From NCBI GenBank assembly GCA_937974275.1, contig CALJIF010000041.1, positions 36,498-100,497 on the forward strand: a DNA stretch of 64,000 bases, written 5' to 3'. Under the pieces are notes generated by a model. That model saw only the letters and a program-made list of their open reading frames with translations, was not told the DNA's origin and searched no databases. This DNA is from an uncultured Flavobacteriales bacterium. GTDB taxonomy: Bacteria > Bacteroidota > Bacteroidia > Palsa-965. Of the stretch, positions 1 through 64,000 are shown piece after piece (position 1 is the stretch's first letter; the number at the start of each line of letters is the position of its first letter). Made by a program: the position numbers and the translations under genes.

Positions 1-797
1 ACTAATGCGTTGTCGTGATATGAATAAGTAATCACATCACCACCGGCGGCAATTACAGAACGATGCCATACCAACCACATTGCGGCGATAGACAACATCG
101 TGACTAAAGGAATCTTCACCTGATTCCATGACACTTTCTCAAACAAGAAAATCATCACGATTGCAAGAGGAATCAACAATATCGCTCCTTCTTTCGAAAG
201 CAGTGCCAGCAACAAATAGCCGCCCATTTTTAATCCGGATTTGATATTCGTTGTTCCTTCTCGAAAATTCTTCAACACCGTTTCCAAAAACAAAAACGAA
301 AACAACGTCATCAACAATTCGTCGGCACTTTTAATGTTCGCAACAACTTCGGTATGCACAGGCATGGCTAACCAAAGCGCAACGGCAGCAGCAGATAACC
401 AAACATTATATTGACTTAACAACGTTCTCAAAAACCGAAATGCGACAAAAGCAATTCCGGCATACAATGCCACGTTGACGAAGTGAAAGACAGCCGGCTT
501 ATCCGGAGCGAATTGCCATTCCACCGCGAATAACAGCAAAGACAATGGACGAAACAATCCTGCATTCGGATAACCGAAACCTTTCCAATAATAATTGGTT
601 AGTATTTCGGGGAATCCTTTAAAACCTTGCTTTACAAATTCGTTGTTAAACGTTACCGCACGATCATCCAATGCGTAACCGAATCCTATAGTCGAAGCAT
701 ACAACAAAAATGCAAGTGCTGCGAGCCCCCATCCGATCTTTGCTTCTAAAGACATTGATGAGGCGCTTTTGGTTGATTTTGTTTTTTGTTTCGACAT
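1..797 (-). CDS. N-terminal part of a polytopic membrane protein, GT-C/PMT-like glycosyltransferase family (DUF2723/TMTC-like); the gene continues beyond the window start
   Basis: Reverse-strand ATG at 797 gives an open frame to position 1 (MSKQKTKSTKSASSMSLEAKIGWGLAALAFLLYAS...). It has several hydrophobic helices and resembles the N-termini of Bacteroidota PMT_2/DUF1736 mannosyltransferase-like proteins. It is absent from the ORF track only because it runs off the window. Confidence 0.45.
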   Translation of the reverse strand, partial: MSKQKTKSTKSASSMSLEAKIGWGLAALAFLLYASTIGFGYALDDRAVTFNNEFVKQGFKGFPEILTNYYWKGFGYPNAGLFRPLSLLLFAVEWQFAPDKPAVFHFVNVALYAGIAFVAFRFLRTLLSQYNVWLSAAAVALWLAMPVHTEVVANIKSADELLMTLFSFLFLETVLKNFREGTTNIKSGLKMGGYLLLALLSKEGAILLIPLAIVMIFLFEKVSWNQVKIPLVTMLSIAAMWLVWHRSVIAAGGDVITYSYHDNAL

Positions 798-826
798 ACT
801 GCGAAGCTAAAAAATCAGGGGCAAAT

Positions 827-857
827 AAAAAGGCTTCCCGGTACGGAAAGCCTTTTT
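827..857 (-). terminator. Hairpin with a T-run downstream of the deoxyhypusine-synthase-like gene
   Basis: aaaaaggctt ... aagccttttt inverted repeat. On the minus strand it is followed by TTTATTTG. Confidence 0.4.
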
Positions 858-874
858 AAAAATGTGATGCTGTA

Positions 875-1849
875 TTACCAGCCCAGTATCCATGCAAAAA
901 TCAGCGGAGCCACAATAGTAGCATCCGACTCCACAATGTATTTCGGAGTATGAATATCCAATTTGCCCCAGGTAATTTTTTCGTTCGGAACAGCACCTGA
1001 ATATGAACCGTAAGAAGTGGTTGAATCAGAAATCTGACAGAAATAAGACCAGAACGGAACATCATGCCATTCCAAATCCTGATACATCATTGGCACAACA
1101 CAAATAGGAAAATCTCCTGCAATACCACCACCAATCTGGAAGAATCCAACACCTTTTCCGGATGAATTCTTTCTGTACCAGTCGCTCAGCCAAACCATGT
1201 ACTCAATTCCGCTTTTCATGGTCGAAGCCTTGATTTCATTCTTAATGACATAAGAAGCGAAAATATTTCCCATGGTTGAATCTTCCCATCCCGGAACCAC
1301 GATCGGCAAATTCTTTTCTGCCGCAGCAACCATCCATGAGTTCTTCGGATCAATTTCGTAGTACTGTTCCAATACGCCCGAATTAATCATTTGATACATG
1401 AATTCGTGCGGGAAATAACGCTCGCCAGTATCATCGGCCTTTTTCCACAACGCGTGAATATGTTTTTGTAAACGACGGAATGCTTCCTCTTCGGGAATAC
1501 ATGTATCCGTAACACGATTAAGACCATTCTCCAAAAGCTGCCATTCTTCCTGTGGTGTTAAGTCGCGATAATTCGGAATACGACGATAGTGCGAATGTGC
1601 AACCAGATTCATCAAATCTTCTTCGAGGTTTGCACCGGTACAAGAAATGATTGCAATTTTATCCTGACGAATCATTTCTGCAAGAGAAACACCTAACTCA
1701 GCAGTGCTCATTGCACCTGCAAGAGAAACAAGCATTTTTCCACCTTCCAGCAAATGGGTTTCATAACCTTTAGCAGCGTCTTTTAAAGCAGCGGCGTTAA
1801 AATGACGGTAGTGATGTTCGATGAATTGAGAGATAGGTCCTTTGTTCAT
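875..1849 (-). CDS. Deoxyhypusine synthase-like protein (homospermidine/deoxyhypusine synthase family)
   Basis: 324 aa. Family-typical segments: ...ISCTGANLEEDL..., GGGIAGDFPICVVP, WGKLDIHTPKYIVESDATIVAPLIF. Confidence 0.8.
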   Translation of the reverse strand: MNKGPISQFIEHHYRHFNAAALKDAAKGYETHLLEGGKMLVSLAGAMSTAELGVSLAEMIRQDKIAIISCTGANLEEDLMNLVAHSHYRRIPNYRDLTPQEEWQLLENGLNRVTDTCIPEEEAFRRLQKHIHALWKKADDTGERYFPHEFMYQMINSGVLEQYYEIDPKNSWMVAAAEKNLPIVVPGWEDSTMGNIFASYVIKNEIKASTMKSGIEYMVWLSDWYRKNSSGKGVGFFQIGGGIAGDFPICVVPMMYQDLEWHDVPFWSYFCQISDSTTSYGSYSGAVPNEKITWGKLDIHTPKYIVESDATIVAPLIFAWILGW

Positions 1850-1947
1850 GATTGTAAAATATAATATTAGGCGGCAAAGGTAATATTTTACCGTCCCACT
1901 TGGTGTAACGAATAGTTCGGTGTAATTTCACACCATCTGCACAAGAT

Positions 1948-2154
1948 TTGATCATGAAACGGGGCACGGTAAAGTTCTTCAATCGCAAAAGCAAATTTGG
2001 CTTCATTAAAGATGATGAAACCGCACAGGAGTATTACGTGCATGTTAAAGATACGAAGACACCCATCGACGAAGGCGATCGTGTGGAATTTGAGATTAAA
2101 GACATGGCGCGTGGTCCTGCAGCCATCAATGTCACTAAAATCGAGAACCCGTAA
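1948..2154 (+). CDS. Cold-shock domain protein (CspA family)
   Basis: MKRGTVKFFNRKSKFGFIKDDE... carries the RNP1-like KGFGFI motif. A CSD is 68 aa. Confidence 0.85.
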   Translation: MIMKRGTVKFFNRKSKFGFIKDDETAQEYYVHVKDTKTPIDEGDRVEFEIKDMARGPAAINVTKIENP

Positions 2155-2220
2155 TTCAAACGGTTCATTTTTCTTAATAAAAACATAACAAACTTCGGTC
2201 TTCGGTTTCAAAATTTGAGT

Positions 2221-2228
2221 TAATTTTG
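2221..2228 (+). promoter_or_regulatory. Candidate Bacteroidota -7 promoter element (TAnnTTTG) upstream of the LTD gene
   Basis: Exact match TAATTTTG to the Bacteroidetes sigma-A -7 consensus, about 120 nt upstream of the ATG at 2349. The position is unusually far upstream, so confidence is low. Confidence 0.25.
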
Positions 2229-2348
2229 CTATCGTCTTAAGTGAACATCCTCTCCGGAGTTGCGTCTGCAACCGTCCGAAACCGCTTAAGAACGTTCAAT
2301 GCTAAATTGCATTTAACGCGGACACACAACAGTTTAAATTATACACAC

Positions 2349-3278
2349 ATGAAAAAAGCTCTACTGGCTCTTGCTGCGTTTGGTTTTATGGGAACAACCC
2401 AAGCGCAAACTACAGGTTGTAACGAATTATTCTTCTCAGAATATGTAGAAGGTTCTTCTCACAGCAAAGCACTTGAAATTTACAACCCAACCGCTAACCC
2501 GGTTAATCTGAACAACTATCGTTTAGTGCGTTACAGCAATGGATCTCCAACCGGTGTTGATAGCATAGCTTTGGTTGGAACTATTCCTTCTCGCGATGTT
2601 TGGGTGGTAGTGAACGGACAAGCAACACCGGATCAGAATGGCGCATTTTGTGATCCGGCTCTGATTGCATTGGGTGATCAGGTTGGTCCTGCGAACTATG
2701 CCAATGGCACAGCAGTGTTATACTTTAATGGTGATGATGCTATCGTTTTAGTGCGCATTCAGCCTTACGCAATTATCGACATTTTCGGAAAAATCGGCGA
2801 AGATCCCGGCGTATCATGGTCCGATGTATTCCCTTATACTGATGCCCAAGGCGCTTGGTGGACTCGTGATCATACGTTAATTCGTAAATCAACCGTTACA
2901 TCAGGTGTTACCGTAAATCCAACTGCATTTAACGTTACTGCAGAATACGATTCTTTACCTGAAAACACATGGACTAATTTAGGTCAGCACGATTGCGCTT
3001 GTAACACGGTGGGAATTGCAGAGAATGTAGCTAACGGTAAAGTAACTGTATTCCCGAACCCTGCTAATGGTCAAATTAATGTAGTTGCCGGCGTGAATAT
3101 CACTGATGTTACCATCTACAACGTACTTGGTCAGTCTGTTTTAGTTAAAGATTACGATGCTGCTGAACAAAAGACTGCACAAAAGATTGATTTAACCGGT
3201 TTCGCTCCGGGCGTGTACATGGTTGAAGTAAAAACTGCGAACGGAAAAGTGCAGGTAATTAAGATTACCCAGCGCTAA
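2349..3278 (+). CDS. Secreted lamin-tail-domain (LTD) protein with a type IX secretion C-terminal sorting domain
   Basis: Internal start MKKALLALAAFGFMGTTQAQ gives a clean signal peptide (track ORF 2241-3278). LTD-like core CNELFFSEYVEGSSHSKALEIYNPTANPVNLNNYRL. The C-terminus (VTVFPNPANGQINV ... VYMVEVKTANGKVQVIKI) is typical of a T9SS C-terminal domain. Confidence 0.7.
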   Translation: MKKALLALAAFGFMGTTQAQTTGCNELFFSEYVEGSSHSKALEIYNPTANPVNLNNYRLVRYSNGSPTGVDSIALVGTIPSRDVWVVVNGQATPDQNGAFCDPALIALGDQVGPANYANGTAVLYFNGDDAIVLVRIQPYAIIDIFGKIGEDPGVSWSDVFPYTDAQGAWWTRDHTLIRKSTVTSGVTVNPTAFNVTAEYDSLPENTWTNLGQHDCACNTVGIAENVANGKVTVFPNPANGQINVVAGVNITDVTIYNVLGQSVLVKDYDAAEQKTAQKIDLTGFAPGVYMVEVKTANGKVQVIKITQR

Positions 3279-3308
3279 TATCAAGAAGCTATACCCGCAC
3301 AAACCTGA

Positions 3309-3342
3309 AAAATGCTGATGGATCGTCATCAGCATTTTTTCT
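3309..3342 (+). terminator. Rho-independent terminator after the LTD gene
   Basis: aaaatgctgatg-gatcgt-catcagcatttt followed by TTTTCT. Confidence 0.6.
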
Positions 3343-3353
3343 GAACCTGTATT

Positions 3354-6230
3354 ATGAAAAAAGTAGCTGCATTTATTCTTTGTTTTTTATCCGTACAGTT
3401 GTTTGCACAATACACCGTTAGTGGTATTGTTAAGGATGATTCAAACGGCGAAGTATTGATTGGTGCTGTTGTAGTGGCAGATGGCGGAAAGGCTTTCGCT
3501 ACCACAGATGTTGATGGCTCCTATAAATTGCAATTGGCAGACGGTGATCACATCCTGACGATTCAATACTCAGGTTATGCAGCTAGTCCCGTTAAAATTA
3601 AGGTTGCGGGTAAAGCACTTACCGTTGACATTCCTGCGAAAAGCAATACGTTGAAAGAAGTTGAAATTGTTGCGGATGTAGCAATTGAACGTAAAACTCC
3701 GGTTGCCTTTTCGAACATCGGTGATGCTAAAATTCGCGAAGAAGGCGGGACACGTGATATTACCATGATGCTGAATTCAACGCCCGGAGCTTACGCAACG
3801 GAGCAAGGCGGCGGTGCCGGTGATTCACGCGTAAACATTCGCGGAATTGACCAGCGCAACGTTGCTGTTATGGTTGATGGTGTTCCCGTTAATGATATGG
3901 AAAACGGCCAGGTGTACTGGAGTAACTGGGACGGACTAGCGGATGTCACACGTACTATGCAAGTACAACGCGGTCTTGGAGCTTCTCGTTTGGCGATCCC
4001 GTCGGTAGGTGGAACAATCAACGTATTAACGAGAGGAATTGATCAGAAGCAAGCGTTTTCGTTACGTTCCGAATTTGGAAACAATAACGGACAGAAATAT
4101 TCATTCGGTTTTAACTCCGGAGAATTTGGGAAAGGATGGGGCGTTACATTAGCCGGAAGCCGCAGAACGGGCGATGGTTGGGCAGATCAAACATGGACTG
4201 ATTCGTGGTCGTATTTTATAAAAGTTCAAAAACGCTTTGGTGATCGTCACCTGGTGTCCATTGGGGCGAACGGAGCTCCACAATCTCACGGTCAACGTTC
4301 CGAACGATTACCGATTAGTGTTTACGATCGTGCTTATGCCGAAAAATTGGGAATCAACATAGATTCTTCTTATCAAAACAATGCTTACACCACGCCTTTT
4401 CAGGGCGAACGCGGTTTACGATTCAATTCACGCTGGGGTTATTTAAATTATCCCGATGGTCAGCAAGGTCGTTTCAATGAACGTATCAACTTCTACCATA
4501 AGCCGCAAATTACAGCACAACATTATTGGACAATTACAGAACGTTTGTCGTTATCTACAATCGTGTATTTGTCACTGGGAAATGGCGGAGGAACTTCGTT
4601 TAATTCCATTCCAAACAGAGATACCTTGACAGGCCTTCTGAATATCACAGCGCCTTACTTATCGAATTCCAGCAACATTGATGCACTATACAGCACAACA
4701 GAAACGAAATCGACACGCATTCTTCAAGCATCAATGAACAACCATTTTTGGTACGGTGGATTAAGTACGTTAACCTACAAAGCCAACGAGAAATTCTCTG
4801 CTATGTTAGGTATTGATGGACGCTCATACACCGGTTATCATTACCGCAAAGTGTATGATCTCGTTGGAGGAGATTACTTCGTTGATTTTTCGAATCGCAA
4901 TCAACCGAACGGAGTTGGCAATTTGCAATACGCCATGAAAGGATTGAACGATACGATTGGTTATTACAATGTTGGCTTGGTTAATTGGGGCGGTGTATTT
5001 GCTCAGGCCGAATATGTTTCCGGAAAATGGAGTACGTTCGTTACAGTAACAGGCTCTATGACTTCGTACCAGCGTGTAGATTACTTCCGCAAGAAAGATA
5101 TTGTCATGGATGACGGAACCGTAGTGGAACAGATTGTCGGATATAACGAAGTGTTGTATACGAATGGACAACAACAAGGCGTTGCAGCCAACGGAGCAGT
5201 AGTAACTGTTTCCGGTGATACGACGTTCATTAATAATCCCAGCGGTGCAGATTATGCAATTACGAATGCACAGTCGTATGCATGGGCATCTGACAAAGCT
5301 CGATTTGCGCAAACCGAACGTAAGTTATTCCCGGGTTTCACGGTTAAGAGCGGCGCAAACTACAACATCAACGATCATTACCGCGTATTCTTAAATGCAG
5401 GATACATGAACATGGCTCCGCGTTTCAATACCGTTTTTGATAACGCCAACCGCGAATATCCCGGTGTGAAGAATCAAAAAATATATGCAGTTGAAGTTGG
5501 CTCCGGTGCACGATTCAAAGGGTTTGCTGCAAACCTGAACTTATACTACACCTACTGGGAAAATAAGCCTCCTACATTCTCGCCTACCATTAACATTGCG
5601 GGTGATGTTTTCACATACGACCTGATTGGATTAACAACAATTCATAAAGGAGTTGAAGTTGATGCGAATTGGCAAGTCTGGAGAAATGTTCAGGCGGAGT
5701 TCTTGATGTCTATTGGAGATTGGGTAAACAATTCAGCAGGCATTGTGTACCTGTACGATCAAAACCTTATCCTGGAAGACACCATCGAATACAGCGGACG
5801 AGGTGTGCATGTTGGCGATGCGGCTCAAACACAAATCGGCGGATCGCTGCGCTGGGAACCTATTAAAGGAGCATACATTAAGGCTCGATTCACATACTTC
5901 GCGCGTAATTATGCCAATTTTGATCCGATTGCGTTAACTCCGGTTTATAACACGCAAGGTGATATTATTAGAGACAATCGCGATCGCGAATCCTGGGTGG
6001 CTCCAAGTTATGGGTTGCTGGATATTTTCGGTGGATTTGAAATACGCGACATCGTTCCGAAAGATGAGAAACGATTTAGTCGTGTTGGCTTTACATTTAC
6101 CATATTTAATGTTCTCAATACTAAATACATTACCGACGCACAAAATGGAGTTAACTTTGATGCTTCTACAGCATTGGTGTACATGGGTCAAGGACGACGT
6201 TGGAATGCCGGGATGCGTTTTAGTTTTTAA
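3354..6230 (+). CDS. TonB-dependent outer-membrane receptor (CarbopepD_reg-like N-domain + plug + barrel), not SusC/SusD-paired
   Basis: 958 aa. Signal peptide. N-terminal YTVSGIVKDDSNGEVLIGAVV (carboxypeptidase-regulatory-like domain), then plug region ...DITMMLNSTPGAYAT...VNIRGIDQRN...VDGVPVND. The C-terminal residue is F (…GMRFSF). Confidence 0.85.
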   Translation: MKKVAAFILCFLSVQLFAQYTVSGIVKDDSNGEVLIGAVVVADGGKAFATTDVDGSYKLQLADGDHILTIQYSGYAASPVKIKVAGKALTVDIPAKSNTLKEVEIVADVAIERKTPVAFSNIGDAKIREEGGTRDITMMLNSTPGAYATEQGGGAGDSRVNIRGIDQRNVAVMVDGVPVNDMENGQVYWSNWDGLADVTRTMQVQRGLGASRLAIPSVGGTINVLTRGIDQKQAFSLRSEFGNNNGQKYSFGFNSGEFGKGWGVTLAGSRRTGDGWADQTWTDSWSYFIKVQKRFGDRHLVSIGANGAPQSHGQRSERLPISVYDRAYAEKLGINIDSSYQNNAYTTPFQGERGLRFNSRWGYLNYPDGQQGRFNERINFYHKPQITAQHYWTITERLSLSTIVYLSLGNGGGTSFNSIPNRDTLTGLLNITAPYLSNSSNIDALYSTTETKSTRILQASMNNHFWYGGLSTLTYKANEKFSAMLGIDGRSYTGYHYRKVYDLVGGDYFVDFSNRNQPNGVGNLQYAMKGLNDTIGYYNVGLVNWGGVFAQAEYVSGKWSTFVTVTGSMTSYQRVDYFRKKDIVMDDGTVVEQIVGYNEVLYTNGQQQGVAANGAVVTVSGDTTFINNPSGADYAITNAQSYAWASDKARFAQTERKLFPGFTVKSGANYNINDHYRVFLNAGYMNMAPRFNTVFDNANREYPGVKNQKIYAVEVGSGARFKGFAANLNLYYTYWENKPPTFSPTINIAGDVFTYDLIGLTTIHKGVEVDANWQVWRNVQAEFLMSIGDWVNNSAGIVYLYDQNLILEDTIEYSGRGVHVGDAAQTQIGGSLRWEPIKGAYIKARFTYFARNYANFDPIALTPVYNTQGDIIRDNRDRESWVAPSYGLLDIFGGFEIRDIVPKDEKRFSRVGFTFTIFNVLNTKYITDAQNGVNFDASTALVYMGQGRRWNAGMRFSF

Positions 6231-6262
6231 TAATCATTGATACGTCAATTAATTACACACAC

Positions 6263-8452
6263 ATGAATAAACTATTTACCTCATTACTCGTTCTGGTAAC
6301 GGGTATTTTATTTGGTCAGGCCACGTTGCCCTCAACATGGAGCTTTACCACAACGTCATTCCCTGCAGGCTGGACAGCAACGGGAACAGGATTTTATACC
6401 GGCTCTGGAAATACGCCTCCGGCCTTGCGTTTGGATAACACCGGCGATAACCTTGTGATTTGGTATGCAGGATCTGCAGGCCCACTTACTTACTACATTT
6501 CGGGTAATAGTTTTTCAGGCGGCACTTTTGAAGTTCAGGAATCTGTAAATGGCAACACTTGGACAACATTACGTACGTTCACGACGAACATGCCAACCAA
6601 TTACACCATGTTTACGGATCAACCTGCTGCGGCAAGTCGTTATGTTCGGTTTAACTATACTCAAAAAAACAGTGGCAACGTAGGACTGGATGACGTAAGT
6701 ATTGCAGCACCTGCAGCGGGGCCTCAACAAGAAATCAATGTTTTGTATAGCGCACAAACTGTGCTATCCGGTGGTTCTATCTGGACGTCATCAGCTGTTA
6801 GTTCAACGACTTCATTAACGTTAACCGTTGAAAATTTAGGAACTCAGAATGCGTTAAACATTGCGTCCGCAGTTATCAGCGGAACTAATGCTTCCGAGTT
6901 TGTAATTCAATCTGCACCAAGTGTTGTTAATGCATTAAGCACAGGAAATATCGTAATTGACTTCACACCAACTGCAGCAGGAACACGCGTCGCTACATTA
7001 ACAATCACTAACGATGACAGCGATGAGGGTTCGTACGTAATTAACTTATTTGGAGCGGGTGGCGGATTGGCATCAGAACCAAACGCACCTACGAATTTAA
7101 ATTTCACGAACGTAAAGTCGTATCGTTTCCAAACCAACTGGACGGCTTCATCTCCCGCTGCTGATGGCTACATCGTATTGCGTAAAAATGGAAGTGCAGT
7201 AACTGATGTTCCTGTCGATGGTGCGTCATATACCGTTGGGGATTATATCGGAACAAGTCAGGTTGCATATGTTGGAACATCTACTACCACTTGGATCAAT
7301 TACGTTGGAGCATCTTCACAATATGGAATTGCCGTGTTCGCGTATAACGGTCCCGGAGCATTTCGCAACTACACCGATGGAAGTCCATTAGCAAATGTAG
7401 TATCCTCTTCCGGTTCCATGCAGCCGGCAAATTATTATAGCGGGATCAATACCTCTTCATCAACTTTTGTTAATGACCTTACCTTGCTGACCAATCCACA
7501 TACCGACCGCTTCTACAGCAATTACGGACCGTACATGGTTACGAAGTTCTGGGCACGTGACACCACCAACGGTCAGCGGGTTGTTACCTGTGTTTATTCC
7601 GGAGAGAACTTGGTTTATACAGAACCATTCGCATGGGTAACGTTCAGTCGTGAACATACGTATTCGTTCAGCTGGATGCCTTCTAATCCAAATACGAACA
7701 CACCTGAATACAGTGATTACTTCAATCTATATCCGGTTAATCAGGATGATGCCAACGCTGTTCGCAGCAATTATCCTTTGGGAGAAGTTGTTAACGTAAC
7801 CAACACCTATTTAGGAGCGAAATATGGACAAGACGCCAACGGACGCACGGTTTACGAACCACGAGATGATCAGAAAGGCGATGCGGCACGTTCAATGTTC
7901 TATATGGCAACCTGCTACAATAGCACAGTTGCAGACTGGAGTTTCCCGAATCCGATCAGCACTTCCATCATGTATGGTCAGGACCAGAATTTGTTAAAGG
8001 CATGGCATTATCAGGATTTACCGGATGCACGTGAAATCGCCAAGAATGATTACATCGACTCATTGCAGGGTAATCGTAATCCGTTTATCGATAGCGTAAA
8101 CTATGCTTGTTACATTGACTTCTACACGATGAACAAAATCAATGGCCCTACTTTACCATGCTCGAATTCTACGATCGGAATCAGTGAAGTAAATCAACAA
8201 CCTATTGTGCTTAATACCATGCCTAATCCTGCCGGAGACAATTTCATGTTGTACGTATCCGCATTGGAAAATAAAACCGGGGTATTACAGGTTGTTGATG
8301 TTCAGGGCAAAGTAATCGATGAACAGACCGTTGTCTTAAATTCAGGTACTTCTGCATTCAGTTTTGATTGCAAAAATTGGAATTCAGGCATGTACACGAT
8401 CCGTATTCAGACCGAAAATCAGGTATTTTTGACCAGAATGATCAAGAATTAA
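6263..8452 (+). CDS. Secreted Endonuclease I-family (EndA/Vvn-like) nuclease with a long Ser/Thr-rich N-terminal region and a T9SS C-terminal domain
   Basis: The C-terminal half aligns by eye with E. coli EndA motifs: REHTYSFSWMP ~ VEWEHVVPAW, LGEVVNVTN ~ VGEVNGDRGN, GDAARSMFYMATCY ~ GAIARTYFYMRDQY, QGNRNPFIDSVNYAC ~ QGNHNPYVQRAC. The last ~90 aa are T9SS-C-terminal-domain-like (VLNTMPNPAGDNFMLYV...GMYTIRIQTENQVF). Confidence 0.7.
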   Translation: MNKLFTSLLVLVTGILFGQATLPSTWSFTTTSFPAGWTATGTGFYTGSGNTPPALRLDNTGDNLVIWYAGSAGPLTYYISGNSFSGGTFEVQESVNGNTWTTLRTFTTNMPTNYTMFTDQPAAASRYVRFNYTQKNSGNVGLDDVSIAAPAAGPQQEINVLYSAQTVLSGGSIWTSSAVSSTTSLTLTVENLGTQNALNIASAVISGTNASEFVIQSAPSVVNALSTGNIVIDFTPTAAGTRVATLTITNDDSDEGSYVINLFGAGGGLASEPNAPTNLNFTNVKSYRFQTNWTASSPAADGYIVLRKNGSAVTDVPVDGASYTVGDYIGTSQVAYVGTSTTTWINYVGASSQYGIAVFAYNGPGAFRNYTDGSPLANVVSSSGSMQPANYYSGINTSSSTFVNDLTLLTNPHTDRFYSNYGPYMVTKFWARDTTNGQRVVTCVYSGENLVYTEPFAWVTFSREHTYSFSWMPSNPNTNTPEYSDYFNLYPVNQDDANAVRSNYPLGEVVNVTNTYLGAKYGQDANGRTVYEPRDDQKGDAARSMFYMATCYNSTVADWSFPNPISTSIMYGQDQNLLKAWHYQDLPDAREIAKNDYIDSLQGNRNPFIDSVNYACYIDFYTMNKINGPTLPCSNSTIGISEVNQQPIVLNTMPNPAGDNFMLYVSALENKTGVLQVVDVQGKVIDEQTVVLNSGTSAFSFDCKNWNSGMYTIRIQTENQVFLTRMIKN

Positions 8453-8478
8453 GGTCGGATAAAGCTCTTAAAAATGTT

Positions 8479-8512
8479 AAAATGCGTCTCTTCGGAGGCG
8501 CATTTTATTTTT
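8479..8512 (+). terminator. Rho-independent terminator after the nuclease gene
   Basis: aaaatgcgtctc-ttcg-gaggcgcatttt followed by ATTTTT. Confidence 0.6.
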
Positions 8513-8667
8513 CACTAATACCTGAATAACAAGACATTACGCTTCTTTAGCCTTGCGATAAGGAGTTATAAACAATGTCGTGTGGCTCAAATTTTACTTG
8601 TTTTTTTGGTTTGAAACCTTAATTTAGCGCGTCTTAAAAAATAGAACAGTCTTCAACACACTACAAT

Positions 8668-9894
8668 TTGCATATAATCCGATATATCCCCCTGTTGTTC
8701 CTGTTGGTTTTATTAACCGGAACATTATCCGGCTTTAGACCGGGAGATCCTCCGGCTGCAGTTCGGGCGGAACTTGCTGTAAATGATACAGCGGAAGCAA
8801 CAGACGATCATCCTACAATAACTTCGGACACCTCAGGACCTGCCACTGCGACAATTGCAGTAACTGATCCTCCGGCAAAGAAAACAACCACAGAACCGGA
8901 TCACGACGAAGAAGGTCATGTTCACGGTGATGAAGAAGAGGATGATTTTGACACTACCTCCGTTCACATGGAGAAGTTTGATGCTCTGGCATTCAACGAT
9001 ACGGTTATGTTGTTGTTGAATGATCCTCAACATTGCGGATATGTTCATCCGTTTAATGGCTATGTTACTTCTAACTTTGGATTCAGAAAATCCCGCTATC
9101 ACTTTGGCGTTGACATTAAGTTAAATACAGGTGACTCCGTAGTTAGTTGCTTTGACGGCAAAGTGCGCATTGCTCAATACAGTAAAACGTATGGCAATTT
9201 GGTTGTTGTTCGTCACGCGAATGGACTGGAAACGTATTACGCACACTTATCCAAACTTTTGGTAAAAGTTGGAGATGATGTTGAAGCCGGAACTCTTGTT
9301 GGACTTGGCGGAAACACAGGTCGTTCGTTCGGAGCGCATTTGCATTTCGAAGTGCGTTACAAAGGACAGCCGATCAACCCGAACTACATTATTGATTTCG
9401 AAAAGAAATGTATTCGTACTAACGCTTATCCGCTTTGCAAATCTGATTTCAAGTATTTATCAGAAACACACAAAGTGGTGCGTCGTTCCCGAAAGAGTAA
9501 AAAGACGTATGTAACGTATTATACTCCGGGCGGTCCAAAATACGCCACTAAAGAAGCAAAAGCGATCATGGCTGTAGTTCCTGATCCAGTGATGCCTAAT
9601 ACGGATCCCAATTTGGTTCCTGACGGTTCTAAGACGCCTATTCAGGTTAAACCTCAACCTACACCAACAACATCCAACCCCAATACAGGTGTTAAGCCGG
9701 CTCCGAACGGTAAAACAACAACACCACCTGCCAATAAATCAGGTGCAGGAGCAAAAACATATGTGGTGAAAAAAGGCGACACCTTGGGAGCTATTGCTGC
9801 ACGTAATAACACAACAGTCGACAAGTTGTGCCAATTAAACGGGATCAAGAAGACTGCAATTCTTCAGATTGGTCAGAAGCTTCGCGTGAAGTAA
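8668..9894 (+). CDS. M23 family metallopeptidase with a C-terminal LysM domain
   Basis: HFGVDIKLNTGDSV...GNTGRSFGAHLHFEVRYKG is an M23 motif. C-terminal YVVKKGDTLGAIAARNNTTVDKLCQLNGIKKTAILQIGQKLRV is LysM. A Pro/Thr-rich linker lies between them. Confidence 0.8.
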   Translation: MHIIRYIPLLFLLVLLTGTLSGFRPGDPPAAVRAELAVNDTAEATDDHPTITSDTSGPATATIAVTDPPAKKTTTEPDHDEEGHVHGDEEEDDFDTTSVHMEKFDALAFNDTVMLLLNDPQHCGYVHPFNGYVTSNFGFRKSRYHFGVDIKLNTGDSVVSCFDGKVRIAQYSKTYGNLVVVRHANGLETYYAHLSKLLVKVGDDVEAGTLVGLGGNTGRSFGAHLHFEVRYKGQPINPNYIIDFEKKCIRTNAYPLCKSDFKYLSETHKVVRRSRKSKKTYVTYYTPGGPKYATKEAKAIMAVVPDPVMPNTDPNLVPDGSKTPIQVKPQPTPTTSNPNTGVKPAPNGKTTTPPANKSGAGAKTYVVKKGDTLGAIAARNNTTVDKLCQLNGIKKTAILQIGQKLRVK

Positions 9895-9899
9895 TTCCG

Positions 9900-12023
9900 T
9901 TACATTACGAAATCCTTTTCCTTCCACTGAAACTGCCTTGATCGAGCATTATAGTAAGCGAACTTACTATTTCGTTCCACGCGGTAAATTGTACCCGATA
10001 CGAGCGCTATCTTGTCCCAAACAGGCTGTAGTAAAATAGTACCCGATACGTCTGCAAGTCCTTTGCCGGAATCAGACTCAAGAGCTAAATAATTTGTAGC
10101 GATGTGATCAATACTGTTGTATGTGGCGGGCAAAATCCATTTACCACGCGCATCAATACAACCCACCAAACCATCTTTGCGAACACGCGCAACACCATCA
10201 GTGAATGACCATGCGTATTCATAATCGTAAGGGATTACCAGCTTCACCTGTTGATCAATAAATCCCCATTTTCCTTTCTTCTTTATCGGACAACGATTGT
10301 CAGCGAAAAAACCGACATCTTCATATTCTCTCGCTAGCACCGACTTGCCTGCCGTATCTATGATTCCCAATTTATTTTCAAGCAGGACTTTTGCGGTGCC
10401 GTGTTTGAATGAATTATCCCCTAACAACGCGCGATTATAATCGTACTTCATAGGAATTACCAATTCACCTGCACGATTGATATAACCGCAACTACCGTCT
10501 TGCACAACCAATGCACGATTATCACTGAACTCACCAATGAACTCATACTCGCATGCAGTAATGTACTTGCCTTCAGTATCTATTAATCCGAACAAATCGT
10601 TCTTCTGAACACGAGCAATTCCATTATTGAATTTGCCAACCCATTCATAAATAGTCGGAACTACTATTTTCCCGTAACGATCAATAAAACCGTAACCTGT
10701 GGAATCTTCTACGTACGCCAATCCTCCTGAAAAATCACCGCCCTTTTCGAACATGCAGCGTACCACTTCTTTCCCGGTTTGATCAATGTAACCGTGCTTA
10801 CCATTTCGCTCAACTCCTGCTCTGCCTTCAGAGAACTCGTAAATGGCATCATATTCAACCGGAACAATTAAAAATCCGGCTTTGTCTACAAGACCGAATT
10901 TCCGATTCAACTCTACAACAGCAACGCCTTTTCGAAATGAACTAACTTCATCATATTGAACCGGCACTAATAATTTGTTGCGCTTATTGATAAAACCGGC
11001 TTTCCCGTTTTTGCCAACTGCCGCCGCCCCTTCCTGAAAAACTTCAACCCATTCGTACTCACATGGAATTAGCACAGCTCCTGTGCTATCCGCAAAGCCC
11101 CAAAGTCCGTCTTCGCGTACCGGAAAAAATTCCGTCATCGACAAACGCAGATCTTCCGTTATCGTTTCTTTAAACGGAAAGTCAGGGTAATCAATCCAAA
11201 ATTGTGCAATGGTAGTTGAGGAACCATCCGCGGTGTACAAGCTGTATAACTTCATCCAGGCCTCGTCTCTATTACGATTGGTGGGATGTTTTCGGATAAA
11301 GGCACGGTAAGAATCAATATCCATTCCGCCCACAGACAATTTAAAAACGGCATCCTCTGCAACTCCTCGATACGGGCTTTCGGGATATTCAGCAACAAAA
11401 ATTTCATATGCCATTAATGAGCTATCCGCGGTTTTCGTTTCAAATAATACGCGATCGTAACGCGATTGGGCTTCCGAAAACAATAAGGACTTTGGATAAC
11501 GAAGCATAAAGTCATTATACGCCTCGTACGAATTAATTTTTTCCGCATCACGAAAAGCAAATGCATCACGGTTAACGATTGCAACAGAATCCCATCGCGA
11601 ATTGCAATGAATTTCGAGATAATTCTCCATCGCGGCCACTGTCGCTGTTTGCAAGGCTTGGGCTAATGCAACGGAATCAATTTGTGCTTCTAAATTTTTA
11701 ATAGCATTAAAATCAACACCCAACTTCAGCAAACGTTTTTTTTGTGCAGAAGAACTATTGGGATAAGAAAATTTCGCGGACAAGATTTGATTATGCGCAC
11801 GCGTATTATCCGAAAACGGGTTATCTCTTCGATGATAAATCAGCGCAAGACCATAACCACTTCCGGCCGGTTGACGCTTACTGCATTGTTGTAATAGTTT
11901 CCGTGCTTTGAAATAATCGTAACGTTCCAATGCATCGTAAGCGCGCTCTAATGTCCCGGCAAAAACACGAGAGGCACAGACAAGGAAACAAATTACAATT
12001 ACGATACGATTAAGCACGTCCAA
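9900..12023 (-). CDS. Large secreted WG-repeat (KWG) containing protein
   Basis: 707 aa. Signal peptide. The C-terminal two-thirds consists of more than 10 tandem WG repeats (…WGFADSTGAVLIPCEYEWV…, KFGLVDKAGFLIVPVEYDAI…, KHGYIDQTGKEVV…). Confidence 0.75.
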   Translation of the reverse strand: MDVLNRIVIVICFLVCASRVFAGTLERAYDALERYDYFKARKLLQQCSKRQPAGSGYGLALIYHRRDNPFSDNTRAHNQILSAKFSYPNSSSAQKKRLLKLGVDFNAIKNLEAQIDSVALAQALQTATVAAMENYLEIHCNSRWDSVAIVNRDAFAFRDAEKINSYEAYNDFMLRYPKSLLFSEAQSRYDRVLFETKTADSSLMAYEIFVAEYPESPYRGVAEDAVFKLSVGGMDIDSYRAFIRKHPTNRNRDEAWMKLYSLYTADGSSTTIAQFWIDYPDFPFKETITEDLRLSMTEFFPVREDGLWGFADSTGAVLIPCEYEWVEVFQEGAAAVGKNGKAGFINKRNKLLVPVQYDEVSSFRKGVAVVELNRKFGLVDKAGFLIVPVEYDAIYEFSEGRAGVERNGKHGYIDQTGKEVVRCMFEKGGDFSGGLAYVEDSTGYGFIDRYGKIVVPTIYEWVGKFNNGIARVQKNDLFGLIDTEGKYITACEYEFIGEFSDNRALVVQDGSCGYINRAGELVIPMKYDYNRALLGDNSFKHGTAKVLLENKLGIIDTAGKSVLAREYEDVGFFADNRCPIKKKGKWGFIDQQVKLVIPYDYEYAWSFTDGVARVRKDGLVGCIDARGKWILPATYNSIDHIATNYLALESDSGKGLADVSGTILLQPVWDKIALVSGTIYRVERNSKFAYYNARSRQFQWKEKDFVM

Positions 12024-12119
12024 AAATACGATCCTGCATGACGGCAGAAAACAACCTGTCCATGATGTTATTCAACATTTTTCCAATAACTGCGTTTACT
12101 TATTATCTAACTTTGTGGC

Positions 12120-12314
12120 ATGAAATTCAGCAGTGGTCAGATAGGGTTTATCATATTTTTCATTGTTGCTTTTATTGGCGGGCTAGTCTGGGCTTACAGT
12201 AAGGATAAAATCACCAACTCGAAATACTATCCCGGGGCGTGGAAAATGATTATTTATGTAATCGCCGGCTTTATCGGGTTATTTTTAATGATTAAAGCGG
12301 CCAAAAGTTTTTAA
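12120..12314 (+). CDS. Small 2-TM membrane protein, hypothetical
   Basis: 64 aa with two hydrophobic helices. There is no recognisable family, and the coding call is weak. Confidence 0.35.
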   Translation: MKFSSGQIGFIIFFIVAFIGGLVWAYSKDKITNSKYYPGAWKMIIYVIAGFIGLFLMIKAAKSF

Positions 12315-12439
12315 TCAATAAAACGAGACGATTAATCTGCCTTTTTTTTCGACGAACTGCTGTAATTTTCGATAAAAGCATTGTTTTGCTTTTGCGTATG
12401 ACCTACCTTCGTAATCTGATAACGTTAAAATTATCATCA

Positions 12440-13234
12440 ATGAAGAATTTGTTTGTCCTCTTTTTCCTTTTGTGCCTTCCTACGGTCGTTGTGTTTGGTA
12501 ATTCCGGAACCTTGATGGTGGAAGGAAAATACCAAAGCAAGAACGTGTACATACAAAACGCGTTTAACCAAAACGGCGTGGGCTTTTGTGCGTATGAAGT
12601 TCGCGTGAATGGGAAAGTGACTACAGACGAGGTGAATTCTTCCGCTTTTGAAATTGATTTGCGTCCGTTTAATTTGAATCCGGGAGATCCTGTCACCATA
12701 CAGATTTTCCACAAAAATGGTTGCGCACCGAAAGTATTAAATCCTGAAGCATTAAAACCGCGCCCAACATTTACAACCAAATCAATTAATATTTCGAATA
12801 CCGGATTGCTAACATGGACTACTACAGGCGAACAAGGATCACTTGTTTTTGTGGTGGAACAATATCGTTGGAACAAATGGGTATTTGTGGGCGAAGTTCA
12901 AGGCAACGGCACTGCAACTGAAAACACTTATAACTTCCAGGTATCAGCGCATTCGGGAGAAAATAAATTTCGCGTAAAGCAGGTAGGTTTTGGTAAGGAA
13001 GTTCGTTATTCTCCTGAAGTAAAATTCACACCTGATGCGCAGCCTAAGTTAACATTCAACCACAACGCATCGAAGAGCAACATTACGTTCAGCGGAGAGA
13101 CGATGTATGAGATGTACGATATGTACGGGAACGTGGTGTTAAAAGGTTTTGGCAAAAGCGCCGATCTGACCGGTTTTAACAAAGGTATCTACTACCTCTG
13201 CTTCGATAATGAAGTAGTTGAAGTTGCGCTGTAA
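12440..13234 (+). CDS. Hypothetical secreted protein
   Basis: Internal start MKNLFVLFFLLCLPTVVVFG is a signal peptide (track ORF starts at 12386). No recognisable domain. Confidence 0.5.
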   Translation: MKNLFVLFFLLCLPTVVVFGNSGTLMVEGKYQSKNVYIQNAFNQNGVGFCAYEVRVNGKVTTDEVNSSAFEIDLRPFNLNPGDPVTIQIFHKNGCAPKVLNPEALKPRPTFTTKSINISNTGLLTWTTTGEQGSLVFVVEQYRWNKWVFVGEVQGNGTATENTYNFQVSAHSGENKFRVKQVGFGKEVRYSPEVKFTPDAQPKLTFNHNASKSNITFSGETMYEMYDMYGNVVLKGFGKSADLTGFNKGIYYLCFDNEVVEVAL

Positions 13235-13864
13235 TTAAGATTTCAACAGCATTTCCAGTTCACGGACAATCATTGCCGTAGCTCCCCACAAAATTTCTTG
13301 CTCTACCAAATAGCATGGCGCGTTAACCCACATGTTGGGGCCGACCGGGATTTTGCGCGTTGTTTTCGCATCAGGAGAAAACAGTTCCTCCAGAGTTGGC
13401 GTCAATATTCTCTGCACTTCGCGACTATCCGGATTCCATATTGGAGTATCCTCCAATACCGCAACAAAAGGATGCACCAGGTAATTGCTCACGGGAATAT
13501 ACACCTTGCTTAATTCGCCCAGAACGTGTGCCTCGTTAATTCCTGTGCCGGTTTCTTCTTGCCATTCGCGGATTGCAGTGAACATCAACGTGCCGTCTTC
13601 GGGCTCCATTTTTCCACCGGGAAGTGCTATTTGTCCACTGTGCACACCATCGTAATCAGGGCGTTTCATGAGCGTGAGTTTCCATTGCTCATCATAAAAC
13701 AAACCAATAGTGACCGCGCTTAGTTTATGATTGAGTCCCCGCTGTAAATAATCATTTGTGGTAACGCGTGCCCTTGAGGTCATGTCAAAATGCGCACGAT
13801 CGCCGGGAAGTTCATCTTTAAGTTTTGCTGACAATAATTCCACTAACTCCTCACGACTCCACAT
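13235..13864 (-). CDS. NUDIX hydrolase, CoA pyrophosphatase-like
   Basis: Nudix box GGKMEPEDGTLMFTAIREWQEETG. Upstream LTLMKRP...IALPGG resembles the CoAse motif. Confidence 0.75.
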   Translation of the reverse strand: MWSREELVELLSAKLKDELPGDRAHFDMTSRARVTTNDYLQRGLNHKLSAVTIGLFYDEQWKLTLMKRPDYDGVHSGQIALPGGKMEPEDGTLMFTAIREWQEETGTGINEAHVLGELSKVYIPVSNYLVHPFVAVLEDTPIWNPDSREVQRILTPTLEELFSPDAKTTRKIPVGPNMWVNAPCYLVEQEILWGATAMIVRELEMLLKS

Positions 13865-13876
13865 CTCTCTTTTTTT

Positions 13877-14881
13877 CTAATATGTCCCATTTTGCTCTTC
13901 AGGAGGAGCAATACGCACCATCATTCCGGGGGTTAAGCGCACATAACCTTCCCAGCCGTTCCAGGCTTTCAACTGTTTAATAGAAACCGCATAACGTTGC
14001 GAAACTTTACTGAGATTATCGCCTTTTTTCACCAGATGCGTACATAGGCCAACAGGATGCACGGCATATCCGTAGCGTGTTCGGATCAACTCGATCTTGT
14101 TTGCATTTAGCTTTCTGGTGTCCCAATCAATAATAAAATACGGATCGATAGCAACGCCCCTGAAACGCATTTCGAAATGTAAATGAGTGCCGGTAGAATG
14201 TCCCGTTGAACCACCAAGCCCCAGCAACTGTCCGCTCGTAACGATATCACCCGGCTTCACCTTTATTTTCCACAAATGCGCATAAACGGTTTCCAATCCG
14301 TTGTAATGTCGCACAATGACAACATTACCATAGCCTCCACCTCGTCCTGCAAACCGCACCATTCCGCCGAAAGCACTTCTTACCGTATCGCCGCGATTCA
14401 AATCGATATCAATTCCGCGATGAAAAGCAGAATCACGGTATCCATACTTTGAAGTTACCACTCCGGAAAACGGATAGGTAAAATCACCACTAATCTGTGG
14501 CGATAAATCCAGTTCCGTAATTTGCTCGGATTTATACAGTGAATCGCGATAGGGAAACAATATGGTCGTATTCCAAACACCATAAAAGCGGTGCGCAGGC
14601 CAGAATGCAAAACCCGATTGAAACTGATTTTTAGGATTCATGGCATTCAATTCGTCGAGGCGTGTTCTGATTGCCACAAAAGCACAGGAATCTTTCGTAC
14701 CCGATTCAAACAGCGAATCCAGCATGAGTATCAATTCGGGTTCACTCAACTCATAAATTGAACCTGTTTCATACCCATGGTGTCCATCATCAAAGACGAC
14801 AGTAGAATCCTGTCCGAACAGCGGTGACAAGTTCAGGGTCGACAAGAAGATGACGACTATACCGAATAGACGATGACGCAT
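13877..14881 (-). CDS. M23 family metallopeptidase with a C-terminal LysM domain (paralogous architecture to 8668-9894)
   Basis: FHRGIDIDLNRGDTV...GSTGHSTGTHLHFEMRFRG is M23. C-terminal HLVKKGDNLSKVSQRYAVSIKQLKAWNGW...LTPGMMVRI is LysM. N-terminal signal peptide. Confidence 0.8.
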   Translation of the reverse strand: MRHRLFGIVVIFLSTLNLSPLFGQDSTVVFDDGHHGYETGSIYELSEPELILMLDSLFESGTKDSCAFVAIRTRLDELNAMNPKNQFQSGFAFWPAHRFYGVWNTTILFPYRDSLYKSEQITELDLSPQISGDFTYPFSGVVTSKYGYRDSAFHRGIDIDLNRGDTVRSAFGGMVRFAGRGGGYGNVVIVRHYNGLETVYAHLWKIKVKPGDIVTSGQLLGLGGSTGHSTGTHLHFEMRFRGVAIDPYFIIDWDTRKLNANKIELIRTRYGYAVHPVGLCTHLVKKGDNLSKVSQRYAVSIKQLKAWNGWEGYVRLTPGMMVRIAPPEEQNGTY

Positions 14882-14995
14882 TTTGGATTGAGGTGTTACT
14901 TAAAATTACCCATTTATTTGAAAATCACAACAAAACGGGCATAAGATTTGCGCTATCGCTATCATTAATGTAAATTGCGCTAAATAATACGGAAT

Positions 14996-15343
14996 ATGAA
15001 AAATCTATTGACTCTATTTCTATTTGTAGTAACTATTGGAGTTGCACAAGCACAAAATGCTCAGGTTGATCCAATTCGCGATCGCGCGCATCAGCAAGCA
15101 GTGCGTATGCAGAAGGTTGTTGCATTGACTCCGGAACAAACTACTAAAGTGGAAGAAATATTTTTCCAAAGAGCCACTGCAGTGGAAGCTGTCAACAACA
15201 ATGCTGCACTTTCTCCTGAACAAAAAGCTGCTGAGGTTGCTAAAATCAAGCGTGAAAAGGAAACAGAATTACAAGCCGTTTTAACACCTGAACAGTACCA
15301 GAAGTATCAGGAAATGCGCGAGGAACGCAAGAAGGGAAAATAA
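14996..15343 (+). CDS. Periplasmic LTXXQ-motif protein (Spy/CpxP-like, DUF4890-type)
   Basis: Signal peptide, two LTPEQ motifs (VALTPEQTTKV, AVLTPEQYQKY), helical and Lys/Glu-rich. Confidence 0.5.
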   Translation: MKNLLTLFLFVVTIGVAQAQNAQVDPIRDRAHQQAVRMQKVVALTPEQTTKVEEIFFQRATAVEAVNNNAALSPEQKAAEVAKIKREKETELQAVLTPEQYQKYQEMREERKKGK

Positions 15344-15358
15344 TACCAACTACTATAG

Positions 15359-15398
15359 AAAAAGCTCCGCATGTTGTAATGCGGAGCTTTTTTATTTT
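15359..15398. terminator. Bidirectional rho-independent terminator between convergent genes
   Basis: aaagctccgcat-gttgta-atgcggagcttt followed by TTTTATTTT on the plus strand. It sits directly after the stop of the minus-strand acyltransferase gene. Confidence 0.7.
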
Positions 15399-16141
15399 GT
15401 AACGGCTGCTTCCCACCTGTACTCGGGAGATTGCTCAATCGCTTTCATTATATCGGCTAGCACTTCATCTGCATTTTCAGAACCGTCGAAATGCAGTGGT
15501 GCTTTAAACCTTACGGTAAGCGTAATACCTTTCTTCTTCAACAATAGTCCTTTCTTATTAAATGCGCGTCGAAATCCGTCAATAACCACGGGTACTACAA
15601 CAGGATTGTATTTTTTGACCAACAGCGCAACGCCACGTCGGCCGGGCGCATAAACTTTAGTAGTTCCTTGCGGAAAATTAATCAGCCAACCATTTTCCAA
15701 TGCAATACCGATATTCGTTAAATCGTCCATCCGCACTTTGCGTTTTACATCCTGATTGCCATCACGCCATGTGCGTTGAATGGAAACAGACCCTACGTAT
15801 GCAAAAACTCTGGGCAACCAACCCTTTTTCATCGTTTCCTCTGCAGCTACAAAATACGTGTCGTGCTTAGGACGCATCAAATAAAACGGATTCTTCAAAC
15901 TGTTGCTCCTGCCGTTTTTGGCTGCACAAAACACATGCAACATGGCAATGACATCTGCGAAATACGTTTGGTGATTGGAGACAAAAAGTACGTTATGTTC
16001 AGGCAGCGACTCAAGAATTTCTCCACCTTCAATTTTTACGTTATTAATTCTTGCGTAACGTCGCCAAGTAAACCAGCCGATTGAGCTGATCAAGAACTTC
16101 TTTATAAAGATGACATGACCAAAAGGGTCGCGACGAAACAT
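15392..16141 (-). CDS. 1-acyl-sn-glycerol-3-phosphate acyltransferase (PlsC/LPLAT family)
   Basis: HX4D motif in FVSNHQTYFADVIAM. FPQGTT(K) is motif III. 249 aa. Confidence 0.75.
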   Translation of the reverse strand: MFRRDPFGHVIFIKKFLISSIGWFTWRRYARINNVKIEGGEILESLPEHNVLFVSNHQTYFADVIAMLHVFCAAKNGRSNSLKNPFYLMRPKHDTYFVAAEETMKKGWLPRVFAYVGSVSIQRTWRDGNQDVKRKVRMDDLTNIGIALENGWLINFPQGTTKVYAPGRRGVALLVKKYNPVVVPVVIDGFRRAFNKKGLLLKKKGITLTVRFKAPLHFDGSENADEVLADIMKAIEQSPEYRWEAAVTK

Positions 16142-16301
16142 ACTTTAAGGTTAAACAAATCCGGTGTTGTGAAGATACGATTTCCATCCGCTTGGAAAAT
16201 TCGAGGTAGACCGGACTTTATCACCGGCAACGTTTAATAAAATTCTATCTCAACATTGCTGAGCAACATCCAGAAGCGACTTGGATTTATACCTTTGTGC
16301 C

Positions 16302-17837
16302 ATGCGAAAAATGCTGACTATCATTGGAATTGCGCTTCTCATTGCCGGGGCATCGTGGATGATTGTAAGATATCTGTTTCTGAAGCAGGAATTTCCGAAT
16401 CATGCATTATACATTCCTAAAGATGCATTCGCTGTTGCAACAATAAATCTGAAAGCACTGGCACTAGATTCCAAAGAAATGATTTCGGAAGAATCTAATT
16501 CCACTGCATCAACCATCAGCCCTCTGAGCCCGATAAAGGATATCATCATGAATAAAGACTGCGGAGGAATTGATATCACGCAATCTGTGTTGGGTTTCTC
16601 TTGGCAGGAAGGTGAAGATGCATACGTAGGCGCAATAGCACAATTGAAAGACAGCGCTTTGCTTGGCAACTTACTTCGGTCGGAGGATTTTGCTCTTCCA
16701 TTATATCCGGAAGCCGGCAATTCAACGGTTTTACGCGTTGATACGGGCTCTGCAACCATCACGTACAATGCTAAAGTTGTAGTTTGGGCTATGCCGCTAA
16801 GTCACACAGAATACACCAACACGCGCAATGCTGTTGCGAAGCTGCTGCAGCAAACCGAAGCGCAGTCTATAATTTCCAACGAGAATTTCCGTCAGCAGCA
16901 AAGTCAGCAATTTGACGTAGCGTTATGGATGAACAGTGAACGATTTCTAAACTTCTCCGATTACGCCGGCATTATGTATACCCAGTTGTACAACACGCAA
17001 TATGTTTCATTTCTGCTTCAGTTTCGCGAAGGAGAGATTGCTGTGCAGCAACAATTGTATCGTACCAACGGAGCAGCACAGCCCGAACCACTCAGTAATT
17101 TACCGATAGACGGCAACAATTTCTTAGGGATGATTAATTATTACATGGATTTGAATTCCGAGCAATTGAAATCTTCCTGGGGCAAGTTACCTCCATTGGA
17201 TCAGTTGCCATTGGGAGATGAAGAGATTGCACAACTGTTGCCTGAATTAACGGGACGTGCGACATTGTTGTGGTATGACACCGCTTCTATCTATGTCAAT
17301 TATGAACGTGATGATTACTTTACCGGCGACAAAGAAATGATTCGCAAGAAGAAAATCTATTTACCCACGGCAGCAACGTACGAAATTAAAGATGCACAGA
17401 AGGTAAAACTACTGGTGGATGGATGGATGCAAAAAGACAGTGCCGAACGTGTGGGATCGGGATGGAGAACAAGAGATCAAATTCCGATGAATGTTTTTAT
17501 TGAAAATAATCAGCTCACGGTTTCTGATTTATCAATAGGTGATTACAAATTGCGACCAAAACCTGTGGCTTTAGGAAATATGAGCGCGTTCATTGATTTA
17601 GAAAAAACAATAAAACGTTCGCCGTGGACTATTCTGTCTTATTTTATACCTAACGATCAGGCTGTCATTGAGAATGCGGGGAATTTATTTACCAACTACG
17701 AATCCAGCACTACTGTTGAACATGAGAACAACAAGTTGGTACGTGACATTCGCATTAAAATGAAAAACGGCAAAACGAATGCGCTTGTACAGCTGCTTCG
17801 CTTTGCCGATACCAATAAGTTTCGCTTGTTCTACTAA
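16302..17837 (+). CDS. Hypothetical N-terminally anchored or exported protein (~510 aa), possibly a DUF4836-like Bacteroidota family
   Basis: MRKMLTIIGIALLIAGASWMIV is a TM/signal helix. No catalytic motifs recognised. Confidence 0.5.
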   Translation: MRKMLTIIGIALLIAGASWMIVRYLFLKQEFPNHALYIPKDAFAVATINLKALALDSKEMISEESNSTASTISPLSPIKDIIMNKDCGGIDITQSVLGFSWQEGEDAYVGAIAQLKDSALLGNLLRSEDFALPLYPEAGNSTVLRVDTGSATITYNAKVVVWAMPLSHTEYTNTRNAVAKLLQQTEAQSIISNENFRQQQSQQFDVALWMNSERFLNFSDYAGIMYTQLYNTQYVSFLLQFREGEIAVQQQLYRTNGAAQPEPLSNLPIDGNNFLGMINYYMDLNSEQLKSSWGKLPPLDQLPLGDEEIAQLLPELTGRATLLWYDTASIYVNYERDDYFTGDKEMIRKKKIYLPTAATYEIKDAQKVKLLVDGWMQKDSAERVGSGWRTRDQIPMNVFIENNQLTVSDLSIGDYKLRPKPVALGNMSAFIDLEKTIKRSPWTILSYFIPNDQAVIENAGNLFTNYESSTTVEHENNKLVRDIRIKMKNGKTNALVQLLRFADTNKFRLFY

Positions 17838-18272
17838 CTAGCCCTGAATGTTATCCAGTTGGGTCATTAGCTTTGACTGCTTCTCCACTTTTGCAAACGT
17901 CTCCTTCTCTACATTTAATACAGCCTTACGAGCCTGAGCGAGAACTTTGTTTCCTGCAGGTGTAATATTCACGAGGATGGCGCGCGAGTCCATTTTACTC
18001 GGCTTACGCTGAATCAATTTTCTCGTCGCCAGGTGACGCAATACTTTTGACGTCATCATGTGATCTGTTTGTGCGTATTCGGATAACTTCGATTGAGAAA
18101 TTCCGGCAGAAGCATCAGGCGCAGCAGCCAAATGTTCCAACAATAAATATTGTACGTGCGTAACTCCCAAAGGATCTAACGCCGCTTTCATGTTACGCTG
18201 CCAGGTGTTGCTGGCTTGCCAAATTTTAAAACCTAAATAAGCAGGACCGTTGTTCTTCTTAGACTTCGCCAT
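17838..18272 (-). CDS. MarR family transcriptional regulator
   Basis: Winged-helix segment ...HVQYLLLEHLAAAP...SQSKLSEYAQTDHMMTSKVLRHLATRKLIQRKPSKMDSRAILVNITPAGNKVL. Confidence 0.8.
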   Translation of the reverse strand: MAKSKKNNGPAYLGFKIWQASNTWQRNMKAALDPLGVTHVQYLLLEHLAAAPDASAGISQSKLSEYAQTDHMMTSKVLRHLATRKLIQRKPSKMDSRAILVNITPAGNKVLAQARKAVLNVEKETFAKVEKQSKLMTQLDNIQG

Positions 18273-18400
18273 AGTTCGATTAAGGGGTTAAAGTATGCGC
18301 AAAGATATATTTTATTCATTCAGCGCAAATTACTAACTCGTTAGTTGTTAGCTAAATACATGCCTGATAAAGACGTATTCTTCACACTTCATAAGCGCGC

Positions 18401-18991
18401 TTACATATCAGTTTCCAACCCTAAAGCCACGCCCGCTCTAACGCCCCACTTTTCCATTCCGGGTGATGGTGCATAGATCCATGTAGCTGCAGCAAACGGC
18501 GCCAAATAAATATCCCAAGTGCCAACGGTTTTGCGCATTTTACCGCGCACCATAAAATTGCAGGACATTTTAGCTTTCTCGTAATACGGATCACGTCTGT
18601 ACCAATACGACACACCCAATGGATTTACGGAGACATGCGTTGGAAATTTTCCGGTTGTGGTGTAATAACCGATTCCTTCCGGCAAAACGGTCATTAACAA
18701 ACCCAGAGCAGACAGCCAGCGTCCACCATTGGAATTGGCCAACAACCATCCTCCCCCAATCGCACCTGCCGGAGCATGAACGAAAAGTCCTTCCGGTTGA
18801 CGCGGCCCAATTCCGGCTTGATAGTTCAAGGTAAAACGCTCCGCGAATGGGAAATGAATCATCAATCCATACGATTGCTGCGCACGATCGCCAAGTTGAA
18901 AGTGCTCTCCGTAAATTCCGATATCAAGAACATCCTGTGCGTAACAGCAACGAATGCTTAATGCAATAATCAAGGTTAATACGAATCTCAT
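18401..18991 (-). CDS. Hypothetical secreted or outer-membrane protein (Gly/aromatic-rich, beta-rich)
   Basis: Signal peptide MRFVLTLIIALSIRCCYAQ. The start overlaps the stop of the upstream esterase gene (ATGA-type coupling). Confidence 0.45.
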   Translation of the reverse strand: MRFVLTLIIALSIRCCYAQDVLDIGIYGEHFQLGDRAQQSYGLMIHFPFAERFTLNYQAGIGPRQPEGLFVHAPAGAIGGGWLLANSNGGRWLSALGLLMTVLPEGIGYYTTTGKFPTHVSVNPLGVSYWYRRDPYYEKAKMSCNFMVRGKMRKTVGTWDIYLAPFAAATWIYAPSPGMEKWGVRAGVALGLETDM

Positions 18992-19638
18992 GGGATGATA
19001 AATTTCGAAAAAATATCCTGCATTGTTGCAGTATGAATTTCATGTTCCCCTTCAAATTTAACGTGATGTAAATCCGGATGACCTTCGCGCATCAGTTTCA
19101 ATTGTGTTGCAGCTTCATCGTCGGAGATAAATCTATCATTACTTGCAGTAACAACGGTTAACTCTGCTTTTTGGTCCAACTGCATTTGCACATCAGGAGG
19201 AAAAAATGCGCACCATAGTATTAACCGATCCGGATTAAAATTACCGGCACTCACCCATCTTGCTGCCGTAGCTCCTCCTTGTGAAAATCCTAACACAACT
19301 TCCTTCTCAAGATTCGGAAATTTCGCTGTAATAGCAGCTCTCACATCACTCAAATAAGAAACATAATCGCGGATATCATTTTCACGATCTTCCTTTGTCA
19401 TCCAAGAAGCAACGACAGTCCCTGCGCCTCCCCGTGCATAAAAACGATGTAATCCCTCCGGAGCAATGATAGCGATAGAATTACCGGAAACAGGTTCAAA
19501 TTGTGTCAGAAATTCAGAAGCTGCTTGAGCATATCCGTGCAACACATACACTACACATTTAACCTCGGCGGGCGATTTTGACTCCAAACTAAAATATCTG
19601 GCGGTCTTTTGTACCGCAATAGTATAGGACTGTATCAT
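18988..19638 (-). CDS. Alpha/beta hydrolase (phospholipase/carboxylesterase family)
   Basis: GFSQGG nucleophile elbow. 216 aa. The start overlaps the stop of the upstream serine hydrolase gene. Confidence 0.7.
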   Translation of the reverse strand: MIQSYTIAVQKTARYFSLESKSPAEVKCVVYVLHGYAQAASEFLTQFEPVSGNSIAIIAPEGLHRFYARGGAGTVVASWMTKEDRENDIRDYVSYLSDVRAAITAKFPNLEKEVVLGFSQGGATAARWVSAGNFNPDRLILWCAFFPPDVQMQLDQKAELTVVTASNDRFISDDEAATQLKLMREGHPDLHHVKFEGEHEIHTATMQDIFSKFIIP

Positions 19639-20846
19639 TTCTTCTTGCGAGTTGCGGGTGTGCTATCTTCACCACCTTCTTCAGCTTCTTCAGGTAAATC
19701 GACAACCGTACCACCGAGCAATTTCACGATAGCTCTGGTGTTGTAAATTCCCTTGTTGTATTTATTACACAGAATGATAATGGTAATGTCATCCGATAAA
19801 TCGCGATAGAAAGCCGATGTAAATCCGTGCCACCAACCGTTATGAAAAACAGCTTTCTTCCCGTTATCGAAATTGATAATTCGCCAACCGTAACCGTAAT
19901 TCCAATACCTCTTACCTTGAAGATCCGCACTGTATGGCGTGTACGCTTGGTCCAGTGTTTTTTTCGAAAGAATAGTTCCGTTCCGCAAAGCACGATCCCA
20001 CTTGAACATATCATCAACTGTAGAGTATACTCCTTTATCTCCGTTCACGCTATCCAAAAAATTATCTTGCCATCCGTTCCAATTTTTGTAGTAGCCCTTC
20101 GCCTGATGTTTATGCGGTTTGCCGTCGGTACCAACGTAAGTGTGATTCATTTCCAGCGGAACAAAAAAATTGACGCGCATAAACTCTGCAAATGCCGTGT
20201 CTGTTAGCGTTTCGACAATTTTGGCCAAATATGCGTAACCCGTATTACTGTAATCGAATTTCGTATCCGGTTGACGAGCAGGCCGCGGACATTTTAACTG
20301 AAGAATTTCCAAAGCACTATCCGTACTGAATCGTTCGGGTTCTTCACCAACCTGACGGTAGTAATTATCGCAAACATTGGTATAACGATCCAAACCTCCA
20401 CGATGTGTAAGGAGATGATGAACAGTAACGCCATCATACGGAAATGAAGGCAAATATTTTTTGACCGGATCTTGGTATCGCAGAACACCCCGCTGTTGCA
20501 GCAACATAATTGCAGCAGCAGTGAACTGTTTAGAAACAGAAGCCAATTGAATACTGCTACTATCTGTTAGCCTAATGCGATGCAGTTTATCTTCCCAACC
20601 GATATTTTTCTTGTATAAAATAATTCCGCGCTGCGCAATCAAAACAGATCCGCTAAACTGATCATTATCGAAACGCGCTTTGATAAATGTATCCAGCATA
20701 AGCTCATTCCTATCCGCATCGATCTGCTTGCGAATAAAAGAAGTACTATCAACTACAGGCGCATCATCTACTACAGGCGCATCATCTGCACATGCAGTGA
20801 ATAGTGCCGCAGATAACAGCGAAATGAAAATGAAAAAAATGCGCAT
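19635..20846 (-). CDS. Serine hydrolase, beta-lactamase/PBP4-like family (class C fold), lipoprotein
   Basis: SxxK motif in LASVSKQFTAAAIM, YSN-like YSNTGY, lipoprotein signal ...LFTACADD. The N-terminal linker contains a perfect DDAPVV-DDAPVV duplication. Confidence 0.8.
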   Translation of the reverse strand: MRIFFIFISLLSAALFTACADDAPVVDDAPVVDSTSFIRKQIDADRNELMLDTFIKARFDNDQFSGSVLIAQRGIILYKKNIGWEDKLHRIRLTDSSSIQLASVSKQFTAAAIMLLQQRGVLRYQDPVKKYLPSFPYDGVTVHHLLTHRGGLDRYTNVCDNYYRQVGEEPERFSTDSALEILQLKCPRPARQPDTKFDYSNTGYAYLAKIVETLTDTAFAEFMRVNFFVPLEMNHTYVGTDGKPHKHQAKGYYKNWNGWQDNFLDSVNGDKGVYSTVDDMFKWDRALRNGTILSKKTLDQAYTPYSADLQGKRYWNYGYGWRIINFDNGKKAVFHNGWWHGFTSAFYRDLSDDITIIILCNKYNKGIYNTRAIVKLLGGTVVDLPEEAEEGGEDSTPATRKKK

Positions 20847-20904
20847 AAAAAATCCCCTGCAAATTGCAGAGGATTTTCTATTACGTGAGCGTATGTTTTA
20901 AAAA

Positions 20905-21747
20905 CTATTTAACAATGATCACCAAATATTTGGAAACACTCCAGAATTTTTCGGCATCAATAATTACCAACTTGTCCGCGCGTCCATCTGCACCTTCAAT
21001 CTTATACGAATCTGCAGGGTGCGTTGTAGCAACAGTTGCCTTCTTTGCACTTAGTACCAACTCTGTAAACTGTGTCACATCAACGCGAGTAAAGTACTCT
21101 TTGTTCATATCGTCGCTAACCTTAGTTTGCTTTCCGATACCGATAAATCCACCTTCTTTATTCAGCACACCATTCTTAATTAATTCTTCCTTACTTCCGT
21201 AAGCGTAGAATGCAGTATTCAGCTTTTCTGTTTTCACATCAACTTCCTGCTGCAATTCCTGGTAGTTCATTGTTAAGTTGCTCAACTCTAAATTCATTTT
21301 CTCCAACTGCTCTTTCAACACCACAATTTCAGCTTCACGTTCAGCCAATGTTTTTTCCAGGTTAGCAATGGTTTCGTTTAATGAAGCAATTTTGGTTTCT
21401 GACTTTTTCAGATTCTTTTTTGCAGCAGCCAGACGTTGCTTATTGATGATCATCAAATCATAAATAGCCTGAATATCGCCTTTGATTTGTTGTTCGCGAC
21501 CGGCAACATCACCACCCGCAGTAGTCGAATTGATGATTTTCTCTTTCTGCTTGATTTCATCCAGATTAGCCTGAATGTCATTAAATGCTCGGAAGAAGGA
21601 GTCCAGGGCTGCATCTTGTGTAAGCACCTGCCCGCTTAGTTTTTCATTTTCTTCTGTTAAACTGTCTTTAACAGGATCTTTTTCCGGTTCGTTACTGCAC
21701 GCCATCCAGAACGGAAGTACGAGCAAAGAAAGAAGTAGCTTTTTCAT
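20905..21747 (-). CDS. Coiled-coil lipoprotein, hypothetical
   Basis: Internal start MKKLLLSLLVLPFWMACSNE is a lipoprotein signal. A long Glu/Lys/Leu-rich heptad-like region follows. Track ORF is 20905-21810. Confidence 0.5.
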   Translation of the reverse strand: MKKLLLSLLVLPFWMACSNEPEKDPVKDSLTEENEKLSGQVLTQDAALDSFFRAFNDIQANLDEIKQKEKIINSTTAGGDVAGREQQIKGDIQAIYDLMIINKQRLAAAKKNLKKSETKIASLNETIANLEKTLAEREAEIVVLKEQLEKMNLELSNLTMNYQELQQEVDVKTEKLNTAFYAYGSKEELIKNGVLNKEGGFIGIGKQTKVSDDMNKEYFTRVDVTQFTELVLSAKKATVATTHPADSYKIEGADGRADKLVIIDAEKFWSVSKYLVIIVK

Positions 21748-21902
21748 TTTTAGTAGTTTACGCTGCAAAATTAGAGAATTAACCGTGTCTTCAACGCAGG
21801 GATTTACCATTTATTAAGAAAGATTATCTTCAAAAAGATGAACTTTGTACAATAAACCGCTTCCGTGTGCGACCATAAGGTTGTTAGCAAATTAAACGGA
21901 AG

Positions 21903-22475
21903 ATGACCGCATTAATGGCGAATGAGCAAAACAGATTGTTAGAACAAACGCTTCTGAAGGAGCGCGGCAAGCTGCTGGAATTTATAAAACGCCGTATCCC
22001 AACCGATGAAGACCCTGAGGATGTTCTTCAAGATGTTTTTCACGACTTCACGGAATACTTAAGAATGGAGAAAGTCGTTGATCGCGTTTCGGGATGGCTT
22101 TATCGTGTAGCGAGAAATAAAATTGCCGACTTGTTCCGAAAACGAAGAACCGAATCGTTGGAGGCCCGTTACGAAGGATTGAATGATGAAGGCGATGAAG
22201 GTTTAACCTTAAATGATTTGTTGCCAGATCCCAATGCCGGAGCTGATGCGGCGTATGCACGACGTATCATCATGAACGAACTGATGAGCGCTCTGGATGA
22301 ACTTCCTGAAGAACAGCGCTATGTGTTCTGGGAAAACGAAGTTGAAGGCAGAACATTCAAAGAGTTATCGGAAGAATCCGGAGTTCCTATGAACACCTTA
22401 TTGTCGCGGAAGCGTTACGCTGTTTTGTTTTTAAGGGAACGGTTAAAAGAATTGTATCAAGATTTAAACTCCTGA
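21903..22475 (+). CDS. RNA polymerase ECF-type sigma-70 factor
   Basis: Region 2: DVLQDVFHDFTEYLRMEKVVDRVSGWLYRVARNKIADLFRKRR. Region 4: LPEEQRYVFWENEVEGRTFKELSEESGVPMNTLLSRKRYA. Confidence 0.85.
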   Translation: MTALMANEQNRLLEQTLLKERGKLLEFIKRRIPTDEDPEDVLQDVFHDFTEYLRMEKVVDRVSGWLYRVARNKIADLFRKRRTESLEARYEGLNDEGDEGLTLNDLLPDPNAGADAAYARRIIMNELMSALDELPEEQRYVFWENEVEGRTFKELSEESGVPMNTLLSRKRYAVLFLRERLKELYQDLNS

Positions 22476-22478
22476 GCC

Positions 22479-22823
22479 ATGAAGTGGATATTAAAAATTA
22501 TCGGAGGAATTATATTGTTCACAGCATTTGCCTTTGTCTTGGGCTGGGTAACGATGTGGTTATGGAACGAATTGGTTCCGGGCTTATTTAACGGACCAAC
22601 AATTCGTTACTGGGAAGCTGTTGGATTGATGGTGTTGGGGCGTTTGTTGGTAGGAGGATTTAAGGGAGGCGGGCGTTGCAAGTGCGGACACTCCGGCAGC
22701 GGACGCGGAGGTTACTGGAAGCAACGTTGGGAACAGAAAATGGAAAACATGTCGCCGGAGGAACGAGAGAAATTCATTTCCGGAATGCAGAAATGTTCGT
22801 GGTGGGAGAAGAAGGAGTGTTGA
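22479..22823 (+). CDS. Small 2-TM membrane protein with a Gly-rich segment and a Cys-rich cytoplasmic tail; candidate cognate anti-sigma or regulator
   Basis: It starts 4 nt after the sigma-factor stop. Two hydrophobic helices, then GGRCKCGHSGSGRGG...CSWWEKKEC (four Cys). Confidence 0.45.
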   Translation: MKWILKIIGGIILFTAFAFVLGWVTMWLWNELVPGLFNGPTIRYWEAVGLMVLGRLLVGGFKGGGRCKCGHSGSGRGGYWKQRWEQKMENMSPEEREKFISGMQKCSWWEKKEC

Positions 22824-22988
22824 ATGTTAAATGACGATTGTGGATTGTTGAATGTTGAATTACGATTGTTGAATGTTGAATGTTGAATTACGATTGTTGA
22901 ATGTTGAATGTTGAATGACGATTGTTGAATGTTGAATGTTGAATGTTGAATGACGATTGTTGAATGTTGAATGTTGAATGACGATTGA
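22819..22988. repeat. Heptanucleotide microsatellite (TGTTGAA)n punctuated by TGACGAT/TTACGAT units, ~24 heptads
   Basis: Direct reading: tgttgaatgttgaatgttgaatgacgattgttgaatg.... It begins inside the stop codon of the upstream gene. There are no spacer-like unique segments, so it is not CRISPR. Confidence 0.85.
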
Positions 22989-23012
22989 CAATTTTGTTGT
23001 TATGACAATAAT

Positions 23013-23048
23013 AAAGGGCGAACCGTGATGTTCGCCCTTTATTTATTT
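23013..23048. terminator. Bidirectional rho-independent terminator
   Basis: aaagggcgaac-cgtgat-gttcgcccttt followed by ATTTATTTT, immediately after the stop of the minus-strand gene 23048-24499. Confidence 0.65.
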
Positions 23049-24499
23049 TACTTCTTTCTTGTCAGCGCAAATACAATTAGTGCGGTGGTTGCGATTGTCA
23101 TTAAATAAGCTGAGAATGGCGTTTGCTGAGATTCAGATGTTGTCGGAGTGAAATTAGCCGGAGGAGCGATGGAACCTTGATCCGCTTTTTTTCCCTTCAA
23201 ATAACGATTGTATTCAGCCGGATAAGAACGATGCTTTTCAATATCACGACCTGTTAACCACTGGTAAGTCCACATTTCATTCCAACGACGCTGTCCTAAA
23301 TCACGCACATACTTTTGTCCTTCTTCACAATCGAACTCGCCCGTTGCAGGATTCGTCAGTACGTAACGAGCCTGGTAGTTTTGCTTGTTCGGTGTTTCCT
23401 GGAACATTAAATCCTGTGGAAAGTTCACACGATCGTAGGTTACGTGTAAACGCGTGTAATACGCCTGCCCGGTAACACCGCCCCATTGATTAGCAACCAG
23501 CCAATCCACTCCGGCCTGCTGGAATTCTGCAAACATTGGAGGAGGACCAACGCATGGGTCGCATTTCATTCCTGCATTCAAACTCACATCCCAAGCGTAT
23601 TCCAGGAACACTACATTTTTTCCTTCGCGCTTCCACGCACGGTTGTACAGGTCACGATAAAATTCACCAAACTCTTCGCGAACAAATAAAGGAACATTAT
23701 AATTCGTTGGCACCAATGCCGTACGGTAGTTTGTTGTCTCAATTCGCCCTGATTTAGAGAACGCATGCACTATCATATCCTGAGGTCCGTTAGCGTTAGC
23801 CATTCCCAAACGAATCGGCAACATAAATCGTGGAGACTCGAAAGAAATTTGCAATGGACGTAAAGGCACTGAACCCGCGGCTTTGTGCTGGTCCATATTC
23901 ACCTTCACCACAAAAAACTTCATATTATTTTTGATATACGGATCTAGCACTTCTTTCGCGCCTTCAGGGATTTTGTAGCCGTTATCCGTCAACCACATTT
24001 CCAATCCGTTCGATTCTTTAGCAGATAGAATAAGTATATCATACTCACCAACATTATATTTCGCTTCGATAGTTACTTTATAATCCTTCTTCTCCTCTAT
24101 TTCCATATTTTTCATACCGGCACTCTCTTGTCTGCTGGAAGGCACTGCGGCAATAGCCACATCATCGTAGGCATAATTCCAACACGGATTTTGGTCGTAA
24201 TATTCTACTAGTCTCGGTGCAGAATACGCGTCCAACTTATCGAACAAGAGGCGATCGACCACTTTAATATCTTTCTCCTGTAATACAACAGGCACAGGAA
24301 CCACCATTGCAAAATCTTTTACATCACCCTGAAAGTCGGACGACATAGTTATGGTGTTTTTGTCGCCATTGCGAACGATAATCACTTGTGAGGTTTTGTT
24401 GAACAGTTTCGTATCCGCCTTTGCGACATAAAATCCGCAGAATGCATATAAGGAAGCAACTCCTGTGATTAATGCGATTGAAAATAATATACGTTTCAT
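23048..24499 (-). CDS. Hypothetical exported protein with an N-terminal signal peptide and a single C-terminal TM anchor (possibly DUF2330-like; family assignment uncertain)
   Basis: 483 aa. MKRILFSIALITGVASLYAF N-terminal signal. C-terminal ...TPFSAYLMTIATTALIVFALTRKK is a hydrophobic helix plus a basic tail. No catalytic motif recognised. Confidence 0.55.
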   Translation of the reverse strand: MKRILFSIALITGVASLYAFCGFYVAKADTKLFNKTSQVIIVRNGDKNTITMSSDFQGDVKDFAMVVPVPVVLQEKDIKVVDRLLFDKLDAYSAPRLVEYYDQNPCWNYAYDDVAIAAVPSSRQESAGMKNMEIEEKKDYKVTIEAKYNVGEYDILILSAKESNGLEMWLTDNGYKIPEGAKEVLDPYIKNNMKFFVVKVNMDQHKAAGSVPLRPLQISFESPRFMLPIRLGMANANGPQDMIVHAFSKSGRIETTNYRTALVPTNYNVPLFVREEFGEFYRDLYNRAWKREGKNVVFLEYAWDVSLNAGMKCDPCVGPPPMFAEFQQAGVDWLVANQWGGVTGQAYYTRLHVTYDRVNFPQDLMFQETPNKQNYQARYVLTNPATGEFDCEEGQKYVRDLGQRRWNEMWTYQWLTGRDIEKHRSYPAEYNRYLKGKKADQGSIAPPANFTPTTSESQQTPFSAYLMTIATTALIVFALTRKK

Positions 24500-24518
24500 G
24501 ATAGTTTAGTTTAGAAGG

Positions 24519-25388
24519 TTATTTAATCCATTGAAATTTATTTCCGGGAAAATATTTATCGAGTACCGGCACCAACATCGACATAAAGAAGAGTGCCCAA
24601 ATTGGTGCAGTATGTACGAATAGTTTTGTCGCTATAAGAAAGGCCAACACACCCGTAACTACTGACCAAATAAGACGAACTTTTTGTGAAGAAGGTGTTG
24701 CCATCGGATCCGTGATCATGAAAAACGAGAACAAGAGCAACGAACCTGTATTAAGTTGGTGAAAGAAAAAATCAGCCGGCCATCCCTGATAAACAACATG
24801 TCTGAAAAAACTTAGTGAGAGAAATGTAATGAGGAAACCGAAAGCTGTTTCAAGTCGCTTTACACGCAACAACACCAGCAGCCCGGTGATACCGACAAGA
24901 AATAATATCAGTCCTTCACTTCCCCATTGTCCCGGAGAAATCCATGCGTCGTCGGTAATTAAAATGGCAGCTACCATACCAAAGTTGGTTGGATTAAAAA
25001 CGTGTTTGCCGTTTACTCTGAACACAAACTTGCTAACGATGGCAAGCGAGGCTGCCAGTACCAAAGTCCATATACTGTTTGCCTGAAACATCAGACATAA
25101 GCTCAAACCTGAAATCAGTGCACTTTTTAAACCTGACCAAGGCAAACCTTTTAAATGAATCCAAACGCCTTGCACCAACATAGTTGTAAGCAACGTGACG
25201 TTCAACTTCATCAGGGAAACATCCCAGTTAAGTAATGTGTAACCATACACCAGAAATGTGATTTGAAAAAGGATCTGATAATGTCTTGGATCAGAAGAAA
25301 ACCAAGTGTAAATGGACCGAATGTTACTTAATGGTCCTGATCGAGGTGAGAGTGTTACGACATCCATGGTATAGAGATTTATACCCAT
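24519..25388 (-). CDS. RnfD/NqrB-family-like polytopic membrane protein (short, orphan homologue)
   Basis: By-eye alignment to E. coli RsxD: FNPTNFGMVAAILI ~ FNPAMIGYVVLLIS; FSFFMITDPMATPSS ~ GAFFILTDPVTASTT; RLIWSVVTGVLAFLI ~ RLIFGALAGLLVWLI; VPVLDKYF ~ VPLIDYYT. No other rnf/nqr genes are nearby. Confidence 0.6.
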   Translation of the reverse strand: MGINLYTMDVVTLSPRSGPLSNIRSIYTWFSSDPRHYQILFQITFLVYGYTLLNWDVSLMKLNVTLLTTMLVQGVWIHLKGLPWSGLKSALISGLSLCLMFQANSIWTLVLAASLAIVSKFVFRVNGKHVFNPTNFGMVAAILITDDAWISPGQWGSEGLILFLVGITGLLVLLRVKRLETAFGFLITFLSLSFFRHVVYQGWPADFFFHQLNTGSLLLFSFFMITDPMATPSSQKVRLIWSVVTGVLAFLIATKLFVHTAPIWALFFMSMLVPVLDKYFPGNKFQWIK

Positions 25389-25433
25389 AGGATGCGGGAA
25401 TCAACAAGATTCCATAATCGAAACAAAAAAAAA

Positions 25434-25910
25434 TTAATTGGGATCCGTTATAGCCAGTTTTCTAACCTTATATCCGGCAGAGGAATAGATGTATATATAA
25501 TAAATACCGATCGGATAGTTGGTGCAATCAACCTGAAACAAGTACTGATTAAAACCAACGAAAGAATTGTTGTAATACAATTTGCCGTAGCGATCAATAA
25601 TTTGAACGTAGATTGGTTCCGGATACCACAAAAGCACATTCACATTGATGTAATCAATAGGCGGATTGGGCAAAAAATCGAAATCCAAAGGATCGCAAAT
25701 TCCATACACAAAGGTTTGTACACCGGCATTACGGGAGAAGCAATCATTACGATAAGTAATACCATCACATCCACATACCGGTTCCCATCGAGGATCGCAG
25801 TATGCTCCGTATTGAATCATTGATGAATCGACACATTGAGCTTGCAACACCCTTGGTGCAGAAAACAAAACAAACACAATTGTCAGATATTTTATTACCC
25901 GTAATTTCAC
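25434..25910 (-). CDS. Secreted Kazal-type protease-inhibitor-domain protein with a T9SS-like C-terminal domain
   Basis: Signal peptide. Kazal signature PVCGCDGITYRNDCFSRNAG. The C-terminal ~80 aa resemble a T9SS C-terminal domain (FLPNPPIDYINVNV...GIYYIYIYSSAGYKVRKLAI). Confidence 0.6.
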   Translation of the reverse strand: MKLRVIKYLTIVFVLFSAPRVLQAQCVDSSMIQYGAYCDPRWEPVCGCDGITYRNDCFSRNAGVQTFVYGICDPLDFDFLPNPPIDYINVNVLLWYPEPIYVQIIDRYGKLYYNNSFVGFNQYLFQVDCTNYPIGIYYIYIYSSAGYKVRKLAITDPN

Positions 25911-26009
25911 TTATCGAATTTAGTTATATCATTCCGCGAATATCACCGGTAATTCACAAAAGTTATTAAACACGAAATATCCATATCTAATACTGAAGCC
26001 CGTGATCGT

Positions 26010-27143
26010 GTGTTGAATGCACAATTTCGCGCCTTTAACGGACGAACAACGATACACAAGACGTTTCAGCACCTGGAGCATATCGGTTATGTACAGATTG
26101 ACACGCTGAGCGTTGTTCAGAGGGCCCACCATCACGTGTTATATGCTCGCAACCCGCTATACACTTGCGATCATATTGCACAATTATTAGCCGAGAAGAA
26201 AATATTTGAATACTGGAGTCATGCTGCTGCTTATTTACCCATGCGTGACTTTCGATTCAGCTTGATTAAGAAACAACAGTACATTGACGGACACCATCAT
26301 TGGTTCAAGAAAAACTCCCGCCTCATGAAATATGTTTTGGACCGGATTAGAGCCGAAGGTCCTATGGAATCGAAAGATTTTGAACATGAAGGAAAGCGTG
26401 GTTCATGGTTCGACTGGAAGCCGGCGAAAATTGCTTTGGAGCAATTGTACATGGACGGTTCATTGATGGTTTTGAAGCGCAACGGATTTCGCAAAGTGTA
26501 TGATCTGACTGAGCGTGTACTTCCTTCCAACATTTCGACTGTTTGTCCAAGTCCGGCAGAGCATGCTGAACACCTGATAATTGGTTACCTCAAAGCACAA
26601 GGCGTTGGAACTATCAGCGACATCTGTCATTTACAAACAAGCCACAAAGCAGAAGTAACGAAACAAATACATCGGCTTGTTGAAGAAAATAAAGTGATCA
26701 CGATTAAAGTGCAGCACTCCACTCAGCAATGGTATTCACTACCTGAGATAAAATCAGATTACAAATTCACCGGCATTCGGATATTATCTCCGTTTGATAA
26801 TTTGATCATAAAACGAGACAGGACCAAAACGCTATTTGACTTTGACTACCAGCTGGAATGCTACCTTCCTGAATCGAAAAGGAAATTCGGTTATTTCAGT
26901 CTGCCGATTTTATCCAACAATAATCTAATTGCAAGAAGTGACATGAAAGCAGACTCGAGGTCAAAAACACTTACGATAAGGTCCTTTCATTTCGACAGTA
27001 AACAAAAACTGACAGCTGAAGAGGAATATCATTTGCTTGAGTGTGTACTTGCATTTGCACGATTCAACAACTGCCTACACGTTCACTGCGAAAAAAATGT
27101 ACCGATTGCAATACGCCGTTTATTGCTTAGTCCAGGAATTTAG
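26010..27143 (+). CDS. YcaQ-family winged-helix DNA-binding protein (DUF1006; putative interstrand-crosslink DNA glycosylase family)
   Basis: 377 aa. N-terminal HLEHIGYVQIDTLSVVQRAHHHVLYARNP...YWSHAAAYLP is typical of the family. Confidence 0.65.
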   Translation: MLNAQFRAFNGRTTIHKTFQHLEHIGYVQIDTLSVVQRAHHHVLYARNPLYTCDHIAQLLAEKKIFEYWSHAAAYLPMRDFRFSLIKKQQYIDGHHHWFKKNSRLMKYVLDRIRAEGPMESKDFEHEGKRGSWFDWKPAKIALEQLYMDGSLMVLKRNGFRKVYDLTERVLPSNISTVCPSPAEHAEHLIIGYLKAQGVGTISDICHLQTSHKAEVTKQIHRLVEENKVITIKVQHSTQQWYSLPEIKSDYKFTGIRILSPFDNLIIKRDRTKTLFDFDYQLECYLPESKRKFGYFSLPILSNNNLIARSDMKADSRSKTLTIRSFHFDSKQKLTAEEEYHLLECVLAFARFNNCLHVHCEKNVPIAIRRLLLSPGI

Positions 27144-28145
27144 ATTCCTCACCGGCTTCCACACACCATTCTCTCTCTTGTATAAGGTTGCTCCACCGTT
27201 ACCGCATTGCACACCGCAATGAAATGCCACATACACTATTGCCAAATTACCATCGGAGGAATAAATCGGTTTTGACACTTCATAATAGCCTTTCTTATGA
27301 ACGCCAAAATACTTTCCCCATGCTTTGGTAGCTTTCTTTGAAGATAAGCCTTTAGCGGGAGTCACCTTGCTATTAACGACAGTCGCATTTCTTATACTAT
27401 CGCCATTCCAAACGAATTTGGCCCCGGACGACAACTGCTTTTTCATATAGACTACATCTGCAGTGGTGATGATTCCCTTCATGCTTAAATCACTCAGGAT
27501 AATCGAATCTGTATCCAAATCGCCTGAAATCATACACAACGCCGAGTCTCGCAACAGGAAGGTATCAGGTGCTGTCGAATTAATCAGCGCTGTTTTCAAT
27601 AAGTCTTTGCTGGTTTGACCTTTAAGCCCGAGGTTAAGTGCGAGTACAAGAATTATCGCAAGTCGTATATGTTTCATGCCGACTAAGTTAGTGAAGTTTG
27701 TGGTGAACCAAGAGTCATTTTTAAATGGTTTCATCGCCCCCAGTTGTACCATCTCCTTCTGAATTTGTTCGGGCATGAAATAATCTTGCCCCGGTAGTTT
27801 ATCAGATTGCACTCGAGCTAAAGTATGGGCAAATAATCTTCCGCATCGTCGATATTGTTTGTTCAAAGCCTTGACGTATCCATTCAGAAAGTTTGCGAAT
27901 TTTTGAAGAACCACATCATGAACAACACTTGCATCCGGATGCTCAAAAGTTATTTCTATCAGCAAATGGAATTCGTTTGGCAAAAAGTAGTGATCCCTCA
28001 GAACAACAAATCCATTAAGACGCTGATGCAGCATTTTCAAAAAGTAGGAATAATTGCCTTTATTTTTAAAGATATTTTCGAACGCAATGGCTTTGCTGTA
28101 GACGTGATAAGTGCAGCCGGTTTTGAAAGAGTCTTTGGGTATCAT
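27120..28145 (-). CDS. Single open frame fusing a decayed IS200/RAYT-like HuH transposase domain (N-terminal ~155 aa) to a secreted hypothetical protein (internal signal peptide at MKHIRLAIILVLALNLG, ATG at 27677)
   Basis: N-terminal YHVYSKAIAFENIFKNKGNYSYFLKMLHQRL...FLPNEFHLLIE and ALNKQYRRCGRLFA match the Bacteroidota PF01797-type transposase family (consensus ...MPNHFHLL...). The first His of the HuH motif is Glu and the C-terminal Tyr region is not recognisable. The frame runs on without a stop into a signal-peptide protein. Confidence 0.5.
   Translation of the reverse strand: MIPKDSFKTGCTYHVYSKAIAFENIFKNKGNYSYFLKMLHQRLNGFVVLRDHYFLPNEFHLLIEITFEHPDASVVHDVVLQKFANFLNGYVKALNKQYRRCGRLFAHTLARVQSDKLPGQDYFMPEQIQKEMVQLGAMKPFKNDSWFTTNFTNLVGMKHIRLAIILVLALNLGLKGQTSKDLLKTALINSTAPDTFLLRDSALCMISGDLDTDSIILSDLSMKGIITTADVVYMKKQLSSGAKFVWNGDSIRNATVVNSKVTPAKGLSSKKATKAWGKYFGVHKKGYYEVSKPIYSSDGNLAIVYVAFHCGVQCGNGGATLYKRENGVWKPVRNLNSWTKQ
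27678..28145 (-). mobile_element. Remnant of an IS200/IS605-family (Y1 HuH / REP-associated tyrosine transposase-like) transposase gene, probably inactive
   Basis: See the entry above. HuH is degenerate (NEFHLL) and the catalytic Tyr segment is absent. No IS ends were recognised. Confidence 0.45.
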
Positions 28146-28227
28146 GAAAAAAAATTGGACGGCGAAGGTATAGTGGGGATGAGGGGTGAAGCAAGTGATG
28201 TTGATAACTTCGTTTTGATGTAATAAA

Positions 28228-28260
28228 AAACATTCAATGTCTATAAGACATTGAATGTTT
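28228..28260 (-). terminator. Perfect 15-bp-stem palindrome (aaacattcaatgtct-ata-agacattgaatgttt) with a T-run on the minus strand; likely terminator for icmF and/or a REP-like element
   Basis: Perfect inverted repeat flanked by A-runs. On the minus strand it is followed by TTTTTTATTAC. Confidence 0.55.
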
Positions 28261-28305
28261 AAAAAAATTAAATCAAAACGACTTCGTATGTTTAATTTGC
28301 AACTT

Positions 28306-28340
28306 TATACATTAAAGGTCTTAAAGACCTTTAATGTATA
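28306..28340. repeat. Second perfect palindrome (tatacattaaaggtctt-a-aagacctttaatgtata), 7 nt downstream of the icmF stop, no T-run
   Basis: 35-nt perfect inverted repeat, different in sequence from the first palindrome. Confidence 0.6.
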
Positions 28341-28346
28341 AGCCTA

Positions 28347-31300
28347 CTACATATTTCTTCTATACTGTCCACCAACCTCAAACAACGCCTCCGTTATCTG
28401 ACCTAACGAACAAACCTTCACGGCCTCCATCAATTCAGTAAACACATTACCATTACGAATTGCGGTATCTTGCAGTCTCGACAATGCAACTTTAGAGTGC
28501 TCTTCTCTAGACGCATGTAGATTCTTCAGCATACTTATTTGGTACTCCTTCTCTTCAGTTGTAGCCCTGATAACTTCGGCAGGCACAATTGTCGGTGAAC
28601 CTTTTGATGACAAAAATGTATTTACTCCAATAATTGGATATTCACCGGTATGTTTCAGTGTTTCATAATACAGCGACTCCTCCTGAATCTTCCCGCGTTG
28701 ATACATGGTCTCCATTGCACCTAACACACCTCCGCGCTCGCTTATTTTATCAAATTCTCCAAGCACAGCTTCCTCAACCAACTCGGTTAACTCCTCAATA
28801 ACAAACGAACCTTGAAGAGGATTCTCATTCTTCGCTAATCCCAACTCACGATTGATAATAAGCTGAATAGCCATTGCACGACGAACACTTTCTTCAGTAG
28901 GTGTTGTAATTGCCTCATCATATGCATTAGTGTGAAGTGAATTACAGTTATCGTATAACGCGTACAACGCTTGCAATGTAGTTCTGATATCGTTAAAGTC
29001 AATTTCTTGGGCATGCAAGGAACGCCCGGATGTTTGAATATGATATTTCAACATCTGAGAACGTTCGTTCCCCCCGTATTTCAGCTTCATTGCCTTTGCC
29101 CAAATTCTGCGTGCAACACGACCCAATACAGAATATTCCGGATCCATGCCGTTACTAAAGAAAAACGATAAGTTCGGCGCAAAATCATCAATGTGCATAC
29201 CGCGTGACAGGTAATACTCAACGAATGTAAAACCGTTCGAAAGTGTTAGTGCAAGCTGTGTTATAGGATTAGCACCCGCTTCTGCAATGTGATAACCTGA
29301 AATCGAAACAGAATAAAAATTGCGAACCTTGTTGTCAATAAAATATTGCTGCACATCACCCATCAATCGCAACGAAAATTCAGTCGAGAAAATACAGGTA
29401 TTCTGAGCCTGATCTTCCTTCAGAATATCTGCCTGAACCGTACCTCGAACCTGTGATAATGTTTCCGCTTTAATCTTTTGATAAACATCCGCCGGCAATA
29501 CTTGATCCCCGGTAACACCAAGCAACATTAAACCCAAACCGTCGTTTCCTTCAGGAAGCTGTGCTGCATTATACTTCGGCCGTTGTACTCCTTTTGCGTC
29601 CCACAACGCCTGAATTTTTTTCTCAACTTCAGCCTCTAAACCATTGGCTTTAATGTACAACTCGCACTGCTGATCAATCGCTGCATTCATAAAAAAGGCT
29701 GCGATGGTAGGAGCCGGCCCGTTAATCGTCATGGATACAGATGTCTTCGGACTTGCCAGATTGAAACCGCTATACAATTTTTTAGCATCGTCCAAACAAC
29801 AAATGGAAACACCTGAATTTCCAATTTTACCGTAAATATCGGGGCGGTGATCAGGATCACGGCCATATAGTGTTACGGAATCAAATGCTGTAGAAAGACG
29901 ATGTGCAGGCATACCAAGTGACACGTAATGGAAACGCTTGTTGGTTCGTTCCGGTCCTCCTTCACCTGCAAACATTCGCGTCGGATCTTCTCCTTCACGC
30001 TTGAATGGATAAATTCCTGAAGTGTATGGAAATTCTCCAGGAAAGTTTTCTTGACCCATCCAGGTAAGCAAATCGCCCCATGCTTGATAACGAGGTGAAG
30101 ACACTTTCGGAACCATCGTGTGTGATAATGATTCGTAGTGCGTTTTTATTTTCACCTCTTTATCTCGAACCTTAAAGATGTAATACTCATCCTTATACTG
30201 CTGCGCTTTCGCACTAAATGACTCGATCATCTTCATGTTCTTCGGATCGAGCTCGAGTAACAATTGATCGTATTGATTTTGTAACAACTTCAACAATTCA
30301 CTATTGAGATCCTTTTGCTCTGAACGTAATGTTGAAATTGTCGTGTGTATTGCATATAACTTTTGCGCTATTGCCGACTGATCCTGCAAACGACGATCGT
30401 AAGCGCGGTTATTTTCTGAAATTTCCGACAAATAGCGTGTTCGTGCAGGAGGGATGATGTAAACCTTTTCAGACATCTCTTTAGAAATCTGAAATGTCGA
30501 TTCCAAATTAGCCCCTGTTCGCTCAACAACTTTATCAATCACTGCACGGTACAAACGATTCATTCCGGGATCGTTGAACTGGGAAGCAATAGTGCCGTAT
30601 ACCGGCAACTGCTCGTCGTCTGTTTCCCAAAGTTGATGATTGCGCTTAAACTGCTTCTTCACATCACGCAACGCATCCAAAGCACCGCGTTTATCAAACT
30701 TGTTTAGTGCAATGATATCCGCGAAATCGAGCATGTCTATCTTCTCCAACTGAGTTGCGGCGCCGTATTCAGGAGTCATTACATATAAACTGACGTTGCT
30801 GTGTTCAATAATCTCAGTATCACTCTGACCAATGCCGGATGTTTCCAAAATAATTAAATCGAACTGCGCCGCCTTCAACACATCAACCGCTTCCTGCACG
30901 TGTTTCGATAATGCAAGATTACTCTGTCTGGTTGCCAGTGAACGCATATAAACACGCGAGTTGCTAATCGCATTCATCCGAATTCGATCTCCCAATAATG
31001 CTCCACCTGTTTTGCGTTTCGATGGATCTACTGAGATAATGCCGATGTTTTTGTCTTTGAAGTCTACAAGAAATCTTCTAACCAATTCATCAACCAACGA
31101 CGACTTTCCCGCTCCGCCTGTACCTGTAATTCCAAGCACAGGAGTTTTGCTTTTTTGCGCTAACGCTTTGATCTCTGCTGCAGCACCACCATGTTGCTCA
31201 GAAAAATTTTCGAAAGCAGAAATAAGTCTTCCTAATTCTTTATGATTCTTCGGATCAAGATGTTTGACTTCTCCATTCAAATGAACGCCGGTAGCAAAAT

Positions 31301-31730
31301 CACACTTCTCCAGCAAATCATTAATCATTCCCTGCAAACCCATAGCACGCCCGTCATCAGGATGATAGATGCGCGTAATACCATAATCGTGCAACTCCTT
31401 AATCTCCTCGGGAAGAATTGTTCCGCCTCCGCCACCAAATATTTTGATCTGCTCGCAACCTCTTTCTTTCAATAGATCATACATGTATTTAAAAAACTCC
31501 ATGTGACCACCCTGATACGATGTGATAGCGATTGCATTCGCATCTTCCTGTATGGCACAATTCACAATTTCTGCAACACTTCGGTCGTGACCCAAATGAA
31601 TTACCTCAGCACCACTCGACTGAATAATTCTGCGCATAATATTTATTGCTGCATCATGACCGTCAAATAATGAAGCGGCTGTTACAATTCGAACTTTATT
31701 CTTCAGTTGATAAGGCTTTACCTCTTGCAT
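28347..31730 (-). CDS. icmF: Fused isobutyryl-CoA mutase (IcmF-type: N-terminal B12-binding domain + MeaB-like GTPase + acyl-CoA mutase catalytic domain)
   Basis: 1127 aa. N-terminal B12 domain with DxHxxG (FDGHDAAIN). P-loop [12 protein letters not shown] with MeaB-like switch regions. The C-terminal ~600 aa is a methylmalonyl-CoA-mutase-like TIM-barrel substrate domain. Confidence 0.85.
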
Positions 31731-31979
31731 AGTGCTCTCTTTTTATCTGTACTCCCAGAATCTTTGCGACGGCGGTAAAATTAACCTTTCAAACGCAAAG
31801 AACAAAAGGCATCACATTCTACTACAGCCTGATATTGAAATAGTTACGCCTACGTCACACAAAAAATCATAAAACTGACAATCCTCATTTGCTTTCCCGT
31901 TCAAATTGATCTATTTCGCAATATGAAAATTCTGTGGCTAACAGCTAAACTTTTGTTCCGAATTGCATCACAACTTCCT

Positions 31980-33059
31980 TCAATTTTGTTGGTGCGAAAT
32001 CACTAGCCGTGCAATATAATCGCGCAGTGAAAATCCCGAGTTTCGGAAGTCCTTTCGAAATTGATCCTGCTGAGATTCGTAGCGCATAGAAGACATAAAA
32101 ACAGTATTCCCTGATTGCTTCATTCGACGAGCCAATGAATTGGCGAACGTAGAATCTTTACCCGTGAATTTCAAATTCGCCCATCGCTCAATCGTTTCGA
32201 AAGACTGCTTCCTGATGTTCTCCATTGCCGTTATATCTACAACATCTTCCAACATATATTGATATTGCAACCAACCGGAAACTCCGGCCATAAAAATGCG
32301 CCGCTGTTCATCGGCTCTTTTGCCGGCAAGGTATTCAGACTCTTGAATGGACAATGCACCGAATTTGTGTCGAAGAAAAAGTCTTGCACCCTCTTCACCA
32401 ACAAACGTTGCAAAATTTTCATTCCATTCAGTATTATCCGGAATATAAATTGTGCCGTGCAATAATTCATGAATAATCAACTCGGCTAAATCACCTTCAC
32501 TCAACGATAACATCTGGCTTAACACAGGATCCTTCAACCAGCCCAATGTAGACCAACCGGACGCCCCGCCAATGTGAACATCATACCCTAATAACTTCAA
32601 TCGGTCTGCTTCTTCAACGGCCAATTCCTTTTTAAAAAAACCCTTGTACCCGACAGTTCCAATAACAGGGAAACGCCACACATAAGGCTTTAAACGAAAT
32701 CGTTCAGAGGCTGTAACAACATACATTAATCGTTGTCCGCGTTGATCGAAAAACGTCGTATAATTTTCGTTACGGGTTAAACCGAGTGAATCAAAGGCAA
32801 ACTCACGAATTTCCTGAATTAGTAACAATTTAACTTTTACAGAATCGGGCACTTGTGAATCATCTAACACATCTACGATTTCGCGCGAATTAATGACGAT
32901 ATTCAATTGCCCGTTCAACTGTCGCAAACCATAACCACACAGCTCATGGTTGATCACAAAAAAAATCAACAGCGGCACAAACACCAGATCAACTAAAATC
33001 GCGCGAAGCCACCGATAGGTCATTCCCAAAGTTATAGTAACTTTCGCCGTGTTTTTCAT
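31980..33059 (-). CDS. Putative zinc metallopeptidase, 'predicted aminopeptidase' (PF10023-like) family
   Basis: HEXXH in LAELIIHELLHGTIYIPDNTEWNENFATFVGEEG. N-terminal TM/signal. Start chosen at MKNTAKV... (track ORF extends to 33131). Confidence 0.55.
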   Translation of the reverse strand: MKNTAKVTITLGMTYRWLRAILVDLVFVPLLIFFVINHELCGYGLRQLNGQLNIVINSREIVDVLDDSQVPDSVKVKLLLIQEIREFAFDSLGLTRNENYTTFFDQRGQRLMYVVTASERFRLKPYVWRFPVIGTVGYKGFFKKELAVEEADRLKLLGYDVHIGGASGWSTLGWLKDPVLSQMLSLSEGDLAELIIHELLHGTIYIPDNTEWNENFATFVGEEGARLFLRHKFGALSIQESEYLAGKRADEQRRIFMAGVSGWLQYQYMLEDVVDITAMENIRKQSFETIERWANLKFTGKDSTFANSLARRMKQSGNTVFMSSMRYESQQDQFRKDFRNSGFSLRDYIARLVISHQQN

Positions 33060-33810
33060 CCTTTCAAAACTTCTGGCCTTTGCAACCATGCCCTTCACAT
33101 GGATTTGTCTTCTTGTTGCTTTGGCTATCAAAACGAAACACGAGACGAATAGAAAACGTTACATCATTGGAGCAGGAACATTGCTGCTTTTTTTTAGTAA
33201 CAGCTTTATTCTGGATGAAGTAATGCGTAAATGGGAAATTAATTCTACTCCGGAACCACCTGCACAATCTTTCGATGCTATTGTAGTTTTAGGTGGCGTA
33301 AGTAATTGGGATGATGAATTACAACGCACACATTTCTCTCGCGGTGTTGATCGTTTACTGCAAGGAATAATTCTTCATCGCAAAGGCGTTGCACCGAAAT
33401 TGATATTTACAGGAGGCTCCGGTCTGATAGCTTTTCCGCAATACAAAGAAGGCGACCGCATCAGAACGTTCTTTCAACAAATGAATATTCCGGATTCCAG
33501 TTTCCTCATCGAAAATGAATCGCGAAACACCTACGAAAATGCGGTTATGACAGCTGAACTGATAAAGAACAACAACATCGGCAAACGTATTCTGCTCGTC
33601 ACATCAGGATTCCATATGCGTCGGTCATTGGCCTGTTTTCATAAAGCAGGTATCAACGCTGTCCCATTTTCAACTGATCGATACAGCGGGCCGCGCAAAT
33701 TCCTTCCGGATCATCTGCTGTTGCCCAACGCCGAATGTTTTATGGGTTGGAACCAACTTACCCACGAGTGGATAGGCTGTATTATGTACAAAATGAAAGG
33801 TTATTTGTAA
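33049..33810 (+). CDS. YdcF/ElyC/SanA-family (DUF218) membrane-associated protein
   Basis: DUF218 core GGSGLIAFPQYKEGDRIRT...ENESRNTYENAVMTAELIK...ILLVTSGFHMRRS. The frame opens with GTG at 33049. An alternative ATG at 33088 would remove the head-to-head overlap with the divergent gene. Confidence 0.65.
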   Translation: MFFILSKLLAFATMPFTWICLLVALAIKTKHETNRKRYIIGAGTLLLFFSNSFILDEVMRKWEINSTPEPPAQSFDAIVVLGGVSNWDDELQRTHFSRGVDRLLQGIILHRKGVAPKLIFTGGSGLIAFPQYKEGDRIRTFFQQMNIPDSSFLIENESRNTYENAVMTAELIKNNNIGKRILLVTSGFHMRRSLACFHKAGINAVPFSTDRYSGPRKFLPDHLLLPNAECFMGWNQLTHEWIGCIMYKMKGYL

Positions 33811-33816
33811 GCGCAC

Positions 33817-36468
33817 TTACAAATTGGCCAGCTGATCCTGCAGCGCTTTAATCTTAGCTTCAGCATCTGCTTGCTTTCTGCGCTCAACGTCTATCACTTC
33901 AGGCTTCGCATTCTGAACAAAACGCTCATTCGCTAATTTTTTCTGAACAGCATTCAAGAACCCGATATTATATTCAATCTCCTTCTGAAGTTTTGCGCGC
34001 TCTTCGTCCACATTGATATTTCCGGCAATAGGAACAAAGTACTCCACTCCTTTCACAACAAAACCTAATGCACCCTGCGGCTTGTCGGCTACAAACTGAA
34101 TGGAGTCGACAGGTGCTAATTTGACAATAATACCATCAAAAGCACTCTGCGCATCCGCAGACTTTACAAACAAATCAAGCGGTTGCTTTGCGGGAATATT
34201 CTTTTGTTTACGAATCGTTCTTATCTCGGCGATGATTTGTTGTGCAATTGCAAACTGATCCAAAACCTTTTGATCGTATGGTAATACAGTTGGCCATGAT
34301 GCAACAATAATTCCGTCATTAGCACCACGCTCTTCCAAATGGTGATAAAGTTCTTCCGTAATAAACGGCATAAATGGATGTAGCAATTTCAGAACATCTT
34401 CGAAGAATGCAACGGTGGAATTATAGGTCAATGCGTCAACCGGCTTTGCTTGTCCATCAACAAACTCGGGCTTGATCATCTCTAAATACCAGGCGCAAAA
34501 ATCATCCCACACTAACTTGTACGTTGCCATCAAAGCATCCGACAAACGAAACTTAGCATAGTGATCATTAATTTCTCCTAACTGCTGATGGAATCGATTT
34601 TGAAACCACGTAATTCCTGCAGCACAAGATGCAGGTTGCTCCAAATTCGGATCAACTTGCCAGCCACTTACTAAGCGAAATGCATTCCAGATTTTGTTAG
34701 AAAAATTGCGCCCCTGCTCACACAACGATTCGTCAAACGGCAAATCGTTTCCTGCAGGAGAACACAATAACATGCCTACACGTACACCATCCGCACCGTA
34801 CTTTTCAATTAAATCCAATGGATCCGGTGAGTTGCCCAACGACTTCGACATTTTACGACCTTGCTTGTCGCGAACGATACCCGTCAAATAAACATTCTGA
34901 AAAGGTTTTTTTCCGGTGTATTCGTATCCTGCAATAATCATACGAGCTACCCAGAAGAACAAAATTTCAGGCGCTGTTACCAGATCATTGGTTGGATAGT
35001 AATATGCCAAATCTTCATTCCACTTCGCTCCTTTTTCCTTCCCGAAAATTGTAGGATCAAAAACCGAAATAGGCCATAACCACGACGAAAACCATGTATC
35101 CACAACATCTTCATCCTGCGATAAAGTATCCGGTTTACCTGCGGGATATAATTTCAAATATTGCTCAACAGCTTCATCTTTAGTTTTTGCTACTACAAAA
35201 TTCCCGTCCGCGTCATACCATGCAGGAATGCGCTGTCCCCACCACAACTGACGTGAAATGCACCAATCCTGCACATTCTCCATCCAGTAACGATAAGTGT
35301 TAATGAACTTATCAGGAATCAAATTCACATCTCCATTAACTACAGCAGCTAATGCCGGCTCTGAAATTTTCTTCATAGCCACAAACCACTGCGGTGACAA
35401 ACGCGGTTCAATTACTGCGTTCGTACGTTCAGAATAACCCACATTATTCTTGATATCATCCACCTTCACCAAATGCCCCTTCTCTTCCAAATCACGAACG
35501 ATCTGCTTCCGCACTGCAAAACGATCCATCCCAACGTATAACTGCGCGGCAGCATTCAACTTACCATCAGGTGTTAAAATATCAATTGACTCCAGATTGT
35601 GCTTCTTACCTAACTCGTAGTCATTCTTGTCGTGAGCAGGCGTTACTTTTAGTGCTCCGGTACCGAATTCTTTGTCCACGTATTCATCGGCAATAATTGG
35701 AACTGCACGATTGATCAATGGAACCAAAGCACGCTTACCAACCAAATCAGCGTAACGTTCATCTTCAGGATGTACGCAAATTGCAGTATCACCTAAAATT
35801 GTTTCGGGACGCGTCGTTGCAATCGTAATATAACGATCAACCGTTCCTTCAATTTTGTATTGCAGATAATACAATTTCGAAGTCGCTTCCTTCATATTTA
35901 CTTCTTCATCGGATACCGCTGTTAATGCCACCGGATCCCAATTCACCATTCGTGTTCCACGATAGATGTATCCTTTCTTATACAAATCAATGAACACATC
36001 TACCACGGCCTTAGACATATCTTCATCCATGGTAAATCGCGTTCTGTTCCAATCTACCGAAGCGCCCAGCTTTTTCAATTGTTCCAGAATTATCCCTCCA
36101 TACTTCTCTTTCCAGTCCCACGCATGCTTTAAAAAATCTTCGCGGGATAAATCGCCTTTTTTAATTCCTTGATCCGCTAAAAGCTTCACCACCTTCGCCT
36201 CCGTCGCAATAGATGCGTGATCCGTCCCGGGAACCCAACATGCATTTTTACCCTGCATACGTGCGCGGCGTATCAACACATCCTGAATGGTATTATTCAG
36301 CATATGCCCCATGTGTAATACACCTGTTACGTTTGGCGGCGGGATAACTACGGTATAAGGTTCGCGCTCATCGGGAGTAGAGTTAAAGAATCCTTTTTCT
36401 AACCACCATGCGTACCACTTATCTTCCGTAGACTGGGGACTGTATGTTTTGGGTAATTCCATTGCCAT
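33817..36468 (-). CDS. valS: Valine--tRNA ligase
   Basis: HIGH-class motif [21 protein letters not shown] ([10 protein letters not shown]), ValRS editing and anticodon-binding segments, C-terminal coiled coil. Start set at [11 protein letters not shown] (ATG 36468, or 36462); the track ORF extends further upstream. Confidence 0.9.
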
Positions 36469-36635
36469 AAATGAATGTCTGATTATTAAACCGATGATGC
36501 AGACAATGCAGAAAAAATATAACTTTACAATGCCGTGCAAAAAAGCGTCTGCAAAGCTAAAAAAAAATGAAGCGTGCAGCGGAAGTGGCACGATTTTGGA
36601 TACTCATAAAAAGAACTTAAACACAATAACACATC

Positions 36636-37235
36636 ATGAAAAAGCTACTTATTCTTCCATTTTTGTTTATCGCGGCGGTAACCGTAAAGGCTCAAGGTCC
36701 TGTAACATCGGCACCAATTGACAATCCAACTGCGCCTAACATGTCATTTGATCAAAAAGAACACAAGTTTGGCACGATCAAGCAAGGCGAATCCGTTACT
36801 TATGAATTCAAATTCACCAATACAGGCAAAGAACCGTTGATCATTACAAATGCACAGGGATCTTGCGGATGCACAGTTCCTGAATACCCGAAAGAACCAA
36901 TTAAGCCAAACGGTAACGGCACAGTTAAAGTTACTTTTAACTCCACCGGCAAAATGGGCCCACAGGACAAGACGGTAACATTAACTTACGACAACGGTCG
37001 CACAGAAACATTGCACATGATCGGAACGGTTGAGGCTGCAAACACCCAGGCTCCTGCTGCTGCTCAGCCTGCTGCTGCTCCTGCCGGAAAAACAACTGCT
37101 CCTGCCGGAAAAACAACTGCTCCTGCTAACAATAGCAAGGCTACTCCGGCTCCTTCCTCAAAAACAACTGCTCCGGCTGCTAAGCCTGCGACTCCGGCCG
37201 CTAAGCCTGCACCTGCATCTAAACCAAAAAACTAA
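36636..37235 (+). CDS. DUF1573 domain secreted protein (paralogue 1 of 4) with Ala/Pro/Thr/Lys-rich C-terminal tail
   Basis: Signal peptide. Core KFGTIKQGESVTYEFKFTNTGKEPLIITNAQGSCGCTVPEYPKEPIKPNG. The tail carries a perfect 21-nt tandem repeat (APAGKTT x2). Confidence 0.7.
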   Translation: MKKLLILPFLFIAAVTVKAQGPVTSAPIDNPTAPNMSFDQKEHKFGTIKQGESVTYEFKFTNTGKEPLIITNAQGSCGCTVPEYPKEPIKPNGNGTVKVTFNSTGKMGPQDKTVTLTYDNGRTETLHMIGTVEAANTQAPAAAQPAAAPAGKTTAPAGKTTAPANNSKATPAPSSKTTAPAAKPATPAAKPAPASKPKN

Positions 37236-37259
37236 TTTAAAATTCATTTTATTTCAGTC

Positions 37260-37787
37260 ATGAAATCATTAGTTACTTCAATTGCAATCTTCGGATTGGC
37301 GGTATCGGTTGCTGCGCAAGCTCCGGCAAAGCCGACTCCTACAGCTAAACCTGCTCCTGCTGCGAAACCCGCTCCTGCTGCAAAGCCAACTGCGGGCGAA
37401 CAAAAAGGTGATAATGGTTATAAATTCGATAAAACGGTTCACGACTACGGTACAATTAAAAAAGGTGCGGATGGAACTTGCGAATTTAAAATCACCAACA
37501 CCAGCAAAGAGCCTTTAGTGATACAGTCGGCTGTAGGAAGCTGCGGTTGCACTGTTCCTAAATATGATAAAGAGCCAATTATGCCCGGTAAAAGCACAGT
37601 AATCACTGTAAAGTACGACACTAACCGTGTAGGACCTTTCACTAAAGAAGTTACTGTAATGTTCGAAGGCAAGCCTGAACCGGCTAAAGTTCAAATTAAA
37701 GGTAACGTTGAAGCTCCTCCTGCAGACACCCCGTTCCCGGCTCCGGGTTCAGGTGCTCCGGGTTCAGGCGCTCCGGTAAATAACTAA
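37260..37787 (+). CDS. DUF1573 domain secreted protein (paralogue 2) with N- and C-terminal low-complexity Ala/Pro/Lys linkers
   Basis: DYGTIKKGADGTCEFKITNTSKEPLVIQSAVGSCGCTVPKYDKEPIMPGK. KPAPAA and PGSGA tandem microrepeats. Confidence 0.7.
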   Translation: MKSLVTSIAIFGLAVSVAAQAPAKPTPTAKPAPAAKPAPAAKPTAGEQKGDNGYKFDKTVHDYGTIKKGADGTCEFKITNTSKEPLVIQSAVGSCGCTVPKYDKEPIMPGKSTVITVKYDTNRVGPFTKEVTVMFEGKPEPAKVQIKGNVEAPPADTPFPAPGSGAPGSGAPVNN

Positions 37788-37791
37788 CAAA

Positions 37792-38223
37792 TTGAAATAC
37801 ATTTTCAATATAGCATTCCTACTAGTTGCGGGCTTGTCTGTGCTTCACGGACAAGCCCCTTCTGCAACTGTGAGTGGCCCGGTGATCACATTCCAAGAGG
37901 TTGTGGTAGATTACGGCACTATCTCCCAAGGTAGTGAAGCGGTTCGCGTATTTACATTTACAAATACCGGCAACGAACCATTGGTCATTTCTTCAATCAA
38001 AGGTCAGTGCGGATGCACCAGTATCGGTGACAGTTGGAACAAACAACCTATTCCTCCGGGAGGAACCGGAACATTTTCTGTTAAATACGATACTTCCATC
38101 CGGGTTGGACAATTCGAAAAAAAAATCATGGTGTATTCCAATGCAACCAATGGAACGGGAGGAATTGTAGAAGTACGCGTTAAGGGTAATGTACTACCGG
38201 CCGGAGTTCCAATACCGAAATAA
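37792..38223 (+). CDS. DUF1573 domain secreted protein (paralogue 3)
   Basis: DYGTISQGSEAVRVFTFTNTGNEPLVISSIKGQCGCTSIGDSWNKQPIPPGG. Starts 4 nt after paralogue 2. Confidence 0.7.
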   Translation: MKYIFNIAFLLVAGLSVLHGQAPSATVSGPVITFQEVVVDYGTISQGSEAVRVFTFTNTGNEPLVISSIKGQCGCTSIGDSWNKQPIPPGGTGTFSVKYDTSIRVGQFEKKIMVYSNATNGTGGIVEVRVKGNVLPAGVPIPK

Positions 38224-38231
38224 TTTTTCAA

Positions 38232-38633
38232 ATGGCACAGAAAATAAAAGCATATGGTGGTTTAATCGCAGTTATGTGCATTGTGATCTTGAGTACTGCC
38301 ATGATTGCCGGTGCTGCACTAACATTTGAAGAAACCAAACACAATTTCGGGATGATTCGTCAGGGCGAAGTTGTCTCGCATGATTTTAAATTTACGAATA
38401 CCGGCGATGCACCTTTGATTATCAGTGACGCTGTTGTTACCTGCACCTGTACAAAAGTTGATTTCCCCAAACAGCCTATAGCCAAAGGAGAATCAGGCGT
38501 TGTAAAAGTTACTTTTGAATCGAAAAGTGCTATTGACCGCCAAGAAAGAGCTGTGGTTATAAAATCCAACGCTATTAAGCCTGAAACTACACTTACGATC
38601 AAATGTGTAGTGCTTAAACCAAAAGGCGAATAA
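38232..38633 (+). CDS. DUF1573 domain protein (paralogue 4; N-terminal TM anchor, CGC replaced by CTC)
   Basis: NFGMIRQGEVVSHDFKFTNTGDAPLIISDAVVTCTCTKVDFPKQPIAKGE. Confidence 0.65.
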   Translation: MAQKIKAYGGLIAVMCIVILSTAMIAGAALTFEETKHNFGMIRQGEVVSHDFKFTNTGDAPLIISDAVVTCTCTKVDFPKQPIAKGESGVVKVTFESKSAIDRQERAVVIKSNAIKPETTLTIKCVVLKPKGE

Positions 38634-38687
38634 ATCTGCTTCTTTTTCATTGTAATTACGATCTTTGGCGCTACTAAAAATTGCGTT

Positions 38688-39887
38688 ATGCCGAAGATTT
38701 CCTCAAAAGCAGGTAACATGCCTGCCTCTCCAATCCGTAAACTCGTTCCATTCGCGGAAAAAGCGAAAAAAGAAGGCAAAAAAATCTATCACCTGAATAT
38801 TGGGCAACCGGACATCGAAACTCCGGAAGTGATGTTAAATGCAATTAAGAACTCACCTGTTCGTGTGATCGAATATTCACATTCGGCAGGAAACGAAAGC
38901 TATCGCATAAAACTGGCGGAGTATTACCGTAAATTCAAAATGCCGGTTAATACAGAAGACATCATTATAACCACAGGTGGTTCTGAAGCGATTGAAATTG
39001 CAATGATGACATGCTTCAATCCCGGTGATGAAATTATTATCCCGGAACCATTTTACGCCAATTACAATGGATTTTCTTGTGCGGCAGATCTTGTTATTAA
39101 GCCTGTTCGATCCTACATCGAAAGCGGATTTGCTTTGCCTCCGATAGCAGAATTTGAAAAATTAATCACGTCAAAAACACGTGGTATCATGATCTGTAAT
39201 CCCGGCAATCCGACAGGTTACCTTTACAGCAAGGAAGAGTTGGAACAGCTGAAAACATTAGTTCAGAAATACGATCTTTTTTTGTTGTCCGACGAAGTGT
39301 ATCGTGAGTTTTGTTATGATGGGAAACAATATACTTCGGTGCTTCACCTGGAAGGAATTGAGAACAATACGATTCTCCTCGATTCTATTTCTAAACGCTA
39401 TAGCGCCTGTGGAGCCCGAATTGGCGCCATGATTTCAAAGAACAAAGAAGTGATGGCAGCTGCCATGAAATTCGCGCAAGCTCGATTATCTCCTCCAACT
39501 TTTGGCCAAATCGGTGCAGAAGCTGCATTAAACACACCGGACTCGTATTTCACGGAAGTAATCAACGAATACACCGCACGTCGTGATTATTTGATTGATG
39601 CACTCAATGCTATGCCGGGCGTTTTTTGCCCTAAACCTAGCGGCGCATTTTATTGCATAGCTCGCCTACCTATCGACAACGCAGATAAATTCTGCCAATG
39701 GATGTTGGAATCGTTCAGCCATAACAATGGCACAGTGATGATGGCTCCCGCAACCGGATTCTATTCTACACCGGGAGCAGGTCACAACGAAGTTCGCCTG
39801 GCATACGTACTTAAGAAAAGTGACCTCGAAGCAGCAATATCTTGTTTGGCGGAAGGATTAAAGCAATACCCCGGCAAGACGAACTAG
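38688..39887 (+). CDS. Pyridoxal-phosphate-dependent aminotransferase, class I (aspartate/aromatic aminotransferase-like)
   Basis: 399 aa. SISKRYSACGARIGAM is the PLP-Lys region, and the fold-type I layout fits. Confidence 0.85.
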   Translation: MPKISSKAGNMPASPIRKLVPFAEKAKKEGKKIYHLNIGQPDIETPEVMLNAIKNSPVRVIEYSHSAGNESYRIKLAEYYRKFKMPVNTEDIIITTGGSEAIEIAMMTCFNPGDEIIIPEPFYANYNGFSCAADLVIKPVRSYIESGFALPPIAEFEKLITSKTRGIMICNPGNPTGYLYSKEELEQLKTLVQKYDLFLLSDEVYREFCYDGKQYTSVLHLEGIENNTILLDSISKRYSACGARIGAMISKNKEVMAAAMKFAQARLSPPTFGQIGAEAALNTPDSYFTEVINEYTARRDYLIDALNAMPGVFCPKPSGAFYCIARLPIDNADKFCQWMLESFSHNNGTVMMAPATGFYSTPGAGHNEVRLAYVLKKSDLEAAISCLAEGLKQYPGKTN

Positions 39888-39911
39888 GATGCTCATTCGC
39901 TCAAAGTTGTA

Positions 39912-39942
39912 ACGCGACCATATCGATGGTCGCGTTTTTTTT
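39912..39942 (+). terminator. Rho-independent terminator after the aminotransferase gene
   Basis: acgcgaccat-atcg-atggtcgcgt followed by TTTTTTTT. Confidence 0.75.
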
Positions 39943-40013
39943 GAACAATTACTAAAGCGAGTTGGCGGTGTGAAAGATTGTTCTAAATTGCAGTACACAT
40001 TTAACCCAATCCT

Positions 40014-40514
40014 ATGTACAAAAAAAACCTCTCAGCAGCGGCTTTGGCGTTGTGCATTACTGCGTTTTCGCAGGCACAATCAATTGCCCCAAGCGTCATT
40101 TCGAGTGGTGGTGAATTCTTTTCGAATTCTTCCGGTATGATAGAATGGACCGTTGGTGAACCGATGATTGAAACGTACTCTGCGAGTGGTTTCTTTATCA
40201 CTCAAGGTTTTCATCAGCCCGAGGATGTTAACTCTTCAATTGGAGAGACCGGCATTCCCGTAAACGCGTCCGTTTATCCTAACCCCACCACTGACTTTGT
40301 CAACATTCAATTTGGAGAAGACGTATCCGGTCTTTTCGTAATTGATGTTTACAATGCTCTCGGTCAGCGTATGCAGACCGAACAATTTTCGGCTTCTTCA
40401 TCAGGCAGAACTCAAATTAACCTAAGCGGTTACGCTACCGGAGTGTATTTCATTCAGGTACGTGCTGTAAATGGTAAGGCAAACACCACATTCAAAATCA
40501 CTAAAAATTCTTAA
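40014..40514 (+). CDS. Small secreted protein consisting of a short N-terminal module plus a T9SS C-terminal sorting domain
   Basis: Signal peptide. The C-terminal ~85 aa are T9SS-C-terminal-domain-like (VYPNPTTDFVNIQF...GVYFIQVRAVNGKANTTFKITK). Confidence 0.6.
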   Translation: MYKKNLSAAALALCITAFSQAQSIAPSVISSGGEFFSNSSGMIEWTVGEPMIETYSASGFFITQGFHQPEDVNSSIGETGIPVNASVYPNPTTDFVNIQFGEDVSGLFVIDVYNALGQRMQTEQFSASSSGRTQINLSGYATGVYFIQVRAVNGKANTTFKITKNS

Positions 40515-40526
40515 CCCATCCACTTT

Positions 40527-42440
40527 ATGAAAAAAGTATATACACTGGTTGCTGCGTTGATGTTAGCCTGGGGCGTTTATGCTCAGGCACCAGCCAGTAT
40601 CAAGTACCAGGGTGTAGCTCGTAACTCAACTGGAGCACCAATTGCTAACGGCACAATCACGGTACAATTTGATATTCACAGCGGTTCTGCTTCAGGCCCT
40701 GTAGTATGGACAGAAACTCACACAGGTGTTACAACCAACCAGTTTGGTTTGTTCAACATCAACATGGGTTCGATCACCGCAGGTTTAGATACTGTATTCT
40801 CTGCAGGTCAGGAATTTTTGGAAGTATCCGTTGACTTCGGTACAGGTTTAACTTCCATGGGAACTTCACAGTTCTTATCAGTTCCTTATGCATTGTACGC
40901 ACAAAACTCAGCGAATCCGGGTCCACAAGGTCCTGCAGGTCCACAAGGTCCTTCAGGTGATCCTGGCGTTGCAGGTCCAACTGGTCCTTCAGGTGATCCG
41001 GGCTTGACAGGTCCAACAGGTCCTCAGGGCGATCCGGGAATTGCAGGTCCGACAGGTGCAACAGGTGACACAGGTCCTACAGGAGCAGTTGGCGCAACAG
41101 GTGATATCGGACCAACAGGAGCGCAAGGTCCTATTGGATTAACAGGTGCAACGGGTCCGCAAGGAGCTAACGGGGCGACCGGGGCAACCGGTGCAGCTGG
41201 AGCTAACGGAGCAACCGGTCCGGTTGGTCCTACAGGTTTAACAGGTGCTGCGGGTCCTGCAGGTCCTACCGGTGCTAATGGAGCTAACGGTGCAACGGGT
41301 GCTACAGGAGCTACAGGTGTTACAGGTCCAACAGGCCCGGGCGGCGTAACAGGAACAACAGGTTACCATCCTAAGTTCCTTTCGGCTAACACACTTGGTA
41401 ACTCTATCATGCAAGAGAACACGAATGGTAACATTGGTGTTAATATTTCACCACTAATCCAGTATCGCATGTACGTTTATTCTCAACAATTGACAGCAAA
41501 CGGTGATGGACAAACTACATTGTTTGGCTATCGTACGCGCGACTCCCAAAACGACGGAACAGGTTATGCGCAGTCTGTAGCAAACGACGCTACTCGCGGA
41601 TTCAACTTCTGGGGTGACCTCTATACATTTGGCGTTGGTGGTTGGAACTATAACGACTACACTCGTTGCGGTGGTACATTAGGTGCCGAAGTTTCAGGAA
41701 CCTATTGGGGCTCTATGGGCTACAGAAGTTCAGGATTGCTGAATTATGGTGTTTATGGAACGTCTGCTTACGCTAACGGTGGTGGTCGCATGGCGAACGG
41801 CAACTTCAATGGTATTGGTGGCGCATTCTACGGCGATATGATGGGTGGTTGGGTTCGCGGTGATATCGCAGGTTTAACTACTATGGGTTCTATGTATGCT
41901 GCTTTGAACGTAGGTAACACATACAACTACGGTTACCATGCAGATCTTGTGAACACAGGTGCTGCTATCACTCCTGCTTACGCGGTTACTTCTACTACTG
42001 TAAAAGTATACGACGACGGTTCCGCTCAATTGAACAACGGCACTATTCGTGTAAACTTTACTCCTGAATACGCTGCATTAATTAAAGGAAACGGTAAGCC
42101 GACTATTACTGTTACTCCACAGGGTCAGTGCAACGGTTTGTACATTGTTTCTGTTGACGAAAACGGTTTCAACGTAGCTGAATTGAATAACGGTTCATCT
42201 AATGTTGAATTCTCTTGGATCGCTGTTGGTAAGCGTGTTGACGCTGCACAGAACAGCACTCCTGAGCAGTTGACAAACCGTAACTTCGCTGAAAACATTC
42301 AGGGTGTTATGTTCAATGAAGGTAACACTTCACAGTCCGGAACTCCAATGTTCTGGAATGGTACTAGCTTCCAGTTCACTCCTGCTCCTGTTGCTCCGAA
42401 AGGGCCAAAAATTGAGCCGGGCGTAGCTCCTAGAAACTAA
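40527..42440 (+). CDS. Collagen-like triple-helix repeat protein with a Bacteroidota adhesin/tail-fibre-like N-terminal domain and a Gly/Tyr/Asn-rich C-terminal domain
   Basis: Signal peptide. N-domain [41 protein letters not shown].... About 50 uninterrupted G-X-Y triplets ([28 protein letters not shown]...), then a ~360-aa G/Y/N-rich region. Confidence 0.8.
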
Positions 42441-42458
42441 TACAGTCTTTTTTAAAAC

Positions 42459-42494
42459 AAAGCCTATCCGTTGCAGGATAGGCTTTGTTTTTAT
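42459..42494 (+). terminator. Rho-independent terminator after the collagen-like gene
   Basis: aaagcctatcc-gttgca-ggataggcttt followed by GTTTTTAT. Confidence 0.7.
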
Positions 42495-42621
42495 ATGCAA
42501 GCAAAACGCATTTGTAAGATTATTAGTCTTACAAATCACAATGGCGATAATTGCATGACATTAACAATGCATCACGGCACTACTTTTGCTCTCTACCTTT
42601 GTCTCATTTAGGACGCAATCA

Positions 42622-43542
42622 ATGAAGCAACTTATTCTTTTTATTTCTGCTTGCATTGCTCAAATCTGCACAGGTCAATCTGTTGCACCAACCGTTAGCA
42701 CCTCATACTTCCAATATGTCGTACAAACTCTTGCGCATGATTCAATGCAAGGTCGCTTACCGGGAACACATGAGGAAAAAGTTGCAGCGAATTTCATCGC
42801 ACAAGAATTTCAAAAGGCCGGTTGCGCTCCTGTAAAAGAGAATCAATGGCTATTCCCCTTCACCTATGTAAACCCGGACACCGCTCTCGTTCAATCAGCA
42901 GGAAATGTAATTGGTAAAATAGAAACCAAACATAAAAAGTGCATCGTTGTATCTGCTCATTATGACCATATCGGTTACGGCAAATTCCACTCCAAGGATC
43001 CGTTCTCCAGAAAAATTCATAACGGAGCAGATGATAATGCCAGCGGTGTTGCCATGATGTTAGGACTCGCGGCTTATTGTAAAACCAAAATCGACCAACT
43101 TCAGTATGACGTCATCTTTGTCGCATTCTCCGGAGAAGAAGATGGTCTTTGGGGTGCACTAGCATTACTACAGCAAAATATCATTGATACGTCAACAATT
43201 GTTGCAAACATTAATTTGGACATGGTAGGTCGCTTAGATATACTAACGCCTATTTTGGAAATTCAAACCAAACACGCAGGTTCCTGTATTTTCCAAGTTG
43301 CACAAACAGTTAAGTCGGATAAATTCAAAACAATTGTTGCGGAAGACAAAGTGCGCTTCGGCTCAGACCATGCTATTTTTAATGAAAACAGGATTCCTGC
43401 GATACTCGTTTCTACCGGACTTGGCAGTCACTACCACCGCCCCAGCGATGATGCCGCGACCATCAACTATAGCGGCATGATGGCTATCGCTGCGGAAATT
43501 CAAAAACTTATTCTAAACGGAGAACTACTCCGTTGTCAGTAA
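42622..43542 (+). CDS. M28 family zinc aminopeptidase (secreted)
   Basis: Signal peptide MKQLILFISACIAQICTG. HYDHIGYG, GADDNASGVAMML, FSGEEDGLWGA are M28 metal-ligand motifs. Confidence 0.75.
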   Translation: MKQLILFISACIAQICTGQSVAPTVSTSYFQYVVQTLAHDSMQGRLPGTHEEKVAANFIAQEFQKAGCAPVKENQWLFPFTYVNPDTALVQSAGNVIGKIETKHKKCIVVSAHYDHIGYGKFHSKDPFSRKIHNGADDNASGVAMMLGLAAYCKTKIDQLQYDVIFVAFSGEEDGLWGALALLQQNIIDTSTIVANINLDMVGRLDILTPILEIQTKHAGSCIFQVAQTVKSDKFKTIVAEDKVRFGSDHAIFNENRIPAILVSTGLGSHYHRPSDDAATINYSGMMAIAAEIQKLILNGELLRCQ

Positions 43543-45107
43543 ACAATAATTTGTTTAGACTTTCGGGAAGTACCTGTATTCAGGCTAATCGTATAGGTGC
43601 CCGCAGGCATATCTGCAGTCGCAATTTCCATACGATACATTCCTGCACCTTGAGCTCCTCTATTCCACTCTTTAACCAAACGCCCATTTTGATCAAACAG
43701 TTGTAATACTACCGAACTATTCTGAGGAATGAAATAACTCACATTAACAGGAGTATTACCCGCTGTCGGAACAGGGTAAGGATCGTATAACTGAGGTGTT
43801 CGAATAATGTTCTGATAGGCGTTTTGTTGAACAGAATTCAATACTACGCTATCAATAATTATATTTTCATCACCTGCCTGATAAGGCAAATACGCGTAAT
43901 AGATCACCATCATTTCATCATCCGTAGCTTCGCCCGCAGTAACCAATTGCGGAGGATTATTCGGATTGTTCGGATTATTCGCAGTGTTGTCGTAATACGC
44001 ACTTGCATAAACCACGCTGTTTCCGGGAATCACGACAGGCTGCCGGTAAGTGTAAAATCCTTGCCAGTGAAAATTCCAATCAGGAATACTGATCAATGGT
44101 ATGGTATCTCCGGATGGATCTACAGCCCATGACCAAATCGACTTACCGATCAAATGCATGTGCGGAGCAACACTTATCAATGTTAAAGGTGAAGAGACAG
44201 CCACCTGCGCGTTAAACGTACGCGTTGTATTCGCAGGAATAACAAGAGGTCCATTGGTTAATGATGTGGTGTGATTGATAGCCGGCGCTAAAGTCACATT
44301 ACGAACTACTCCGCTTGAAAAAGTAAATCGCACATGAGTACTGTCGGTCTGATTAAACGTACCGGACGGATAATGAATTTGCATAATGATGTAACTGTTC
44401 GCTTCCAGTTTGATACCCATATTTGGCGGCAGTTCATAAACACCTTGACCAGGAACCCAACCCGCTATAAGTGTTGCAGTATTTGAACCTACACCACCAA
44501 AACTGGTATACCCCGGCCCCGGATCATTATTATCCAATGTCACGCAAGTATTCTGCACATCCTGATACACGAGCACGTGGTGTACAATCGGTCTGTTTCC
44601 CGGAACAACTTCAACTTTAGTTATGTATTCATCTTGCGTAATACCTGATGGTACAACAAAACAACGGTACAAATCTGTGGCAGTATTCACGGTGTACGTT
44701 TGCATTTGAGCAGACAAATCCGGATTCGTAATAGCTGGTCCTGCTGTATAAGTTGGCGCCGGCGGAGCATTCGCAATGTTTCCCGATGGAAATCCTGCAG
44801 TTACCCAATTATCAATCGTTGTTATTTCCTGCTGTGTTAAAGCTCGTTCATGGGCAAATCTGGTATATGCGGTATCAGGAGGCCATGGCGGCATTCTGCG
44901 CATAGTTACCGCATTCTGAATATTTGGTGCAACATTAGCTGCATCGTTATAGGTAATCAATGAAAATGGTGCAATACCGCCCGGATGGTGACAATTGGTA
45001 CATTTCCCGTAAAGAATATTCGCCACATCATCTGCCCATGTCGGACTCTGAGCATCTACAGTAGAAGCAATAGTTGCAAGAACAGCAACGAGTAAAAACT
45101 TTTTCAT
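43536..45107 (-). CDS. Secreted copper type II ascorbate-dependent monooxygenase-like (PHM/DBH-like) protein with an N-terminal CxxCH motif and a T9SS C-terminal domain
   Basis: CuH-like IVHHVLVY + MQIHYP. CuM-like APHMHLIGKS + EATDDEMMVIYYAY (compare PHM HTHHLGK and TTDEMC). NFHWQGFY is also PHM-like. N-terminal ILYGKCTNCHHPGG. C-terminal T9SS domain (SVVLQLFDQNGRLV...GTYTISLNTGTSRKSKQIIVY). Confidence 0.65.
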   Translation of the reverse strand: MKKFLLVAVLATIASTVDAQSPTWADDVANILYGKCTNCHHPGGIAPFSLITYNDAANVAPNIQNAVTMRRMPPWPPDTAYTRFAHERALTQQEITTIDNWVTAGFPSGNIANAPPAPTYTAGPAITNPDLSAQMQTYTVNTATDLYRCFVVPSGITQDEYITKVEVVPGNRPIVHHVLVYQDVQNTCVTLDNNDPGPGYTSFGGVGSNTATLIAGWVPGQGVYELPPNMGIKLEANSYIIMQIHYPSGTFNQTDSTHVRFTFSSGVVRNVTLAPAINHTTSLTNGPLVIPANTTRTFNAQVAVSSPLTLISVAPHMHLIGKSIWSWAVDPSGDTIPLISIPDWNFHWQGFYTYRQPVVIPGNSVVYASAYYDNTANNPNNPNNPPQLVTAGEATDDEMMVIYYAYLPYQAGDENIIIDSVVLNSVQQNAYQNIIRTPQLYDPYPVPTAGNTPVNVSYFIPQNSSVVLQLFDQNGRLVKEWNRGAQGAGMYRMEIATADMPAGTYTISLNTGTSRKSKQIIVY

Positions 45108-45168
45108 AGGTTGAATTTGAATACAAGTTACCGTATTTGCTAGTTGGACGCAAACCGAAGCGAATGGT

Positions 45169-46380
45169 TTAATTGAAATCCGGATACAGGAGATATTTTA
45201 CACGAATATCACGAAACGCTGACAACCCTGGCTGCCACGATGCCCTGATTTGCTCTTCTGTTTTACCCGAAATAACCTGGTTCCGTAAATTGGAAGTGCC
45301 TGCAAGCTTATCGAAGAAATTATTAAAAAATTCACCTTTCGTCTTCAATTGGTTGTAACTCGCAATCAGCCAATACAAGTACAACGATTTGTAATCTTTG
45401 ATATACAACAAACCAAATTCTCGTAAATCATATCCATTACACAATTGTCCTTCGTACAACGGTTTTTTCGCCCCGGGTTTTGGTAGTGGTGTAAATGAAA
45501 AATGTGTGCCCTGTAATTGCGGATGACCAAACATCTGAAAAGGCGCATCTGTCCCTCGCCCAACGCTTACAATAGTACCCTCAAACAAACACAAAGACGG
45601 ATACAAATACACACTGCTCATGTTCGGCAAATTGGGAGAGGGTTTTATCGGCAATTGATACAAATCATCATGAGTATAATTAATACATGTAATCACTTTC
45701 AAATCACACTTCACACCTCCTGTTAACCACTTTTCGCCATTCACCATTTGTGCATATTCGCCAACTGTCATTCCGTGAACAATTGGAACCGGATGCAGCC
45801 CGACGAAAGACTTGAACGCCGGCTCAAGTATTGGTCCATCCAGGTAATGTCCGTTTGGATTGGGACGATCCAACACAATCATTCTTACGTTATGCTCGGC
45901 GCAGGCTTCCATTACATAAGTCATGGTGGAGATGTACGTGTAAAAACGAACTCCTACATCTTGAATATCGAATAACACGACATCAATCCCTTTCATATCC
46001 TTTGCCGTAGGTTTGCGATGATCACCATACAACGAAATCACAGGTAGCCCGGTGCGTTGATCTTTTCCTGAACCTATTTCTTCACCGTTATCTGCTGTAC
46101 CGCGAAATCCGTGCTCGGGAGAAAATATTTTCACCACTTTAATCTTCCTAGACAATAACGTGTCCACTAAATGCGTAGTACCAACAAACGAAGTATGATT
46201 AGCAACAATCGCCACACGCTTACCGCTTAATTCGGATAGATATTGATCAAAACGAGCTGCACCGACAGTAATATCTTTATCTGTTTTCTCCGCATTTTGC
46301 TTGGCTCGGATTAAAACTTGCGCCGGCAGCTGACTCATCTGCACAACAACCAGTAAGAAGCAAAATAGCACTCGCATCAT
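45169..46380 (-). CDS. DUF1343 family protein (exo-beta-N-acetylmuramidase NamZ-like)
   Basis: 403 aa. Signal peptide. Family-typical KRVAIVANHTSFVG...PEHGFRG...DVVLFDIQDVGVRFYTYISTM. Confidence 0.75.
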   Translation of the reverse strand: MMRVLFCFLLVVVQMSQLPAQVLIRAKQNAEKTDKDITVGAARFDQYLSELSGKRVAIVANHTSFVGTTHLVDTLLSRKIKVVKIFSPEHGFRGTADNGEEIGSGKDQRTGLPVISLYGDHRKPTAKDMKGIDVVLFDIQDVGVRFYTYISTMTYVMEACAEHNVRMIVLDRPNPNGHYLDGPILEPAFKSFVGLHPVPIVHGMTVGEYAQMVNGEKWLTGGVKCDLKVITCINYTHDDLYQLPIKPSPNLPNMSSVYLYPSLCLFEGTIVSVGRGTDAPFQMFGHPQLQGTHFSFTPLPKPGAKKPLYEGQLCNGYDLREFGLLYIKDYKSLYLYWLIASYNQLKTKGEFFNNFFDKLAGTSNLRNQVISGKTEEQIRASWQPGLSAFRDIRVKYLLYPDFN

Positions 46381-46444
46381 GACGTGAATGTAGCAAGAAT
46401 TGTGCTATTCTTTTAGTCCGGGATTTACACGTATTTTTGAAGCA

Positions 46445-47677
46445 ATGGCAAAATCCGGTTTCGAACAATTGATCGCCTCGCGAATGCTGCTGCAAAAGGA
46501 CGGTGAAGGACGTATGTCCAAACCGATTCTGCGTGTGGCCGTTGTCGGTATAGCTATTGGCATCGCTGTAATGATACTTACGTTGGGCGTCATGACCGGC
46601 TTTCAGAATGAAGTGCGTCAAAAAGTGATTGGCTTTGGGTCGCACATTCAAATAACAGGAATTGACACCAACGAATCTTTCGAAAACGACTCACTCAATC
46701 GCAATCAACCTTCCGTAACCGCAGTTAATGCTGTTCCGGGTGTGCGGCATGTGCAGGTTTTTGCAACAAAAGCCGGCATCATGAAAAATAAAGAACAGCT
46801 CTTAGGTGTTGTTCTAAAGGGCGTAGACTCCGATTTCGACTGGAGTTTCTTTAAAGAAAAAATGGTGGAAGGTAAAATCCTGTCAACTCCTGACTCATTG
46901 AATGAAGTGATTGTTTCTAAAACTATCGCCAATAAAATGCAGCTGCAGTTGAACGATAAATTCAGAATGTTCTTCCTGCGCAACAATGAAACCAAGCAAC
47001 GTTTATTCAAAGTTGTCGGTATTTATGAAACAGGTTTATATGATGGCTTTGACGATCGTTTTCTCATTTGTCATTTACGACAAGTCCAAAAACTGAATAA
47101 CTGGGACAGTGTCCATGTCGGCGGCTTTGAAGTATTGGTTGATAATTACAATGCGCTGCAGCCTGTAACTGAATCAATACGTGAAACTTTGGATTATGAT
47201 TTGGATGCGATCAATATCAGAGAACTTACTCCACAAATATTTTCATGGCTGGATATTTTAGATACTAATGCAATGATCATTATTGTGCTCATGTTATTTG
47301 TTAGTATGATTAACATGATCAGCGCGTTAATTATTTTAATTCTGGATCGCACCAACATGATTGGGATACTAAAAGCAATGGGCGCCGGTAATAAAGCGAT
47401 CATGCGAATTTTTATGCGACAAGCTGTACGCCTTATTGGAATTGGATTATTGTGGGGTAATATGGTTGGCATTGCGTTCGGCTTTCTACAAAACAAATTT
47501 GGACTCATTCAGCTGGATGAACGGTCATATTATGTCGATCACGTCCCGGTAGACTTTGTGGCATGGCAACTAATTACACTTAACCTCGCAACTCTGGTGC
47601 TATGTACATTGGCGCTGATCATTCCTGCACTCATCGTAACACGAATTTCTCCTGTTAAGGCGATACGTTTTAGCTAA
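46445..47677 (+). CDS. ABC transporter permease, LolC/LolE (FtsX-like) family with a MacB-like periplasmic domain
   Basis: N-terminal TM, large periplasmic domain, C-terminal FtsX 3-TM bundle. Start chosen at MAKSGFEQLIASRMLLQKDG. Confidence 0.75.
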   Translation: MAKSGFEQLIASRMLLQKDGEGRMSKPILRVAVVGIAIGIAVMILTLGVMTGFQNEVRQKVIGFGSHIQITGIDTNESFENDSLNRNQPSVTAVNAVPGVRHVQVFATKAGIMKNKEQLLGVVLKGVDSDFDWSFFKEKMVEGKILSTPDSLNEVIVSKTIANKMQLQLNDKFRMFFLRNNETKQRLFKVVGIYETGLYDGFDDRFLICHLRQVQKLNNWDSVHVGGFEVLVDNYNALQPVTESIRETLDYDLDAINIRELTPQIFSWLDILDTNAMIIIVLMLFVSMINMISALIILILDRTNMIGILKAMGAGNKAIMRIFMRQAVRLIGIGLLWGNMVGIAFGFLQNKFGLIQLDERSYYVDHVPVDFVAWQLITLNLATLVLCTLALIIPALIVTRISPVKAIRFS

Positions 47678-47711
47678 AAGCCGTTACTTTTGTCCTCTAA
47701 TCCAAACTACC

Positions 47712-49091
47712 GTGAATACTAACAAACTGGTTTTCGACAACATCCTGCAGACGATAGGTAAAACGCCTTTAGTGCGTATCAATAATATTACAAAAGGAAC
47801 TGTTAAGGCAAAAGTGTATGCCAAAATTGAAACCTTTAATCCGGGCAACTCCATTAAGGATCGCATGGCGTTGAAGATGATCGAGGATGCGGAAAAAGAT
47901 GGACGTCTTAAACCGGGAGGAACAATCATTGAAGGAACTTCCGGCAACACCGGAATGGGCTTGGCGATTGCTGCGATTATTAAAGGTTACAAGTGCATAT
48001 TTACAACAACTGACAAACAGTCGAAAGAAAAAGTAGATGCATTAAAGGCATTCGGCGCAGAGGTTATTGTTTGTCCAACGAACGTTGATCCCGAAGATCC
48101 GCGTTCCTATTATTCTGTTTCCTCACGATTAGAAAAAGAAGTTCCCAATTCCTGGAAACCGAATCAATATGACAACCTGAGCAATTCGCAAGCACACTAT
48201 GAACAAACCGGTCCTGAAATTTGGGAACAAACCGAAGGAAAGATTACACATCTTGTGGTGGGAGTTGGAACCGGCGGGACAATTTGCGGAACAGGTCGCT
48301 TTTTGAAAGAAAAAAATCCAAACATCAAGATTCTGGGTATCGACACATATGGTTCTGTGTTTAAAAAATACAAGGAAACCGGAATCTTTGATAAGAATGA
48401 AATTTACCCGTACATAACAGAAGGTATTGGAGAAGATTTCTTACCGCAAAACGTAGACTTCAACATTATTGACCATTTCGAAAAAGTAACGGATAAAGAT
48501 GCAGCAGTAATGACGCGTCGCATCACAAAAGAAGAAGGAATCTTTGCAGGAAACTCAGCAGGATCTGCAATGGCTGGTTTACTGCAAATGGCGAATCAGT
48601 TTAACGAAAACGATGTTGTAGTTGTTATTTTCCACGATCACGGCACCCGTTATCTGGGTAAAATGTTTAATGACGATTGGATGCGTGCGAAAGGTTATCT
48701 CGATCCGACCGGTCAGACTGCTAAAGATATTGTAGCTGCTGTGAAACACAACAAAGTCATGTCTGTGGAAGTAACCGAAACGATCGAAAGTACAGCACGA
48801 CTAATGCACGAGCGCGACTTCTCTCAGCTAACCATTACAAAAGACGGACGTATTGTAGGTTCAATTAATGAACAAAATATTTTCGAATGCCTGACTAAAC
48901 ATCCAAACAACAAAGGCAATTCCGTAGAAAGTATCATGAGTCCTGCGTTTCCTTTCGTGGATATTACAACACCTCTGGAAGCGTTAAGCAACATGATCAC
49001 TCCTGAAAACCCTGCTGTGTTAGTGCGTGATTTCAAAACCGACGAAATTTATATTATCACCAGACACGACATTATCAGCATGATGTGCTAA
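47712..49091 (+). CDS. Cystathionine beta-synthase (PLP-dependent CysK/CBS fold + tandem CBS domains)
   Basis: PLP-Lys region NPGNSIKDRMAL, GTSGNTGMGLA, GVGTGGTICG. The C-terminal ~120 aa form a CBS pair. Confidence 0.8.
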   Translation: MNTNKLVFDNILQTIGKTPLVRINNITKGTVKAKVYAKIETFNPGNSIKDRMALKMIEDAEKDGRLKPGGTIIEGTSGNTGMGLAIAAIIKGYKCIFTTTDKQSKEKVDALKAFGAEVIVCPTNVDPEDPRSYYSVSSRLEKEVPNSWKPNQYDNLSNSQAHYEQTGPEIWEQTEGKITHLVVGVGTGGTICGTGRFLKEKNPNIKILGIDTYGSVFKKYKETGIFDKNEIYPYITEGIGEDFLPQNVDFNIIDHFEKVTDKDAAVMTRRITKEEGIFAGNSAGSAMAGLLQMANQFNENDVVVVIFHDHGTRYLGKMFNDDWMRAKGYLDPTGQTAKDIVAAVKHNKVMSVEVTETIESTARLMHERDFSQLTITKDGRIVGSINEQNIFECLTKHPNNKGNSVESIMSPAFPFVDITTPLEALSNMITPENPAVLVRDFKTDEIYIITRHDIISMMC

Positions 49092-49096
49092 TTCGA

Positions 49097-49128
49097 AAAA
49101 CCGCCATACTTCGGCGGTTTTCTTTTTT
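49097..49128 (+). terminator. Rho-independent terminator after the CBS gene
   Basis: aaaaccgcc-atacttc-ggcggtttt followed by CTTTTTT. Confidence 0.7.
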
Positions 49129-49149
49129 AATCACATTGCATCTTGTATC

Positions 49150-51606
49150 TTGCTGTATTACATGATTACTCGATTACTAATACTATTATGTTTTTTTGCT
49201 GTCCGTGTTTCTGCTCAAACACCGGTAATCGATTCTTTGCAAAAAGAAATTACCAAAGAAAAGAATCAGGAAAAAAAAGCAAGTCTTTTGAATCAACTTG
49301 CATTTGAATACCGCGGTATTGATGCGATGCAAACGCGCAACTTAGCGCGAGAAGCATACTCCATCGGACAACAAGTAAAGAATCAAAAAATTCAAGCCGA
49401 TGCTTTGCATAAAGAAGGTTTGAGTTATTATTATGTCGATTCTTATGATACGGCTAAAGTCCTTTATAAGAAAAGTCTTCAACTGGCACAAAAACTCAGT
49501 GATTCATCATTAATAGCTCAAGCATATACAGGAATTGGAAACGTTTATCGCCTTCAAGGAATTAACGATACCGCATTGCATTATCTCACCTCTGCATTAC
49601 GTATCTACAAAGGTCTAAACGACAAAGCCAATGTTGCTCAATGCCAAAGTACGATTGGTGATGCTTACCTATTTTCATCTCAATATGACAAAGCGATGGA
49701 GTATCACCGCCAGTCATTTAAAACTGCACAAGAAACAGGTAACAGACGCTTACAGGCATTCAATCTTAGCAGCATGGGAAATAATTACCACATGCGCGGC
49801 GACTTTAAACAAGCAATAGCATATCATTCCAGGACGATTCAAATTGCAGATTCGATTGGCGAGTTGAACATTAAAGCGGGTAGCTTAGGTACCATGGCTG
49901 ATGCATACACGCAACTGTATAATTATCCGAAAGCAATTGAATGCTTCCTCGCAGCACTTGATATCGCCGAAGGAGCGAATGACAAGCACAACATGTCATT
50001 CATTTACAACGGCATGTCCGACTTGTATTTAAAACAACACGACACCATTCAGGCGATTAAATACATTGATGAAAGTATTCGACTTTCGCGTGAAATCGGA
50101 GATTACAATCGCACAGTTTACAACCTGATTTTTGAGTCGCAGATTCATTTTGCACAACAAGACACTGCAAAAGCAAATGTACTTGTAGCAGAGGCTTTGC
50201 AACTGGCCAAGCAATACAACTACCCAAACCATATTGCAGCAGCACAGCGTATGCAGGGACAAATTGCAATGTTCCAAAAAAAATACGACAAAGCTGAAGT
50301 ACTTATAAATACAGCGTTACAGTCATTCATTACATTACAAGACAATCAGGGAATAGCGGAGTGTTACAAACTCTTAACTGTAAGTGCAATTGAGCAAAAA
50401 AAATATAAAGATGCTATTCGACTGGGCGAGGAAGGAATGAAATATTCCCGTGAACTCAACTCTCCAACATTACAAATTGAATTCGCTTACCGTTTGTGGA
50501 AAGCCTATCAAGCAGATGGAAACCAAAACAAAGCATTGGAGTTTGCTCAATTATATATTGAACTGAAAGAGCAATACAGTTCGGAAGAAAATACGCGACG
50601 ACAAGCCGAATTGATGTTGCAATATTCGTTTGACAAGGAAAAAGAAAAAGAAAAGATTGCACAAGCGAAACGCGATGCCGAGCAAGAAGCGCGCTTCCGC
50701 CAACAACAATTCATTTTGTACGCCGGCGCCATTGCTATCCTATTATTGTTAGCACTTGCATTTTTTATCTACCGCGGATATCGCGCTAAGAAGACTGCCA
50801 ATGAAGTGATATCACGCCAGAAAAAACTTGTTGAAGATATTAATCAGGAAATCACAGATAGTATCAACTATGCTAAGAACATACAGTTGGCTATGCTTCC
50901 CGCAGAATCCAATATTAAACAACTTTTCCCGGAACACTTTATAGTGTTCAAACCACACGGTATAGTTAGTGGTGACTTCTATTGGGTTGGAGAATACGAA
51001 CAATTCAAGTATTTCGCGGTAGTAGATTGCACAGGTCATGGCGTTCCCGGCGGTTTTATGAGTATGTTGGGCATTACATTGCTTAACGAGATTCTATCCG
51101 AAAAGAAAATACATTCACCGGAAAAAATGCTGAACGAATTACGTGATATGGTAATTCAGTCTTTGAATAAAGAAGGCAGCGGAAGTTTGTCCCGAGATGG
51201 TATGGATATCAGCATTTGCAGATTGGACACCAACACGATGGAGTTGTCATATAGCGGCGCCAACAACAGCGTTTACGTTCTTCGAGGCCAAGAAATAATC
51301 GAGTTAATTCCGGACAAACAACCGATTGGCGTTCACGTCACCAAAAACCCGTTCACGTTAAAACAACTTTCATTGCAACGCGGAGATGTTGTCGTTAGTT
51401 TCTCTGATGGCTATGCCGATCAGTTTGGAGGTCCGAAAGGAAAAAAGTTGATGTACAAAAAATTCAAGGAAATTCTGCAGCGTGCAACAAGCGGTAATAT
51501 ACATAACGCCGCAGCGATAATCACCGAAGAATTTGAAAACTGGAAAAACTATTCCTCCAAACAAGATCAAGTTGATGACGTTTGTATTATGGGGGTGAAA
51601 ATTTAA
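49150..51606 (+). CDS. TPR-repeat sensor protein with one TM helix and a C-terminal PP2C/SpoIIE-type serine phosphatase domain
   Basis: Signal peptide, ~10 TPR units, coiled coil, TM (FILYAGAIAILLLLALAFFIY). Phosphatase motifs: GDFYWVGEY...VVDCTGHGVPGGFMS...DGYADQFGG...DDVCIMGV. Confidence 0.75.
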   Translation: MLYYMITRLLILLCFFAVRVSAQTPVIDSLQKEITKEKNQEKKASLLNQLAFEYRGIDAMQTRNLAREAYSIGQQVKNQKIQADALHKEGLSYYYVDSYDTAKVLYKKSLQLAQKLSDSSLIAQAYTGIGNVYRLQGINDTALHYLTSALRIYKGLNDKANVAQCQSTIGDAYLFSSQYDKAMEYHRQSFKTAQETGNRRLQAFNLSSMGNNYHMRGDFKQAIAYHSRTIQIADSIGELNIKAGSLGTMADAYTQLYNYPKAIECFLAALDIAEGANDKHNMSFIYNGMSDLYLKQHDTIQAIKYIDESIRLSREIGDYNRTVYNLIFESQIHFAQQDTAKANVLVAEALQLAKQYNYPNHIAAAQRMQGQIAMFQKKYDKAEVLINTALQSFITLQDNQGIAECYKLLTVSAIEQKKYKDAIRLGEEGMKYSRELNSPTLQIEFAYRLWKAYQADGNQNKALEFAQLYIELKEQYSSEENTRRQAELMLQYSFDKEKEKEKIAQAKRDAEQEARFRQQQFILYAGAIAILLLLALAFFIYRGYRAKKTANEVISRQKKLVEDINQEITDSINYAKNIQLAMLPAESNIKQLFPEHFIVFKPHGIVSGDFYWVGEYEQFKYFAVVDCTGHGVPGGFMSMLGITLLNEILSEKKIHSPEKMLNELRDMVIQSLNKEGSGSLSRDGMDISICRLDTNTMELSYSGANNSVYVLRGQEIIELIPDKQPIGVHVTKNPFTLKQLSLQRGDVVVSFSDGYADQFGGPKGKKLMYKKFKEILQRATSGNIHNAAAIITEEFENWKNYSSKQDQVDDVCIMGVKI

Positions 51607-51614
51607 TAGGCCAC

Positions 51615-52409
51615 ATGAATTTAGTGATAGATCAAACCGGCTTCAGCGTAGCAATTCCCTCTTTTCCCAATCGCATTATCTCCTTGGTCCCAAGTCAAAC
51701 AGAATTGCTTCATGATCTTGGACTAGAAGATCGCGTTGTCGGTATCACTAAATTTTGCATTCATCCTAATGAATGGTTTCAAAACAAGGCAAGAGTTGGA
51801 GGCACCAAAACAGTTAACATTGAAAAAGTACGACAACTTCAGCCGGACCTAATTATTGCGAACAAAGAAGAGAACACAAAAGAAGACATCGAATTACTTC
51901 GCAAAGAATTCAACGTCTGGACCAGCGATATTCTAACGCTTGAAGACGCATTAAAGATGATTGTAAGTGTCGGAGAAATTAGCGGAACTGCGGATCGAGC
52001 GTTAGAACTACAATTAACAATCGATAACTCATTCAAGAACTTGACACGAGGTCCGCAAGTCAATGTGTTATATTTAATTTGGAGCAACCCCTGGATGTGT
52101 GCCGGCACGTCAACTTTTATTCACGATTTAATTTCGAAATGCGGCTGGAATAATCTGGGTACTGAATTTGATGGACGCTATCCGCAATTAACTGATGCAC
52201 AGATTGCACAAAGTGATCCCGATATTATTTTATTATCATCCGAACCTTTTCCGTTCAAGGAACAACATATCCATCAATTAAAAATGATCAGCCCCGGAAG
52301 TCGAATAATTGAAGTAGATGGAGAACTTTTTTCTTGGTACGGATCTCGGTTGCTGCAAACCGTGCGTTATCTTAATGAGTTGAATGCCGCGTGGGTAAAA
52401 GAGTGGTAA
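51615..52409 (+). CDS. Periplasmic-binding-protein-like 'helical backbone' protein (BtuF/cobalamin-binding-like), apparently without a signal peptide
   Basis: RIISLVPSQTELLHDLGLEDRVVGITKF...QPDLIIAN is typical of class III substrate-binding proteins. No N-terminal hydrophobic leader after MNLVIDQ. Confidence 0.5.
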   Translation: MNLVIDQTGFSVAIPSFPNRIISLVPSQTELLHDLGLEDRVVGITKFCIHPNEWFQNKARVGGTKTVNIEKVRQLQPDLIIANKEENTKEDIELLRKEFNVWTSDILTLEDALKMIVSVGEISGTADRALELQLTIDNSFKNLTRGPQVNVLYLIWSNPWMCAGTSTFIHDLISKCGWNNLGTEFDGRYPQLTDAQIAQSDPDIILLSSEPFPFKEQHIHQLKMISPGSRIIEVDGELFSWYGSRLLQTVRYLNELNAAWVKEW

Positions 52410-52436
52410 TTCGTACCTTTGATAAAACCATGAGCC

Positions 52437-54767
52437 ATGCGGGCTGCTAATATTATTAACGTACTCATATTGTTGTTGGTTGGCACATACGCATATGCGC
52501 AGCCTCAGCCTCCTGTGGTATATGGTAAGCAAGACAAAGTTGGAGTAGTCTTAAGTGGTGGCGGAGCATCCGGAATGGCACACATCGGCGTTCTGAAAGC
52601 TTTAGAAGAAAATCAAATTCCTATTGACTATATCTGCGGAACTTCCAGCGGTGCGCTTATCGGAGCCATGTACGCAATGGGGTACAGCCCCTGGGAAATT
52701 GAACAACTCGTAAAAACAGAAGATTTTAAAAGTTGGGCTACCGGAGTTATTCAACCACAGTATGTATACTATTTCAAAAAGAAAGAAGACAATGCTTCAT
52801 GGTTGTCTTTTAAAATGTCACTAGACACTTCATTGATTACGAGTTTACCTACCAACTTAATTTCACCGATTCCCATGGATTTTGCGTTGATGGAACGAAC
52901 TGCTGCAGCGAGCGCCGCTGCTAATTATAAGTTCGATAGCTTGTTTATTCCGTTTCGTTGCGTGGCGTCTGATGTAGCAAATAAAGAATCAGTGGTCTTC
53001 CGTAACGGTGATTTAGGCCAAGCTGTTCGCGCTTCAATGTCATACCCGTTTTATTTAAAACCGATTACCGTAAACGGAAGACTACTATTTGATGGTGGTT
53101 TGTACAACAACTTTCCGTCGAATATCATGTACACTGATTTCTTTCCGGATTTTATCATTGGTAGTAATGTTGCCACAGCATTTGCAAATCCTGAAGAAGA
53201 TAACCTCATTTCACAAATACGGGCTATGCTCACCAGTAAAACCGATTTCACACCACAATGCGAAAACGGAATCATCATTGAACCGAATGCGGATTGGGTG
53301 GGGTTATTTGATTTTGAAAATGCACAAGCTGTAATTGACAGTGGCTACGCCGCAACGATAAGACAAATCGAGGAAATTAAACTGCATGTTACTCGTCGTG
53401 TTGCTCCGGATGAATTAAAAACACGCAGAGAAAATTTCAAGAAAAAATTACCGCCACTCGTCTTTGGCAATCTCATAATTGAAGGAGATAAGCTTACTCG
53501 TGCACAAGTAAACTATACTTCATCTATACTTCGTAAGAAGAAAAAAAGTATTCCGTTAATAGAATTAAAACCGCAGTACTTTCGTTTGGCTGCGGATGAT
53601 AAACTCAAATCAATTTATCCTTTGGCTCGCTACAACAAATCAACCGGATTATATGATTTGACCTTGAATATCAAAAAAGAGCGTCCTTTCACCACACAAT
53701 TCGGAGGCAACTTTTCTAATCGTCCCATAAATATGGGATTCATTGCCATGCAATACGATCTGCTTAGCAATCCTTCCTTATCTGTTATGGGTAATGCGTA
53801 TCTCGGAAAGCTGTATAGTTCGGTGCAGCTAAAAACGCGAATCGATTTCTCTACACAACTTCCGTTTTACATAGAACCGTCATTCACATGGAATCGATTT
53901 GATTATTTCCGGAGTAGTCCGGCATTCTTTGAAGATACTAAACCTGCTTACCTCATCATGTGGGATCGTTGCGGTGAACTAAGTTTGGGATTGCCGATCA
54001 ACAACAAAACAAAACTCTCAATAGCAACTTCGTACGCGTTTATACGCGACCTGTATTATCAGGTTGATGCTTTTCAATCTGCCGATACCGCAGACCGTAC
54101 AGATTTCACGACGTTTAGCTCGCATTTATTATATGAACGAAGCACACTCAACCGCAAACAATATGCATCACAAGGAACATACTTCGCATTTAAAGCACGA
54201 TTTGTTCAAGGTGAAGAATACTATCAACCGGGGTCAACAGCTATAATACAAGACCGCTTTCGTGCTGTACACAACTGGGTAGTGTTACGTCTTGTTTATG
54301 ATACTTACTTTAAAGAACGAGGAAGCTGGCGACTTGGTTTTTATGGAGAAGCCGTTTATTCCTCGCAACCATTTTTCAGCAACTACTTCGCTACTATGCT
54401 TAGTGCTCCTGCATTTATGCCGACTCCCGAAAGTAAAACCTATTTTATTCCGGAGTTTCGAGCACATCAATTCGCAGGCGCAGGATTGAAAAATGTCTTT
54501 GTATTAAATAAGAGTATTGATGTCCGGCTGGAAGGATTTGTAATGCTTCCCTATCAAGCAATTCAGAAAGAATTTGACAATACTGCTGGATATAGCGCGC
54601 CACTTTCTATTTCTGATTTGGAATTTATTGCAATGTCTGCGTTAGTTTGGCACTCACCGCTGGGTCCGGTTAGTTTATCCGCAAACTATTACTCATCACG
54701 CACAGATCAGGTGAGTGTGCTGTTTCATTTCGGTTACATCATTTTCAATCGCAAAGCATTGGATTAA
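52437..54767 (+). CDS. Patatin-like phospholipase fused to an Omp85-type beta-barrel (type Vd autotransporter-like, PlpD/FplA architecture)
   Basis: Signal peptide. GGGASGMAHIGV oxyanion motif and GTSSGA nucleophile. DGG catalytic Asp region (LFDGGLYNN). The C-terminal ~400 aa are beta-strand-rich. Confidence 0.75.
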   Translation: MRAANIINVLILLLVGTYAYAQPQPPVVYGKQDKVGVVLSGGGASGMAHIGVLKALEENQIPIDYICGTSSGALIGAMYAMGYSPWEIEQLVKTEDFKSWATGVIQPQYVYYFKKKEDNASWLSFKMSLDTSLITSLPTNLISPIPMDFALMERTAAASAAANYKFDSLFIPFRCVASDVANKESVVFRNGDLGQAVRASMSYPFYLKPITVNGRLLFDGGLYNNFPSNIMYTDFFPDFIIGSNVATAFANPEEDNLISQIRAMLTSKTDFTPQCENGIIIEPNADWVGLFDFENAQAVIDSGYAATIRQIEEIKLHVTRRVAPDELKTRRENFKKKLPPLVFGNLIIEGDKLTRAQVNYTSSILRKKKKSIPLIELKPQYFRLAADDKLKSIYPLARYNKSTGLYDLTLNIKKERPFTTQFGGNFSNRPINMGFIAMQYDLLSNPSLSVMGNAYLGKLYSSVQLKTRIDFSTQLPFYIEPSFTWNRFDYFRSSPAFFEDTKPAYLIMWDRCGELSLGLPINNKTKLSIATSYAFIRDLYYQVDAFQSADTADRTDFTTFSSHLLYERSTLNRKQYASQGTYFAFKARFVQGEEYYQPGSTAIIQDRFRAVHNWVVLRLVYDTYFKERGSWRLGFYGEAVYSSQPFFSNYFATMLSAPAFMPTPESKTYFIPEFRAHQFAGAGLKNVFVLNKSIDVRLEGFVMLPYQAIQKEFDNTAGYSAPLSISDLEFIAMSALVWHSPLGPVSLSANYYSSRTDQVSVLFHFGYIIFNRKALD

Positions 54768-54825
54768 AAAAAAGGCCCTCATCATTGATGAAAGCCTTTT
54801 CAGTAATAAATGAATGTACTATCGA

Positions 54826-55137
54826 TTAAGCCATTCCTTTAGTTCCGCCGAAATTCAACGGGAATGCATTTGGCATTTCACTTTCTGCAATTGCACCATT
54901 CGTTTGTTCAAAGCGCGTAATATTATCCTTTAGTGCACGCATCAATCGTTTTGCGTGTTGAGGAGTTAATACGATTCGCGATTTCACTTTGGCCTTGGGC
55001 ACTCCCGGCATGATTTGAATAAAATCCAATACAAACTCGGAATTAGAGTGTGTGATGATCGCCAAATTGGAATAAATACCTTCTGCGACCTCTTCCGTAA
55101 GCTCAATATTCAGTTGCTGTTCTTCTTGCATAACCAT
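54826..55137 (-). CDS. DUF3467-like small protein encoded immediately downstream of rpoC
   Basis: MQEEQQLNIELTEEVAEGIYSNLAIITHSNSEFVLDFIQIMPG.... Start chosen at MVMQ/MQEE (track ORF 54826-55203). Confidence 0.55.
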   Translation of the reverse strand: MVMQEEQQLNIELTEEVAEGIYSNLAIITHSNSEFVLDFIQIMPGVPKAKVKSRIVLTPQHAKRLMRALKDNITRFEQTNGAIAESEMPNAFPLNFGGTKGMA

Positions 55138-55235
55138 TATGTTTTTATCAAAGTTAATGAAACTCGTACACTCCGTTTTATAAAAGTAAAAGAGGCGATT
55201 CAAATGAATCGCCTCTTATGTCATCAACTGCTTAA

Positions 55236-58200
55236 TTAAACTTCTTCTTCCAAAGTTTCTTTCTTCGCAGCCATGAGTTTTTCGTACTCTTCTTTCGAAC
55301 CTACAACGAGTTTCTCGTAAGTGCGTAAGCCTGTACCTGCAGGAATCAAGTGACCAACGATCACATTCTCCTTCAGTCCAACAAGCGTATCTTGCTTGCC
55401 ATGTACCGCTGCCTCGTTCAACACTTTTGTAGTTTCCTGGAACGACGCTGCAGATACCCAACTGTTGGTTTGCAACGACGCACGAGTAATACCTTGCAAA
55501 ATCTGTTGTGAAGTTGCAGGAACTGCGTCGCGCGCTTCAACAGGCTTCAAATCTTTACGCTTAAGCATAGAGTTTTCATCACGAAGCTTACGTGCTGAAA
55601 TAATCTGACCTGCTTTAAAGTTTTGTGAATCACCCGGATCAACAACAACTTTCTTAGCAAACAAGCGATCGTTCTCTTCCATGAAATCAGCCTTATTAGC
55701 CAATTGCGTTTCCAACAACATGGTATCGCCCGGATCAGAAATCTCAACTTTACGCATCATTTGACGTACGATAACCTCAAAATGCTTGTCGTTGATTTTT
55801 ACACCCTGCAAACGATAAACTTCTTGAATTTCGTTTACCAGATATTCCTGAACTGCAGTTGGTCCTTTAATCGCCAGAATATCACCCGGACTAATCACTC
55901 CGTCCGATAATGCTTCACCTGCGCGGATAAAGTCATTCTCCTGAACCAAAATATGCTTCGACAACGGAATAAGATAAGTCTTACGTTCGCCGGTGCGCGA
56001 TTCAACAGAAACCTCACGATTACCACGCTTGATCTTACCAAAAGAAACAACTCCGTCAATCTCAGAAACAACAGCCGGGTTGCTTGGGTTACGAGCTTCA
56101 AATAACTCTGTAACTCGTGGAAGACCACCGGTGATATCTCCTTGCTTACCTACAGCACGTGGAATTTTAACGAGGATATGACCTGCATCAATTTTCGCTC
56201 CGTCTTCAATCACAATATGAGCAGAAACCGGAATGTTGTAGTTTTTCAAGATATCGCCGCCGTTAACAATACGGATAGACGGGTTCTTAGTTTTATCTTT
56301 TGATTCGATGATTACCTTCTCACGGAATCCGGTTTGTTCGTCAGCCTCTTCGCGGAACGTAATACCTTCTTCGATGTTATCAAACTCAACCTTGCCGGCA
56401 AATTCAGAAACGATAACTGCGTTATACGGATCCCATTCGCAAATCGTAACACCTTTCTTCACGTTATCACCATGCTTAACATACAAGATAGATCCGTAAG
56501 GAACGTTACCCGTAGTTAATACAATTCCGGTGTTAGGATCGATGATACGCATTTCAGCTGAACGACCGATAACCACATCAACTGCACCTTCTTCTGTCTT
56601 ACGCTTTACTGTACGCAATTCATCCATCTCAATGATACCGTCGTGTTTCGCTTCCAACTTAGATGAAGCCGCAGAACCTCCTGCAACACCACCCACGTGG
56701 AACGTACGTAACGTCAACTGAGTACCCGGCTCACCGATAGACTGCGCGGCAATTACACCTACAGCCTCACCCATTTGAACCATGCGTGCAGATGCAAGAT
56801 TACGTCCGTAACACTTAGCACATACACCTTGCTTCGATTCACAAGTTAATACAGAACGAATTTCAACAGCCTCAATAGCGCTTTGATCAATTCGCGTTGC
56901 ATACTCCTCGGTGATTTCCATACCTGCACTGATAATCAAATTACCCGTGCGTGGCTCATATACATCATGGACTGCAGTACGACCCAAAATACGATCATAC
57001 AACGATTCAACGATTTCTTCATTCTTCTTTAATGCAGTCGCAACAAGTCCGCGCAACGTACCGCAATCATCTTCAGTAATTACGACATCCTGTGCCACGT
57101 CAACCAAACGACGAGTCAGATATCCTGCATCCGCCGTTTTCAACGCCGTATCCGCAAGACCTTTACGTGCACCGTGTGTGGAGATGAAATACTCCAAGAT
57201 GGAAAGGCCTTCTTTAAAGTTAGAGATAACGGGGTTTTCGATAATCTCGCCGCCGCCGGCTCCGCCTTTAGATGGCTTAGCCATCAAACCACGCATACCA
57301 CCCAACTGCTTAATCTGTTCTTTAGATCCACGAGCACCGGAATCCAACATCATGTACACAGGGTTGAAGCCCTGACGATCAGATGATAACTGATCCAATA
57401 CTTTTTTAGTGATACGGTTGTTAGTGTGCGTCCAGATATCAATGATCTGATTATAACGTTCGTTGTTGGTGATGAAGCCCATGTTATAGTTCGTACGAAC
57501 TTCTTCAACCTGAGCATTAGCATCATCAATCATCTTCACCTTATCTTCAGGAACGATGATATCACCTAAGTTAAACGACAAGCCGCCCTTGAATGCCATG
57601 CGGAAACCTAATTCCTTGATGTCATCCAAGAACTTCGCAGTGCGAGCCATTCCGGTTTCTTTCAATACATAACCGATAATATCACGCAACGACTTCTTCG
57701 TCAATAACTCATTGATATAACCTGCTTCAAAAGGAACTACCTGATTGAACATGATACGACCAACAGTAGTTTCAATAATGCCCGGCTTTAACTCGCCGTC
57801 CACCTTCATATTGTTGATACGAACTTTCACCCAAGCATGCAAATCAACGCGCTTTTCGTTGTATGCAATAATTGCTTCTTCTGCGCTATAGAACGTCAGA
57901 CCCTGACCTTTAACCGTAACACGGTCGTCAGTCTTCATGCCTTTGGTAATATAGTACAGACCCAACACCATGTCCTGAGAAGGAACCGCGATTGGCGCTC
58001 CGTTTGCAGGGTTCAAAATGTTATGAGCAGCAAGCATCAATACCTGAGCTTCCAATACCGCAGCATTTCCTAGTGGAACGTGCACAGCCATCTGGTCACC
58101 GTCGAAGTCAGCGTTGAATGCAGTACACACTAATGGGTGCAACTGAATCGCTTTTCCTTCGATCAATTTTGGCTGGAACGATTGGATACCCAAACGGTGA

Positions 58201-59528
58201 AGTGTTGGTGCACGGTTCAATAATACAGGATGTCCTTTCAATACGTTTTCAAGAATATCCCAAACAACAGCGTCTTTGCGATCTACGATCTTCTTCGCTG
58301 ATTTAACCGTCTTTACAATACCTCTTTCGATCAGTTTACGAATAATAAACGGCTTGAATAACTCAGCAGCCATTTCCTTCGGCAAACCACATTCGTGCAA
58401 TTTCAATTCAGGACCTACAACAATTACCGAACGCGCAGAATAGTCTACACGCTTACCAAGTAAGTTCTGACGGAAACGACCTTGCTTACCTTTCAATGAA
58501 TCAGAAAGTGATTTCAAAGCACGGTTAGACTCCGTTTTCACAGCATTTGCCTTACGTGAATTATCGAACAACGAATCTACCGCTTCCTGAAGCATACGCT
58601 TCTCGTTACGCAAGATTACATCCGGAGCTTTGATTTCAATCAAACGCTTCAAACGGTTGTTACGAATAATTACACGACGATACAAATCGTTCAAGTCGGA
58701 TGTTGCGAAACGTCCACCATCCAGCGGAACTAACGGACGCAATTCCGGTGGAATTACCGGCACAACTTTGATAATCATCCACTCAGGACGATTTTCAACG
58801 ATCTTGTTCGCATGACGGAAAGCCTCAACAACTTGCAAACGCTTCAATGCTTCGTTCTTACGCTGCTGAGAAGTCTCTGTGTTGGCCTTGTGACGTAATT
58901 CGTACGACAATTCGTCCAACTTCAAGTTACGCAACAAATCGTAAAGTGCTTCTGCACCCATTTTTGCGATGAACTTGTTTGGATCGGCATCATCCAGATA
59001 CTGATTATCTTTTGGAAGAGTTTCCAAAATCTCAAGGTACTGCTCTTCAGTAAGGAAATCCATGTACTGAATTCCGTCTTCTGATTTTACACCGGCATTA
59101 ATAACTACATAACGCTCGTAGTAAATGATCATATCCAACTTCTTTGTTGGAAGACCAAGCAAATAACCAATTTTATTTGGCAATGAACGGAAATACCAAA
59201 TGTGCGCAACAGGTACAGTCAAGTTGATATGACCCATACGCTCGCGACGCACTTTCTTTTCCGTTACTTCAACACCGCAACGATCGCACACGATCCCCTT
59301 ATAACGGATACGCTTGTATTTTCCGCAATGACATTCCCAATCCTTCACAGGACCGAAAATGCGCTCACAGAATAATCCGTCGCGTTCCGGCTTATAGGTA
59401 CGATAGTTTATCGTCTCCGGCTTTAGAACTTCTCCACTTGAACGCTCCAGAATAGACTCCGGAGAGGCCAAACTGATCGTAATTGTAGAGAAGTTACTCT
59501 TTATTTTTGGTTCTTTTCTGAAAGACAT
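55236..59528 (-). CDS. rpoC: DNA-directed RNA polymerase subunit beta'
   Basis: 1430 aa. [14 protein letters not shown] catalytic motif. Zn-finger [20 protein letters not shown]. Confidence 0.97.
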
Positions 59529-59568
59529 AATTCAGATTTTTTCGTTCGTCAAATTACTTGTTCCTTAC

Positions 59569-62500
59569 TTAGTCGAGTGATACATTCAACGCCAATCCAC
59601 GCAATTCGTGCATCAATACGTTAAATGATTCAGGAATACCCGGAGTCGGTAAATTATCTCCTTTAACAATCGACTCGTAAGCCTTAGCACGGCCTACAAC
59701 GTCATCCGACTTAATGGTAAGGATTTCCTGCAAGATATTAGCTGCACCGAATGCTTCCAGCGCCCATACTTCCATCTCACCGAAACGCTGACCACCAAAC
59801 TGAGCTTTACCGCCTAATGGCTGCTGCGTAATCAATGAATATGGTCCGATAGAACGTGCGTGCATCTTGTCATCAACCATGTGACCCAGTTTCAACATAT
59901 AGATAATACCTACAGTTGCCGGCTGGTCAAAGCGCTCTCCCGTTCCGCCGTCAGTTAAGAATGTACGACCATAACGTGGCAATCCTGCATCGTCAGTATA
60001 CTGATTGATTTCATCAATCGTAGCACCATCGAATATAGGAGTCGAGAACTTCAATCCAAGCTTCTCACCTGCCCAGCCTAATACGGTTTCATAAATCTGA
60101 CCAAGGTTCATACGGGAAGGTACGCCCAGTGGGTTCAATACAATATCAACAGGTGTTCCGTCTTCCAGGAACGGCATGTCTTCTGCACGAACAATACGAG
60201 CAACAATACCTTTGTTACCGTGGCGCCCGGCCATCTTATCACCTACTTTCAGCTTACGCTTCTTAGCGATGTAAACTTTAGCCAACTGAACGATACCTGC
60301 AGGTAATTCGTCACCAACTTGCAATGCAAACTTTTTGCGCTTGTATGCCCCACCCAAATCGTTGAATTTAATCACGAAGTTGTGGATCACCATACGCACC
60401 ATCTGGTTCGTCTCGTCATCGCTTGTCCAGCGTACAGGATTCACATTGACATAGTCAATCTTCTCCAACATCTTACGAGAGAACTTAGTTCCTTTCGCAA
60501 CTACTTCCTCGTTCAAGTTATTGGTAACACCTGCAGATGTTTTACCGGAAAGAATTTGATCCAGCTTATCCATCAAGATATTCAACAATGCTGCTTCTTC
60601 CTGAGCCTGCTCCTTGTCGATTTTCTCAACAACTAACTTCTCTTCAGCCTTTGCCTTCTTATCTTTCATTGCACGCGAGAACAACTTCTTGTCGATAATT
60701 ACACCACGAATAGATGGCGGAACTTTCAATGAAGCATCTTTCACATCACCGGCTTTGTCACCGAAGATCGCACGAAGAAGCTTTTCTTCCGGAGAAGGAT
60801 CGGTTTCACCTTTTGGTGTAATCTTACCAATAAGGATATCTCCTTCCTTAACCTCTGCACCAATACGAATCAAACCACTTTCATCCAAATCTTTCGTTGC
60901 TTCTTCAGAAACGTTTGGAATGTCCGCTGTCAATTCTTCCAATCCACGCTTGGTATCACGAACTTCCATCACATACTCATCGATGTGAATTGAAGTGAAG
61001 ATATCATCGCGAACTACTTTCTCATTAATTACGATCGCATCCTCGAAGTTGTAACCCTTCCATGGCATGAACGCCACTTTCAAGTTACGTCCCAGCGCCA
61101 ACTCGCCGTCGCGTGTAGAATAACCTTCACACATGATCTGACCGGCCTTCACCTTGTCGCCTTTTTTAACGATAGGACGCAAGTTGATGCAAGTACTTTG
61201 GTTGGTCTTGCGGAATTTGGTCAAACGATACGATTTTGCGTCATCTTCGAAGCTCACCAAACGATCTTTGTCGGTACGGTTGTAACGAACAATGATTTCG
61301 TTCGCGTCAACATACTCTACAACACCGTCACCTTCTGCCTGAAGCAGAACTCGTGAGTCACGTGCAATACGACCTTCGAGACCTGTGCCCACAATAGGAG
61401 CTTCAGGACGCAACAGCGGTACCGCCTGACGTTGCATGTTCGATCCCATCAACGCACGGTTCGCGTCATCATGTTCCAAGAAAGGAATTAATGAAGCCGC
61501 AATAGATGCGATCTGGTTTGGAGCAACGTCCATCAATGCAATCTGCTCGGGATCTACAACCGGATAATCAGACTCGTAACGAGCCTTGATACGAGGATGC
61601 TTGAAATTACCTTTCTCATCCAACTCTGCGTTGGCCTGAGCGATAATCTTGCGATCTTCTTCTTCCGCAGTTAAATAGATCACCGGCTTATTCAAATCAA
61701 CCTTACCGTTGGTAACCGTTTTGTAAGGTGTTTCGATAAATCCAAGTTTGTTGATCTTAGCGTATACACACAAAGAAGAAATCAAACCGATGTTTGGACC
61801 TTCCGGTGTTTCGATTGTACACAAACGACCATAGTGCGTATAGTGTACGTCACGAACTTCGAAACCTGCGCGTTCACGTGATAAACCTCCCGGCCCAAGA
61901 GCGGAAAGACGACGCTTGTGCGTAATCTCTGCCAACGGGTTGGTCTGATCCATAAACTGTGATAACTGGTTGGTTCCGAAGAATGAATTGATCACAGAAG
62001 ACAATGTCTTCGCGTTAATCAAATCAGTAGGCGTAAATACTTCGTTGTCACGAACGTTCATGCGCTCGCGGATAGTACGCGCCATACGCGCCAAACCAAC
62101 TCCGAATTGAGCATACAATTGTTCACCAACGGTACGTACACGACGATTTGACAAGTGATCGATATCATCAATATCCGCTTTCGAGTTAATCAACTCGATC
62201 AAATACTTGATGATGGCCACGATGTCATCTTTCGTCAATACGCGTGTTTCGTACGACGTGTTGCGCTCTAGTTTTTTATTCAGGCGATAACGACCAACTT
62301 CACCCAAATCGTAACGCTTATCAGAGAAGAACAACTTGTCGATAATTCCACGAGCAGTTTCTTCATCCGGCGGTTCTGCATTACGCAACTGACGGTAAAT
62401 ATGTTCTACAGCTTCTTTCTCAGAGTTAGAAGTATCTTTCTGTAGCGTATTGTAAATGATAGAATAATCCAGGTGCGCTGCATCTTCTTTATGCAGGATG

Positions 62501-63378
62501 ATGGATTTCACATTGGCATCAACGATCAAGTCGATGTGAGCGTTCTCAAGAACAGTTTCACGATCGATGATTACTTCGTTACGCTCAATGGACACCACTT
62601 CACCGGTATCTTCATCAACGAAATCTTCAATCCAGGTTTTCAATACACGTGCTGCCAACTTACGGCCAATAACGGCTTTCAGCGCTGCCTTGCTAACTTT
62701 CACTTCGTCTGCAAGTCCGAAAAGTTCCAAAATTTGTTTGTCACTTTCCCAACCGATTGCACGCAATAACGTAGTTACAGGCAACTTTTTCTTACGATCG
62801 ATGTAAGCATACATCACGTTGTTGATGTCTGTAGCAAATTCGATCCATGATCCTTTGAATGGGATCACACGTGCAGAATACAATTTCGTGCCGTTAGCGT
62901 GTCGGCTTTGACCGAAGAACACACCCGGAGAACGGTGCAATTGAGAAACAATTACACGCTCAGCGCCGTTGATCACGAAAGTAGCGCGAGGAGTCATGTA
63001 CGGGATAGTTCCCAAATACACATCCTGCACGATTGTTTCGAAATCTTCGTGTTCAGGGTCGGTACAATAAAGTTTCAATTTTGCCTTCAGCGGAACGCTG
63101 TAGGTAAGACCGCGCTCAATACACTCATCTATAGAGTAACGTGGCGGATCAATGAAATAATCCAGAAACTCAAGAACGAAGTTGTTTCTGGCATCAGAGA
63201 TAGGGAAGTTTTCTGCGAAAACTTTATACAACCCTTCATCCTGACGGTTTTCGCTGGTAGTCTCCAGCTGAAAGAAATCCTGAAATGATTTTAACTGTAC
63301 ATCCAGGAAATCGGGATATTCGATTTGTGCTTTGCTCTTTGCAAAGTTAATGCGTTGCTGTTTTTTGGTCGTTTCCAA
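59569..63378 (-). CDS. rpoB: DNA-directed RNA polymerase subunit beta
   Basis: 1269 aa. Rifampicin-cluster region ...[30 protein letters not shown].... C-terminal [19 protein letters not shown]. Confidence 0.97.
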
Positions 63379-63440
63379 GGTCGTTGAAAATTAATTGTGA
63401 AACAAAAGCTCAGATGTAGCAACAAACAGGTTAAGACCTG

Positions 63441-63465
63441 AGCCCTTATTGATTCGATAAGGGCT
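63441..63465 (-). promoter_or_regulatory. Intergenic rplL-rpoB hairpin (candidate attenuator/partial terminator)
   Basis: agcccttat-tgattcg-ataagggct, a 9-bp stem with no clear U-run. The position matches the known L7/L12-rpoB attenuator in other bacteria. Confidence 0.35.
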
Positions 63466-63498
63466 TCAAGTCTATAGCCTTAAGCAGTAAGTAGAGGA

Positions 63499-63873
63499 TT
63501 ACTTAACCTCAACTTCAGCGCCTGCTTCAGTAAGTTGCTTTTTCAAAGCTTCTGCATCTTCTTTGCTGATGCCTTCCTTAACTGGTTTTGGAGCGCCGTC
63601 AACTAAATCTTTAGCTTCTTTCAAGCCAAGACCTGTAACATCTTTCACAACCTTAACAACCTGAAGCTTGTTAGCTCCACCGTTTTTCAAGATTACATCA
63701 AAAGATGTCTTTTCTTCTGCGCCACCACCTGCACCGCCTGTAGGTGCAGCTACTGCTACTGCTGCTGCAGCAGGCTCGATGCCGTATTCATCTTTAAGGA
63801 TTTTAGCCAACTCATTAACTTCTTTAACAGTAAGATTTACGAGTTGATCAGCAAGGGCTTTAACGTCTGCCAT
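63499..63873 (-). CDS. rplL: 50S ribosomal protein L7/L12
   Basis: 124 aa. [19 protein letters not shown]...[10 protein letters not shown] hinge...[24 protein letters not shown]. Confidence 0.95.
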
Positions 63874-63950
63874 TGTATGTTGATTTTTGGTGATTAGACT
63901 TAATTGAATTGTTTTCTTATTGTACTATTTTCCTTTGAGGAACGCCTAAA

Positions 63951-64000
63951 TTATTCAGGACGCTCTGAGAGTGTTTTAACCACACCGGCGATAGTTGACC
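63951..64000 (-). CDS. rplJ: 3' end of 50S ribosomal protein L10 gene (partial; continues beyond the window)
   Basis: The reverse-strand frame ends ...STIAGVVKTLSERPE* with stop at 63951-63953, in the expected position upstream of rplL. Only 16 codons are visible. Confidence 0.4.
   Translation of the reverse strand, partial: STIAGVVKTLSERPE

Follow-up and report, generated by a model that had tools for sequence, protein, structure and literature searches.

The locus lies within a 64-kb stretch of DNA, hereafter referred to as the window, and is centred on an ORF of 523 aa with an ATG start, found in the ORF list on the minus strand, at positions 43536 to 45107 of the window. The features recognized within the ORF and at its borders are listed here, with their positions on the window, strand and supporting evidence.

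43536..45107, minus strand: whole ORF (523 aa + stop), with a predicted cytochrome c, a PHM-like copper monooxygenase core and a T9SS sorting domain (Pfam, NCBIfam)
45051..45107, minus strand: predicted Sec signal peptide, aa 1-19 (MKKFLLVAVLATIASTVDA, then QS) (inspection of the sequence; Q20 conservation)
44778..45050, minus strand: predicted monohaem class I c-type cytochrome domain with PccH-like fold, aa 20-110
44988..45002, minus strand: C36-T-N-C39-H40, predicted covalent haem attachment and proximal His (conservation, cytochrome c6 alignment)
44883..44894, minus strand: M72-P-P-W, predicted distal (sixth) Met haem ligand (conservation, cytochrome c6 alignment)
44721..44777, minus strand: Pro-rich linker from cytochrome to copper core, aa 111-129 (alignment; model pLDDT 70-78)
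44313..44720, minus strand: CuH (N-terminal) beta-sandwich domain, aa 130-265 (PF01082, Foldseek, hhalign)
44577..44582, minus strand: H176-H177, CuH ligands equivalent to PHM H107/H108 (conservation; DBH and PHM alignments)
44373..44375, minus strand: H245, third CuH ligand, equivalent to PHM H172 (conservation; DBH and PHM alignments)
43878..44312, minus strand: CuM (C-terminal, catalytic) beta-sandwich domain, aa 266-410 (PF03712, Foldseek, hhalign)
44154..44162, minus strand: H316-M-H318, CuM ligands equivalent to PHM H242/H244 (conservation; DBH and PHM alignments)
44061..44063, minus strand: Q349 in the NFHWQG block, second-sphere Gln equivalent to PHM Q272 (conservation; PHM and DBH alignments)
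43911..43913, minus strand: M399 in D-E-M, CuM thioether ligand equivalent to PHM M314 (conservation; PHM alignment)
43779..43877, minus strand: linker with a nearly invariant G412-D413-E414 motif, aa 411-443 (family alignment, conservation)
43539..43778, minus strand: type A T9SS C-terminal sorting domain, aa 444-523 (PF18962, TIGR04183)
45108..45168, minus strand: intergenic region of 61 nt, from the NamZ stop to the ATG (sequence read)
45169-46380, minus strand: NamZ neighbour (Pfam search of the window)
42586-43542, plus strand: M28 peptidase neighbour (Pfam search of the window)

An orthologue 92-93% identical to the window protein is found in a Bacteroidia MAG from Lake Mendota (P0001, locus L001). 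The intergenic region may hold the gene's own promoter, in the form of TTTG-N20-TAACTTGT, an imperfect look-alike of the Bacteroidetes-type -33/-7 arrangement; a scan for sigma-70 promoters and terminators, which does not cover Bacteroidetes promoters, gave nothing above shuffle expectation. The GC content at the gene (0.42-0.43) is the same as in the remaining window and the surroundings are made of core chromosomal genes, such as rpoB, rpoC and valS, which rules out a horizontal-transfer island.

NamZ and the M28 peptidase are present beside the gene as originally proposed, yet their adjacency does not point to a role. Within 80 related loci, NamZ adjoins 9 and the M28 peptidase 2, all belonging to the closest relatives, so that these neighbours represent local synteny only and are uninformative on function. 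An unbiased clustering of flanking ORFs, by which a recurrent partner was sought, produced no family present in more than about 10 of the 80 loci, as expected for a self-sufficient enzyme.

The copper monooxygenase core was identified by Pfam profiles Cu2_monooxygen (PF01082; aa 133-247, 44.2 bits against a cut-off of 30, E 2.8e-11) and Cu2_monoox_C (PF03712; aa 305-408, 30.2 bits against a cut-off of 23, E 3.7e-7), found in the right order and each above its gathering threshold. The AF2 model reaches a pLDDT of 82 and a pTM of 0.77, with most of the core above 85. When it was compared with the PDB by Foldseek, the top 31 matches were all PHM or human DBH (E 4.7e-13 to 3e-10), with a TM score of about 0.64 normalised to PHM and an identity to PHM of 15-17%. 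Alignment to rat PHM by hhalign gave a 95% probability (E 2.6e-8, 248 columns), using a PHM sequence that is not database-derived but agrees with the published numbering at all eight landmark residues. In profile searches of the PDB, DBH (4ZEL, E 1e-5) came out best, and its alignment agrees with hhalign on five of the ligand/Gln pairings. With a profile of the C-domain only, the DBH alignment ends short of the Met ligand, because DBH carries a long insert there. Profiles were needed, since a single-sequence search of PDB sequences returned nothing relevant.

The reference ligand sets of CuH and CuM, as well as the role of Q272, which hydrogen-bonds to a CuM His, are those described in PMC12164859. 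Conservation was evaluated on 130 diverse homologues, about 32-54% identical. At CuH, H176 (100%) and H177 (99%) align with DBH 'LVHHMEVFQ' and PHM 'TVHHMLLF', and H245 (98%) with DBH 'EVHYH' and PHM 'LQVHYG'. At CuM, H316 (99%) and H318 (100%) align with DBH 'LHTHLTG' and PHM 'RVHTHHLG', Q349 (98%) with PHM 'LPQAF' and DBH 'HFQEI', and M399 (99%), preceded by an E398 conserved in 100%, with PHM 'SDEMCN'. All ten putative haem and copper ligands are 98-100% conserved, while neighbouring positions vary. Such conservation, along with the curated domain scores, indicates more than chance motif matches.

All the motifs quoted in the original prediction are present: ILYGKCTNCHHPGG (aa 31-44), IVHHVLVY (174-181), MQIHYP (242-247), PHMHLIGKS (315-323), NFHWQ (345-349) and EATDDEMMVIYYAY (393-406). 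The PHM/DBH-type copper core that it proposed is borne out by the Pfam and Foldseek results, and the six His and Met ligands, on whose correspondence to the PHM copper sites the proposal had been made to depend, all align at the level of sequence profiles. By domain architecture, folds, and equivalence and conservation of the ligands, the protein is a bacterial relative of PHM and DBH, within the superfamily of copper type II ascorbate-dependent monooxygenases (PHM/DBH/TBM). A pseudoenzyme or an adhesin is ruled out, because every catalytic ligand is strongly conserved over the 130 homologues.

The N-terminal domain is all-alpha, with a cytochrome c-like fold. Its C36-T-N-C39-H40 segment, 98% conserved in the same 130 sequences, aligns with CAACH of cytochrome c6, and M72 and P73, both conserved in 100%, align with MPAW, which carries the axial Met of that protein. 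A profile search had been suggested as a check of this domain; the query alone stays below the Pfam cut-offs for every cytochrome family (Haem_bd 17-22.4 bits, Cytochrome_CBB3 12-16 bits, both with a cut-off of 27), and 30 of 32 family members match cytochrome profiles at E<=0.1, with distant members reaching 34-37 bits. The closest structural relatives are PccH, a protein of electron uptake, and FoxE, an Fe(II) oxidase, the Foldseek matches of the isolated domain being individually non-significant (E >= 0.5). The haem loop (aa 37-49) is modelled at a pLDDT below 50 in the full-length prediction. The assignment of the CxxCH segment to a haem-type domain is retained, while the supposed likeness to PSCyt-type domains gives way to a closer one to PccH and cytochrome c6. 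The domain is likely a c-type cytochrome, fused on as a probable built-in electron supply. The linker that joins it to the core carries the invariant residues A114, P115 and P118.

Signals for export are found at both ends of the protein. The signal peptide was recognized by inspection, from a basic n-region, a hydrophobic core and an A-to-Q cleavage between VDA and QS. In Bacteroidetes, signal peptidase I cleavage leaves as a rule an N-terminal Gln, and the near-invariance of Q20 in the family alignment fits this rule. The T9SS C-terminal domain passes two curated thresholds, as claimed at the outset (Por_Secre_tail, PF18962, 28.3 bits with a cut-off of 27; TIGR04183, 33.9 bits with a cut-off of 23), and the family profile weakly matches the solved Por C-terminal domains 8glk and 8glj in a PDB profile search. 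Of the 129 full-length representatives of the family, at least 99 carry such a C-terminal domain. Two further T9SS-tailed genes lie within the window (40014-40514 and 6263-8452), implying that the secretion system is present in the organism.

Bacterial members had been described as rare. The family, instead, comprises 14,372 cluster representatives at E<=1e-3 and 2,585 clusters (50% identity) at E<=1e-30; it occurs in at least 591 GTDB species representatives, and is very abundant in Bacteroidota. Cytochrome and copper core co-occur across the family while the remaining parts of the protein vary, including Ig/PKD spacers with a T9SS tail, EF-hands, AhpC/TSA-redoxin fusions and tandem duplication of the whole module. 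This co-occurrence and the invariant residues of the linker lead to reading the two as one functional unit. A homologue search with the cytochrome module only produced mostly short gene fragments of the same family, which are uninformative on other fusion partners of the module.

In longer paralogues, Ig, PKD and BiPBP_C spacer domains are inserted between core and tail, and in some genomes up to four paralogues form tandem arrays. A T9SS-tailed PQQ glucose/sorbosone dehydrogenase is encoded two genes off in 8 of the 80 loci, all in one subclade, and is absent from the 64-kb window. Distant members are recurrently fused to, or encoded beside, an AhpC/TSA-redoxin-fold protein, which carries CxxS or CxxC thioredoxin-like motifs and no peroxiredoxin active site, ResA being the closest curated family; no redoxin partner for the window gene was found within 64 kb. 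Two isolated observations concern distant members: a GH44 gene adjoins one of them, and a pair sits inside an NRPS cluster (L084). Full-text searches on bacterial PHM/DBH-like enzymes, T9SS-cytochrome-copper combinations and the evolution of PAM in prokaryotes yielded, in the library searched, no paper on the family and none on a bacterial member or its substrate. In the PAM evolution review PMC6529398, the terms 'bacteria', 'prokaryot' and 'cyanobacteri' do not occur.

The reading that we favour, and hold to be reasonably probable, is that the gene product would be a self-contained, secreted haem-copper monooxygenase. We infer haem and copper occupancy, the path from haem to CuH, the surface location and the hydroxylase activity; the steps of export and assembly are drawn from the established biology of each signal, and catalysis from homology to PHM and DBH. 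The Sec signal peptide would bring the protein to the periplasm, where haem would be attached covalently to C36 and C39, with H40 and M72 as axial ligands, and two copper ions would be loaded. The C-terminal domain would then direct the folded protein into the type IX secretion system, and the protein would end up on the cell surface or in the medium. The cytochrome domain would accept electrons one at a time from a donor, either external or periplasmic, and pass them to CuH (H176, H177, H245), thereby replacing ascorbate, the CuH reductant in the animal enzymes. Electrons would move onward to CuM (H316, H318, M399, with Q349 in the second sphere), which would bind O2, abstract H from a C-H bond of the substrate and hydroxylate it.

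Glycine-extended peptides, originally suggested as substrates, are unlikely to play this role. In PHM, R240 forms a salt bridge to the substrate carboxylate (PMC12164859). This anchor, to which N316 and Y318 also belong, is not found in the window protein: R240 aligns with A314, two residues upstream of H316, which is A, F or S in the family, and N316 with V401, which is L, V or I, both being variable non-polar positions. Y318 aligns with Y403, a position occupied by Tyr in only 41% of sequences and by Phe in 35%. The replacement of R240 by a variable residue is the reason for setting these peptides aside, and the substrate is probably an extracellular organic molecule of another kind.

Compared with peptidylglycine alpha-hydroxylating monooxygenase (PHM, EC 1.14.17.3, the catalytic core of PAM; PDB 1PHM, 1SDW, 3MLL), the window protein has the same two-domain beta-sandwich, the His3 set of CuH, the His2Met set of CuM and the equivalent of Gln272, but lacks the R240 and N316 carboxylate anchors. 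A single PHM cysteine, C81, is matched by a Cys in the alignment (C149, which 61% of homologues have); C126, to which C81 is joined by a disulfide in PHM, is without counterpart, so that the C81-C126 bridge is not conserved. PHM, in turn, has no counterpart to the N-terminal cytochrome c domain and the T9SS tail, and works in the secretory granule, whereas the window protein is bacterial, predicted to be extracellular and devoid of a PAL partner.

Dopamine beta-hydroxylase (DBH), tyramine beta-monooxygenase and MOXD1 (4ZEL) offer a different parallel, since in DBH, too, an extra N-terminal domain precedes the copper core. In other proteins, domains of the DOMON type bind haem b, which suggests a parallel logic, with a possible redox domain followed by the core. 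However, the DOMON domain is a beta-sandwich, unrelated to the all-alpha c-type cytochrome of the window protein, in which Pfam found no DOMON match; the DBH/MOXD dimerisation domain is also absent, and there is no indication that the substrate is a phenylethylamine. PccH of Geobacter sulfurreducens (PDB 4RLR), a monohaem c-type cytochrome, is a free periplasmic carrier, whereas the haem domain of the window protein is fused to an oxygenase and predicted to be exported by the T9SS.

Functional analogues, not homologues, are the cellobiose dehydrogenase cytochrome with LPMO and cytochrome b561 with PHM/DBH, where a haem protein delivers single electrons to a mononuclear copper, O2-activating site outside the cytoplasm. 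By this analogy, the fusion would place the same haem-to-copper electron supply within one polypeptide. The folds differ, the haem is b-type there and c-type here, and in those systems the haem protein either stands alone or forms a fusion with a dehydrogenase rather than with the copper enzyme. Closer relatives are the redoxin-cytochrome c-PHM-like proteins of other phyla (such as P0264 and P0216), which have the same module, at 32-40% identity and with all the ligands, and are automatically annotated as AhpC/TSA or 'alkyl hydroperoxide reductase'. Unlike the window protein, they carry or adjoin a domain of thioredoxin fold that resembles ResA/TlpA (ECPxS ... GC), and they either have EF-hands or lack a T9SS tail.

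Other readings were also considered. Environmental Bacteroidota typically use the T9SS for proteins that degrade polymers or are associated with the cell surface, and the protein might accordingly be an oxidative helper whose extracellular substrate is a polymer or is insoluble (polysaccharide, protein, lignin-like or humic material), in analogy to a cytochrome-fed LPMO. The Ig, PKD and BiPBP_C spacers, the arrays with as many as four paralogues, which substrate diversification would lead one to expect, the PQQ dehydrogenase in 8 of 80 loci and the GH44 gene beside one distant member are in line with such a role, to which we nevertheless assign a low probability. No carbohydrate-binding module was detected by Pfam in the query, no PUL-like context was found around the gene, and the dehydrogenase link, limited to one subclade, does not extend to the window. 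Furthermore, PHM-type CuM sites lie in an interdomain cleft, unlike those of LPMOs, which are on a flat surface.

There is also a rather small chance that the protein is mainly an oxidase or electron sink, in which electrons from donors such as Fe(II), reduced humics or a surface redox partner, fed through the haem, would reduce O2 at copper to H2O2 or water, for detoxification, Fe(II) oxidation or peroxide production. The likeness of the haem domain to PccH and FoxE, the recurrent redoxin-fold fusions or neighbours of distant members and the failure of hhalign to find substrate-recognition residues in common with PHM are consistent with it. However, PHM and DBH are tightly coupled and release no reduced oxygen species (PMC12164859), the entire CuM apparatus, with its Met and second-sphere Gln, is retained as it is in the hydroxylases, and the redoxin partners are thioredoxin-like (CxxS/CxxC, ResA closest), not peroxiredoxins.

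The sub-threshold cytochrome scores of the query, the non-significant Foldseek matches and the poorly modelled haem loop would fit a CxxCH without haem, in an N-terminal domain that is structural or metal-binding (a disulfide, a Cu/Zn site), with a small-molecule reductant as in eukaryotes; we regard this as very improbable. The least credible reading is that of a true functional PHM orthologue, hydroxylating the C-terminal glycine of secreted peptides in the first amidation step: fold, copper ligands and second-sphere Gln are in common, Y403 aligns with Y318 and the NRPS location of the L084 pair hints at peptide chemistry in that lineage, but identity is only 15-17%, R240 and N316 are replaced, a Tyr at position 403 is kept in only 41% of the family, and no PAL-like or NHL-repeat lyase partner recurs in the 80 neighbourhoods.

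Starting from the secreted haem-copper monooxygenase, a broader and much more tentative proposal, whose probability we set well below an even chance, can be formulated. The protein would be the first recognized natural fusion between a c-type cytochrome and a noncoupled binuclear copper monooxygenase, defining a huge clade of ascorbate-independent, cell-surface oxygenases that harvest extracellular electrons. The clade would extend over aquatic and soil Bacteroidota, where it is apparently unstudied, with redoxin-linked relatives in other phyla. Its PccH/FoxE-like haem would tap Fe(II), reduced humics or a secreted PQQ dehydrogenase, and recalcitrant dissolved or particulate organic matter would be hydroxylated outside the cell.

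Work on PHM, DBH and TBM, which are textbook copper enzymes, has been confined almost entirely to animals. Both the reduction of CuH and the way in which electrons cross the solvent gap of about 11 A to CuM are contentious (reviewed in PMC12164859). In a natural enzyme whose haem donor, visible by spectroscopy, shares one chain with the copper core, intramolecular electron transfer into CuH could be measured directly, by laser-flash or stopped-flow methods and without ascorbate chemistry. The recurrent thioredoxin-fold partner in other phyla would offer a second route into maturation or electron supply. From an ecological point of view, the family is predicted to be exported by the T9SS in abundant Bacteroidota of freshwater, soil and activated sludge, and the identity of its substrate could reveal an unrecognized extracellular oxidative step in organic-matter turnover.

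The open reading frame was recovered exactly where the original prediction had placed it, and all the motifs quoted there were found in the translated protein. The gene, its product and its surroundings have the following features, with window positions for genes and residue numbers (aa) for the protein; Pfam scores are followed by their cut-offs.

Features of the PHM-like gene, its product and the window
43536-45107, minus: PHM-like gene, ATG start, 523 aa
aa 31-44: motif ILYGKCTNCHHPGG
aa 133-247: Cu2_monooxygen (Pfam, 44.2 bits, cut-off 30)
aa 174-181: motif IVHHVLVY
aa 242-247: motif MQIHYP
aa 305-408: Cu2_monoox_C (Pfam, 30.2 bits, cut-off 23)
aa 315-323: motif PHMHLIGKS
aa 345-349: motif NFHWQ
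aa 393-406: motif EATDDEMMVIYYAY
aa 444-522: Por_Secre_tail (Pfam, 28.3 bits, cut-off 27)
45169-46380, minus: NamZ exo-muramidase gene (PF07075 and PF20732), upstream of the PHM-like gene
42586-43542, plus: M28 peptidase gene, downstream of the PHM-like gene, convergent
6263-8452, plus: T9SS-tailed endonuclease I, 729 aa
9900-12023, minus: 707-aa protein with seven WG beta-repeats
23048-24499, minus: DUF2330 protein

The NamZ and PHM-like genes lie on the same strand, separated by 61 nt. The stop-codon ends of the PHM-like (minus) and M28 (plus) genes overlap convergently by 7 nt (window 43536-43542), which leaves no space there for a terminator common to both. The GC content of the locus, 0.42-0.43, equals that of the remaining window. 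The whole window is unremarkable Bacteroidia chromosomal DNA; it includes rpoB/rpoC, valS, an IcmF-like mutase and further T9SS-tailed genes. Two other gene sets were observed on the plus strand. A small T9SS-tailed ORF of 166 aa (40014-40514) is directly followed by the gene of a 637-aa protein (40527-42440), in which a long stretch of collagen-like Gly-X-Y repeats (PF01391, E 7e-22) is accompanied by a C-terminal part rich in Gly, Tyr and Asn; both are found only in the stretch carrying the closest relative (L001). Four DUF1573 (HYDIN/VesB-like Ig) paralogues of 133-199 aa lie in a row at 36636-38633, and about 8 related loci keep at least two of them beside the aminotransferase gene.

The type A T9SS sorting domain was confirmed by NCBIfam TIGR04183 (33.9 bits, cut-off 23). 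A single-sequence search with the protein found nothing relevant among PDB sequences. The AlphaFold2 model (pLDDT 82, pTM 0.77, core mostly above 85) was compared with the PDB by using Foldseek, and the top 31 matches were only PHM and human DBH, with E values from 4.7e-13 to 3e-10 and TM scores of about 0.6-0.65, normalised to PHM. The family profile matched DBH among PDB sequences (E 1e-5), pairing the family HH with "LVHHMEVFQ", "QVHY" with "EVHYH", "PHMHLIG" with "LHTHLTG" and "FHWQG" with "PHFQE"; this alignment ends ahead of the Met ligand, as does that of a profile restricted to the C-terminal half of the core. For the Met ligand, the family alignment was compared by hhalign with a rat PHM catalytic-core sequence not taken from a database. 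Its residue numbering agrees with all the published landmarks, H107, H108, H172, R240, H242, H244, Q272 and M314 (PMC12164859), and it can thus be trusted at the positions of interest.

The comparison gave 95% probability and E 2.6e-8 over 248 aligned columns. At the N-terminal His3 site (CuH), H176/H177 correspond to PHM H107/H108 and H245 to H172; at the C-terminal, catalytic His2Met site (CuM), H316/H318 correspond to H242/H244 and M399 to M314, while Q349 corresponds to Q272. The copper ligands, whose failure to superimpose on those of PHM would have argued against the original prediction, thus coincide at the level of profile alignment. Conservation was evaluated on a 33-sequence alignment and on 130 cluster representatives at 32-54% identity: it reaches 100% for H176, 99% for H177 and 98% for H245 in CuH, 99% for H316, 100% for H318 and 99% for M399 in CuM, and 100% and 98% for E398 and Q349. 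Judged from its sequence and modelled fold, the protein carries all the features examined that define the PHM/DBH superfamily. Directly after the CuM domain, Y409 and G412-D413-E414 (aa 411-414 correspond to window 43866-43877) are nearly invariant, with a family-wide conservation of 87-95% in the 130 sequences; this motif has no counterpart inside the PHM alignment. The copper core would be expected to work like that of PHM or DBH. An LPMO-like role on polymers and a role as oxidase or electron sink are less likely rival readings of the protein.

In the N-terminal region of the query, Haem_bd and Cytochrome_CBB3 gave sub-threshold Pfam matches. Over the 130 sequences, conservation is 98% at C36, C39 and H40 and 100% at M72-P73, inside an MPPW motif. 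When the 32 members of an alignment of this domain alone were scanned one by one, 30 matched Cytochrome_CBB3 (best E 5e-6), 28 Haem_bd, 14 Cytochrom_C and 6 PccH; distant relatives pass the Cytochrome_CBB3 cut-off, with 34-37 bits against 27. The PDB matches of the domain profile are each weak, yet mostly cytochromes, including cytochrome c6, CcoP and the haem domain of hydrazine synthase alpha; in the cytochrome c6 alignments CxxCH stands opposite CAACH, and MPPW opposite MPAW, which contains the axial Met. The domain is closest to PccH, a Geobacter monohaem cytochrome of low potential (-35 mV), tied to electron uptake from electrodes (PMC13591261). A non-haem CxxCH is an unlikely rival reading of these data; the domain is a predicted monohaem c-type cytochrome with His/Met ligation.

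Activity on glycine-extended peptides had been suggested for the protein. In PHM, R240 forms a salt bridge to the C-terminal carboxylate of the peptide (PMC12164859). This residue aligns to A314, a position occupied by A, F or S throughout the family; N316 falls opposite V, L or I, and Y318 opposite Y403, where 41% of the sequences have Y and 35% have F. No recurrent PAL-like partner was found in the neighbourhoods of 80 Bacteroidota loci. The protein belongs to the PHM/DBH superfamily without being an orthologue of PHM, from which it differs by the lack of the carboxylate anchor, as it does from DBH by the lack of a DOMON domain. Glycine-extended peptides are, on these alignments, unlikely substrates, and a true peptide-amidating function is unlikely because R240 is missing.

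Cytochrome and copper core, about 400 aa, behave as a single unit in evolution. The Bacteroidota versions of this module continue into a T9SS tail (at least 99 of 129 full-length representatives), at times after Ig, PKD or BiPBP_C spacers. In distant members, among whose neighbours are PSCyt1/PSD1 proteins, an AhpC/TSA-redoxin-fold domain is joined to the module, or the module is tandemly duplicated or closed by EF-hands. Whether fused or encoded separately, the redoxins belong to a single thioredoxin-fold subfamily, marked by ECP[LIV][SA], GRIDD and a C-terminal GC; of 6 distant loci whose flanks were adequate, 4 contain it.

Distant members with fused or adjacent redoxins (positions within each stretch)
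L081: 4062-5891
L082: 4171-7926, 11284-13308 and 13308-15188
L083: 1314-1874 with 1950-3458
L084: 5582-6205 with 6228-11195

Among the 80 Bacteroidota loci, a redoxin lies directly upstream in one only (L041, 5424-5966, full CPMC motif). The closest curated family is ResA, a thiol-disulfide oxidoreductase of cytochrome c maturation, with a weak match. The subfamily may serve specifically in haem or copper maturation, or else act as a redox partner.

No neighbour family occurs in more than about 10 of the 80 loci. The NamZ and M28 genes do adjoin the PHM-like gene, as originally remarked, but this is uninformative, being lineage-specific synteny (9/80 and 2/80 loci, respectively). A T9SS-tailed PQQ-dependent glucose/sorbosone dehydrogenase (PF07995 and PF18962) is encoded two genes upstream in 8/80 loci (L010, L011 at 545-2479, L012, L017, L024, L030, L038 and L042), whose PHM-like proteins are 54-73% mutually identical; no homologue was found in the window. 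The enzyme is a candidate extracellular electron source, and its placement may be plain synteny.

A word-indexed search at E<=1e-5 retrieved over 3,600 homologues, of which the best 120 are all about 520 aa long, share the same architecture and come from Bacteroidia/Bacteroidota MAGs; their names include "hypothetical" and "T9SS type A sorting domain-containing protein", with "Copper type II ascorbate-dependent monooxygenase" and "mono/diheme cytochrome c family protein" appearing once each. A 93% identical orthologue occurs in a Lake Mendota Bacteroidia MAG. Searched exhaustively, the representatives of 50%-identity clusters gave 14,372 clusters at E<=1e-3, 7,846 at E<=1e-10 and 2,585 at E<=1e-30, and relatives lie in at least 591 stretches of GTDB species representatives. 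Bacterial members had been supposed to be rare, a premise which these numbers show to be wrong. Among the GTDB matches listed, most are from uncultured Chitinophagales, Flavobacteriales and Saprospiraceae of lakes, sludge and soil, the sole cultured strain being Flavipsychrobacter stenotrophus RB1R16.

The sequence family itself is not unknown, since databases already carry its domain annotations. Full-text searches found no paper on bacterial members or on the cytochrome-copper fusion, and in a review of PAM evolution (PMC6529398) the terms "bacteria", "prokaryot" and "cyanobacteri" are all absent from the text. The architecture, the abundance and the likely ascorbate-independent mechanism of the family appear undescribed. 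CDH-LPMO and cytochrome b561-PHM/DBH would offer a functional parallel, by analogy, for the supply of electrons from haem to copper, whereas here a single polypeptide and a c-type haem are involved.

From the established biology of the parts, the protein would be exported by Sec, receive haem and copper in the periplasm, and be carried by the T9SS to the surface or medium. The fusion, together with PHM/DBH chemistry, suggests that haem c would take the place of ascorbate as one-electron donor to CuH; electrons would pass on to CuM, which would bind O2 and hydroxylate some extracellular compound, probably other than peptidyl-glycine, at a C-H bond. In one distant locus (L084, 435-19195), a tandem pair of cytochrome c-PHM-like genes, for a 584-aa protein and a 1064-aa double module with EF-hands, is flanked together with a redoxin gene by NRPS genes (condensation, adenylation, PCP, thioesterase and sulfotransferase domains), a single observation hinting that a non-ribosomal peptide may be tailored in the periplasm of that organism. 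Some genomes carry two to four full-length cytochrome c-PHM-like-T9SS paralogues in tandem (L058, 6001-12605; L061, 3222-6331; L064, 4357-7581), which suggests substrate diversification within the family.
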